From: Macrostomum lignano
Lineage: Eukaryota
DNA: 64,000 nucleotides
Assembly: GCA_002269645.1 (NCBI GenBank)
Contig: NIVC01000385.1
Location: 248,001-312,000 of the forward strand
Direction: 5' to 3'
Part shown: positions 1 to 64,000 of the stretch, one piece after another
Position numbering within the stretch: the stretch's first letter is position 1
How the letters are laid out: each line of letters starts with the position of its first letter
Made by a program: the position numbers and the translations under genes
The notes under the pieces: generated by a model
Databases searched by the model: none
Told to the model about the DNA's origin: nothing
What the model saw: the letters and a program-made list of their open reading frames with translations, nothing else

Positions 1-104
1 ATTTTATTTTAGGAAATTTATCTGGGCTATGTGTCTTGGGAAGCAACAAAAGAAATGATGAAAATAGTTTCTTTAAACGTCTCTCCCTTCTCTCCCGTCT
101 CGCC

Positions 105-275
105 TTGGCATCCCAGCAACTCCTCATTGAGCCATGGCATCTCAGCAACTCCCCATTGAGCCATGGCATCTCACCAACTCCCCATTGAGCCTTGGGATCT
201 CAGCAACTCCCCATTGAACCATGGCATCTCAGCAACTCCCCATTGAGCTACATGTATGGCATCTCAGCAACTCAA
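105..275. repeat. 29-bp minisatellite (ccccattgagccatggcatctcagcaact), about 5-6 units
   Basis: Direct tandem copies are visible, for example starting at 151 and 180. Confidence 0.9.
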
Positions 276-426
276 AGAGCATCATATTCTGTATTTGTGC
301 CGCGATTGCTTAATTATATTTGAGCCTTGAATTTTTTATAATTCTTTCTGCCTGACACTTATAAAAAAGCCGGAGCTGAATATACTGTTAAATTTATTGA
401 AGCACAATACTGCACACTGCACTCAG

Positions 427-4886
<4,460 letters not shown>

Positions 4887-5439
4887 GCTGGAAGATCGAG
4901 TCTAGGACCACAGGTAGTCAGAAGATGTACACAGTTCAAATCTATTGAGTTTTAAAATATGGAAAACTTCAATTTTTACGCTCAGATTAAACGCTTTTTT
5001 TGTAGCTTAAAACCAACCTTGATGACAGCGGAATGGGGGTTTGGAGAGAAAATTAAATACTCGTAGTGACGACTTAATGATTAGACCCTAAAATTTGGTT
5101 ATCTTGTTTAGATAATTAAGTAAGTTTGACTTTCGGCTAATTTCTTCATCGCTGTTTCAAGTATCACAGTTCGGCCTTCAAATGTCCCCAATAGGTTTAA
5201 AGCGTTTTGTCACATATGAATAACTTTTACACGGTTTTGTGTCCACTCTCTCGATACTGCTATAATTTGCCTTTTCAGTCTTCCCTGTCAAATAAGCCGT
5301 TTACACTCAATGTTTTATTTTGTCTTTTGATGTATCAGTGCAATAATATATTAATTAGTTTTTGTGTTTATTATTCTATTTTGGTGCTAATTCTAAACTT
5401 AAACGCAATAGTATACGCTCGTATTTATGGACAATTAAT

Positions 5440-5652
5440 GTAGAAGGACACGCATCGCTACAGCTCGATTTTCTTAGAAAAAAGCCGGCGACCGCGGTAA
5501 TACGACCGTCGTATATTTATCGTATCATTTGTGATCCCGCTCGATGGTAAAAAATCAGCGCTAGAAAAATTTGTACTCGTAAATACGCTCTCTAACGCCT
5601 TCCAGCTCGACATTTCTAAGAAAATTGAGTTTGTTTAAGCGCGTCCTTCTAC
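5440..5652. mobile_element. Small MITE-like element (about 210 bp)
   Basis: gtagaaggacacgc (5440-5453) and gcgcgtccttctac (5639-5652) form a 13/14 inverted repeat; no clear TSD. Confidence 0.5.
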
Positions 5653-6486
5653 TGCCGTTTTCCATGCTCGTATCTTCAATGTGAAGATCGCAATAATACG
5701 AGTTATTCTGTCTTAAATTTACTTTTATGTCAAGAAACTTTATTGAACATTTTCTTGTTCTTTTTTGTCAACAATAAAATATTATTGCTTATAAAAACTT
5801 TTTTTCGTGCAAGTTTTTGTATTTGGAAGCCTTTTCAACTTATACAGATCGATATTGTGCTCATTTATTTTAACTGATTTTTTGCATGCGCCACTCCAAA
5901 CAGCCACGCCACTAAGGCTTGCAATAATCTAATTAGGTAGTACGAGCTACAGGTGATATTTCGGAAAATCAATATATTGAAGAAACTGTTTATATCATCA
6001 TTTTATTATTATAGCTCTTACAAACATTGAATTTCTTCTGAACTGATAATTATTTAATTATTCGATTTTTTAAATACAAAATATTTAATTAGCCGATTAT
6101 GCATGCAACATACGTTTAATAATACTGATTGTCTACTCCTAATCGATTTTTATTGTTTTTACAGTAAGTTTATTATGCGCATGCGCACTATCGCTTTTAA
6201 ACATTCGTATCTTCCAAAATAGAATTAATCACATGAAAACCGTCTAGGTTTTTGGCTATATTTTGGCCGTATAAGTCATGCGCCTTAGTTTTGAAAAAAA
6301 AATTAATTCACGCTTTGTCTAAATTTCTTTTTTCCCAAATGTTTTGGCTTTTTTTCTCTGATTTTCTCAGAAAAGACGCTGACGCATATTCCATCAAGAT
6401 TCTGTCAAGATGTCAAGCTATTTGACGCACATGAACATATGATTCCATCGTGTATGTATTAAAAATTCAATGTACATGCATACAAT

Positions 6487-7255
6487 GTCAGTCAGTCAGT
6501 CAGTCAGTCAGTCAGTTAGTCAGTCAGTCAGTCAGTCAGTCAGTCAGTCAGTCAGTCAGTCAGTCAGTCAGTCAGTCAGTCAGTCAGTCAGTCAGTCAGT
6601 CAGTCAGTCAGTCAGTCAGTCAGTCAGTCAGTCAGTCAGTCAGTCAGTCAGTCAGTCAGTCAGTCAGTCAGTCAGTCAGTCAGTCAGTCAGTCAGTCAGT
6701 CAGTCAGTCAGTCAGTCAGTCAGTCAGTCAGTCAGTCAGTCAGTCAGTCAGTCAGTCAGTCAGTCAGTCAGTCAGTCAGTCAGTCAGTCAGTCAGTCAGT
6801 CAGTCAGTCAGTCAGTCAGTCAGTCAGTCAGTCAGTCAGTCAGTCAGTCAGTCAGTCAGTCAGTCAGTCAGTCAGTCAGTCAGTCAGTCAGTCAGTCAGT
6901 CAGTCAGTCAGTCAGTCAGTCAGTCAGTCAGTCAGTCAGTCAGTCAGTCAGTCAGTCAGTCAGTCAGTCAGTCAGTCAGTCAGTCAGTCAGTCAGTCAGT
7001 CAGTCAGTCAGTCAGTCAGTCAGTCAGTCAGTCAGTCAGTCAGTCAGTCAGTCAGTCAGTCAGTCAGTCAGTCAGTCAGTCAGTCAGTCAGTCAGTCAGT
7101 CAGTCAGTCAGTCAGTCAGTCAGTCAGTCAGTCAGTCAGTCAGTCAGTCAGTCAGTCAGTCAGTCAGTCAGTCAGTCAGTCAGTCAGTCAGTCAGTCAGT
7201 CAGTCAGTCAGTCAGTCAGTCAGTCAGTCAGTCAGTCAGTCAGTCAGTCAGTCAG
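6487..7255. repeat. Near-perfect (GTCA)n microsatellite, about 190 units
   Basis: Seen directly; only one visible interruption (gtta, near 6516). Confidence 0.99.
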
Positions 7256-9105
7256 AAGCCACACACGGACTTGCAAGGGGGTCGAAGGGGGTCGAATGTA
7301 AAACCTAGTCACTGTCCGCGCATATACTGCTGCATCTTTTTTACTCGGTGACACATAAGTAAACATGAATGTCCATGTAATGTAAGAACTATGTTTTATC
7401 CTCTCTGGTATATCAGTTAGATTATTAAGAAGTTGAAAGCTAATTTTCTTAATTTTTTTTAACACAAACGCAATGAACAGTAAAACTATATACCCAACAA
7501 GCCCCCCCCCTTAAGGGAAATCCCAAGGATGTCCAGCAGTTGAGGCAATTGCCTACTGTCAAGGCTTGATCAACGAAATAATAGAGAAATTCGCATCAGA
7601 GTGTAATAGTCGCCTGGCGCAATCTGATTTGGAGATGCCGACGACTTCGCTGAGGATGCCGGAATGCTTGAGAGACTACATTTTATAATGTATAGCAAAG
7701 GATGTCCCTGTAAACGCATGCTTAGTTGAAGGTCCAGAAGCTCCTCCTGGGTGAAGGCAAGTGACCAACGAAGTCAGAGAGCTATAGGATGCAGACAGAT
7801 GTGATCGAAGGTGCTGATGAAATTTGGAAGCCTTGGCAAGACTGCACTGAGGCGTGCAGTAAATTGATTGCAGGCGCAACAGTGGTGTTGAATACACTAG
7901 CGCTTCCGACCTTCTGGCAGAATCGTTGAATCTCGACGGTTCGGAGGCTAGCGACTTGTAATTTATTCTTGTTTGAGTAGGAAACAAAAAGTTAGCCATG
8001 CAGTGTTCTTAAATTTCGTGGGCGTGTGCCTAATTCGTTGCGCCATTCCAGCGCAGCAAAAAATAGGTCAGAAAATTCCCCCATCCTTTGGTAGTTTGAC
8101 AGCGGAAAAATGGCTTGGTATTTCTACTGTTAATCAGCAAAAAGGCCGCCCGTTTACGCATTCGACCGGTTACGTATGCTTGCTTGATTGACTTTTGCTA
8201 AACTTAACAAATAGATTTACACTGATTAAAAAAATGAAGGCTAAATACGCGTTAAACTATCAGTTTCGCCTTTAAATTGTTTTTGTGGATTTTTAAAGTT
8301 AATAGGGCCTAAGCAGCGTTTTAATATACGATTTCTTCAACGTTTCTAATAAGCCAAAATTTTAAAACACAAGTCAAGGGGATTAAAATTTCTCTAACTT
8401 GCTTGCTTGAGTTGAGTAATGTTGTAGTGATGTTCAGTAGGCCTATGCTAGGATTGCTCGTATGTATAAAATTGGCAATTGAGTATCAAGATTCAAAGTA
8501 TATATTTAACATGCTGAAGCATAGTTCAACGAAAATTGAACAACAAAATAATTAGTCCATACCAGAGTTTCAATGTTCATACTGTAATCTTATACTTTGT
8601 CGACTGTAAGCCCTACTATTATACTAGGCCTCCCGTCGGGAGTGACTGTCAAGTCAAGGGGGCATGATCGGCAAGCCAAGTCATGACAGTGAGTTTCTGA
8701 CATTCTGCCTTTTGGCTCTATCAAAAGCCTGGTTAATTTAGTTTTTGTGGATGGGTTTCTGTTTCTATACATGATGTATATTTAGAGTCAAGACTTAGGC
8801 CTGCCTGATTAAGACTATTCTATTAACTAGACAACTAGACATTAACTAGACAGATTAACTAGACTGCATATAATGTAACTGCAGATAAAAATCAATATAT
8901 TTATCTTTATAGGCCCAGTTTATTGTTTAAGCCTAACCATTATATTATACTATAGCCATACCCATAGGCCTAGTGCCAGTACTAGGCCTAGCCTATATAA
9001 TTGTTTTGAATAGGCCCTAGGGCCTATGTCTAGACTCTAAATATTTAGGACCTATATGGAAAACCCATACTATTAATACCAACTCAGGATCACTATCTAG
9101 TCAAT

Positions 9106-10498
9106 CCATAGTCAGGAAGGTAGCACAGTGTGCACCGGAATAATTTTTTTGGGACAATTTGTGCGCTGTCTATGTGCCATTTGTGCGCCTGTCTGTGTGC
9201 CGTCTGTGCGCCACTCTTCACAAGTAGAGTTTTCTAAGAAAGGCCTTCGTGCGAAAAACCTTTTTAAAATGTTACGCATATTTTCATTTTAAACAAACTT
9301 AAATTATACCTACAAATAAAGTAATGCAAAATTGACATTTTTAGCGATAATTTATACTAATTTTATTTACTGTTAATTTAAAAGAAGCAAAAAATTTATC
9401 ACTGACTTTCTAGACTATACAAATCTCCTTTATTTTACGTGAAATTGTTAATTTGCATTACAATTTTCATGTAGGCAGTGGTTATTTTTACGGCTGAGCC
9501 GTAGATATAGCCCAAATACTAATTTTTACGGCTGGCCATAGAAATGTCAAAAGTTGTTATTATTACGGCTGAGCCATAAGTATAACGAATTTGTCTATTT
9601 TTACGGCTGAGCCATAGATATAGCCCAAATACTAATTTTTATGGCTGGCCGTAAAAACGAGAAAACAAGAACGAGAAAAAGAGAGAGGAGAGAGGAGACA
9701 GAAGAGAAGAGTGTGGGAGAGAAGTGAAAGAGAAGTTTCAAAAGACCTTAGTGACGGAGAGGCAAAGGCCGGAGGCCAGAGTTTGCCAACCAGGGGCGTC
9801 GCCACCGGCGGTTGGACAGCTAGGGGACATGTCCCCCCAGATAAAAGATATGGGGGGCACATGCCAATGCTTTGCCCCCCCACACCCTTGTGAGCCGGCC
9901 ATTACGTAAAATCAATAATTTTGCTGAAGGGGGACACTGTAATTCCAGTACACAAGTAGTGCGCATCATCGATCATCACACACCCTACGTCTGCAGCGTA
10001 CCATGAAAATAGTATCAATTGAATCGTAAAATACAGGTAATACAATTTTAGTATGGATAGTAAAAATAGTTCAAAAACTGTCATGAAATTAAATGCCAGC
10101 TATTGAAACGGCTATTAAGAATAAATTACAGACAGCCATAAAAATAGTAGTTCCAGGTTATATCTACGGCTGGCCGTAAAAATAGACAAATTCGTTATAC
10201 TTACGGCTCAGCCGTAATAATAACAACTTTTGACATTTCTACGGCCAGCCGTAAAAATTAGTATTTGGGCTATATCTATGGCTCAGCCGTAAAAATAACC
10301 ACTGCCTTTCATGTATGTCAGGGACCTTATGCGCCGCAATTATGCGCCGCATGCGCTAGGGACCTCAGTGTGCGCCATGATTGTGCGCCAAGTGTGCCAA
10401 GGACCCCTTGTGTGCGCCGCGCTTGTGCGCCAATGTGCGCCGAGACCCTTTGTGTACGCGGGAATTTTCCCCCTCAGAGGCCACCTTCCTGACTATGG
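9106..10498. mobile_element. Non-autonomous TIR element (hAT-like by TSD length) with nested internal inverted repeats
   Basis: Perfect 16-bp TIR ccatagtcaggaaggt (9106-9121) / accttcctgactatgg (10483-10498). Flanks tagtcaat and tagtaaat match 7/8, consistent with an 8-bp TSD. Internal inverted arms of about 180 bp at about 9470-9655 and 10130-10312. Confidence 0.8.
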
Positions 10499-11834
10499 TA
10501 GTAAATAACAGAATATAAAACAAATATTGTATAAATTTTTAGAGTTCAATACAATAGGCCTATGATGAGTTGTTCAATATGAGGTCTATAATTTGGAAAC
10601 ATATTTAAATTTGAATATTTGGATTTGGAATTTTTTTGTACATTTGGATTCAGTTTTGGAAACTTGCAAAAATCTATATTTGGTCTATCACTAGGGCCTA
10701 ATTGTAATCATTTATTTTATGATAAAAAAATGATTTTTTATTTTTAAACTATTGTCTTTATAGTATAAATACAAAATATAATTATAAATATAAATATAAT
10801 ATAATTTATATTATAAATTGCTTGTGAAGACGCAAAGTAAATATAGTTATTTATATTACTTAAATGTTCTACTAGAATTATAGTATATGTATCTAGTATC
10901 TGAATTGAATTGAACTTAGAATTGAACTTAATTCTTATTATTCTTATTATTATTCTATAATTCTTATTCTTATTTCCTATTTGAAACATTTGTGAGACAT
11001 TTAAAAAAGGATCCATCACTAATTGCAATGCAGCAATGCACATTGTACTTGATCTGCTAAGTAGTAAAGTTTATCATTTCTTTCAATTAGCATATATAAT
11101 AATTATATTCAATGTTACTCTGTATATTTTTTATAAAGCCTATCCTATAGTTGTGTAATAAAAGTTTCATTTTAATATTCTTTTTTTTTATATGCCAAGC
11201 TAGGCCTAAATAAGCCATAAGTGAAATTTTTGCTTTGTTCTTTTTTGAATCAAGGATCCAAGTAGGCCTATATTTAGGCTTAACTATATTTAATAACTAT
11301 ATTTACTTGAATCACAAAAAGCTTAGATTTTTTGTTTAGGCCTAACTCAAGCTCTAGTTGAGTAATAATACATTTTGAATAATGGGCTTTTTTACTTAAA
11401 GTTAAGCTTGAGTAATGTGTTATAGTTATTAGTTTAATGTACTAATTAAGCTAACATTGCAAAACCTTTAAACTGATTTAATAAATAATTGTAGTAGGTG
11501 CTTAAGTCAAGATGAATGCCTTTGAGTAATAATTATTCACAATCTTATGCAGTTTTTTTTCAAAATCTCAACACTATTCAGTTATTACCCAAAAGTGTTA
11601 TATCCATGTTTTAATGAGATGAAATGTGCCTTTTTGGGATCTATTGTCAAAATATTTGGGATTTATACAAATAGCTACATCAAAAAGTTTATAAGCTATT
11701 AACTTTTAATTTGTCCTACATATTTTTCATTTTTTCTAATGTTAGTTTATTAACAAGGAAATATGCAATGTCATATTTCAGAATTCTGCTTTGAACAAGA
11801 CACTCACATGCATTAAAACTGCAATAAAGGAACC

Positions 11835-12404
11835 ATGCTACAAAAAGAACAAAAGTCTCAAAGGAAAAGTACTAGCAGTTCCAGCAGCAGTGAAAGTGAC
11901 GGCGATGCCGAAGTAGATGATAAAATTCGCCAAGCAGCCCAGATTGATTATCTTCAACCAACTGCAAAACGCTCTGCAACTGATACTAATGTAATTGGCA
12001 AAGAAGTCACGGACACGGTTGCCATGGTAACAGATTATCGCAGCTTAAACCCGCCTGAGCTGTTCAGGCGTCGAATGCAAGAACGACTGGATGCTCTATG
12101 TGAGCAGCGACTTCGATTCCGGAGCGCGACAGAGCCGGCTTCAGGGGATGGTCTCCGGTCTGCTGTACGACCGGGTTCTCCCCCAGCGCTGCTTTCAGCT
12201 CGGACTCTTGACAGTCTGGTGCAGCCGCAGCCAGCTTCTGAGCAGCGGAAGGAGCAGAAGCAGCAACCGTCTAAGAAGAAGCCGCGTCTTCACACGGCCG
12301 AGCCGGAAGAGTTGAAATTGCTGGCCGTTAATCCGGCTGTACTTTTAGCTAACAGCGGAGTCGCCTGTCACAGATCTGGCGCTGCCTCCTCTGCTGAACG
12401 CTAG
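11835..12404 (+). CDS. CUSTOS: Protein CUSTOS (C12orf43)-like, single coding exon, 189 aa
   Basis: Intact ORF. SSSSSSESDGD..DDKIRQAA, LNPPELFRRRMQERLDALCE and EELKLLAVNPAVLLANS resemble my recollection of the CUSTOS blocks (SSSD..ERCREAA, TTPEFRAHVAKKLGALLD, REAAVSASDIL). AATAAA at about 12497. Confidence 0.6.
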   Translation: MLQKEQKSQRKSTSSSSSSESDGDAEVDDKIRQAAQIDYLQPTAKRSATDTNVIGKEVTDTVAMVTDYRSLNPPELFRRRMQERLDALCEQRLRFRSATEPASGDGLRSAVRPGSPPALLSARTLDSLVQPQPASEQRKEQKQQPSKKKPRLHTAEPEELKLLAVNPAVLLANSGVACHRSGAASSAER

Positions 12405-12649
12405 CGCTGCCTTAGTAGTAGTGTATATAGTAAATTTTGGCATTTTTGTTGCTTTCCAATACCTAGGTGTGGAGTTTTGTTAATCGGCATTTTCAAATAA
12501 ATGAAAAGCACTGTAAAACAATTTTGTATAGTTTAGAATTTTTTTAATCTAGGTTTTCTTGGAATTTTTTGTTTACCTGTAACTTTAATTATTTAGTTGG
12601 GTAGTCGAGTTTCAAACATGAATCCCATTGAAAATGTGAGGGCGGCAGC

Positions 12650-13779
12650 GATGCTCAATGGATGGATCGGGGAGGGGGCAGACGTGCTCAACGGAAGGAT
12701 CGGGGAGGGGGCGGAGGTGCTCAACGGAAGGATCGGGGAGGGGGCGGAGGTGCTCAATGGAAGGATCGGGGAGGGGGCAGAGGTGCTCAACGGAAGGATC
12801 GGGGAGGGGGCGGAGGTGCTCAATGGAAGGATCGGGGAGGGGGCAGAGGTGCTCAACGGAAGGATCGGGGAGGGGGCGGAGGTGCTCAATGGAAGGATCG
12901 GGGAGGGGCAGAGGTGCTCAATGGAAGGATCGGGGAGGGGGCAGAGGTGCTCAACGGAAGGATCGGGGAGGGGGCAGAGGTGCTCAATGGAAGGATCGGG
13001 GAGGGGGCAGAGGTGCTCAATGGAAGGATCGGGGAGGAGGCGGAGGTGCTCAACGGAAGGATCGGGGAGGGGGCGGAGGTGCTCAATGGAAGGATCGGGG
13101 AGGGGGCAGAGGTGCTCAACGGAAGGATCGGGGAGGGGGCGGAGGTGCTCAATGGAAGGATCGGGGAGGGGCAGAGGTGCTCAATGGAAGGATCGGGGAG
13201 GGGGCAGAGGTGCTCAACGGAAGGATCGGGGAGGGGGCAGAGGTGCTCAACGGAAGGATCGGGGAGGGGGCAGAGGTGCTCAATGGAAGGATCAGGGAGG
13301 GGGCGGAGGTGCTCAATGGAAGGATCGGGGAGGGGGCAGAGGTGCTCAATGGAAGGATCAGGGAGGGGGCGGAGGTGCTCAATGGAAGGATCGGGGAGGG
13401 GGCAGAGGTGCTTAATGGAAGGATCGGGGAGGGGGCAGAGGTGCTCAACGGAAGGATCGGGGAGGGGGCGGAGGTGCTCAATGGAAGGATCGGGGAGGGG
13501 GCAGAGGTGCTTAATGGAAGGATCGGGGAGGGGGCAGAGGTGCTCAACGGAAGGATCGGGGAGGGGGCGGAGGTGCTCAACGGAAGGATCGGGGAGGGGG
13601 CGGAGGTGCTCAATGGAAGGATCGGGGAGGGGGCAGAGGTGCTCAACGGAAGGATCGGGGAGGGGGCGGAGGTGCTCAATGGAAGGATCGGGGAGGGGGC
13701 GGAGGTGCTCAATGGAAGGATCGGGGAGGGGGCAGAGGTGCTCAATGGAAGGATCGGGGAGGGGGCAGAGGTGCTCAAC
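12650..13779. repeat. 33-bp G-rich minisatellite (gaggtgctcaatggaaggatcggggagggggca), about 34 units
   Basis: Direct tandem copies; occasional 1-nt G deletions explain the frame-hopping ORFs. Confidence 0.97.
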
Positions 13780-13882
13780 AGACTCATTTGCCGTATAGTT
13801 ACAGGAAGCTAGACAAATTCAAAGCTGCAGAAACAGCATCTGTATATGTATTTCTGAGATTTGCACTCCAAGAAGCTTCACA

Positions 13883-16800
13883 ATGGCATCAGCTGGTGGC
13901 GACCCTGCCGATTCAACAGACTTCACCGTGTCCTCGGCTGATCGCGAGCAATCTGACAGTGCCAACAGTTCGCCGAAACGTGCCGGTTCATCGGCGCCGC
14001 AAGGTCCTCTGGACCGGCGAACTCTGATGCACGAACTGCAGCTAGCCAAGATTCAACTGTCTCAGAGGACTGCCGAATTAGAGAGCCGTCAGGAGCAGTG
14101 GAATTCGCGCGAAGAGGACTTAGTTGATCGGCTGGGCTCGGCTGAACGAGAATGCGCTCAGCTACGCCAGCAGCTTGAGCACGAGTTGGCGGAGGCCAGG
14201 GCCGACACAAGGCGTCGAGAGGACCGCAGCCGGCGCGCTTTGGAGGAGGCGCTGGCCAGACAGAGACGGCTGGAGGAGGCCAATGCTCAGCTTGTTGGCT
14301 ATACTGGAGATCTTAAGCGGAGCTTACAGGTATCCTAAGATCCCGATCCCAAAATCCTAGGATCCGAACCCCAAAATCCCAGGATCTCGATCCCAAAATC
14401 CCGGTATCCCATTCCCAAAATCCTAGGATCCCAACTCCGCAATTCCGGGATCCTGATCCCGAAATCCCAGTATCTTGATTCCAAAATAATCCCATGATCC
14501 CGGGATCCCGATCCCAAAATCCCGAGATCCCGACCCCAAAATCCTAAGATCCCGATCCCAAAATCCTAGTTTCCCAACCCCAAAATACCGATCACAAAAT
14601 CCTGGGATCCCAACACCAAAATCCCGGGATCCCAACTCCAAAATCCCGGGATCCCAACTCCAAAATTCCGGGATCCTGATTCCAAAATCCTGAGATCCCG
14701 ATCCCAAAATCCTGAGATCCCGATCCCAAAATACGAGATCCCGACCCCAAAATCCCGGGATCCCAACCCCGAAATCCCAGGATCCCGATCCCAAAATACG
14801 AGATCCCGACCCTAAAGTCCCGGGATCCCAACCCCTGAATTCCAGGATCTCGATCCCAACATCCTGAGATCCCGCCCCTAAAGTCCCGAAATACCTAGGA
14901 TCGGTTAGACAGGATCGGGACTCCAATCCCAACTCCCAACTATCCAATCTCTGGCAAGCATATCTAGCTACCTCTGGACCTGCCGGTTTCCATTAATTCA
15001 GGGCAGTCTCAGCATCCCGGATGACCGAGCCCGTCATCTGCAGTCGCTTCAAGAGGACGAGCTGAGCGTACGCGACCTGGTCTGCCTTCGACTGCACCAG
15101 CAGCTGCAGCCGCTTCGTCAACAGCTTGAAGAAACTGGCGAGCGAGCCAAAGTGGCCACCGAGGAGCGGGACAGGCTGTACGATGAGGCTGACAAACTGC
15201 GCGACTGCCTGGCTGGAGAACGGCGCCTGCATCAGGCCCTGCAGGAGTCTTACCAGAAGGTATTGTATGCAATCTGCAGTATTTGTTCTGTATAATCGCT
15301 CAGAATAAATATATTCCTTCTGATTGGCTGAATTTGACGTGACCCTAGCTAAATGAGTGCGTTTTCTTGAGACATGAGCGCCAATACGCGCTTGTGCCGG
15401 TGCGCATCTCTGTCAATGCGCGCTCGTGCCAGAGCCGCAAAAGTTACACTCAAATCCCTAATTTTTGCAGGCAGTATCAGAGCTAGCCGATGTGCGCTCC
15501 CAGGTGCATTCAGGCAATTACAAGGTGGCCCATTTCGACGAGGTGAAACACGATCGCGACCGGCTTAGCAGTCAGTGCGAGCAGCTGCAATCCGCTCTGT
15601 CAGCGTTGGAACAGCAGGTGGCCTCGGTTGCTAAGGAACGAGATCAGCTAGCCAGGGATTTGGCCAGTTCGCAGCAGACCGTTCAACTGTTAAGACAGGA
15701 TACTACTTATCTTAGTAATCAGGTTGGTTATCAAGGTTTTTTGTATTGCGTAGCTTATTTAGTAGATTGTGTCTGAACAGGCTACTTATAGTAGAAATAG
15801 TAGGTGACATCTCTTCTTTTCCTATTTTCCTATTTCCTCTTTTCCTAAGTCACTTTTTTCCTATTTTACCTGTGGTACCTGCAGGGCGCTTCTTGGCTTA
15901 TAGGGTATCTTTTTTTCGGGATGGTATTCAGTTTATTATATAGCAAGATGTATTGCCACTGCCACCCATCTGTAGATCGGCGAGCTGTCCAGCCGGGCGG
16001 CCCATGCCGAGGATCGCTGCGCCGGCCTTCAGAAACAGCTGGACGACGCCCGGGCCGCTAGAGAGGCCGCCATCGAGCGAAGCCTAGCAGAACGGGATCG
16101 ACTTCGCGGCGAATTCGAACTCCGACTGCACAGCGAGTTGGATAGGCTGAGGACTGGGGGCGAAGCTGAGCTGGACCGCCTGAGGCGGCAGACTCTGGAC
16201 ATGCAGGAGGCGCAGGTGGGGCTTAAGGTGTTACTGAGGATAGTATGAGTAGATTCTGATTGGGATTAATCCCAGATTGCACACAGGTGATCACTGATAT
16301 GAGTAGATTCTGATTGGGATTAATCCCAGATTGCACACAGGTGATCACTGATATGAGTAGATTCTGATTGGAATTAATCCCAGATTGCACACAGGTGATC
16401 ACTGATATGAGTAGATTCTGATTGGAATTAATCCCAGATTGCACACAGGTGATCACTGATATGAGTAGATTCTGATTGGGATTAATTCCAGATTACACAC
16501 AGGTGATCACTGATATGAGTAGATTCTGATTGGGATTAGTCCCAGATTGCACACAGGTGATCACTGATATGAGTAGATTCTGATTGGAATTAATCCCAGA
16601 TTGCACACAGGTGATCACTGATATGAGTAGATTCTGATTGTGAATAATCCCAGATTGCACACAGGTGATCACTGATAAGAGTAGATTCTGATTGGGATTA
16701 ATCCAACATTTGCACACAGGTGATCACTGATATGAGTAGATTCTGATTGGAATTAATCCCAGATTGTACACAGGTGATCACTGATATGAGTAGATTCTGA

Positions 16801-19800
16801 TTGGAATTAATCCCAGATTGCACACAGGTGATCACTGATATGAGTAGATACTGTTTGTAAATAATCCCAGATTGCACACAGGTGATCACTGATATGAGTA
16901 GATTCTGATTGGAATTAATCCCAGATTGCACACAGGTGATCACTGATATGAGTAGATTCTGATTGGGATTAATCCCAGATTGCACACAGGTGATCACTGA
17001 TATGAGTAGATTCTGATTGGGATTAATCCCAGATTACACACAGGTGATCACTGATATGAGTAGATTCTGATTGGAATTAATCCCAGATTGCACACAGGTG
17101 ATCACTGATATGAGTAGATTCTGATTGTGAATAATCCCAGATTGCACACAGGTGATCACTGATATGAGTAGATTCTGATTGGGACTAGTCCCAGATTACA
17201 CACAGGTGATCACTGATATGAGTAGATTCTGATTGGGATTAATCCCAGATTGCACACAGGTGATCACTGATATGAGTAGATTCTGATTGGAATTAATCCC
17301 AGATTGCACACAGGTGATCACTGATATGAGTAGATTCTGATTGGGATTAATCCCAGATTGCACACAGGTGATCACTGATATGAGTAGATTCTGATTGGGA
17401 TTAATCCCAGATTACACACAGGTGATCACTGATATGAGTAGATTCTGATTGGAATTAATCCCAGATTGCACACAGGTGATCACTGATATGAGTAGATTCT
17501 GATTGTGAATAATCCCAGATTGCACACAGGTGATCACTGATATGAGTAGATTCTGATTGGGACTAGTCCCAGATTACACACAGGTGATCACTGATATGAG
17601 TAGATTCTGATTGGGAATAATCCCAGATTACACACAAGGGATAATAATTTGAGTGGATTTTAAACCTCCAAATTGTTACCTCCGCACAGGTGAAGGCAAT
17701 GAGAGAACAGCGAGACCAGGCCGTGCTGGAGCGCGAGTCGGCCGTGGCCCGCCTAGACGATGCCGAAACCGTCTCCGGGATGCCAGGGAGCAGCTGGCTC
17801 GTGCAGCGGCCGCCGCCGACAAGCGCACTACAGAGCTCACAGCAGAGCTGCGAGTGCGCGAGTTTGAACAGGCGAGTCAGCAATTGAACCTGTTGGTCAG
17901 GTCAAAGGAAGGGGGTTCAGGAAAAAATAGCGGCGTCAGCGATAAAAGACCACCTTAAAAGTATAACAATGTTATTCTCGCAACCGAAACATTCAGGATC
18001 GAGCTACTCTGCTACTAAAAGAAGCCAACGCCAAGCTAGAAGAGGCTGCACTGGAGCAGGAGCGGCTGCGAGCCAAGCTACAATCAGCTGAGCAGGAATT
18101 CGCTAAGCTAGAGCAGGCCTCCAGGCGGCACCAGCTGGATCAGCAGGCTAAAATAGATCAGCTGACAGCTAGTCTGGAAGCGTACGAGTCGGCTGAACGA
18201 GAGCTGGATCAGGCTGTGCTGCAAGCAGCCGAGATTGGCAAGCCTGGCGATGATGGCTGCAGTCCGGACCAGGTTTGAGTTATTTGTTATGCTGAGCGGG
18301 TCTGTTTACTGTGTCTGGGATTCCCCTGTGACTGGGATTCCCCTGTGACTGGGATTCCCCTGTGACTGGGATTCCCCTGTGACTGGGATTCCCCTGTGAC
18401 TGAGATTCCCCTGTGACTGGGATTCCCCTTGATTGGGATTCCCCTGTGACAGGATTCCCCTGTGACTGAGATTCCCCTTGATTGGGATTCCCCTGTGACT
18501 GGGATTCCCCTGTGACTGGGATTCCCCCTTGATTGCGATTCCCCTTGATTGGGATTCCCCTTGATTAGGATTCCCCTGTGACTGGGATTCCCCTTGATTG
18601 CGATTCCCCTTGATTGGGATTCCCCTTGATTAGGATTCCCCTGTGACTGGGATTCCACCGTCACTGGAATTCCGCTAAATAGAAGTAATAGCCTGTCCAA
18701 ATTGTTTGTATCCACCGCAGATTATCGCCGCAGGCGTTGCCATGCCAACTACAGCCAGACGGCGACTCCGGCAATCCGTAGAGCTGGCCAAGCGAGTGCT
18801 GCAGCTGGAGCGGCAGTCAGTTGAGCTCAACACCGCTCTGGAGAAGCAGCGCAGCGAGGCTGCCAGATACAAGCGCGAATTTGAACGGCTAGAGGCCACG
18901 CTGTCGGATGCTGAGCAGCCCTACGGCTATTTGGTTGACTCGATTCGGGCTCGCGATGCCGAATTGGAGAAGACTAGGTAAAGGAGATTTTGATTACCTA
19001 ATACCTTGAATCCATGACACTAAGATTTTGAGCAAACAAAAATCAAAGTACAAGCTGTACTTGCTCGTTTAGCAGAGTAAAAAAGTAGATTATTAATTAA
19101 TAATCATAGAGATTAGTAGTGGGAATTAATCGCATTCGCTTAGATAGACTTCAAGTTAAGCTGAATTGGCTTCGGTTAGTACCACTCTTTAAGGCACCAC
19201 TCACGAATCTGTAACCAACTCAGCTGGAACTCAGCTCAGCTCTTAGATCAGCCCAATGAAAATGGTACCCCAGGCCAAGAAGCGCCCCAGAATCACTTGC
19301 GCCCCCCCCCAGAGTCGTTTCAGTATAGTCGACTCTAAACCAACGAGATGTTGCGGTAAAAGTCACCAAAAAGTTGTCAAAAAGTCGCCCAAGAGACTAT
19401 TCGAGTCGTTTAGTGTCTACGACTCTGGGGCCGTAGAATCGTATCTGAGGCGTGCCAGAGACGCTGTAGAATCACTGAGTTGCGTCTAAAGTGCATTTGC
19501 ATCAGTTTATGAATTTGAATCACATTTCGCATTTATAACAACTCTATTTAGTCTACTTGAGAGTCAGCAGAAAGTTAAGCGCTAGCAGAATGACTCTTGG
19601 ACAATTTTTTAGCGATTCGTTTACGATTCTGCAACTCAGTGATGCCCTCGGTGACTCAACAGTCAGTCATTACAGTTACAGCATTAACGTTTGAGTCGTT
19701 AAAAAGTCAAAAGAGTCGCCTAACAGTCGCTAGAGACTCTTCTGGTCACAATAACGCTTTCAACGGGCAGTCCAGTCAAAAGAAGATCGAACGACCAGCA

Positions 19801-20198
19801 TCCGCTGGAGTGTCTATCAAACTGAAGACGCCTGGCACAGTTTCTATGCTAACCCTAACACACTAGTAGTAATAACTTCTACTAAAAGCAGCCAAATTCA
19901 AATCCTGTACAGGCAGCAGCTGTCTGAGGCGGAGGCCCGACTTGAGTCGCTAGCGGTCGATCGGAACCGGCTAGCTGAGGCCAAGAATCGAATGTCGGCA
20001 GATCTGGAACGCCTGTTAGCCCAGCGCGACGAGGTGGCGATGCTGCGAAAGACCGTCGCCGCTATGCAGTCCAAGCGCGTCGGGTCCGGTCGGGTGGCGG
20101 CATCGCGGCCGAGGATCGAGCCTCGCGCTCCCGATTTCGAATTCGAGGATCAGGATGAGCTGAAGCCGAGCCAGCCGTATGCGCTGCACTATTCGTGA
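13883..20198 (+). CDS. PIBF1: Progesterone-induced blocking factor 1 (PIBF1/CEP90) orthologue, 8 exons; apparent 1-nt frameshift in exon 5 and likely GC-AG intron 5
   Basis: Exons 13883-14329, 15002-15259, 15471-15722, 15976-16215, 17690-17871, 17997-18272, 18721-18977 and 19913-20198. Motifs [63 protein letters not shown] and MSADLERLLAQRDE match PIBF1 as I recall it ([36 protein letters not shown]). Confidence 0.92.
14335..14940. repeat. Degenerate 21-22-bp minisatellite (gatcccgatcccaaaatcct..) in PIBF1 intron 1
   Basis: Tandem units start within about 5 nt of the donor at 14330. Confidence 0.92.
16240..17635. repeat. 54-bp minisatellite (gatcactgatatgagtagattctgattgggattaatcccagattgcacacaggt), about 26 units, in PIBF1 intron 4
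   Basis: Highly homogeneous tandem copies; the consensus unit holds the palindrome tgggattaatccca. Confidence 0.97.
18315..18660. repeat. 17-bp minisatellite (ctgggattcccctgtga and variants) in PIBF1 intron 6
   Basis: Direct tandem copies. Confidence 0.93.
19252..19767. mobile_element. CCC...GGG-ended non-autonomous DNA element (CMC/EnSpm-like MITE), copy 1, in PIBF1 intron 7
   Basis: Ends cccaatgaaaatggtacc and taacgctttcaacggg are imperfect inverted repeats, flanked by cag on both sides (3-bp TSD candidate). Body is rich in gactc/gagtcg motifs shared with copies 2 and 3. Confidence 0.65.
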
Positions 20199-21614
20199 CC
20201 TGAGTTTATCATCATCTGTTTTTAGTTAGTTATTATAAAAAGCCTCATTTAGCAGAGTCTGTTAATAGTGATAGCAATAATTGCGGATGGGCTGTTGGGC
20301 GCTAAGCGATATCGTCTCATAACCAGCTAGCGGGAAGGCAGTCCTGTCCATTCCGCTGACCTTTGAACAGTCATACACGCGCTCACGCAGGGTGTACAGC
20401 AACCTATTGTACGTGTATAAAGCGCACACTGCACACAGGCCCCAAAATGAATGTGTTAGAAATCAGGATTGATTCTTAGAAATGAAGCCAAATTACGTAA
20501 CAGCATTAAACTGAATAATCTGAAAGTGGTCGCTGTCCAAACTCATTCAACACATTTAGATTGGGCGTATTATTAGTACTATAAGTAATATTTTGTTTTC
20601 CGATTTATTCATGCCAACCGAATTATTGCATAAACAAGACCGTACTGTGTACGGCGCAGAGCGCAAGATGTTTATAATTCCGTATTGTTTGATATGATAC
20701 AAAATTGACTCAGAATTTTCTCTTTTTTTATTGAACTTTTGTGTAGTTACTTGTATATCAACTCTCCAGCTGCGCTGTGAAATTGCCTGTGTACATCACC
20801 ACATTTGCGTGTAATTTGACTAGGTAATGAGTACTTTTAACAAACTATACTTTTTAAAGTATATACAGCACTCCTATGGTATGAAGTTCTATGATGTACT
20901 TGCGGTTTTTCAATAAATTACATATAGTGCTTTACTAAAGTACATACAGTACTTTCAAAAAGTACACCCTGTATTTTTTAAAGTACATAATGTGCTTTTA
21001 TACAGTACACAGTGTACTTTTTTAAAGTACACAGTGTACTTTTATGAAAGGTTCTCTGAAGTACTGGTTTAGTACAAGTAGTACTTCCATAATAAAGTGC
21101 AGTTCTTCCAGAAAATACCTAAAGAAGTGTCACAAAGTTTATAAAATACTTCTGTAAGTTTTATACGGTTACTATGCTGAAATTTACAGTGGATTCTCAG
21201 GTCCACAAGTGTGATCCACAAGCTATAAAATAGAACATCAGTTAATTTCATAATCGTCAGTAAAATTAATTGGCTGTGTAAAAATGATTTTACATTATAG
21301 CACAATTTTATTTGACGGAATTTTCCTAAGCAAGTTCAAATATTCCGTCCTTCCAAAATGTTATGAGCAGCCAGTAGATGTGCGTATTAGTTTTTTCATA
21401 AACGACATTCCTTACATCACAGACAATTAATGTGTATTAATTAATTGTATTTTTTGCGCAAGTCGCGTCTAAGTTAGCCAAATTTAAATTAAAATGCGTT
21501 TGCTTTAATATTTAAATACTAAATATACTAGACATTCCTGAGTTTGTGTACACTTTTGTTTTATTGGGCAAGTGTTTTTTTCATTCAGTTCATTCAGATG
21601 AACTGAATTCATTC

Positions 21615-22340
21615 AGGTCAGTCAGCTGGGATCTTCACTCTCCTATGTCAGTCAGCTGGGATCTCCAATCTCCTAGATCAGTCAGCTGGGATCTCCACTC
21701 TCCTATGTCAGTCAGCTGGGATCTCCAATCTCCTAGATCAGTCAGCTGGGATCTCCACTCTCCTAGATCAGTCAGCTGGGATCTCCAATCTCCCAGGTCA
21801 GTCAGCTGGGGTCTCCACTCTCTCAGATCAGTCAGCTGGGATCTCCACTCTCCTAGGTCAGTCAGCTGGGATCTCCACTCTCCTAGATCAGTCAGCTGGG
21901 ATCTCCAATCTCCCAGGTCAGTCAGCTGGGGTCTCCACTCTCTCAGATCAGTCAGCTGGGATCTCCACTCTCCTAGGTCAGTCAGCTGGGATCTCCACTC
22001 TCCCAGATCAGTCAGCTGGGATCTCCACTCTCCTAGGTCAGTCAGCTGGGATCTCCACTCTCCCAGATCAGTCAGCTGGGATCTCCACTCTCTCAGATCA
22101 GTCAGCTGGGATCTCCACTCTCCCAGATCAGTCAGCTGGGATCTCCACTCTCCCAGATCAGTCAGCTGGGATCTCCACTCTCCTAGGTCAGTCAGCTGGG
22201 ATCTCCACTCTCCCAGATCAGTCAGCTGGGATCTCCACTCTCCCAGGTCAGTCAGCTGGGATCTCCACTCTCCCAAATCAGTTTAGCTAGGATCTCTCAG
22301 ATCAGTTCAGCTGGGATCTCCACTCTCCCAGGTCAATCAG
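21615..22340. repeat. 30-bp minisatellite (tcagtcagctgggatctccactctcctaga), about 23 units, between PIBF1 and BORCS7
   Basis: Direct tandem copies; source of the SVSWDLHSPR ORF. Confidence 0.96.
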
Positions 22341-22410
22341 CTTAGATATCCCAAATCAAGCATTTTAAAGCATCACTTTGATTAACCTCAATTGAACACA
22401 AGCAGCTGAA

Positions 22411-23375
22411 ATGTTTGACACTGGCAACAATGTTGCATGCATGTCGGGCTCATCAACTGCCCAGCAGTCGTCGCCTAGCAACCAGAAACAACAACAAAAG
22501 CAGCAGCAACAATCCAAACCCAGCGACACATTCAATCGCGAAGCAAAAGATCGGCTTTGCCAACGAACGCAGACATTTCTAGAGGAGTTGAACTCCTTGA
22601 CGCGCAGTTTGTTAAAGAACTCGCGTTCCTCCGAACTTCTGTTGCAGAGCGCTAAAAGTACAGCGGCGTTAGAGACTACAGTGCTGCAAACCTCTGCTAC
22701 GCTGAACAGAGTGGCCCTGGTGACATCTAATTTGGCACTGCAGACTGAGGCTATTGGTAGCGACTTGGCTGTGCTTGACGAGATCAACGATCAGGTTGTG
22801 GCTGTTAGCAGGTAATTGTGTTGTCGAATATTACTTGTTTAGGGGCCGAGTGTTTTTGGTTTGTGCCTAAAGCACTGTCATGTTAAAAACATCATTGCTA
22901 ACAACCCACTAGTGACTCTAGCGACTCTCCAAGCGACTCTTGTGACTTTTTAACGACTCAAACGACTGCAATGCGACAGAGAGGCGACTGTTGTGCACGA
23001 GCGCATCATGCAAGTTGTAGAATCTCGTCCAGGAGTCATGTTAACGTGCCTAACTTTCTAGTAACTCACGTAGACTAAATAGAGTTGCTAGAGATACCAA
23101 GGGCTTTAGATGCAACGCAACTCTGAATCGCTCTAAAGTCGCAGACAGTACAATCGCTTCAAATTGACTCTTAGGCGACTCTTTGACGAATTTAATGACT
23201 ACTTGTACCGTGACATCTCGTTGTTTTAAAGTCGTCTAGAGTCACCTATTTCCTATTTTACCTGTGTTAGCTGCAACAAATCTCAAACGACCCTGGGGCG
23301 ATGCAGGTGACTGGGACGCTTCTTGGCCTGAGATGCCGTTTTCACAGTTCAAATCCTTACAAGAAAAACCTATAG
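22411..23375 (+). CDS. BORCS7: BLOC-1-related complex subunit 7 (BORCS7/C10orf32)
   Basis: ORF 22411-22815 contains LTRSLLKNSRSSELLLQSAK and LNRVALVTSNLALQTEAI, matching BORCS7 as I recall it (LTKQVLKGSRSSELLGQAAR, LRKMAIITTHLQYQQEAI). The C-terminus is ambiguous: unspliced stop at 22815, or splicing from CAG|GT at 22795 (or 22812) to an acceptor at 23270. The 22795 route gives DQ|LQQIS with TAG at 23373-23375. Confidence 0.82.
22905..23260. mobile_element. Truncated copy 2 of the CMC/EnSpm-like MITE family
   Basis: Shares gcgactcttgtgactttttaacgactcaaacgactg and ctaaatagagttg with 23885-24540. Confidence 0.6.
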
Positions 23376-23423
23376 AATTTGAATTATTATTGTTAACTCT
23401 TTAAACATCGTCGCAGGTAAACT

Positions 23424-24746
23424 ATGAGCGGCAAACGGCCCAATATTCTGGTCACCGGCACACCTGGCACAGGTAAATCCACCCTGTGCCAGGAGCTGGC
23501 TAACCGGCTGGCCAGTGTCACGCACGTATGCGTTGGCGAAGTGGCCAAGGCTAATGATTACTTCGACGGCTGGGACGAGGCCACGCAGTGCCACTTTCTA
23601 GACGAGGACCGGCTGCTAGACGACCTGGAAGAGCGACTAGCTGACGGTGGCTGCGTTGTTGATTATCACAGCGCCGAGCTGTTCCCCGAGCGCTGGTTCC
23701 AGGCTGTGTTTGTACTGCGGACAGAGAACTCGCTGCTCTATCAGCGACTGAAGGCGAGGAACTATGCCGAGGCGAAGGTGCAGCAGAATGTGCAGTGCGA
23801 GATTTTCCAGGTTAGTTATTATTAAAGTTTTTGTTAAATAGGTTGGTGTACGATTGGCGATTCGTGTCTTGCTTGTTGAGTCTTCCCGTTGAAAATGTTA
23901 CCGTGACCAGAATCGCTAGAGTCATAGCAGAGTCACTTGGGTGACTCTTGTGACTTTTTTAACAATTCAAACGACTGTAATGCGACTAAGAGGTTTTTGA
24001 GTCGCGAGCGCATCAATTGAGTTGCAGAATCTTAAGAAAGCTAAATAGAGTTGTCAAAAATGCGAAATGCAATTCAAATTCATAAAGTGACGCAGATGTG
24101 CTTTAGACGCAACTCAGTGATTCTACAGCGACTGGCACGTCTCAGTTACGACATTTAGAGAAATTTAAGATCGACTACGAATGCTAAATAAGAATTGTAA
24201 ACCGGCTAAATTTAAGAGCCAATCAGAAGGCGGCAAGGGAGAGAAAGTAAGAAATAATAAGACTGAACTGGACGGAGAAGAAGAGAAAACAGAGTAGACA
24301 GAGACGAGTGCAGATGAACTGAAGAAAACACTAGGAAGTCGCCACACGACTCTACGTCCCCAGAGTCGTTTCAGAGTTGCAGAAAAGACGCCTCAAATGA
24401 ACTCTTAGACGACTCTTTAACGACTTGTGGCTAATTGTGTCGTGGCGTCACGTCATTTTTGAGTCGTCTAAAGTCACTTTTTTCCTATTTTACAAGTGAC
24501 TCTGTGACGCTTTAAGACCTTAGGTACCGTTTTCATCAGGCTGCTTGCGGATATTTGCTTGTTGAGCCTTAGCTTTTTGAGGCTTGCCCAACTTCAACTT
24601 CAACACCATTGCAGACACTCCTAGAGGAAGCTCGCGAGTCCTACAAGCCTGAGATTGTGCACGAGCTGCAGAGCAATGGACCCGACGATCTGGAGGCTAA
24701 CATTGCTCTTATACAGGATTGGCTAGCTAAGAATGGCGGCCTCTGA
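23424..24746 (+). CDS. AK6: Adenylate kinase isoenzyme 6 (CINAP/Fap7), 2 exons
   Basis: Exons 23424-23810 and 24615-24746 (TGA), phase 0 GT-AG. PNILVTGTPGTGKST P-loop, VDYH motif, FPERWF, and NVQCEIFQ|TLLEEARESY..IVHELQSN. Confidence 0.96.
23885..24540. mobile_element. Copy 3 of the CMC/EnSpm-like MITE family, in the AK6 intron, opposite orientation to copy 1
   Basis: cccgttgaaaatgttacc / ggtaccgttttcatcagg is a 14/18 inverted repeat. Internal blocks are reverse complements of 19252-19767 (for example gactgagttgcgtctaaag vs ctttagacgcaactcagtga). Confidence 0.65.
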
Positions 24747-25093
24747 AAAATCACTAATTAATCACTAATTCATCCTTCCCTCTTTAAAATTCTGTAAACT
24801 TTTTCTATTTGAATGGACAATTTTAGCAAGTACGCATGCATTTGATTGTGTGAAATCTTGAACCTACACTGCGCAAGGTTTATGGTAAAAAATACAATAT
24901 GCACTACTGTTTGCAGTAGTACTGTTTGTTTTTTGGTATCTGGAAAGCAGGGGTTGCGTTTATTTTATTTTATTTTCTATATTTAAATTTGAGAAACAAA
25001 ACTCTCAACTTGCCTACTTCTGTTGTGTCATGACAGTAGTATTAATCAGTTTATTTCTTGTTCGTTTTATGATATTCGCATAAGAACGCAACA

Positions 25094-27503
25094 ATGCCGC
25101 GAAATCAAAGCAAACCGGGAGCTGATATTGATGAGGCCGATGCAGCTGAGTCCCCAGTGCCCAGCGAAGATCAGCAGGAAGGTGACGAGCCCGGCTCAGC
25201 CAATGCCAACTCTGATGACAGCGATGACAGCAAAGCAGAAGCAGATGAGGAATCGGGAGAGGCCGATGAGGACAGCGACAACAGCGGTGGCAACGACGAC
25301 GACTCTGACAGCGACGGGGCGGCGACTCCCCCGCCGACGCTGGCCGCAACCCGAGAACGCCGGGCCAAAGCGGGCAGCCGGATGGCTCGCCTGTTGAACG
25401 AGCTGGACGGCGGCGGGGCCAGCGTGCACCAGCAACTGCGTCGTGCCACTCCGCATGGCGACGAAGCCGGAGGTGGCAGCAGCGGCGGGGGTGGCGACGA
25501 TTTCTACGAAACTGTTTATGGCGGCTTCGCCGAGACTGCCAGCGACGCCGACTACGAGGAGGAGAGCTCTGAGTCCGACCAGGTTGACTCCGACTTCGAC
25601 ATCGGCGAGGGCGGAGCTGGCGGCGGCGGCGGCGGCGGGGAAGGCGATGACGACGAAGGCAGCGACGGCGACGATGACGAGGAGTCGACGCGTCGGCGCG
25701 GCGGTCAGCGACGCCGGCTGGTGACGAAGGCCTACAAGGAGCCGGTCCGGCCGACTGCTGCTGCCGGGCCGCCGCCGGCGAAGCGCGGCCGCAAATCGGC
25801 AGCAGCCAACGCCGCCGCCGCCGCTGCTTCGTCAGACGCGAACTCAACGCGAGCCACCCGTCGAGGAGCTGCCGCCGCTGCTGCTGGGCTGAAACTGACA
25901 GCCACCGCCGCTCGTGAACGTCGGTCTCGCGAGGCCCGCGCCTCCGCCGTGGCATCCGTCGCCGCCACCGCCGCCGCTGCCACGGCTGGCCGACGGCCTC
26001 GCCAGTCGACGTCGTCTACGGCCGGCCAAGGCCCAGGCAGGCGAAGATCGGCCGCTTCGAATGCGGCCAACGCTGTGCGCCGCCTGACACAGGAGGAGCT
26101 GCTGGCAGAGGCGCAGCTGACTGAGCAGGTCAACTTGCGCTCGCTGGCGCGCTACCAACGGCTCGAGGTGGAGAAAAAGAAGGCCCGGTCCAGGCAACCG
26201 GTTGCTAGGGGCCCAACTGTTCGATTTGACTCTTATACTACCCGGCTGCTCGACGAGGATGTTGTGCCAGTTGAGGTGAGTATGCGTGAGTTAAGAATCT
26301 AAATTTCTCTAATTTCTCTAATTTCATGAGAGAAAAATCATGAATACCAGATGACTCCCGAAGGTAAACTTTTGCATCTGCTCCCTGTCACTATTACCAT
26401 GTGGTTAGTCAGAGGCACACTTCTTTTCCACCGGCAGATTTTTCCAATCGATAGCAGCAGGCATACTGCTGTGATTTTATTAAGCTAATTAAAAATTTAT
26501 GACTAAGTTATAGGCTCGCCTATTATCTTATCTTATTGTCGGTTCAACTGTCCCTCGCTGATGTACACCAATGTACATCATACTCACTGCCCAAGTGACC
26601 GATCAGTTCACCCACCCCGTCCCCCCATCTCTCGTCCAATCAAATCAATTTTACAAGTGTGAAATAATGGGCGCTCAAAAGCTGTATAGTAGGAGTATGT
26701 TGCGGAGTTGAATAATGGCCAAAACACGAATGCGTGTACAATCTCCATTGTGCCAGAACGGCACGAGTGGCATCACCAGCAAGCAGACTGTGTCGTCTAG
26801 AAGTTAATTGTCAATTGTCCGTTGGTATTTTTACAGCTTCCGTCCTGCTAGGTTAAGGTAGATTTCAATAACGTCTGTCTTGACAAACTTGGTTGGAACA
26901 CTTGTAGAGATCACGCATTTTGTGGATCATTGTCTAAGTCTCTAAGATAACTGAAACAACAGCTCGAACTGCAGAATACTGTTTTAAAACAACAGATCCT
27001 TGATTTTTTAATGCAGAAGTTAACGTTAGCGATGGTCCTTTATGGCTTGTTAAAAACTATTTGGGCTATCAGGTGTTTATTTGAGCTTTGTTTTTGTGCA
27101 CTCCGACCTCCATTTAAGTTGTAAAGCTTAACCATCAGCTTTATTTAATCCCTCGCAGGTCACTGAGGTGAACACAGACACGGGAGACACCGCTCCGAAG
27201 CCAACCCTGGTACTAGAGCCTGACAATGCACCAAACCGTAGGTGCACCAGAAACTTCGTGTCCTTCACGCACCAGGAGACGCTGGCTGCCGGCCTGTCTC
27301 TGAACCGCCGGCCGCCAATGCGGAATCCGTTCTGTCCCATCAGCAACCAGCCCGCTCGCTACTTTGACCCGCTAACGCAGACTCCCTATAGAGACGCCAG
27401 GTCGTTCCGCGTGCTGCGCACTCTGTACGCTATGCACCACGCCACAGGCATTCGACCGGCTGTACTGCTCAAGCAGTACACCCAGGGAGAGCTTATTGTT
27501 TAA
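25094..27503 (+). CDS. VPS72: Vacuolar protein sorting 72 / YL1 (H2A.Z chaperone, SWR1/SRCAP), 2 exons
   Basis: Exons 25094-26275 and 27159-27503, phase 0. RERRAKAGSRMARLL, DQVDSDFDIGE, RLVTKAYKEP, LTQEELLAEAQLTEQVNLRSL and the YL1_C motif CPISNQPARYFDPLTQTPY. Confidence 0.94.
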
Positions 27504-28551
27504 CGCGGTAACTGCATTTTCTAATACGCTCGTATGGTGGTGCTACTGTAACCTTTTTAATAATACAATGCTTGTAATTAATTCTTTCTAAATATACCAA
27601 TTTAAAAACTGCAGCACAATGGTGACGTTTGTTATTAATATAATAATTACCTATTCCAGTTGAAATTATGTGCCTTGTTGTGTCTTTTCTTATTAAAAGT
27701 TAAAAACGCCAAAACATTTTTCACCATCAGGACAGGATTAATAGCAAATGGCAAAATATATAAATAACCATGTGCAGTATTTTATTTTCGTTAATATTAA
27801 ACGAATATATCGTCCTTTAGAAGACGAGCGTTTGACCGCGAGAAATAACAGGAATAAATTGAGGAGACAGAAAGTCGCAGGAAATGCACAATGGGAGAGG
27901 GGTGAATTTACAGACGGGTAATTATTTTGGCAGCTGCATGCAGCCAGAGATCCGGGGCATACAACAATGAAAGCACTTCTGCTTCTTCGTTAAGATAAAA
28001 CTGAATAATATATAATCAGCTGGATAAAATACAATAGCTAAGCTTAAAAGAATTACTTACAGCAAAATTAATAGATATTTATGTATTACATTAGCCCCTA
28101 CGAGAACAAGAAATATTCAATTTTAAGGAAAGATATCCAAGAATGAATATAGATTTTCAGGTAGATAAGCATAGGTCAGATACTAGATTTATTATCTAGA
28201 GCACAAACTAAAAGTTGTGAAAATGTAGAACTTCGACTCTGTTTTCAGTAGTTATTCTGCGCAGTGTCACCTAAATTTAATTTGGCATTAAAAATTTCAG
28301 TTCCTCTGGGGTTTGCGCGGCCTTATAAGCATATTTAAAATGAACAACAATAATTATTTAAACATCGATGTACACAACATCGAACGCTCTGCTTTCAGCA
28401 AGATAAAGAAGGGCGCCACACCTTCCCTCTCTTGCTCGCTTTGCGCACTCACTGGATTTGAGAGCCTCAAACAGGATGAGAATGCTAACTTAGAAAAGAA
28501 ATTTAGATAGAAAAAAAAACGCTAAAAAGCTGCAAGGTTGGCTACTAAGCC

Positions 28552-30252
28552 TCAGTGCCGAGTTCGCCGCCTGCCTGACAGTCCGGCAGCAGCAGCCGCA
28601 GCCTCCTCAAGCCTGAGCAGTCCAGCCGACAGTCTGGCATTCCGCTCCATCAGATAGAAAATCAGCAGCGACTGCCTGGCAGCGACTCGTTCGCGGCGCT
28701 TGCAACTATTGTTGTTATTATAATTATTGTTGCCATGGTAACAGTAGCAACAACAGTTGCGGCCTCGAATGCGAGCAGGCGATAGCGAAGACACAATCAG
28801 ACGGGATCTGAGTGAACCGGTTACAGCCTCCTCATTGGCGCCGTTGTTTTTTTCATCGTTATCCTCGTCGTCGTCAGCAGCTCTGTAGTCGTCGCCGCTG
28901 CTCAGCTCGGCGTCCGGTTGGCGGACCGCGGAGCGGCGGCCCCAGGCGCGCAGGCGGGCTACAACAAACAGGCCGGTAGCCAGACAAGCCGCCGTCTGCA
29001 AGCCGAACGCTACGGCAGCCGCAGCCGTCTGAGCGGATGGCGGGTACGACACGGCAGCCTCGACAACGATAGGGCCGTCAGCTGCGGACTGGGCGACCAT
29101 CAAGACGGCGATGATGATGGAGGAGGCTGTGGGAGTTGGCGATTGATTAGATTTCAGTTATCGGCCTGTTTATTGTCATTGTTTGTCAATAAAAACCGCA
29201 CTTTATTGGAGTTGCACTCTACGCAAGCTGTACTTTATTGGAGTTGCACTTTACCCAAGCTGCACTTCACTGAAGTTGTACTTTATCCAGACTGAACTTT
29301 ATTGGAATTGCACTTTACACAAGCTGCAATCTTTTGGAGTTGCACTTTATCTAAACTGAACTTTATTAGAGTTGCACTTTATCTAAACTGCACTTATGGG
29401 AGTTGCACTTTACTTTAGCTGCACTTATGGGAGTTGCACTTTATCCAGACTCAACTTCATTGGAGTTGCACTTTACCTAAACTACTTTATTGGAGTTGCA
29501 CTTTATCTAAACTGCACTTTATTAGAGTTAGGGTTACTTAAGTCCCATTTTACCCAAGCTGAATTAACTCAAGTTGTACTTTACGTAAACAAATTTTTAG
29601 GAGTTACGGGAATTCAAAGCAAAACATAGAAAATAATATCTTACAGAATGCTAACAGATAGAAAGGTAGGCGAACAATAGGTGCGCAGGCTAGAAACAGG
29701 TTCAAATAGCCGTCAGTTAATTTTCGATTGCAGTACCAGACATAGCAGCGATCAGCCGCAAACAGTACAGTCAGTTGCAGACACTGCACTACACTTGAGT
29801 AGGCTAATAAGCTGGAATTACTGCACAACTGTTGCTGCTGTTTCTCCTGCTGCTGCTGTGTGGCATTGTCTGTCGGTATGCGTTGCAGCGACTGTACAAT
29901 GTTTGGACAGACTTGAGGCAGCCAGAAGTGAACCGAGGCCAGCGCCGTCTGTGTAGGTTAGTGATACTACTAATATTAATGAGTTGCCGATTAACTACAA
30001 TCGAACAAGATAATTACTTACAAATAGCAGCTGAGCGCCCACGCCAACAAAAGTACAAACTGACTCAAGCTGCCGATTGGAAAATTTCCAGCAATAGCGA
30101 ATGCAACACCGAGAGCCGCTACCTCTGTCAGCTGACGAATCGTTGCCAGGTGCAAAATAATCAACAGCATAGTTATAGTCATCTGGAGGGGAGCCAGTGC
30201 CACCGTCCACTGTGTCCCAGTGGCTGCATTGGATCTGCTGTCTCAGGGAAGA
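28552..30252 (-). CDS. TMEM192: TMEM192-like lysosomal membrane protein, 3 visible exons; start codon not in frame as assembled
   Basis: Minus-strand exons 30252-30022, 29948-29645 and 29126-28552 (TGA); phases 0 and 1 are compatible. LFAADRCYVWYCNRKLTDGYLNLF and RQSLLIFYLMERNARLSAGLLRL resemble TMEM192 as I recall it ([43 protein letters not shown]). Confidence 0.72.
29200..29560. repeat. Degenerate minisatellite (actttattggagttgcactttatc...) in the TMEM192 intron
   Basis: Recurrent gttgcacttta and ttattggag units. Confidence 0.8.
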
Positions 30253-30339
30253 CTGAAAGCGGAAATGACTGACAGGTATTCATTCTGAGTCTGGGATTCT
30301 TGACCTGCCTTTCATAGTATGTACAAGAGCTACCATGTT

Positions 30340-31700
30340 ATTGTCTATCTGCCAAGGCTATCTACCTGACTAGAGTCTACTTTATCTACCTGGCCTGAAT
30401 ACAGTCTACTTTATCTACCTGACTGTAGTCTACTTTATCTACCGACTACAGTCTATTTTATCGGGTCGCTTTCACAAGCCCTAAATTTCACAACGTCGCA
30501 AGACACAAACTTTCATAAGCTCTAAATTTCATAAACCCTAATTTTCACATCGTCGAAAAGTTGTGCACAGTATTTCAGAAGCTCTAAATTTCACAACGCC
30601 TAAAAACACTATGGAGATAAATCTTTCACAAGACCTAAATTTCACAACGCCTAAAAACACTATGGAGATACAATCTTTCAGACGTGCTTTTAGACGTTGT
30701 GAAATTTAGGTCTTGTGAAAGATTGTATCTCCATAGTGTTTTTAGGCGTTGTGAAATTTAGGTCTTGTGAAAGATTGTATCTCCATAGTGCTTTTAGACG
30801 TTGTGAAATTTAGGTCTTGTGAAAGATTGTATCTCCATAGTGTTTTTAGGCGTTGTGAAATTTAGAGCTTCTGAAAATAGAAGCAAATTTAATTTTCGAC
30901 GTTGTGATATTTAGGGTTTGTGAAAATTAGAGATAGTGAAATTTAGGGCTTTTGAAATTCTGTGCATGCCTTTTAGGTGTTATGAAATTTAGGGCTTGTG
31001 AAATTTAGGTCTTGTGAAATCTGCTGCATTGCTTATTTTCGACGTTGTGAAAATTAGGGTTTGTGAAACGACCCTATTTTATCTACCTGACTATAGTCTA
31101 TTTTTATCTACCTGACTACAGTCTACGTTATCTGCCTGACTAGAATCTACTTTATCTACCTGACTACAGTCTACTGTCCTTATCTACCTGACTAGAGTCT
31201 ACTTTATCTACCTGACTACAGTCTACTGTCCTTATCTACCTGACTAGAGTCTACTTTATCTACCTGACTACAGTCTACTGTCCTTATCTACCTGACTAGA
31301 GTCTACTTTATCTACCTGACTACAGTCTACTGTCCTTATCTACCTGACTAGAGTCTACTTTATCTACCTGACTACAGTCTACTGTCCTTATCTACCTGAC
31401 TAGAGTCTACTTTATCTACCTGACTACAGTCTACTGTCCTTATCTACCTGACTAGAGTCTACTTTATCTACCTGACTACAGTCTATTTTTATCTACCTGA
31501 CTACAGTCTACTTTATCTACCTGACTAGTCTACTTTATCTACCTGACTTGGCTGACTAGTCTATTATATCTACCTGACTAGAATCTACTTTATCTACCTG
31601 ATTAGTCTATTTTATCTACCTGAATAGAATCTACTTTACCTACCGGACTAGTCTATTTTATCTACCTGACTAAGTCTACTTTAACTACCTAACTGGTGTC
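30340..31700. repeat. 24-bp minisatellite (ctactttatctacctgactacagt), split by an inserted foldback element
   Basis: Units at about 30340-30462 and 31075-31700; same family as 34085-37590. Confidence 0.93.
30463..31074. mobile_element. Foldback/MITE element with 9-bp TSD (Mutator-like)
   Basis: gggtcgctttcacaagccctaaatttcacaacgtcg and cgacgttgtgaaaattagggtttgtgaaacgaccc are inverted ends. tattttatc is duplicated at 30454-30462 and 31075-31083. The interior consists of ttcacaagacctaaatttcacaac subrepeats that invert at about 30685. Confidence 0.85.
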
Positions 31701-32090
31701 TACTTTGTCTACTAGAACACACTGGAGACTACTAATATGCTAGTTACGTTTAAAAAAGATTAACGGACACTTAAACCATTAGGTCTGTATTTCAGACTCA
31801 CCAGATATCATTTGGTATAATTAAGCAACAGAATTAAACCAGGCAAAGAGATACTCGCACAGATCAATTATAAAGTGAATGCCAAATTAAAGACTACATA
31901 CAACTAGCGAAGGTTAGGATGAATTTTTAGCAAGTGGAAAATTTCCTTTCTTGGAAAATATGTGAAGGCTTGTTTTCCCATTCAGCGCTGTGCAAAACAG
32001 CAAATCAAGTCTGTGAAAATACTTTGAAATTCAAACTTTTGCACGATTTGCGAGTGTACTTTTACTTCAGCTGTACCGCAGTTATTCACT

Positions 32091-33967
32091 TCATCGTTTC
32101 CGTTTGAACGCGAATTTCCACACAGCCGGCGAGTCGCCACTCGCCTCGGCCATCAGTTTGCGAGGCCGGCCAATTTCGGCGGCCAAATTTCGTTTGGCTT
32201 CAAGCGCGGCCAGCGCGGAGGACAGGGCGGCAACTCGAGCTACTCGCTGGCGAACGGCTTCAAGCGTGCGCGATCGCTCTTTGGCTAGGCGGGCGATTTC
32301 CTGCTCAGGTAGGCTGGACAGGTGAGCAGACCAGGCTCCATCATTACCTAATTCTTTATCATTGCTCGACTCACAACGACTGAGACGTCTAAAATCGGTT
32401 TTACTAAACACTGTCCGGCTGCTCTTACTGCCGCTATCGGTTCCGACAAATGCTAGACTGGCCTCTAATTTAGCCAGCTGTGCTCGTTCAATTTGCAACT
32501 TGTGACGCAAATAATTGGAGTCCTCTAGTAGCATCTGGCGCATGCGTTTGTTGTCCGCTGTGTGCGGCTGCCGATCTGTAAAAGTGCATTCATGAAGAGA
32601 TTTAATAACTTAGCCTTTTATCTAAGGATAAGTGACTAATTGTTCAGTTTTTGTTCAATTGAATTCTCATTGTTAACAGTCGCTTTTACAAGCTCGAAAG
32701 ATCAAAAGCTTAAAACTTCATGCTCGAAACTTCATAAGCTCGAAGCTTAATAAGCTCGAAACTTAATAAGCTCGAAACTTAACAAGCTCAAAACTTAATA
32801 AGCTCGAACCTTAATAAGCTCGAAACTACATAAGCTCGAAGCTTAATAAGCTCGAAACTTTATAAGCTCGAAGCTTAATAAGCTCGAAACTTCATAAGCT
32901 CGAAGCTTAATAAGCTCGAAACTTAATAAGCTCGAAACTTCATAAGCTCGAAGCTCAATAAGCTCGAAACTTAATAAGCTCGAAGCTTAATAAGCTCGAA
33001 GCTTAATAAGCTCGAAAATTAATAAGCTCGAAACTTCATAAGCTCAAAGCTCAATAAGCTCGAAACTTCATAAGCTCGAAACTTAATAAGCTCGAAGCTT
33101 AATAAGCTCGAAACTTAATAAGCTCGAAACTTCATAAGCTCAAAGCTCAATAAGCTCGAAACTTCATAAGCTCGAAACTTAATAAGCTCGAAGCTTAATA
33201 AGCTCAAAACTTGATAAGCTCGAAATTTCCCAAGTTCGAAACCTCCACCCTTAGTAGAGATAGGCAGGGGCTGTGTGCACCCTGGCGTACTTTAAGCGAC
33301 ATTGTTACATAACCGGTGAGAGGCATTACTGCCCCCATTCCGCCGACTCCCCTGAGCAGGCACACAAGGGCGCGGATACGTGCGCAGTACAAAGTCTTAT
33401 GCACAGGCACACATTCACACAGGAGTGCACAGCGGCCCTAACTTTATTTATTGTTAGGCATGTACACTTCACTGCGCCTTGAAGGTTGGCCCTCAAGCTG
33501 GGTGTTAATTACACGAGCAGAGCCAAGCCGAGATTCCAATTTAGCCCCAAATTAATGTGGAATCGAGCCTGGGCCGCTGGCAGATGAGAGCGCCGCGCTG
33601 GACCAGTAGGCTACGGCACCCCAGACGATTTTTTCCTTGCCTGTAAATTCGCCATAAATAGCAAACATAAAATAGAAATTGCAATAGTTTGCTAACCAGC
33701 TGCCACACGGGCCGCAGTCTCAGAGTGCTGACCGTCAACCAGCTGAGAGCGAGTCATGTGAAAATAAAACTCATCCGGATTTTTGTCTCTGGCCCGCTGA
33801 CGCAACGACTTTAATGCTGCCGACTTTTTCTGATAGTCTTTAGCCCGAACTATGTAGTCTTTGTGCTTCTCTAACTGGCCAAGATGGGCCCGTCTGCCCA
33901 GCTGTTGGCGCTCTTTGTAGTGTCGTCGATCTCTTTTGCTACCTTTCTTTAATGAAGAGAATGGCAT
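32091..33967 (-). CDS. UTP11: U3 snoRNA-associated protein 11, 2 exons
   Basis: Minus-strand exons 33967-33697 and 32575-32091, phase 1 [45 protein letters not shown] and C-terminal WKFAFKRKR. Confidence 0.94.
32690..33240. repeat. 16-bp minisatellite (taataagctcgaaact) in the UTP11 intron
   Basis: Direct tandem copies. Confidence 0.95.
33255..33625 (-). mobile_element. tRNA-derived SINE family A, copy 1 (UTP11 intron)
   Basis: The reverse complement reads ggggtgccgtagcctactggtccagcgc...cccaggctcgattcc (A-box/B-box-like), then a body of about 290 nt clearly homologous to 45343-45707. Confidence 0.8.
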
Positions 33968-34084
33968 TGTTGCGACAGCGGCGGCTGAAATATTGAGTAG
34001 TATTTTTTGTGTCTAGTTACAGTGTATGGTTATGCCATCGGGCATGCACACTCTGTGCCTTGGGGGTTGGCCCTTCAAGAAACT

Positions 34085-37000
34085 ACCTTTATCTACCTGA
34101 CTAGTCTATTTTTATCTACCTGACTACAGTCTATTTATCTACCTGACTACAGTCTATTTTATCTACCTGACTACAGTCTACTTTATCTACCTGACTACAG
34201 TCTATTTTATCTACCTGACTACAGTCTACTTTATCTACCTGACTACAGTCTATTTTATCTACCTGACTACAGTCTATTTATCTACCTGACTACAGTCTAT
34301 TTTATCTACCTGACTACAGTCTACTTTATCTACCTGACTACAGTCTATTTTATCTACCTGACTACAGTCTATTTTATCTACCTGACTACAGTCTACTTTA
34401 TCTACCTGACTACAGTCTATTTTATCCACCTGACTACAGTCTACTTTATCTACCTGACTAGTCTATTTTTATCTACCTGACTACAGTCTATTTATCTACC
34501 TGACTACAGTCTATTTTATCTACCTGACTACAGTCTACTTTATCTACCTGACTACAGTCTATTTTATCCACCTGACTACAGTCTACTTTATCTACCTGAC
34601 TACAGTCTACTTTATCTACCTGACTACAGTCTATTTTATCTACCTGACTACAGTCTATTTTATCTACCTGACTACAGTCTACTTTATCTACCTGACTACA
34701 GTCTATTTTATCTACCTGACTACAGTCTATTTTATCTACCTGACTACAGTCTATTTTTATCTACCTGACTACAGTCTATTTTATCCACCTGACTACAGTC
34801 TACTTTATCTACCTGACTAGTCTATTTTTATCTACCTGACTACAGTCTATTTTATCCACCTGACTACAGTCTACTTTATCTACCTGACTAGTCTATTTTT
34901 ATCTACCTGACTACAGTCTATTTATCTGCCTGACTACAGTCTATTTTATCTACCTGACTACAGTCTACTTTATCTACCTGACTACAGTCTACTTTATCTA
35001 CCTGACTACAGTCTACTTTATCTACCTGACTACAGTCTATTTTATCTACCTGACTACAGTCTACTTTATCTACCTGACTACAGTCTACTTTATCTACCTG
35101 ACTACAGTCTACTTTATCTACCTGACTACAGTCTATTTTATCCACCTGACTACAGTCTATTTTATCTACCTGACTAGTCTATTTTTATCTACCTGACTAC
35201 AGTCTATTTATCTACCTGACTACAGTCTATTTTATCTACCTGACTACAGTCTATTTTATCTACCTGACTACAGTCTACTTTATCTACCTGACTACAGTCT
35301 ATTTTATCTACCTGACTACAGTCTACTTTATCTACCTGACTAGTCTATTTTTATCTACCTGACTACAGTCTATTTATCTACCTGACTACAGTCTACTTTA
35401 TCTACCTGACTACAGTCTACTTTATCTACCTGACTACAGTCTATTTTATCTACCTGACTACAGTCTATTTATCTACCTGACTACAATCATTATCTACCTG
35501 ACTACAGTCTATTTTATCTACCTGACTACAGTCTATTTTATCTACCTGACTACAGTCTACTTTATCTACCTGACTACAGTCTATTTTATCCACCTGACTA
35601 CAGTCTACTTTATCTACCTGACTAGTCTATTTTTATCTACCTGACTACAGTCTATTTATCTACCTGACTACAGTCTATTTTATCTACCTGACTACAGTCT
35701 ACTTTATCTACCTGACTACAGTCTATTTTATCCACCTGACTACAGTCTACTTTATCTACCTGACTACAGTCTACTTTATCTACCTGACTACAGTCTATTT
35801 TATCTACCTGACTACAGTCTATTTTATCTACCTGACTACAGTCTACTTTATCTACCTGACTACAGTCTATTTTATCTACCTGACTACAGTCTATTTTATC
35901 TACCTGACTACAGTCTATTTTTATCTACCTGACTACAGTCTATTTTATCCACCTGACTACAGTCTACTTTATCTACCTGACTAGTCTATTTTTATCTACC
36001 TGACTACAGTCTATTTTATCCACCTGACTACAGTCTACTTTATCTACCTGACTAGTCTATTTTTATCTACCTGACTACAGTCTATTTATCTGCCTGACTA
36101 CAGTCTATTTTATCTACCTGACTACAGTCTACTTTATCTACCTGACTACAGTCTACTTTATCTACCTGACTACAGTCTACTTTATCTACCTGACTACAGT
36201 CTACTTTATCTACCTGACTACAGTCTACTTTATCTACCTGACTACAGTCTACTTTATCTACCTGACTACAGTCTACTTTATCTACCTGACTACAGTCTAT
36301 TTTATCCACCTGACTACAGTCTATTTTATCTACCTGACTAGTCTATTTTTATCTACCTGACTACAGTTTATTTATCTACCTGACTACAGTCTATTTTATC
36401 TACCTGACTACAGTCTATTTTATCTACCTGACTACAGTCTACTTTATCTACCTGACTACAGTCTATTTTATCTACCTGACTACAGTCTACTTTATCTACC
36501 TGACTAGTCTATTTTTATCTACCTGACTACAGTCTATTTATCTACCTGACTACAGTCTACTTTATCTACCTGACTACAGTCTACTTTATCTACCTGACTA
36601 CAGTCTATTTTATCTACCTGACTACAGTCTACTTTATCTACCTGACTACAGTCTATTTTATCTACCTGACTACAGTCTATTTTATCTACCTGACTACAGT
36701 CTATTTTATCTACCTGACTACAGTCTATTTTATCTACCTGACTACAGTCTACTTTATCTACCTGACTACAGTCTACTTTATCTACCTGACTACAGTCTAT
36801 TTATCTACCTGACTACAGTCTACTTTATCTACCTGACAACAGTCTACTTTATCTACCTGACTACAGTCTACTTTATCTACCTGACTACAGTCTACTTTAT
36901 CTACCTGACTACAGTCTACTTTATCTACCTGACTAGTCTATTTTATCTACCTGACTACAGTCTACTTTATCTACCTGACTACAGTCTACTTTATCTACCT

Positions 37001-37590
37001 GACTACAGTCTACTTTATCTACCTGACTACAGTCTACTTTATCTACCTGACTACAGTCTACTTTATCTACCTGACTACAGTCTATTTTATCTACCTGACT
37101 ACAGTCTACTTTATCTACCTGACTACAGTCTACTTTATCTACCTGACTACAGTCTATTTATCTACCTGACTACAGTCTACTTTATCTACCTGACTACAGT
37201 CTACTTTATCTACCTGACTACAGTCTACTTTATCTACCTGACTACAGTCTACTTTATCTACCTGACTACAGTCTATTTTATCCACCTGACTACAGTCTAC
37301 TTTATCTACCTGACTACAGTCTACTTTATCTACCTGACTACAGTCTACTTTATCTACCTGACTACAGTCTATTTTATCTACCTGACTACAGTCTACTTTA
37401 TCTACCTGACTACAGTCTATTTTATCTACCTGACTACAGTCTATTTTTATCTACCAGACTACAGTCTATTTTATCTACCTGACTACAGTCTATTTTTATC
37501 TACCTGACTACAGTCTATTTTATCTACCTGACTACAGTCTATTTTATCTACCTGACTAGTCTATTTTATCTTCTTGACTACAGTATATTT
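34085..37590. repeat. 3.5-kb array of the 24-bp minisatellite between RPL38 and UTP11, with higher-order duplication
   Basis: About 145 tandem units; the rare variant tctgcctg recurs at 34925 and 36089, 1164 bp apart. Confidence 0.98.
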
Positions 37591-37896
37591 ACTGTAGTCA
37601 AGGGATACTTATGGATATCTTAGTATACTTAGGGATACTTATGGATAAAGGGATTAGTATCTGGATTTTGGATTTTAAAACCTCTATTCTAAACAATGTA
37701 TGAGTAGAGATCTAGCAAAAGCAATTAAAAGAGAAAAAAACAAGAAATTGATCCATCGAATAGACGCCACACAGATCCAGCGCTTTACTTAGTCAGCAAT
37801 CAGCAAACATATATATGAATTTATATATGATTCAATACACTTGTCAGCACAAATGGCATCCAGAAAAATCGATGCTGATAAGTGATTCAGTGCATT

Positions 37897-38109
37897 CTAT
37901 TTCAGCTCCTTGATAGCCAGACCAGGGGGCAGGCTCTGCTTGAGCTTGTCAGCCTTGTCCTTATCAGTGATGACCAGAGTGTAGAGGAATCTGGAGCAGC
38001 GCACCTTGAACTTGATGTTGCCCTTATTTGTCTTGATCTTCACAGATTTGGCATCTTTTCGCCTTGCAGTAAGCAGGAAGTCCTTGATCTCCTTGATTTC
38101 GCGGGGCAT
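37897..38109 (-). CDS. RPL38: 60S ribosomal protein L38, 70 aa, intronless CDS
   Basis: [58 protein letters not shown] is the canonical eL38 sequence. Confidence 0.99.
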
Positions 38110-38716
38110 CTCTGCTTGTTCTGGAAAATTTTAGTCATACAAAAAATTTAAAATCAAATAAAACATCAACATCTCTGATATGTCTTGATATCATAAGAGT
38201 TACAATAATATTAAACAATTATCAATAATTTTAATGAAATTTTGAATTATAGATTTTTGCTGTAACCAAACTTTTTTCATCTATTTCTGTAGCCATATTT
38301 AATTTTCCTCATAGCCTATCTATATCCATATATCCATAGCTAATTAATTTCTAATAATTTCCCCTAACTTTTGATAGTGTTACATTTAATTTGAACAGTT
38401 CCTCTACCATTTACTTCCTCTGATATAATGAAAAAGTAATGATAGCAATGGTGTAGCCTATAAACAGTCATACATTTTACAATAATCTCAACTTTAGTTT
38501 AGTCCCCATTATCCTAATCACACAATATGCACATGCATATTATAGCAAAAATCTTTGTTGCTTGAGTCCCTAGACCTAAAGACTTGAGAGCTCATTTATA
38601 AAAGCATTGAAAATGGCAAAATTTATTCATTTCCTGTGTTTTATTTCCAATTAACCATGACATCAGGGCTCTAATGGACTTTTAAACCCTAGTTATTAAG
38701 TGGCTAATATTTCAAG

Positions 38717-38888
38717 GGCAGATCTAGGGGGCCATGACCATGCATGCCACCCTAAGCCATGGCCAAAAAAATTTGCCTATACTTTTTTGTTTATAACTAT
38801 AACTATATATAAGTTCTATTTTCCAACATTGCGTTATAGTACTTAGTATAGCTTGCCTCCCCCTTCCTAAAAATCTTCTAGATCTGCC
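38717..38888. mobile_element. Short palindromic MITE (about 170 bp)
   Basis: ggcagatctag (38717-38727) / ctagatctgcc (38878-38888) is a perfect 11-bp inverted repeat. Confidence 0.5.
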
Positions 38889-38894
38889 TCTATA

Positions 38895-39651
38895 TAAGGG
38901 GCATCCCGAAAGTCCATTTAGTATATGCCATTTTTAACATAAACAATGAGTAAAGAGCTCAATTGCTTATGGTCAATTGCTTATGGTATTGCTAGAGCAA
39001 CCCCCTCTAACTTTATAAAATTTTGAGCTTAATATTTATTGAATATTTAAAGTGTTATAATAATTAAAACTAGTCTAGTGATTTTAAACTTGGCCAATCT
39101 GATTAACTGATAGAGGATGTTAACAATATTGAGCAATGCTTGTGCATCAAAACCAATTTTTTGCAAAGAACAAAGCTGCACAAGTTCACCAGCAACTTAT
39201 TTAAGCATTCAAAGACTGTGCCTTTACTGAGCGATCTATGTACAATTGGTATGCACACTTCAAAGATAGGCAATTCGATATCAAGGATGGCCAGCAATCA
39301 GGATAGCCAAGGGAGTCTTGATCAGATGCCAACATTCAGCTAGTAAAGGGTACCCTCAAAATTGATTGTTGGTTATTCTTTTGTGACTTTGATCTCTTTC
39401 CAAAGCTAAAAAATCAACTATGAGGCCACTACTACTACTGCCTAGATGAACTCTTCAGCATCATTGTTCAAGTCCTTCAATACCTATGTGATTCTGGTGC
39501 TACTGACGGAGTCAAGAAACTACCAGAATGCTGGCTTTGTATGATTGTGGCCAATGGAAGTTATTTTGAATGCCTATGAAGTTTTTAAACTTTCCTGTTG
39601 CATTGTTGCATTTTTATTTGGTGACTAAACAGACTTTTAGGATGCCCCTTG
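38895..39651 (+). mobile_element. Internally deleted, degenerate mariner transposon
   Basis: TIRs taaggggcatcccgaaagtc / gacttttaggatgccccttg with TA on both sides. A stop-containing translation, AAQVHQQLI*AFKDCAFTERSMYNWYAHFKDRQFDIKDGQQSG*PR, fits the mariner HTH region. GVKKLPECWLCMIVANGSYFE fits the mariner C-terminal GIxKLPERW..GxYFE motif. The catalytic domain is absent. Confidence 0.82.
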
Positions 39652-42600
39652 TAATATTATTAGATATATTAAAAAAATTGCTTCCATAACTATGTATATC
39701 CAATTAGTTTGCCCAAAACTTTTATATTTATCATTTATTCTAATAGCTAAGCCCAGGCCTATGGCTATATATCTAGATACATCTAGGTGGCATAGGCCTA
39801 ATTATTGCAGAACTTTATACTAAATTATTATAAAAATATAAATAAAATAGATATATTATATGATAATAGTCAATAAAGATTATCAATTGAAGAAAAAGAA
39901 TAACTGATCTTAATTACATGCTTAGTAGGCATAACCTAGGGCTTCAGCTAGCAATTTTATTGGCAATAAACATTAAATGCAAGTTGCTATTGCATAGATT
40001 TAGAATAGTAAATGCCTAGTCATATGACTGCTCTCAGTAACTTATACTTATAACAACTTATATTTGCATATTGCTAATAGAAAAAGTGGGGTAATTCTTA
40101 AGGTTGTGCATATATGCCATTTGTATAATATGGAATCTAGACTCATACTAAAATATAGAAATGTAGACCCATTTGTTAAATTTAATTTTTTTGCCAGTTT
40201 TAGGCCTAGTTAAAATTGACTTTTTACTAAGGTAAATAACCCTTTGGAAATTTCATAAATAGTGTTTTAATATACTTATTTTAAAGTATTTGTGACATAA
40301 TAATGTGGTGGCCTCGAGATTTACCAGCAAAGGCAAATGAATATGGCAAAGGCAATTTTGAAGCAGTTTTTACTTTTTTAGCACTTGTCAATAATATCAG
40401 TTAATGCGATTAATGGCTGCAGACTTAGTTTATTGTTTAGGCCTATTGTCAACAGAGACAAATCAAAATACAAGTTGGATTTGTAACGATGCACTGGCAG
40501 CTATATAACATTGACAAAAATGAGTTAGATAGCTTAGTAGAAGTGGCATGACTAAGAATGGCAGAGGCCTGGCCTAGGGCTATGGTAGAATGAAGCAAGA
40601 AGCAGGGTTTTCTTTTTTGCCAAAGACAAGGTACAAAATTGCACCCTATGCTCACTTTCATAGTGTGATTTTAAGGCTTAAAGTGCAATTTCTCTTTTTT
40701 CTTATTTTAAGGCATTGCGAATGAGGATTTAATTGAAAAATAGGTTATGAGACCGCACTTAAACCACATTTACATTTCAATTTCAGGGTGCAAATTTAAA
40801 ATTTAAGGTGTATACGCACACTCTACTATGCATAAAAAAATAAACCTAGGCAGGAAAAGAAGGCAACCAAACAAGAGTGCCAGGTGGCAAAGGTCTACAA
40901 GCGGGGATGCATAGCCAGGATCCCAAGAATAACCCTGAGGCCTGAGTGCACGGCTAGACAGAACTGATAAAGAGCGGGCTAGGGGGGTAGGTAGGCATAT
41001 GAGAACTTAGTATAATTAATGCGCAGCTTTTCTATTGGCTAGCTAAGAAAAACAGAAATTATCAATCATACACTGTATAAAGGCTTTAAAAATGTATGCA
41101 GCTGATTAAAATTCTTTGGGCACTACTTTAAGCAGACGTGAGTCATGAGAGAACAAAACTAACAATATTATATATTGGTACTATATATCAATACAGCCCT
41201 TGGCAAGGCTATTTAAACTGACAATGTCACAGTATTCTTTTTCTAAAAAAGTTTTAGGTATTCAAAACATGTAAAGCATTTAAGTATTTAAAACAATCAT
41301 AATTAGTAGGGGTCACAAAATCCTGTATTCTGTCAAATCCCAAGATTGATATTTCTGTTCTCCATGTCCATAAATGTTCTATATTTTACCCAACTGTCTT
41401 GCTTATTGCTATTTTATCAGACTAGCAATAAGTTAGTTCTTCGTGAATTTATAATTTTTAATTGGCATCGCATCGGTCCTAAACTTTAAATCTTTGAAAA
41501 TTTTACTTAACAAAACAAAACTTACTGCAGTCAAAAGTTTATGTCTACACATACAAGTTTATATGTTAATTTTTTGTCACCTGTTTTCTATTAGAATATT
41601 AAATGCGTTTTTTTAGAAAAATGTTATGCATTTTAAAAACCGTGGTGCACATTTTTAAACGCTTATTTTCATTGCTCGAACAGTTTGCGCTTTCGATATT
41701 TTTTTGTACGTAATTGGTCAAATTTCAGCATCTTTCGAAAATAAAGATCTTTTATATTGTTTTGATTCCACTCTCGAGACCTTAAAGATTAAAGTTTAAA
41801 GTTTAAAAAAATAGCTAATAACTTGGTTAATTATCGGCTAGTAGAAGACTAGGAAGTAGGCCTAGATAGAAAGAGCAAACCTACAAACTACAATCCGCGT
41901 TAATTAATGGCTAAATAAATGGGTATAGCCTAAATTTATAGGATCTCTAAAATATAAACTTCTACATTCTGTAGATTGTTCCGAAAACTAGATTTTTTCG
42001 TTAATACAGCTTTTTATTTTAATAATAAGAACAAAATCTCAATGAAACATTTAGGTAAATTGTTTTTACATACATAAATGGTATGCTTAAACTTAAATTA
42101 CCTTTAAGTTTCTATCTCTCATTCGATGACTCAGCAAATTAAAACAGTAGTCATTAGACTATAGTTCTTTATTTTTATCCTAAAAGTTTCAGAATCAATC
42201 TTTTCTTCAGGCAAATTATTGCTGAACTGTTTTTAAATCGATCCATTTTGAGCCTTGGGCATTAAGCCTTAACAAATTTAATTATCTTGATATTCATATT
42301 GTCTAAAACTTTTTTATGTTAAAATGATTTTCCTATAACTTAACATCTTTCTGCTGGTTCTAGTGTAATGACAATCAACTGCTAACCAGGCCAGTAAAAA
42401 TGAATTCGGTGCACAACTCTGTTGATAATAAGAAAGATATTGCTAGGAAGCAGGCTGCTTATGCTGCAGTTGAGGAGCATCTTCTGGTAAATAAAAATGT
42501 TATCTGCAAACAGTCTGTCATGATAATGAATAATTTGTAACTGTGTTCCAGTCTCATTAGTTCATTGATTTTTCAATTGGAATGATTTTTCAGAACTGCC

Positions 42601-43629
42601 AGACAATAGGAGTTGGATCTGGACGAACAATGGTTCATGTTATTGACAGGATTGGTAAGAGTTTCTACTGACAAAAAGAAGCTTTTTATCCCCATATTTA
42701 GACCTAAAAGGTGAATCTGCCCTAGCAGTTTTGCCACATTTTTAGAGCAAAGTTTAGACAAGCTTAACCCTAAACCCTAACCCTAAATAAATTGTATGAA
42801 GTGTTGGAGATATAAAATCCCCCAAGCCATTGGCTGATTGAGTTCACACTATTATCAGCTTAATGGACTTTATGGACATCAAAAGTATAGAAAAAATGTA
42901 CATAAATTTGATTTTGCTGTTCGTGTGCTTTTAAAAAAAACAGCAAATTCTGAAAAACTGGCAGTAGTTGTGTTGTCTTCTTATAAATTAGTTCTCGTTG
43001 ATAACTTGAGTACTTTACAGAAAACCAATCAAAAATAGTCCCGGGGGGCATAGGGAAGAAAAGCAAAGAAGAGCTCGATCTGCACTTTCTACTCGAACGC
43101 AATATTCGAACTACAATAAATAAGTCAAGCCAATAGTAACCATTTGAGCGAGTCAGCCTCTCACTCTCCCCATCTCTCTTAATCTCCATATTTGCCCATA
43201 GGGTTTCTTAGGGCTACTTATCTAGTTCCTGCGATGTGTTTATGGTTTTCCTTCTCTCAGCGAAGACTTGCAAGTACATGCTTGGATATGATTGAGTTCT
43301 AGCTCGTGTTAGCGGAATTGCTTATGTTGGGAAATCAATAGCTGTGCAGGACCCCATCTAGCCAGTAAACCATCAGACTCGCTCTCTTCGCCTGTTTCTT
43401 AATGCTAAAACTTGCATAAAGTCTTCTAAACGTCAATTTCAGCCGAACTAATCCGGCAGAGGGGCTGGTCGGTGCGCTGCATTCCTACTTCTTATCAGGT
43501 ACGTCTGCCTTTATTACCAACCACGATTCGTCAGGGGTCGTCAAACTCCGGACCGCCAAGCCTTTATAATCCGGCCCTCGGGTCCTTTAAAACGTCACAG
43601 TAGCAATCCAACCAGCTCAATGTTTGTCT

Positions 43630-44600
43630 CTTTTCAACTCTCCTCTCCCTTCTCTCCCCTCCCTTCGATCTCCTCTTTCCTCTCTTCTCTCCCTTCTCTT
43701 CTCTCCCTTCTCTCCTCTCTTTTCTCTCTCCTCCATTTTCTCCTCTCTTTTTTCTCCTCTTCCTTCTCTACTTTCTCTCCCCTCCCTTCTCGGCCCTCTC
43801 CCTTCTCCCCTCCCTCTTCTCTCTTCTCCCTTCTTTCCTCTTCCTTCTCTCCTCTCCCTTCCCTCCCCTCTCTTCTCGAACTTCTCTCCTCCTCCTTCTC
43901 TCCTCCTCCTCTCTTCTCGAACTTCTATCCCCTCCTTTCTCTCCCCTCCATTTTCTCCTCTCTTTTTTCTCCTCTTCCTTCTCTTCTTTCTCTCCCCTCC
44001 CTTCTCGGCCCTCTCCCTTCTCCCCTCCCTCTTCTCTCTTCTCCCTTCTTTCCTCTTCCTTCTCTCCTCTCCCTTCCCTCCCCTCTCTTCTCGAACTTCT
44101 CTCCTCCTCCTTCTCTCCTCCCCCTCTCTTCTCTCCCTTCTCTTCTCGAACTTCTATCCCCTCCTTTCTCTCCCCTCCATTTTCTCCTCTCTTTTTTCTC
44201 CTCTTCCTTCTCTTCTTTCTCTCCCCTCTCCCTTCTCCCCTCTCCCTTCTCTCTTCTCCCTTCTCTCCTCTCGCTTCTCTCTTCTCCCTTCTCTCCTCTC
44301 GCTTCTCTCTTCTCCCTTCTCTCCTCTCGCTTCTCTCCTCTTTCCTCTCTTCTCTCCCTTCTCTCCTCTCGCTTCTCTCCTCTTCCTTCTCTCCCTTCGT
44401 TTCTCTGCTCTCCCTTCGCTCCTTTCCCTTCTTTCCTCTCCCTTCTCTCCTCTTCCTTCTCTCCTCTCGCTTCTCTCATCTTTCCTCTTTTCTCTCCCTT
44501 CTCTTCTCTCCTCTCGCTTCTCTCCTCTTCCTTCTCTCCCTTCGTTTCTCTCCCCTCCCTTCTCTCCTTTCCCTTCTCTTCTCTCCCTTCTCTCCACAAA
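43630..44600. repeat. About 1-kb polypyrimidine (CT-rich) low-complexity tract in RPIA intron 3
   Basis: Almost only C and T on the + strand, with internally repeated blocks (ctcggccctctccc twice, tctcgaacttc several times). Confidence 0.95.
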
Positions 44601-45342
44601 ATCTCTTTCATGTACAACTTCATTGGCGGCTGGCTAGCGCTCGTAGCTAATGTAGCTTCAACTGCTTTTGCTTTCTTATAAAACAACTTACGCATTCGTT
44701 CACGCTACTGAACCGAAACTCCCACATGCGCCAAAGGCGAAGCAGCTAATTCTCGAGCGTGGACTCCGCCTATTCGAGCTGGAGCACTGCGACGAAGAGC
44801 TGGACTGGTCGGTGGACAGCGCAGACGAGGTGGACTCCGAGCTAAACCTGATCAAAGGCGGCGGCGGCTGCCTGTTGCAAGAGAAAATAGTTGACACCGC
44901 CGCTCACACTTTGGTGATTGTGTGCGACGAGAGCAAGTATAGCGTCCAGTTTGGGCACAAGTGGAAGGGCGGCATCCCGCTCGAGGTTGTGCCTATGGCC
45001 TGGTCGCTGGTTAAACGCCGGGTCGAGTGCCAGTTCGGTGGCAGTGCCCTGCTGAGGGAGTCTCTGGGAAAGCTGGTGAGCTGGTGACATAGAAGCTGTC
45101 ATCAGTATTCTATGGGGCTGTCATCAGCATTTTATGGGGCTGTCGTCAGCATTTTGCATCATATCAATGTTCGCATAATTTTCCGTTTTAAGTTTTAGCT
45201 ATTAGTAAAACTAGTTGCCAACGCCAATCGAAAAGCCGACTCCCAAAAACCATTAATATTTTCAGGGTCCCGTTGTCACTGATAACGGCAATTTTATACT
45301 CGACTGGCACTTCGATCAGCAGCACAATTGGGAAGCCCAATT

Positions 45343-45707
45343 GGGGGGGGGCGTAGCCCAGCGGTAGCGCAGCTGCTCTGGTGTGCCAGCGACCCAGGCT
45401 CGATTCCAAGTGCAGTCACATTAATTTGGGGCTGAATTGGAATCTCGGCTTGGCTCTGCTCGTGCAATTAACGGCCTTGAGAGCCAACCCCCTAAGGCGC
45501 AGTGAAGTGTACATGCCTAACGATAATATAAAGTTAGGGCCGCTGTACACTCCTGTGTGAGTGTGTGCATGCGTACGTATCCGCGTGCTTGTATGCCTGT
45601 TCAGGGGAGTCGGCGGAATGGGCAGTAATGCCTCTCGCCGGTTGTGTGCCTATGTCGCTTAAAGTGCGCCAGGGTGCACACAACCCCCCTGCCTCTAATA
45701 AAAAAAC
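45343..45707 (+). mobile_element. tRNA-derived SINE family A, copy 2 (inside RPIA exon 5)
   Basis: gggggcgtagcccagcggtagcgc (A-box-like), cccaggctcgattcc (B-box-like), a body homologous to 33255-33625, and an aataaaaaaa tail. Confidence 0.85.
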
Positions 45708-46959
45708 TCCTGCGACAACAAATAATTAGTTTACTGATTATGTCTGCCCGTTAAATCAATCCAGGCGTGATCGAGACCGGCCTGTTCATTCAGCTGGCAT
45801 CGAAAATCTACGTTGGCAATATGGACGGCTCAGTGAACCGCTTGGTGCTTAAATGAGACAACAGTTGTCTACACTGCGTGCTTGTTGCAGCCTGGAGCTT
45901 AACTTTGCTGTCTGTTTACCTCTTTTTTAACGATTGTTTTACCACAACTTTATACATGTAGTATTATACTAATACCCAATTAAAAACGTTACCAATTCAA
46001 TCCGATCTTTTAAATTGCATTCTGTATGGCACTATTGTTTTGAATTTTTACTTTTAGTAGTAAGCACACCAATTATATACACTGCTAATAGCTGTTTTAT
46101 AAGCGTACTCGTGCATGTAAAATCAATTTCATTATTAACTAGATAGGTACATCTATAGTTTATTCACCGTATTTCTTTTGCGTTGTCATTAATTCTGTTC
46201 TACACTATATTCTATTATTCTATTCTATTCTGACTCTAGTGATAGCAGCTGTCTTAGAAGTTTTACAGACAGATTTTTTAGAAAAAAAGTTATTTATTAC
46301 TTTTAGTAGACTATACTAAATAAAGAAGACGCAATGCAAACGACCGTTTCCATTTACTTAACTCTCAACTTATCGCTTGCACAGCACTAGTCAATTTGAT
46401 AATTTTTGGATCTCCCAAACGGTTTTACTATATTTTTTCTAATTAGAGGTGAACTTTTTATTGAAATTTCCTAGTCCACGATGCTTAAATGATGCGTTAT
46501 TTTTTTCTATATTCCTAACTTTTTTGTTCTACTGTTTCTTATTGTGTGTGAACGCGTAATAAAAGACTTCGCTATCAATCACTAATATTAGCTCGTAGTA
46601 TTAGTAATGTTTTACTGACTTCGGTTATAAATAATTATTTTAGAGCAACGTACTCGCAATAAGTACATTGTACACTTATTCCTTTTTCTTAACAGACTGC
46701 ATAATCTATAAATTGTTTTTTCCTAATAAGTAATAATAATAAACTGCATAATTTTTATAATAACGATTTTATTGTAATATTATGTTGCACAAAAATTTGT
46801 CAAGGCTTAAAATTTTAATTATTATTGACATAACTACAAACTACATGTAGCAATCTAGTGCCCCCTTCGGGGCGCCCCATAAGCAAGGAACAAATATTTT
46901 GTTGTGAATCCTGTTTGCTTTAACACCTAAGCAATTCCCCCGTATGCCTTGATATCTCA

Positions 46960-47535
46960 ACAATCGCACCCGTAAGCCTTGATATCTAGGCAATTCCTCC
47001 AGTAAGCCTCGACATCTCAGCAGTTCCTCCAAGTAAGCCTTGACATCTCAGCAACTACCCCCCCCCAGGAAGCCGTAACATCTCAGCAATCCCCCCACGC
47101 CTCCAGTAAGCCTTGATATCTACGCAATTCCCCCAGTAAGCCTCGACATCTCAGCAGTTCCCCCAGTAAGCCTCGACATCTCAGCAATTACCCCAGTAAG
47201 CCTCGACATCTCAGCAATTACCCCAGTAAGCCTCGACATCTCAGCAGTTCCCCCAGTAAGCCTCGACATCTCAGCAGTTCCAACAGTAAGCCTCGACATC
47301 TCAGCAATTACCCCAGTAAGCCTCGACATCTCAGCAGTTCCCCCAGTAAGCCTCGACATCTCAGCAGTTCCCCCAGTAAGCCTCGACATCTCAGCAGTTC
47401 CCTCAGTAAGCCTCGACATCTCAGCAGTTCCCCCAGTAAGCCTCGACATCTCAGCAGTTCCCCCAGTAAGCCTCGACATCTCAGCAGTTCCCTCAGTAAG
47501 CCTCGACATCTCAGCAGTTCCCCCAGTAAGCCTCG
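46960..47535. repeat. 30-bp minisatellite (ccccagtaagcctcgacatctcagcagttc)
   Basis: About 14 clean units plus degenerate 5' units. Confidence 0.95.
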
Positions 47536-48627
47536 TTACGAGAGTAGATTTAAAGCATGAGCAAGATAATATACAAAAATATACTTTTCTTACGGAGGAA
47601 GCCAGACAGTTTGGTGTCAAGATAGTTTGGTGCCAGAGCAAGTGGAAGCTTTGCAGAGGGAGAGTTGCAGAGAATTAAGTTCTTTGCTTATAATGTTAAA
47701 TATTTATAGTTTATGGGGCATATGTACTGATATTGATATACTGGAGATTTTGTTTGTTATATTGTGTTTTGTGAGTGTTCCACTGAATATTCATGGAAAA
47801 GAACATTTGCTAAGCTTTTAAAAGCAGTTTTGCATACCATACAATGTCAATGCCACTCAAAACTAGAAGTGTCTGGCATTCCTTATAGATATTATATTAG
47901 AGTACAGAAAATAAATTGAAGAGAACACTGAAAAACAATTTTAGCCTTGAATTGAGCTTAAATAGAAGAAACGAACCAATGTATAAGGCACAACAGCATT
48001 ATTAAAAAAATATCTAATTATAAAATTTACCAACAATAATTTTTACTCGGTAACAATCAGCATTAGAGAGATCAGCGACTTGAGATATCTGTAAGGAAAT
48101 AAATTGTTCAGCGAATTTCAGTTGAAACAAAAAAGCAAATGAGACTATTCAATTTTTGTCGACCATTTACTTGCACCAATGGCATAAGAGAAGCAAAATC
48201 TTCTCTCACAAGCTGTGTTTATCTACTTATTATAACGATTAATATCATACCTTACTTAAGGTCTTGTACTATTAATTAACAGGGACAAAATACAGGAAAT
48301 ACTTCATACATAAAATAACTTGTGTGATAATTAGTAGATAAAAATCATTCGTAACAATAAGCCTAAAATTAAATATATGCAAAATAATTCATAAAAGTAA
48401 ACTTATTCATTCAATAATTCCTCTTGTATATACACAAAATAAAAGTTTGGCTTTAAAAAGAATTATAGAAAGCAAAGGATTCCTTTTTGAATTGACTGAT
48501 CTAGCCACCAAGTGAAAATAGCTGGGTCAAAATATGAAAGCAGGTATATTTATGTAGTACTCGCATATTTAAACACTAACTGACTAGAAATTTCTAGTAA
48601 TAGTAGGTGTTTTAACATTTTTAAAGC

Positions 48628-48870
48628 ACCTGCCCTGACGGGGAGATGTGCAACCGACAGCTCAGCAGTCCCAGCTATTGCGCGGCGCATCTGAAGGCTG
48701 CGTATGGCTGTTCAGTCCAAGGACTGGGACCCCCCGGTCGACACACACACAATGCAATGCAGAGTCAAGTGTCTTTCTCATGAACAAATTGCTCCGAGTG
48801 GGTCAAGAATCGAACCCCCGACCTTTCAGTCGTGAGTCCGACGCTCTAACCGCTAGGCTACAACCTTTTA
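48628..48870 (-). mobile_element. tRNA-derived SINE family B (CORE-like), copy 1
   Basis: The reverse complement ggttgtagcctagcggttagagcgtcggactcacgactgaaaggtcgggggttcgattcttgacccactcggagcaatttg is a tRNA-like head shared with 51718 and 60505. Confidence 0.8.
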
Positions 48871-49093
48871 CTACTTCATAGTAGACTATATATCAGTTTA
48901 TTTTGCAATTAATTTTATACGTGTAATATTCTACTACTTTTACTATAAGTAAAGTATAAAGAAAATGCTTCGTAAAGTAGTTGTAAATCGATCGTGTATT
49001 TTTAATTTATCGATCTATTAGTTGTTTTCTATACACTATTTCGTGGCTCTGCAGCATAACACGGGCTTTCCGGATTGCGACGAGCAACACCTT

Positions 49094-52000
49094 CTAGATT
49101 GAGCAGCCCATCTGGAGAAGCAAATTGTTTAGTAGGCGGGTTACAACGCCTTGTGGCACACGAGTTTTATGATCCGGCAGCTCGTTAGCCGGGTCAGAAT
49201 TCACCCAGCGATCGTAGGCCAAGCCGCGCCAGCGAGCCATGGCTCGGAAGTGAATGTTGCCCGGGCTCCAGTAGTTCGGGTACAGCTCCATCAGAGCCGA
49301 GCCCGGCGGTAGAAACAGCGTATGCGACAGCGCCGCTCCGTGCATGCCGGCCAGAATCTGACGGCGGTTGATTGGTGAGGCTTTGCTATTGACTTCCTAG
49401 TTGGTCCTTGAATCTGCCTCTCCGCTTTCCTCACTCAGTCCTTGAATCTGCCTCTCTGCTCTCCTCACTCAGTCCTTGAATCTGCCTCTCCGCTCTCCTC
49501 ACTCAGTCCTTGAATCTGCCTCTCCGCTCTCCTCACTCAGGACTTGAATCTGCCTCTCCGCTCTCCTCACTCAGTCCTTGAATCTGCCTCTCCGCTCTCT
49601 TCACTCAGGACTTGAATCTGCCTCTCCGCTCTCCTCACTCAGGACTTGAATCTGCCTCTCCGCTCTCTTCACTCAGGACTTGAATCTGCCTCTCCGCTCT
49701 CCTCACTCAGTCCTTGAATCTGCCTCTCCGCTCTCCTCACTCAGGATTTGAATCTGCCTCTCCGCTCTCTTCACTCAGTCCTTGAATCTGCCTCTCCGCT
49801 CTCCTCACTCAGTCCTTGAATCTGCCTCTCCGCTCTCCTCACTCAGGACTTGAATCTGCCTCTCCGCTCTCTTCACTCAGGACTTGAATCTGCCTCTCCA
49901 CTCGTCGCATGAATCAGACAATAGATTCGCACCTGAACGCCAGAAATAAGTTTCAGCTGCTGTCTAAAGTCCATATTCTCCAGCGCCGCGCTGGACACGC
50001 GCAAATGCAATTTAGAAAACGCGGTCTGAGCCTCAGCCAGCAGCTGCTCCTCGTTAGCGATTTTTCGTACAACGCTGCCGCGCGGATTCCTCGGATGCGC
50101 CACGTAGTTGCGGCGCCAGACAAACAACAGGCGCAGGCCGGTGCAGTTGCGGCCAGCCAGCGAAGACGCCGCCGCGCCCCCAACAGTGTCGGCAAACGGC
50201 AATCCGTGGCGGGACAGAAAGAATCTTCGGAACGGCTCGTGCAGCGGCAAACTCGGCCGGTTGTGCTGGTGCAGCGGCGCGTCGTAACTCATCATCACCC
50301 AGATCAGGTCGTCCACAACCTGCGGTGGAATCAGGCCAGTTGTGAGGTTTATGCTTATGAGGGCTAAGAACTCAAACTTTAATAAGATATGAAAAAAATC
50401 CATCCAAATCCATGGAAACAGCCACTCATTGCTGATCTCAAATCCATGGAAACAGCCACTCATTGCTGATCTTAAATCCATGGAAACAGCCACTCATTGC
50501 TGATCTCAAATCCATGGAAACAGCCACTCATTGCTGATCTCAAATCCATGGAAACAGCCACTCATTGCTGATCTCAAATCCATGGAAACAGCCACTCATT
50601 GCTGATCTCAAATCCATGGAAACAGCAACTCATTGCTGATCTCAAATCCATCTAAATCCATGGAAACAGCCACTCATTGCTGATCTCAAATCCATGGAAA
50701 CAGCCACTCATTGCTGATCTCAAATCCATGGAAACAGCCACTCATTGCTGATCTCAAATCCATGGAAACAGCCACTCATTGCTGATCTCAAATCCATGGA
50801 AACAGCAACTCATTGCTGATCTCAAATCCATCTAAATCCATGGAAACAGCCACTCATTGCTGATCTCAAATCCATGGAAACAGCCACTCATTGCTGATCT
50901 CAAATCCATGGAAACAGTCACTCATTGCTGATCTCAAATCCATCTAAATCCATGGAAACAGTCACTCATTGCTGATCTCAAATCCATGGAAACAGCCACT
51001 CATTGTTGATCTCAAATCCATGGAAACAGCCACTCATTGCTGATCTCAAATCCATGGAAACAGTCACTCATTGCTGATCTCAAATCCAGGGAAACAGCCA
51101 CTCATTACTGATCTCAAATCTATTAATATATCTACAGAAGCAGGTAAAAACCAACCTGTAAAGACTTGAGCTCGCCAATTCGTACAACCCGACCAAACAA
51201 AGTGGACCAGATACCGTCCAACGAGCCTTTAGGATGGCCATCAACAATGAGCACTGTAGCATTAGCCGGATCAATACCATAATAGACGCAGGCAACAAAT
51301 GCATTATAGAAGTCCGTCATAGTGTGATACAGATTAGCATATTCGTATCGGGTAATGGCTAGCACAGGCCCTGCCAGTTGAGATTTAGTTTGGGTATCGG
51401 ATTGCAGCTGATGCAGTTCAGAGTCGCTAATTGTAGTGCTGCCGGGCAGGTAAACCAGATTCAGATGCGATTTCGGATTTTGGAATGCGCCAACAAAATC
51501 TTTTAGCTGAATGCCAGGTTGTTTCTCTGGACAGACGACGCGGAATGCGCCCGGTTTGAGGGTCCAGTATTCTGAGTTCTCGGACTGGTTGAGCACCTGT
51601 TGAGAAGCGGTATAATAAAAACTGAATTTCGCATGATTTTTGTAAACGATTTAAATAAATCTCGGTAAGAGTGTACTTACAAACTACTGTTACTAAGTAG
51701 CTTGAAACTAATTTTTAGGGTTTTAGCCTAGTGATTAGAGTGTCGGACTCCCGACTGAAAGGATTCTCAACCCACTCGGAGCAATTTGTGTCCTTGAACA
51801 AGACACTTTACTACTCTGCATTGCTTCAGTTCACCCAGCTGTAAAATGGGTGCCAGCATTAGGTGGGGTAGTCGAGGGTATGTGCGGCGACCCAGACCCC
51901 TCAGATCTTGGACTGAACAGCCGTACTACTGAATACCTGTGGCTGAGCTGTTGGTTGCAAATCAGCCTAATAGGGCAGGTGTAATCAAATTATATATTTA

Positions 52001-52548
52001 TTTTTTAGAGATTAATAATTTAGCTACTTTTTCAGTAGAATAAGCACTTTTACCTTGATTAAACAAGAATGTAGGTTGTAATTGTTTTGAAATATTAAAA
52101 AAATGAGATTCACCTCAGAGATCTCTTCGCCGCCTTTTCGACCAGCGCCTTTGCTAGAATTGACAATAACTCCACCTTTTAGGCGGGCAAAACCGGCTGG
52201 GACAGTGAGCAAATTATGTGAGCAATAGTGCTTCTCAGATGAGCGCCATTCCCTGAGTTGTCGCTCCTCTTGCATTGGATCTCCATAGGACCAGTCTGAG
52301 TTAGCAGCGGACCTGCCGCTGGCATTGCCAGACCCACCAACAAGTGGATGGTAGTGCAGGCCACTCACTCTGGGCACTAGAAGACGCTTTATACCAGAAT
52401 TCAATGACTCCTGCTCAGATGAGCCAGCATCGTCCATTGAAGCTGACTGTTGATTTTTTTGCGATATGCTGTACCATAGAGACAGCGAAAACCATAGCAT
52501 GCTTATACAGGCCAAGCCTTTAATTATCTTGCCAGCTGATATTCGCAT
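49094..52548 (-). CDS. Glycosyltransferase family 61 (DUF563; EOGT/xylosyltransferase-like) type II membrane protein, 4 exons
   Basis: Minus-strand exons 52548-52114, 51596-51156, 50319-49933 and 49357-49094; all phase 0 GT-AG. N-terminal TM segment, ITRYEYANLYHTMTDFYNAF, FVWRRNYVAHPRN..VRKIANE, ILAGMHGAALSHTLFLP and LMELYP are GT61 hallmarks. Confidence 0.88.
49405..49900. repeat. 34-bp minisatellite (ccttgaatctgcctctccgctctcctcactcagt) in GT61 intron 3
   Basis: Direct tandem copies with 34-bp period. Confidence 0.96.
50400..51120. repeat. 34-bp minisatellite (gatctcaaatccatggaaacagccactcattgct) in GT61 intron 2
   Basis: Direct tandem copies; periodic atctaaatcc insertions. Confidence 0.96.
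51718..51990 (+). mobile_element. SINE family B (CORE-like), copy 2, in GT61 intron 1
   Basis: tRNA-like head followed by tgtgtccttgaacaagacactttactactctgcattgcttcagttcacccagctgtaaaatggg. Confidence 0.8.
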
Positions 52549-54869
52549 TATAAAATCAATTCAATTTGAATAGATGTACACTTTGTTATCAACAGAAAAA
52601 TATAATTCAATCATATTGAAATTTGTAACAATACTTATTAGATTACTGTGGAAAACAAGTGCAAGTGCACCTGAAGATGGCTGTTTAGGTGTCCGCGCAC
52701 CCACCTGCACATCACGCCGCATCTATGCATCACCAACCCTGGAGATTAGGGGTGGGGGTTTGCCCACCCAGCCTGAGCTACATGGGGGTTGGGGTTGACT
52801 GACTAACTAGCGCGTTGGCCTATTTAACCTGATTGTATGCAGACACTTGTAAGAACTTTTTGCTCTCCACAAATACAATTTCAAGTCTGCACGCAGTGGC
52901 TATTGCCTGCTTCATTATAAGGCTTAAATTAATCTTTTTAAGGTAGTTAAAGTTACTACCACCATTTGCCTAGAGCATCTAGTCATATAAAATAATTTGT
53001 TGGATAATATATACTTTTTAAGCAATCATCTGAACTCTAAATCAGTTAGTATAGGTAAATGTGTTGCTTTGTAAAATAGGCTCTAAGAACCTAAAAAGCT
53101 ATTAGACAAAATATCTAAGACAAAATTTATAGATAAAAAGATTATTTACGTGTAATTTAGTTTGATAAAATTAAGAGAACAAATGTAGTTTATACTTTAT
53201 GGTAAATTTTGGTAGTTTTCAACTATAAATGTAGGCATGATAATATGAGATAAAATTGCAACTACCAATATAGTAATTAGTAAAATTGGTATAAGGTATA
53301 AATTACAATAGGCAATAGGTAGTTATAGATATACCTATAGAAAACCACTACTCTTATGGCTAGGAATATAAAAGCTGACTTATACTATATCTAAATTTCT
53401 ACATTATTGCAAAAAGCACAAAAAGCAGCACACAAGCCAAACGAATTTAATAAATTGCTAGCAGTAGGCCTAGTACTAGTAAAAGTGATAATGTACAAAC
53501 TATTCTATTAGTAGGCCCTAATATTATTATTACGAGTAGGCCTAGGCCTATTTGTATTGACTGATTGACTGACTGATTCGCACGGTGGCTCCACAGGCTA
53601 TTAAAAATAAAATACATACATGTAGCATTTACGAAGCATTCTCAGGCCGAGTGGGTTTGATGATTGGAGGTTTGAGGTTTCTTTTAGTAAGTTTTAGCCC
53701 GGTTGGTGGAGACTGAATTAATTTTAGATTTGAATAAAGTAACTTAGTAAATTTGGCTCAAGCAAATAGCCTTTTAGGCCAACGTAAAACTGATCAAAGG
53801 ACCCTATTTAAAAGTTCGGTGCAGTTATTCTTGGAATTTAAATTGGCGCGCTTGAATCCTAATTCACGTTCCAATATCCGACCAGCAGGTAATACCGTCT
53901 GTCGGGGTCCTCTATTAATTGGGGAAGGGTAGATCATCTTAGGCAAGCGTTTTGTGGGCTTGTCGTCCAGATTTCTTCTTGTGTTTTTAGGCAAGGACAA
54001 CAAAAGCAACGTATATACAGGACGGGACACTCACGTTTCATGGAAAAACTTTTGAAGGCCTTTGCATTTTTCAGCACAAAAATTGTTACAACTTTCGATA
54101 GGAGGCAGAAAATGGAATTCAAAATTAACATAGAATCCTAATTTTCTGAACAAAAAGCTTTTTGAATATCGATAAAGCTATAAGAAAGGCACAACAACAT
54201 ATCAAAAGATGAACATTGGCTCTGCCTCCATAGATTCCGAATGTTGCGTCCTTCTACTTTAGTAGTCCTTAAGCTTGGTTTGCATGGTCTTTGCGTGAAA
54301 CTGTCACCATACTGTATTTAACGTGTATAGTCTAACAGGCTAGTATTTCTCAGAGCAACGGAGAGGTTATGAGTAGCTTTCGAATAGTAGTGATGCCTGC
54401 CGGAGGGAAAAAGAGAACTTTCAGACAAACAGATTCCTTAGTTAAATGAAGACGGATATGAAATTAAATATAGTTACTGAGTTTACTTAAATAATACTCA
54501 AAGGGGTAAAATACATTAACATATCCTTGTGTATACATGTACATTTTGCTTATCAGTTGTTATAATACATAAAGCTTTTACAGTTTTTCTGAAAGCGTTA
54601 ATATATAGTAATATTTCGATTGTAATTCTGAAATTTTAATTCGATAGTGATGGAGTCGACTCCAGTCGTTTAAAAAATTTCGAGTATACAATGTAATTAC
54701 AGCAAGGGGAAGTATACATTTAAAAAGCTAAAAGATGAGCTGTTGTAAAATGAGGCTATGCAGAGGGTAATTAAACGTAATGTAGAGGTACGTACGCTCG
54801 TACATGTAAATGATGTAATCTCACAAGACTAAATGTGTACATGTAAATTTGTAAATCTTACTGACACTT

Positions 54870-56270
54870 GCATTTGGCGGCACGGGTTGACAGATCTGCA
54901 CAACAACAACAACAACAAAATACGCGAACCCGCATGCAGTCACAGTTAGGGCAGGGCGCGTCAGATGGCGCGCCGCAGAGCCTGCAGGAGCGAACGAAGT
55001 CCGCTCCGTTGGCAGTGTCGGGCGCTCCAGCATCGCACAGCAGGCAGTCCACGCCGTCAGCGTCCACATCTCGGCGTCGAAGAGCGCAGGACGGTTTCGA
55101 CCACCGCCTGCCACAGCCGAGCCCTCTGGCGGTCAGGCAGCGCTTCGAATTGGACGACGGCCCGGATCGAACGAAAGGCCGCCCAGGCAAGTCCTCTGCG
55201 CCACCGGAGGTCCTCCTCTCCACGTGAGGCACCAGACCGCCGAGGTAGGTGAGCCGCTGGGAGCATGCGAGCTTGGTCGTCTGCCCGTCTGCGCCGCGGC
55301 ACGTCAGGTCCGCTGGGATGTCGGCCGGCACAGTCAGCACCTCGGTCTTCAACGTGTTGACAACCAGACCGACGCTCGATGCCTCTTCGACCAGTCTGTT
55401 GATCTGGCGCTGGGCACCTTCAACGGACGAGGACAGGAGGGCGAGGTCGTCGGCGTAGCCAAGCACGCTCAGGCGGTTATCTGAGCGGCGATCGATGCGT
55501 CTGCTCAGCAGGAAGCCGTTGTCGGCCGAGGGGAGTGCGATTCAAAGCGCTCAGTCCAGTAGCAGCGCAAAGAGGAGCGGCGCTAGCGTGACGCCTTGCA
55601 GAATTCTTGATGAATTGTCAAACAGGTCAGGCAGGCTGTCCGCCGTCACCACAGCAGCTTGAGTATAGCAATACAGCGACATGACAGCGTCGATTAGCTG
55701 CTGCGGAATTCGGTAGACTCGAAGGACGAAGGGAAGCGCGGCTCTCAACACACTGCATGGCTCTTCGATTCGGGGCCAGCTGCAGTGATGGACTGGAGGG
55801 CATCGTCGGCGTCGGCTTGCTGCCGCTCGTCTAAAAGGCTTTCAAACGGGCTGCCGGTTTCTGCGCAGTCGCTTGACGTTGAGTGCGCCTGTCTGATGGT
55901 CGGGTCGCTCTGCCAGACAGGCAGCGATTTCTGCGCCGGCCTCATCAGCAGGACCGTCTGCTCCGCAGCGGCTCTAACGGCGCTGTTGATGTCGGAATAC
56001 TCCGCCTCGCGCTGGGCTCCAAGCGCGCCAACGAAGACACCCGCGAATTGACGCTTCACGCGGGTGTCCGACAGAGCGCGATAATAGCGCCGTGGCTGCT
56101 GCTTTGGTGGTCGGTAGAGCTGGTCGCTCGGAGCCGAAAGTCGCAGGGCAGGTCTGACCGGAGGGTCAGAGGAGCAATGGTGACGCAGTTGGTGACGCGG
56201 CGGCGCCAGTCTCCTCATGGCCTTCCGCCCGAGTGCGTTCCGCCGCCTTCTCTGCAGCCTGCAAAGGTGA
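54870..56270 (-). mobile_element. Degenerate non-LTR retrotransposon (RTE-like) relic with an internally deleted RT
   Basis: GYADDLALLS (YADD motif), GLVVNTLKTEV, LTYLGG and RILQGVTLAPLLFALLLD (QG..L.P.LF) are spread over several frames. (TTG)n tail at about 54899-54918. Confidence 0.85.
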
Positions 56271-58357
56271 CCAACATTTACAGTCAGACAGTCAGACAGT
56301 CATTCAGTCAGCTGTAACATTAGGTGTAGAGGGTCGGGCCACTTGTACAACCAGCAATCGTCGACGTCCCAGCATCAGCGACCGTCGGGTTTACCTGGCG
56401 CTTATAAGTAAGCCTTTCAAGCGCTGCAGTGGCCATCGAAATGATGGGCCTGGAGCTGACGACGTCGTGGCGGTTATTTTGTTACGGCGCGGTTGCGAGA
56501 CTCGTATAGATGTGCAACATCGTATAGAAGGCAAATAATGGTGCCGGTGTGGATGTGGGGAGCGTCGGTTGATGCGGAAGTATTGGCGAGCGGAATTGAA
56601 GGGAATAGCGGCGCAGCGGGTAAGAACTGGTGGGAGTTGGGCGGGCGGCGTTTCCCTACAGCAATTCGACGTATAACGACAATACGAGGATGACATTCGT
56701 AAAAGATCGAGAAGGCGAGGTCACGAAGCTATAGTAAAACCTACACAGCTACCTAGTCACAATTTATCTGTTTCTGTAAACTTGTTGTTTTCCAGCCGTA
56801 CCCAACTAATGATTCTCAGTACGATCTAGACTAAGACAACAACCGATTGCAGTGTACTTAAGGAAAAATTTTGACCGTGATTATTGAATATTTTTACTGA
56901 TATATGTCTCAATTAGCATGGCTGCTATGGCATACTGAAGTACATCACATGTGGCTATTAAGCAAATGGGAAAATTAAGAAATTCTACTGTAAAAATAAT
57001 AGCTAGCTATAGTACTCGTACAATTCTGCAAAATAGAGGCTCTCGTATAAAACAGCATTGGGAGAGAGTTGCTAAAAGCTGACGACTAATGGCAAAGCTT
57101 TTAGTATACGCGCTACATGTAAAACTCCAATCGCATTCAGATGAAGCAAATTTCCGGAAGAAAAACTTTCTTCCCTAGCTTTGCAACAATTGTGTTAAAA
57201 GCAAAGACTAAATTTTCCATCCCCTGCATGCAGTATCACATGCAGAGTCGAGTTGATCCTGCAATGCGACACCGCTGCATGAATGCTGAGAATTAATTAA
57301 TAAGCCTAAAATTATGCCTCTCAGTGTGTGTAAAACGCATATGCGTTCCTTTCAGGTGCCCCCGTTACCTTTTTTATACAACGCTAATGCGATCCGTCTG
57401 CTAAAGCGGATGCCATTTCTAAAGCCATAAAAGCGCGATCGAGTCGGTGTTAGCTAGGGAGATCAATAGCTATAAGAAACGGCCTACAACGCCGCTAATG
57501 TTTTTATAGCTACGTTTACAAATTCAATCTTATAAGGTATTGAACCACTTGCTGAAGTGTAACAAAACCTACTTGGCTTAAAAAAGCAAAAAAATACATG
57601 CGTATTTTTGGATAGATTAACTAAATTTTAAAACTTTTCAAAACAGACTTTCCGATGCATTTTATAAATTTAAAAAAACAAGCGATTATAATTGTACAAG
57701 CGTAGACCGTACCTGTGATAACCGTTGCGTTGCGGCGTAACATTCGCGTTTTGTATTTTTTCACGGATGTTATGGAAATATGTGCACAGAAAATAGAAAA
57801 CAAATTCAAATTAGTAGTATTTCATTAATAATTATTAATTAACAAGAAGTTTTAATATTCTCATTTGAATTAATCAGTGCACAGTAATCATAATATGTCA
57901 ATCAATTCAATCAATCATCTCAGTCTATTGGGCTTTTCTACGCGGCCTGCAACCCTCGCACGTACATGTACAACATTTTTAATGGTTCCTTATTAAATTG
58001 CGACATTGCGACAACATATATAAAATGAAAAAAAGAATTGTATATAACAATGGACTGCTAAAAATACAAACAATATTAAGAAAATTTAGAGTTTTTACAC
58101 ACAAATTTAAGTGAAAATGGATTTAATATATACGAGTAAACCGGGGGTAATTATATTCAATTGTTAACAATTTTAGGATTTTATCCATTTTTAATAACTC
58201 GTTATTCTATAATTTAACCAATTACCCCCATTTTGGTTCTTGGTTCTTGATAAAAGCATTTTTCTACATTAGCATCAATAAAAATAGGCCTACATACAAA
58301 TTCATTTGTTCGGAAAGTGGTGCAGATATCTTTGTTTGGATTTCAAACAAGGTACCT

Positions 58358-58734
58358 CCCTAGAAGACATTGACTTGTTGATTCTTAGCAGATCTTATCA
58401 TCTTCTTGGGTTGCTGCGCAAGTACTTGCAAGAACGTGCAAGATCTTTGCTATAGGTAAACATACCAGATCTGGGCGACTTGCTACATCGTACAAGATAT
58501 TATCTTTTATATCTTTTTATAGCTTCGAATCGCATTTTTCTGAAATTTATTGTCCCATTTTGTCATAAAATAAAATATAGTTCAGCTAGAACACTTTAGC
58601 CAAATGAATAACAAAACAAATGTACCTCCCATCTTAGAAGATTCTGCAAGAACCGCGAGCAGATTGAGAAGATCTGCTAAGAATGGCACAGAGACAAGAT
58701 CTGCTAAGTTTGAGAAACAGAATGTCCTCTAGGG
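58358..58734. mobile_element. CCC...GGG-ended MITE (CMC/EnSpm-like)
   Basis: ccctagaagacatt / aatgtcctctaggg is a 13/14 inverted repeat; ct on both flanks (2-bp TSD candidate); subterminal cttagcagatctt / aagatctgctaag. Confidence 0.65.
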
Positions 58735-58890
58735 CTGTTTCACTGTAGCCGGTAACTAAAATAGAAATACTCGAAATAAATGTTACTCATCAACTACAGA
58801 GTCAAAAGACTAAACAAAAACGAGATTAAAATTTAAAATTACGAGTTCACAAGAATAATGCAGCTTGTGCGAACCAAGCTTATCACTCAT

Positions 58891-61158
58891 CTAATGCCCG
58901 CAGCCCTCGACGCTGACGAGGGTCACGGAGGCCCAGCCGTCCGTGCTGTTCACAGACGCCGAGGCAACGCAGCCGACTCCGCCGCAGAAGCTCCCGCCGC
59001 CGCCGCCGGCCCACAGCTTTGACAGACCGGCGCCGCCTCCGCTGTAGCCGCCGCCGCCGCCTGAGGCGCCGCCAGTGGAGGACAGCAATGTGGCCAATAT
59101 ACCTCCAGAACCGCCGCCTCCTCCTCCGCCGCCGAAGCCACCGGCGCCTCCAGCCCGACCACCGATGCCGGCGCTACTTCCGCCGGCTCCGCCGATCCAT
59201 CCCTCCGACAAGCCACCGCCGTGACGTCCGTGACTGCCGCTGCCAGATGCGCTGACCGACTTGCCAAGCCATCCAGCGCCGCAGCCGCCGTTGTAGCTTT
59301 TCGAACCAGCGTCATGAGTGCCGCCATTTCCGCCCGTGCCTCCGCTGCCGCCTCCGCTACTGGCGTCTGAGTGCTTCACTGCGTTGGTGCCGCTTTGGCT
59401 ACTCGGCTGGCCAGACGATCCTATAGAGAATGGTTTCCAACCAGTAAAAGTAATGCTATTAATGTATGCTGTAAGTAGAACGTCGATTAATAAAATTTGA
59501 CCACGTTTATGATTACTGTTCGCTTTTCTTGAAAATTATTTAGGAAAATCGTTGTGAATTGAACAAAAAACTCAAAGACTCAAGCGATTTTGCGAAGAGC
59601 GTCGGGAAACTAGGGACAGAAAGCATCAAGTTGCAGCCTTAGCGCGTGCACCACATTGGCCCTTGTGAGTGCAAATCGCTAATTATCGTGCAGGAACCAG
59701 AAATTAATGTTTCGCAGGCGGAATCGAATGCAGGGTCCTGAGACGCGAGAGTCGGATGGGATTACCGACCGCTAAGCTTACATGTATTACTCGTTGACCT
59801 TGGACTGTCCCCGTTAATGATTTACTTGTATGTGGCTTATATCCTTTGTCAAGATTGTACAGCAGCATCACGGGGCACACCAAACACAGCTTGGGAATTG
59901 AAAATCGAGGTGGCTCGCTCTCACTAAAAGAAGTGAAAGTTTAGTGATTACTTGGTTTGTTAATTTTTTCGTCGCATTTGAACACGGAGTGATTTGGTTG
60001 CTCAATCGATGGTGGCGTAATTATTTAGTATAGGAGTCTCTTTATATTCACAATCGGTACAGAGGAACCACATGGAACTGCAAAAGAAATATTTCAACGA
60101 TCGCTCACCGTCGACTCCGGCAGTGGCGCCGCCGCCGCCACCGGCTGCCAGGTACAGCGTGCCGCCGCCGCTCGAGTACACGAAGGAGCCCCCGCCGCCG
60201 CCGGCGCCGCTGAAGTCCCGGCCGTTGCCGCCCGATCCACCGGCCACGACGCTCAAAGCCGCGTTGGCCGCCAGGTGGAACGTGCCGGACAGCTGGACGC
60301 CGCTGCCACCGACTGACGGCGAGAACTCCGACGGCGGGGACGAGACTGAGCCGCCTGAGCCGCTCTGAGCAGCGATGGCGTAGCAGCCGGTCAGCGGGAC
60401 GGAGAAGCTGCTGACGGAACCGGCTGCAGAGGTTGAATGCGGCCTTTGAATATTCTGAACACTGCATGTGAGCTAAACATGAAACTGCGCACACTTTATG
60501 CTTAAGGGGTTGTGTCCTAGAGGTTGGAGCATTGGACTCAAAGACCGAAGGGTCGTGGGTTTGATTCTTGACCCACTGGGAGCAATTTGTGTCCTTGAGC
60601 AAGTCACATGACTCTGCATTGCTTTAATTCACCCAGCTGTAAAATTGGTGCCAGCATTAGCTGGGGTAATTGAGAATAGAAACAGTTGGCGTTTTTTTCA
60701 CTTTTTAGTACATTTGGACAGTCGCAGCAACTTTCACCCTCCTCAACCGTGAGTGCTCAGCGAAATGACTCACCTGCAATTGAGCGACTGAAGCTGCGAA
60801 CGCTGGCTGGCAGCCGCTTGAGGAAGTCGGAGGCCAGGAACACCCGGTGCCCCGCTCCAGCCGTGAAGTTCCACACAGCGCCGCACCCGTTCGGCTCCGA
60901 TGACGGCCACAGCTGCACCGCAAAACAGACGCCGCCCTGCAGCACCGCGCCAGATGCGTTCCGGCGGCCGGACTTCATGAGGCAGCTCTGCAGGCTCTCC
61001 GACTCGCCCAACACCGACACGCAGTGGCTCAGAGTGTCATTGAGCAGCAGCTCATCTGCTGGCTTGTACTGCACACTGACCGGCGTTGAGGGACAGGCCG
61101 CTTGCGACCAGACAGGACTCAGACTGAGCAGCTGCACGAGCACTGGAATGCATTTCAT
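58891..61158 (-). CDS. Secreted glycine-rich protein with an ALK/LTK-type Gly-rich domain, no kinase or TM; 3 exons, about 409 aa
   Basis: Minus-strand exons 61158-60774, 60423-60109 and 59420-58891; both introns phase 1 GT-AG. Signal-like MKCIPVLVQLLSLSPVWSQA. FSVPLTGCYAIAAQSGSGG, GTFHLAANAALSVVAGG, GGGGGSFV, LYLAAGGGGG and GGGGGSF fit the Gly-rich domain pattern. Confidence 0.8.
60505..60670 (+). mobile_element. SINE family B (CORE-like), copy 3, 3'-truncated, in intron 1 of the Gly-rich gene
   Basis: gggtttgattcttgacccactgggagcaatttgtgtccttgagcaagtcacatgactctgcattgc...cacccagctgtaaaa is shared with copies 1 and 2. Confidence 0.78.
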
Positions 61159-62140
61159 AGCGTGACTGAACTCACACTGAGCACTAGTGAGTGAGCACTG
61201 GAATGCATTTCATATCGTGACTGAACTCAGACTGAGCACTAGTGAGTGAGCACTGGAATGCATTTCATATCGTGACTGAACTCACACTGAGCACTAGTGA
61301 GTGAGCACTGCAATGCATTTCATATCGTGACTGAACTCAGACTGAGCACTAGTGAGTGAGCACTGGAATGCATTTCATATCGTGACTGAACTCACACTGA
61401 GCACTAGTGAGTGAGCACTGGAATGCATTTCATATCGTGACTGAACTCAGACTAAGCACTAGTGAGTGAGCACTGGAATGCATTTCATATCGTGACTGAA
61501 CTCAGACTGAGCACTAGTGAGTGAGCACTGCAATGCATTTCATAGCATGACTGAACTCAGACTGAGCACTAGTGAGTGAGCACTGGAATGAATTTCATCG
61601 CGTGACTGAACTCACACTGAGCACTAGTGAGTGAGCACTGCAGAATGCATTTCATAGTTTGACTGAACTCAGACTGAGCACTAGTGAGTGAGCACTGTAA
61701 TGCATTTCATAGTGTGACTGAACTCACACTGAGCACTTGTGAGTGAGCACTGGAATGCATTTCATAGTGTGACTGAACTCACACTGAGCACTTGTGAGTG
61801 AGCACTGTAATGCATTTCATAGTGTGACTGAACTCACACTGAGCACTAGTGAGTGAGCACTGAAATGCATTTCATAGCGTGACTGAACTCACACTGAGCA
61901 CTAGTGAGTGAGCACTGGAATGCATTTCATAGTGTGACTAGACTCACACTGAGCACTAGTGAGTGAGCACTGGAATGCATTTCATAGTGTGACTGAACTC
62001 ACACTGAGCACTTGTGAGTGAGCACTGGAATGCATTTCATAGTGTGACTGAACTCACACTGAGCACTTGTGAGTGAGCACTGTAATGCATTTCATAGTGT
62101 GACTGAACTCACACTGAGCACTAGTGAGTGAGCACTGGAA
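61115..62140. repeat. 55-bp minisatellite, about 18 units, overlapping the start codon of the Gly-rich gene
   Basis: cactggaatgcatttcat recurs with a 55-bp period (61141, 61196 ...). Confidence 0.97.
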
Positions 62141-62809
62141 ACAGTGTAATGCATTTTACAATACATTAGACTAAATGAAGAAATGAAAAGAAGCTATCAC
62201 TTACGCAGAAAATAAATTTCAAAAGAAGTCTTAGAAACCATGCTCTGATTAGGTATGCTGTTTTGCTCCAGAAAAAGCAGGTGAGTTTGAATGACTTCTA
62301 AGCCACCCTGCTGCTGCTACATGTATTTGAGGAGCTAAACTTCAGCATTCAGAAAAGAGTAACTTTCTGAATGTGATTCGACGATGTGGATCAATAATTT
62401 TTCTTTCGAACAGCCAACCAATCACATCTGTTTTGCTGACTTTGACTCGAACGTGTAAATTTGTATTGGATTTGAGTCAACAGCCAATAAAGTGAACCAC
62501 AAAAGATAACCTTATCAAACATCCGACAGGTTGTGCTTGGTTGTGTACACAGTCGGAACATCTGACACAGTAGTGACTTAAATGTATCGTTTACCTTTCC
62601 GTCTTAATCACCAGCGCTTGAATTTTTTTTGATTTCGCAAATTCTTTAATGTCAACATTTGCTGAGTTCTGTGAGAAATGAGGCAGTGATCTTAATAAAC
62701 ACCACAGCACGTTATTTTAAAAGTGCCTTGTCTTGGCATAAAAGAAACCAAAATACTGAACTGCTACTTACAGTAATGTTGTGCAATCGTGCCCTTTTTC
62801 GCTCTCTCT

Positions 62810-63170
62810 CTCTCTGTGGGCTGTACACTGGATGGTTAAGAAGCCGAAAACCGGGTTCTTCCACTTTGGCTTCAGTGCGAGCAGCAGCATGAGCACGGGC
62901 ATTGTCCCAGAGGATGAAGGGCCTCTGGCGCATGATGCGCCGCTTGCTCAGAACGGCATCGCACAGGCGATGAAGCTGACTAATGATGTAATCAGCGTTA
63001 ATCGTCTGACCTTGAGGCAGGTAGTTCACCATCAAACCAAACAGTGCACATGATATTCTGCGTCCATGCCGACTTCATCGCCTTTTGGTGTGGATGGCAT
63101 CCCTTTGGACCTCAATGCATGGACTGCTGCTTGATCAAAGGTTAAACATTGGCAGTGGCGTCAAATTCCT
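62810..63170 (-). mobile_element. Mariner transposase catalytic-domain fragment (frameshifted)
   Basis: YLPQGQTINADY, ILWDNARAH (HDNARPH-like) and NHPVYSP (HPPYSPD-like). Upstream frames give KQQSMH and IMCTVWFD (VMxTVFWD-like). Confidence 0.85.
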
Positions 63171-63514
63171 TTAACTTACTGTCGCCGAGCTCATTCCACA
63201 ATCTGTGAGTACTCTTCGTGTTGCAGAGTGCGACACACGGATGAGTTGTGGATGCCACAAGCACTTGCCATTTCACGCACACTTGCAGACGGATTCTTCA
63301 TTAAATAATCCAGAACAGAAGTCCAGTCATCAGAACCAAGGGCCACTAGCATATATAAGAGGACGTAAAACTCACGATTCGTGGAAAAATGGTTGAAGGC
63401 CGATTTTCGACGAAAAATGCTTTAGCGAGATGGGAATTTTATACTTTTTAACTTAAAAAGTTAAGTAACACCTTGACCATACTATATCGTTGCAAGACAT
63501 CAAAATATTTGTTT

Positions 63515-64000
63515 CCATTGAACAGCATGACGGTGCCCGATAGGTACCCACTTCCGCATATCCAGAATTTTCACCACCAACTTCGTGGCAGCAGCGTGTT
63601 CAGCAGATTGGACTTGGTCAAGGCCTACCATTTCATACTAGTTGCCGAGGAGGATATTTCCAAAACAGCAACCTGCACGCCATTCGGCTCTTTTGAATAC
63701 GTCCGGATGCCATTCGGGTTGCGCAACACCGGCAGCACATTTCAACGCTTCATCGATTCGCTGTTTCGAGAGCTGACCTGTGTCATCACATACGTTGACG
63801 ATATACTGATTCACAGCAAGTCAGAGGCAGACCATCACAACGACATTCAGATCGTGCTGCAACGCCTACACAAAGAGGGGCTCCAAGTTCAACCCGCAAA
63901 ATACCAATTCTTTCAGAGTAGCATCGAATTTCTCGGTCATTTAGTCTCCAAAGACGGAGTACAGCCACTACCATCCCGCGTGGAAGCGCTGTGACAGCTG
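63515..64000 (+). mobile_element. Ty3/gypsy reverse transcriptase fragment, 5'-truncated, with a stop at 63992-63994
   Basis: LNSMTVPDRYPLP, FSRLDLVKAYH, KTATCTPFGSFEYVRMPFGLRN, YVDDILI and IEFLGH. Confidence 0.93.

What the first reader, a model, noticed from the sequence alone, without database searches (positions are those of the whole stretch)
11770..27503. Five co-oriented housekeeping genes (CUSTOS-PIBF1-BORCS7-AK6-VPS72) that look like a trans-spliced operon
Seen: five functionally unrelated conserved genes on one strand. Each has an AG acceptor-like site shortly before the ATG: tatttcag 11781/ATG 11835; ctccaag 13872/13883; cacaagcag 22402-22405/22411; gtcgcag 23416/23424; cgcataag 25084/25094. 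AK6 to VPS72 is 347 nt. CUSTOS to PIBF1 is about 350 nt after removing the 33-bp array. A very AT-rich kilobase lies only ahead of the first gene. PIBF1 to BORCS7 stays about 1.5 kb and is the weak link. Known: flatworms use SL trans-splicing and some have operons. Inference: a polycistronic unit resolved by SL addition.
Basis: partly seen in the sequence, partly recalled or inferred. Interest (0 to 1): 0.7.

Follow-up and report, generated by a model that had tools for sequence, protein, structure and literature searches.

The report
Flatworm spliced-leader operon gene cluster
Five same-strand genes in the flatworm Macrostomum lignano, a species already known to build operons resolved by spliced-leader trans-splicing; BORCS7 and AK6 are linked on one RNA in two close relatives, but a single five-gene operon is not shown, so this is an ordinary example of a known phenomenon.

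Summary
The window is Macrostomum lignano assembly Mlig_3_7, scaffold NIVC01000385.1. SL trans-splicing (about 30% of genes) and operons (about 15%) are already published for this species.

The five co-oriented genes and the stated distances are real. BORCS7, AK6 and VPS72/YL1 are confirmed. PIBF1 is only a lead. 'CUSTOS' is unsupported: the 189-aa product is an orphan.

There is positive evidence for trans-splicing:
- RNA contigs from two close relatives start with the M. lignano SL joined 1 nt before the BORCS7 ATG. They run through a 16-31 nt spacer into intron-free AK6.
- The annotated 5' ends of PIBF1 and VPS72 sit directly after TTTCAG-type acceptors.
- The RNA-seq-polished assembly carries SL-like bases written over exactly these acceptors.

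By the published criteria, g1-PIBF1 and BORCS7-AK6-VPS72 pass on distance. PIBF1-to-BORCS7 is about 1.4 kb after removing tandem arrays and stays unresolved.

This is a new member of a known kind and of low interest. One side lead is that BORCS7-AK6 may persist as a stable dicistronic mRNA.

The parts
11776..11781 (+).
   Evidence: It matches the published trans-splice motif [T/C]TNCAG, but such a motif occurs within 55 nt of 18% of random positions. It is identical in the paralogous copy. There is no RNA evidence, so its status is unknown.
   Evidence: It is annotated at NCBI as a hypothetical protein in two copies. It has no Pfam hit and no homologue among 1.84e9 representatives. AATAAA lies at 12496.
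12638..13778 (+). 33-bp tandem array (34.6 copies) in the g1-PIBF1 spacer
   Evidence: TRF. Copy number differs between paralogous copies. Without the array the spacer from the g1 stop to the PIBF1 exon start is about 311 nt.
13854..13856 (+). PIBF1 acceptor: CTG in this copy, TTTCAG in paralogue L006; the exon starts at 13857
   Evidence: The NCBI 5'-partial CDS starts at 13859 in an upstream-open frame, in two copies. An older chimeric model, P0130, has an exon starting at 13859, 2 nt downstream after the next AG. The only mismatch in 104 nt between the copies is this A>T, which matches the SL base.
13883..20198 (+). PIBF1-like coiled-coil gene with 8 exons: 13883-14329, 15002-15259, 15471-15722, 15976-16215, 17690-17871, 17997-18272, 18721-18977, 19913-20198
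   Evidence: Splice model and translation. It agrees with P0123 and P0129. A 1-nt deletion near 17766 breaks the frame in this copy. Intron 17872-17996 is GC-AG.
20199..22439 (+). PIBF1-BORCS7 spacer (2241 nt): the weak link
   Evidence: It holds arrays at 20912-21050 and 21614-22342 and four AATAAA/ATTAAA hexamers. GC of the non-array part is 0.34. It has no gene. About 1373 nt remain after removing the arrays.
22433..22439 (+). TTGCATG, identical to the last 7 nt of the SL, directly before C-ATG of BORCS7; inferred SL junction at 22439|22440
   Evidence: Two relatives show SL|CATGTC at the homologous point. Older ML2 models read V-S-S-M here, and P0132 has an exon starting at C-ATG-TCG, so an AG is expected at this spot. 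The assembly was polished with RNA-seq.
22441..22815 (+).
   Evidence: Pfam PF16088. The Met at 22441 aligns with the start used in L002 and L005. There is no further ATG in any frame. The start context is weak, gcatgcATGt.
22816..23416 (+). BORCS7-AK6 spacer (601 nt); 22916-23344 is an interspersed repeat
   Evidence: Repeat copies also lie at 23943-24493 (+) and 19735-19257 (-). About 172 nt are left without the repeat. The relatives have 16 and 31 nt here. There is no AATAAA or ATTAAA. An 8-nt direct repeat GCAGGTAA sits at both ends.
23414..23416 (+). CAG 7 nt before the AK6 ATG: an acceptor for cis or trans splicing, use unknown
   Evidence: A CAG lies 4-7 nt before the AK6 ATG in three M. 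lignano copies and in both relatives, although the flanks have diverged. No SL-like bases are seen here in any copy.
23424..24746 (+). AK6 CDS, exons 23424-23810 and 24614-24746 (172 aa)
   Evidence: Translation. It is 98% identical to BOX15_Mlig028478g5. The intron is absent from the RNA contigs.
25069..25071 (+). VPS72 acceptor: ATG in this copy, TTTTCAG in paralogues L006 and L001; the exon starts at 25072
   Evidence: In L006 the CDS starts one base after the CAG, in a frame that stays open upstream, so it marks the transcript's 5' end. In this window both changed bases (C>A, A>T) equal the last bases of the SL.
25094..27503 (+). VPS72/YL1 CDS, exons 25094-26275 and 27159-27503 (508 aa)
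   Evidence: Pfam YL1 (E=2.3e-32) and YL1_C. Model. The next genes downstream are on the minus strand.

Best explanation
This is a cluster of spliced-leader trans-spliced genes in Macrostomum lignano, organised as operon units of the kind already described for this species.

Proposed mechanism. RNA polymerase II makes a precursor that spans neighbouring genes. The single 35-nt SL is joined to a CAG acceptor 1-26 nt before the start codon: PIBF1 exon start 13857, BORCS7 22440, VPS72 25072. This gives each downstream mRNA its cap.

Shown:
- SL on BORCS7 in two close relatives.
- BORCS7 and AK6 on one intron-spliced RNA in those two relatives.

Inferred:
- SL on PIBF1, BORCS7 and VPS72 in M. lignano itself.
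- g1-PIBF1 and BORCS7-AK6-VPS72 as operon units.

Unresolved:
- Whether the two units are one five-gene transcript driven from the AT-rich region before g1.
- Whether AK6 gets its own SL or is translated from the dicistronic RNA.
For: - Species and background. The scaffold is identified. The SL sequence, the acceptor motif [T/C]TNCAG, and the figures of 30% of genes trans-spliced and 15% in operons (up to nine genes; repeat-adjusted spacing under 1 kb, mode about 100 bp) come from PMC8629364. PMC5730564 reports about 7% of assembled transcripts as multi-gene precursors.
- Direct RNA evidence. L002 (SRR30276804) and L005 (SRR28338163) begin with 26 and 22 nt identical to the SL 3' end. Then come C-ATG of BORCS7, a stop, 31 or 16 nt, and AK6 with its intron removed.
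- Annotated 5' ends. The 5'-partial CDSs of PIBF1 (two copies) and of VPS72 (copy L006) start in frames that are open upstream, right after TTTCAG or TTTTCAG.
- SL-like bases in the assembly. Mlig_3_7 was Pilon-polished with RNA-seq. At positions -3 and -2 of the PIBF1, VPS72 and Utp11 acceptors one copy has CAG and another has CTG or ATG. All four changes match the SL base. BORCS7 carries TTGCATG in all three copies.
- Distances without repeats. About 311 nt (g1-PIBF1), about 172 nt (BORCS7-AK6) and 325 nt (AK6-VPS72).
- Older gene models. They fuse g1+PIBF1 (P0130), BORCS7+AK6+VPS72 (P0121, P0122) and PIBF1 C-terminus+BORCS7+AK6+VPS72 (P0132). PMC12582326 treats such chimeras as a signature of flatworm operons.
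Against: - No M. lignano RNA reads could be examined, so SL use in this species rests on annotation boundaries and on an inferred polishing artefact.
- The two RNA contigs come from unnamed relatives and show only local continuity of short reads.
- No SL is seen at AK6 in the contigs, and no SL-like bases at AK6 or g1 in any copy.
- PIBF1 to BORCS7 is 2241 nt, or about 1373 nt after removing tandem arrays. That exceeds the published 1-kb limit unless the PIBF1 3' UTR is longer than about 370 nt. The spacer holds four poly(A)-signal hexamers and could hold a promoter.
- About 60% of trans-spliced M. lignano genes are not in operons, so an SL alone does not prove operon membership.
- The chimeric models may be ab initio artefacts.
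- Five genes on one strand has a chance probability of about 6%.
Confidence: 0.7

Rival explanations
1. One reading: one five-gene operon. A single promoter in the AT-rich region before g1 drives one precursor through g1, PIBF1, BORCS7, AK6 and VPS72, and SL addition resolves it.
For: All five genes are co-oriented with no intervening gene. The lowest GC (0.24) lies before g1. BORCS7 is SL trans-spliced, which operon-internal genes need. One older chimeric model, P0132, joins the PIBF1 C-terminus to BORCS7 exactly at the BORCS7 acceptor. Published M. lignano operons reach nine genes and often contain repeat-inflated spacers. If the PIBF1 poly(A) site follows the AATAAA at 20912, the repeat-adjusted gap falls to about 0.65 kb.
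Against: Nothing examined here spans PIBF1 to BORCS7. Both relatives' contigs start with the SL at BORCS7 rather than with upstream sequence. Measured from the stop codon, the spacer is about 1.4 kb after removing arrays. Its non-array part is also AT-rich (GC 0.34). P0132 may be an ab initio join.
Confidence: 0.35
2. BORCS7-AK6 is not resolved by the SL. It persists as a stable SL-capped dicistronic mRNA, and AK6 is translated by leaky scanning or reinitiation. In M. lignano the 605-nt repeat-bearing spacer (22812-23416) would be removed as an ordinary intron, leaving UAA-ACU-AUG.
For: - In both relatives the assembled RNA runs SL-BORCS7-AK6 with the AK6 intron removed, and the contig does not extend upstream of BORCS7.
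- No ATG occurs in any frame between the BORCS7 and AK6 start codons in three species.
- BORCS7 is the only one of the five genes with a weak start context, U at -3 and U at +4.
- There are no SL-like bases at the AK6 acceptor in three copies, whereas BORCS7 has them in all three.
- BORCS7 has no protein record at NCBI in any of the three copies, although AK6 does in two. This fits one transcript with only its longest ORF annotated.
- CAG|GTAA occurs at both ends of the spacer, so splicing would restore the stop codon.
Against: The lack of ATGs is not significant once the amino-acid sequence is held fixed (P=0.30-0.66). It is only P=0.02-0.03 on base composition, and 0.23 for L002. A conserved CAG 4-7 nt before the AK6 ATG looks like a working SL acceptor. 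De Bruijn assemblers clip a short SL branch, so a contig cannot exclude SL-AK6 mRNAs. Reinitiation after a 124-codon ORF is normally inefficient (own knowledge). Unspliced, the M. lignano spacer holds 8 ATGs.
Confidence: 0.3
3. There is no operon. Each gene has its own promoter and outron, the SL is added to monocistronic transcripts, and the same-strand order is chance or a legacy of duplication.
For: Most trans-spliced M. lignano genes are not in operons. Five same-strand genes arise by chance about 6% of the time. Spacers of 300-2200 nt could hold promoters. Conservation among the three assembly copies says nothing, because introns are equally conserved.
Against: The 16- and 31-nt BORCS7-AK6 spacers in the relatives leave no room for a promoter, and RNA reads cross them. 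Three of the four spacers fall under the published operon distance once repeats are removed. Older models fuse the genes.
Confidence: 0.08

Closest known systems
Macrostomum lignano operons and multi-gene transcriptional units (Wudarski et al. 2017, PMC5730564; Ustyantsev & Berezikov 2021, PMC8629364)
   Same: Same species and same single 35-nt SL. Genes are on one strand, acceptors are of TTTCAG type, spacers are inflated by tandem and interspersed repeats, and the members are mostly conserved genes with unrelated functions. Three of the four junctions are under 1 kb after removing repeats.
   Different: This locus is not individually described in the papers I could read. The PIBF1-BORCS7 gap exceeds the 1-kb rule when measured from the stop codon. 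One member (g1) is an orphan. SL use at AK6 and g1 is not shown.
C. elegans SL2-type operons (as summarised in PMC12582326)
   Same: A polycistronic precursor, about 100-nt to a few hundred-nt spacers, and downstream genes capped by trans-splicing.
   Different: M. lignano has one SL and no specialised SL2. The spacers here carry kilobase-scale repeat arrays.
C. elegans SL1-type operons and Ciona operons without intercistronic sequence
   Same: The BORCS7-AK6 junction in the relatives is only 16-31 nt and has no AAUAAA. Upstream 3'-end formation and downstream trans-splicing would therefore have to share or compete for one site.
   Different: No poly(A) site abutting the acceptor is shown. In M. 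lignano the same junction is 601 nt long.
Trematode cytochrome b-c1 subunit 7 (UbCRBP)-enolase operon and chimeric operon gene models in parasitic flatworms (PMC12582326)
   Same: A flatworm gene pair kept together across species with the SL on the downstream gene. Operon genes are fused into chimeric models by annotation pipelines, as with P0121, P0122, P0130 and P0132 here.
   Different: Different genes and a free-living lineage. Conservation here is shown only for BORCS7-AK6 and only within close relatives.
Eukaryotic dicistronic mRNAs translated by leaky scanning or reinitiation (own knowledge, for example Drosophila stoned)
   Same: Two unrelated ORFs on one processed RNA, an upstream ORF free of internal AUGs, and a weak upstream start context.
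   Different: Translation of AK6 from the dicistronic RNA is untested. The AUG depletion is statistically weak. An SL acceptor sits just before AK6.

Membership tests
M. lignano SL-resolved operon (criteria of PMC8629364) | Adjacent genes on the same strand with no opposite-strand gene between them | tested here: met
   The NCBI gene lists for this scaffold and for a paralogous copy show only + strand genes from ODAD1 to VPS72. The spacer ORFs are repeat translations. There are no tRNA or Rfam hits.
M. lignano SL-resolved operon (criteria of PMC8629364) | Downstream gene is SL trans-spliced: BORCS7 | tested here: met
   The SL 3' end is joined to C-ATG of BORCS7 in RNA contigs of two relatives. 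In M. lignano the assembly reads TTGCATG|CATG at the same point, and older models imply an AG there. The M. lignano part is inference.
M. lignano SL-resolved operon (criteria of PMC8629364) | Downstream gene is SL trans-spliced: PIBF1 and VPS72 | tested here: inconclusive
   The evidence is indirect. The annotated 5' ends fall right after TTTCAG or TTTTCAG in upstream-open frames. The differences between copies at -3/-2 all match SL bases. No reads were seen.
M. lignano SL-resolved operon (criteria of PMC8629364) | Downstream gene is SL trans-spliced: AK6 | tested here: inconclusive
   A conserved CAG lies 4-7 nt before the ATG. Both RNA contigs run through it from BORCS7, and no copy carries SL-like bases there.
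M. lignano SL-resolved operon (criteria of PMC8629364) | Repeat-adjusted intergenic distance under 1 kb: g1-PIBF1, BORCS7-AK6, AK6-VPS72 | tested here: met
   About 311, 172 and 325 nt, measured from stop codon to inferred exon start after removing arrays and the interspersed repeat.
M. lignano SL-resolved operon (criteria of PMC8629364) | Repeat-adjusted intergenic distance under 1 kb: PIBF1-BORCS7 | tested here: inconclusive
   2241 nt, or about 1373 nt after removing the two arrays. It would pass only if the PIBF1 3' UTR is longer than about 370 nt. Candidate signals lie at 20505, 20912, 21091 and 21488. No RepeatMasker library was available.
M. lignano SL-resolved operon (criteria of PMC8629364) | RNA spanning adjacent genes (polycistronic precursor) | tested here: inconclusive
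   Met for BORCS7-AK6 in two relatives. For the other three junctions there are only chimeric gene models.
M. lignano SL-resolved operon (criteria of PMC8629364) | Single promoter or transcription start site upstream of the first gene only | not testable with these tools
   This needs CAGE or 5'-cap data, or reporter assays. Only base composition is available.
C. elegans SL2-type operon | A specialised second SL used for downstream genes | not tested
   The literature reports a single SL in M. lignano. Both contigs carry that same SL. There is no SL RNA gene in the window.
BORCS7 / YL1 (VPS72) / AK6 protein families | Match above the curated Pfam threshold, or named homologues | tested here: met
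   PF16088 scores 67 bits (cut-off 27). PF05764 scores 113 bits and PF08265 40 bits. PF13238 scores 109 bits, and homologues named AK6 reach E=1e-63.
CUSTOS | Detectable sequence similarity to any CUSTOS or other protein | tested here: not met
   No Pfam family at E<=10. phmmer against 1.84e9 representatives finds only the protein itself.
PIBF1 (CEP90) | Sequence similarity to PIBF1 orthologues | tested here: inconclusive
   No Pfam or PDB match. UniRef names it only as a coiled-coil protein.

The most novel reading that the evidence does not exclude
BORCS7 and AK6 form a dicistronic mRNA conserved among M. lignano and close relatives. It is SL-capped at BORCS7, has a weak BORCS7 start codon, has no AUG before the AK6 start, and the two ORFs are only 3-31 nt apart. 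AK6 would be translated from the same mRNA by leaky scanning or reinitiation rather than after SL resolution. In M. lignano a repeat-bearing 605-nt insertion between the ORFs would be removed as a new intron whose splice sites (CAG|GTAA at both ends) restore the stop codon.
Probability: 0.3. Interest if true: 0.5.

Novelty: new member of a known kind. Interest (0 to 1): 0.25.

Why it matters
For the question asked, it matters little. Operons resolved by one spliced leader are already catalogued genome-wide in M. lignano, and this locus is one more case, with one junction still open.

Two by-products may be useful:
- Reference quality. The Mlig_3_7 reference seems to carry SL-derived bases written over trans-splice acceptors (CAG read as CTG, ATG or GCATG), probably from polishing with RNA-seq. 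That would blur acceptor-motif statistics, mislead splice-site or transgene design, and create false differences between gene copies. It would also mark trans-splice sites in the assembly itself.
- BORCS7-AK6. This pair, kept 16-31 nt apart in two relatives and seen as one SL-capped spliced RNA, is a compact test case. It could show whether flatworm operon pairs with almost no spacer are resolved or are translated as dicistronic mRNAs.

Tried and rejected
- SL or SL RNA gene in the window: no match with up to 3 mismatches. No Rfam family or tRNA anywhere in the 64 kb.
- Exact look-ups of the window's BORCS7, AK6 and VPS72 products, and of the relatives' BORCS7 products: not on record. My first VPS72 look-up also had a typing error (YFHK instead of YSHK); the corrected one failed too.
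They returned only M. lignano entries and missed even g1 itself.
- AK6 hit P0003 (L003): an unrelated AT-rich organism with no BORCS7 upstream.
- Gene-name suffixes g1, g2, g5: these number gene copies, not positions in a transcription unit, so they say nothing about operons.
- 'SL fossil from retroposition' at BORCS7: beyond the 7-mer, similarity to the SL is no better than the window background (score 14 against 21-22 elsewhere; 7-mer count 3 against 3.9 expected). The polishing artefact explains the 7-mer better.
- Spacer as a transposon with a target-site duplication: the 8-nt repeat GCAGGTAA is one of several 8-mers in 680 nt. There are no terminal inverted repeats, and the recognisable repeat covers only 22916-23344. 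Not supported as such.
- Constraint on spacers from copy-to-copy identity: uninformative. The left half of the locus is about 99% identical everywhere and the right half 91-95%.
- ATG depletion in BORCS7: weak.
- CAG/CTG differences between copies also occur at three unrelated places (4449, 29813, 37456), so a single such change is not diagnostic on its own.
- Accession and gene-identifier searches in the literature: nothing found.

Full report
**Source.** AK6 from the window is 98% identical to a Macrostomum lignano protein. Fetching the contig that encodes the PIBF1-like protein P0124 gave locus L004, which is scaffold NIVC01000385.1 of assembly GCA_002269645.1 (Mlig_3_7). L004 is base-for-base identical to window 3859-28018. 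Two further copies of the locus exist in the same assembly: L006 (NIVC01001967.1) and L001 (NIVC01004158.1). They are collinear and 91-99% identical.

M. lignano is a free-living flatworm with one 35-nt spliced leader, CGGTCTCTTACTGCGAAGACTCAATTTATTGCATG. About 30% of its genes are trans-spliced. About 15% are assigned to operons of two to nine genes. The operon rule is same strand, downstream gene trans-spliced, and repeat-adjusted spacing under 1 kb, with a mode near 100 bp. The acceptor motif is [T/C]TNCAG (PMC8629364). The genome paper reports that about 7% of assembled transcripts are multi-gene precursors (PMC5730564).

**The observation.** The five + strand genes and their start codons are as stated. 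Pfam confirms BORCS7 and YL1/VPS72, and AK6 is confirmed by Pfam plus named homologues. The PIBF1 label could not be tested properly.

The 'CUSTOS' label fails. The 189-aa product has no Pfam match at E<=10. It has no relative at E<=0.001 among 1.84 billion representative proteins.

The stated spacings and the AT-rich kilobase before g1 are correct. A sixth + strand gene, ODAD1-like, ends near 4886, which is 6.9 kb upstream. After VPS72 the genes are on the minus strand.

**The AG sites.** An AG close to an ATG is not evidence. It is found within 10 nt of 53% of random positions here and within 55 nt of 95%. Every upstream region holds 5-13 AGs. Better evidence moves three of the five sites, as described below.

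**Direct RNA evidence from relatives.** The AK6 search found two Logan RNA-seq contigs from unnamed runs.
- L002 (SRR30276804) has AK6 at 75% amino-acid identity.
- L005 (SRR28338163) falls in the same 90% cluster as M. lignano AK6. Its nucleotide identity to the window is 86% for AK6 and 78% for BORCS7.

Both contigs start with 26 or 22 nt identical to the 3' end of the M. lignano SL. Next comes C-ATG of BORCS7, the BORCS7 ORF and a stop. A spacer of 31 or 16 nt follows, and then AK6 with its intron removed.

This shows three things in close relatives. BORCS7 receives the SL 1 nt before its start codon. RNA molecules cross from BORCS7 into AK6. The gap leaves no room for a promoter.

**Annotation boundaries.** The deposited PIBF1 proteins of two copies are 5'-partial and begin ICTPRSFT-M, at window 13859 and L006 10001. 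The frame stays open for at least 20 codons upstream, so the CDS start marks the transcript's 5' end. In L006 the preceding bases are TATTTCAG|AG. In the window they are TATTTCTG|AG.

The VPS72 CDS of L006 likewise begins one base after TTTTCAG, in a frame open for nine more codons. The published pipeline cut transcripts at SL-read peaks. Ends falling exactly at CAG acceptors fit trans-splice sites. An older, independent model (P0130) has an exon starting at window 13859, 2 nt downstream of that acceptor.

**SL-like bases in the assembly (inference).** Mlig_3_7 was polished with Pilon using RNA-seq as well as DNA reads. At the very acceptors just described, copies differ only at positions -3 and -2, and always toward the SL's last bases (...GCATG):
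- PIBF1 reads CAG in L006 and CTG in the window. This is the only mismatch in 104 nt.
- VPS72 reads CAG in L006 and L001 and ATG in the window.
- The minus-strand Utp11 gene reads ATATTTCAG in the window and TTTCTG in L001.

At BORCS7 all three copies read TTGCATG|CATGTCGG, which is the SL's last 7 nt. The older ML2-based models read V-S-S-M there instead of V-A-C-M. One of them (P0132) has an exon starting at C-ATG-TCG, which requires an AG at that spot.

I read these as SL-bearing reads having overwritten the acceptor during polishing. If that is right, it is M. lignano-specific evidence for SL junctions at 13856|13857, 22439|22440 and 25071|25072. A caution applies: the same CAG/CTG difference occurs at three unrelated places. 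The argument therefore rests on position and direction taken together. No such marks are seen at the g1 or AK6 acceptors in any copy.

**Junction by junction.**

| Junction | Raw spacer | After removing repeats | Other evidence | Status |
|---|---|---|---|---|
| g1 to PIBF1 | 1452 nt | 311 nt (33-bp array removed) | AATAAA 92 nt after the g1 stop; PIBF1 probably trans-spliced | Meets the published rule |
| PIBF1 to BORCS7 | 2241 nt | about 1373 nt (two arrays removed) | four poly(A)-signal hexamers; GC 0.34 | Passes only if the PIBF1 3' UTR is long; nothing spans it except chimeric model P0132 |
| BORCS7 to AK6 | 601 nt | about 172 nt (interspersed repeat at 22916-23344 removed; two more copies lie in nearby introns) | linkage on one RNA shown in relatives | Meets the rule on distance |
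| AK6 to VPS72 | 325 nt | 325 nt | no repeats and no canonical poly(A) hexamer; VPS72 probably trans-spliced | Meets the rule |

Older gene models fuse g1+PIBF1, BORCS7+AK6+VPS72 and PIBF1 C-terminus+BORCS7+AK6+VPS72. A 2025 survey treats such chimeras as a mark of flatworm operons. They can also be ab initio artefacts, however.

**Most likely mechanism.** Precursors spanning neighbouring genes are made. The single SL is then joined at CAG acceptors 1-26 nt before the start codons. The units g1-PIBF1 and BORCS7-AK6-VPS72 are probable operons of the known M. lignano type. I put the chance that they form one five-gene transcript at about one in three.

**The BORCS7-AK6 pair.** In both relatives the assembled RNA keeps the two ORFs together while the SL marks its 5' end. 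Several further points bear on this:
- There is no ATG in any frame between the two start codons in three species. For M. lignano this holds only if 22812-23416 is spliced out, because the unspliced spacer has eight.
- BORCS7 alone among the five genes has a weak start context.
- BORCS7 has no NCBI protein in any copy although AK6 does.
- CAG|GTAA stands at both ends of the spacer, so splicing would keep the stop codon.

These points suggest a stable dicistronic mRNA. Against this, the ATG depletion is weak. It gives P=0.02-0.03 on composition and 0.30-0.66 given the protein sequence. A conserved CAG sits 4-7 nt before the AK6 ATG. Short-read assemblers also clip SL branches. I rate this reading at 0.3.

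**Comparison with known systems and novelty.** The locus matches published M. lignano operons in species, SL, motif, repeat-inflated spacers and unrelated conserved members. It differs from C. elegans SL2 operons in having no specialised SL. The very short BORCS7-AK6 spacer in the relatives recalls SL1-type and Ciona operons. It is a new member of a known kind and would surprise no specialist. The two side observations, the assembly artefact at acceptors and the possible dicistronic pair, are the only parts with some wider use.

**Limits.** No M. lignano reads, cap data or poly(A) data could be examined. Two of the three homology searches were wasted on concatenated queries that hit a candidate cap. 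Transcripts of g1, PIBF1 and VPS72 from relatives were therefore not obtained.

Noticed in passing
window 13855; 22433-22439; 25069-25070; 33986 (minus strand); compared with L006 and L001: Bases just before trans-splice acceptors differ between assembly copies, always toward the SL 3' end (CAG read as CTG, ATG or GCATG). This is probably an artefact of polishing Mlig_3_7 with RNA-seq. It would erase AG acceptors in the reference and blur acceptor-motif statistics.
   Followed up: partly
window about 17766 (PIBF1 exon 5): A 1-nt deletion in an A run (GAAAAC read as GAAAC) shifts the frame, and the NCBI protein of this copy is truncated at 474 aa. Copy L006 reads AENRLRDAR here but has its own frameshift near the C-terminus. 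These are probably long-read indel errors, though real decay of duplicate copies is possible.
   Followed up: partly
window 17872-17996: PIBF1 intron 5 has a GC donor (CAG|GCGAGT) with a normal AG acceptor. The joined frame agrees with the deposited protein P0129.
   Followed up: partly
window 22916-23344 (+), 23943-24493 (+), 19735-19257 (-), fragment 15848-15883: An interspersed repeat family of about 430-550 nt, rich in GACTC motifs, lies in the BORCS7-AK6 spacer, the AK6 intron and PIBF1 intron 7. No clear terminal inverted repeats were found.
   Followed up: partly
window 22808-22815 and 23413-23420: An 8-nt direct repeat GCAGGTAA overlaps the BORCS7 stop codon and recurs just before the AK6 ATG. 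Splicing between the two copies would leave ...AGG TAA ACT ATG. This could be chance, because other 8-mers repeat in the same 680 nt.
   Followed up: partly
window 22444-22815; L005 27-420; L002 31-436: No ATG occurs in any frame between the BORCS7 start and the AK6 start in three species, and the BORCS7 start context is weak (U at -3, U at +4). Statistically this is weak once the protein sequence is held fixed.
   Followed up: yes
window 33985-33993 and 30252-30260 (minus strand): The minus-strand Utp11 gene and the neighbouring 369-aa gene each have a TTTCAG acceptor, 17 and 23 nt before their ATGs. They are probably SL trans-spliced too and lie tail-to-tail with the cluster studied here.
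   Followed up: partly
window 7119-22815 versus 23101-29000, compared with L006: Copy-to-copy identity is about 99% (introns and spacers included) left of AK6, but only 89-96% in non-coding DNA from the BORCS7-AK6 spacer (95%) rightwards. This suggests gene conversion or a mosaic history of the duplicated region.
   Followed up: no
window 397-4886 (+); 800-3000; 6487-7255: An ODAD1-like ciliary coiled-coil gene ends near 4886. Its introns hold long CTGT-type arrays, with AT skew down to -0.9. A (GTCA)x192 microsatellite lies in the 6.9-kb gap before g1.
   Followed up: no
window 14332-14888, 16244-17636, 18309-18673: PIBF1 introns 1, 4 and 6 are almost filled by tandem arrays of 22/44-bp, 54-bp x 25.8 and 17-bp x 21.9 units. 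Copy numbers differ between the paralogous copies.
   Followed up: no
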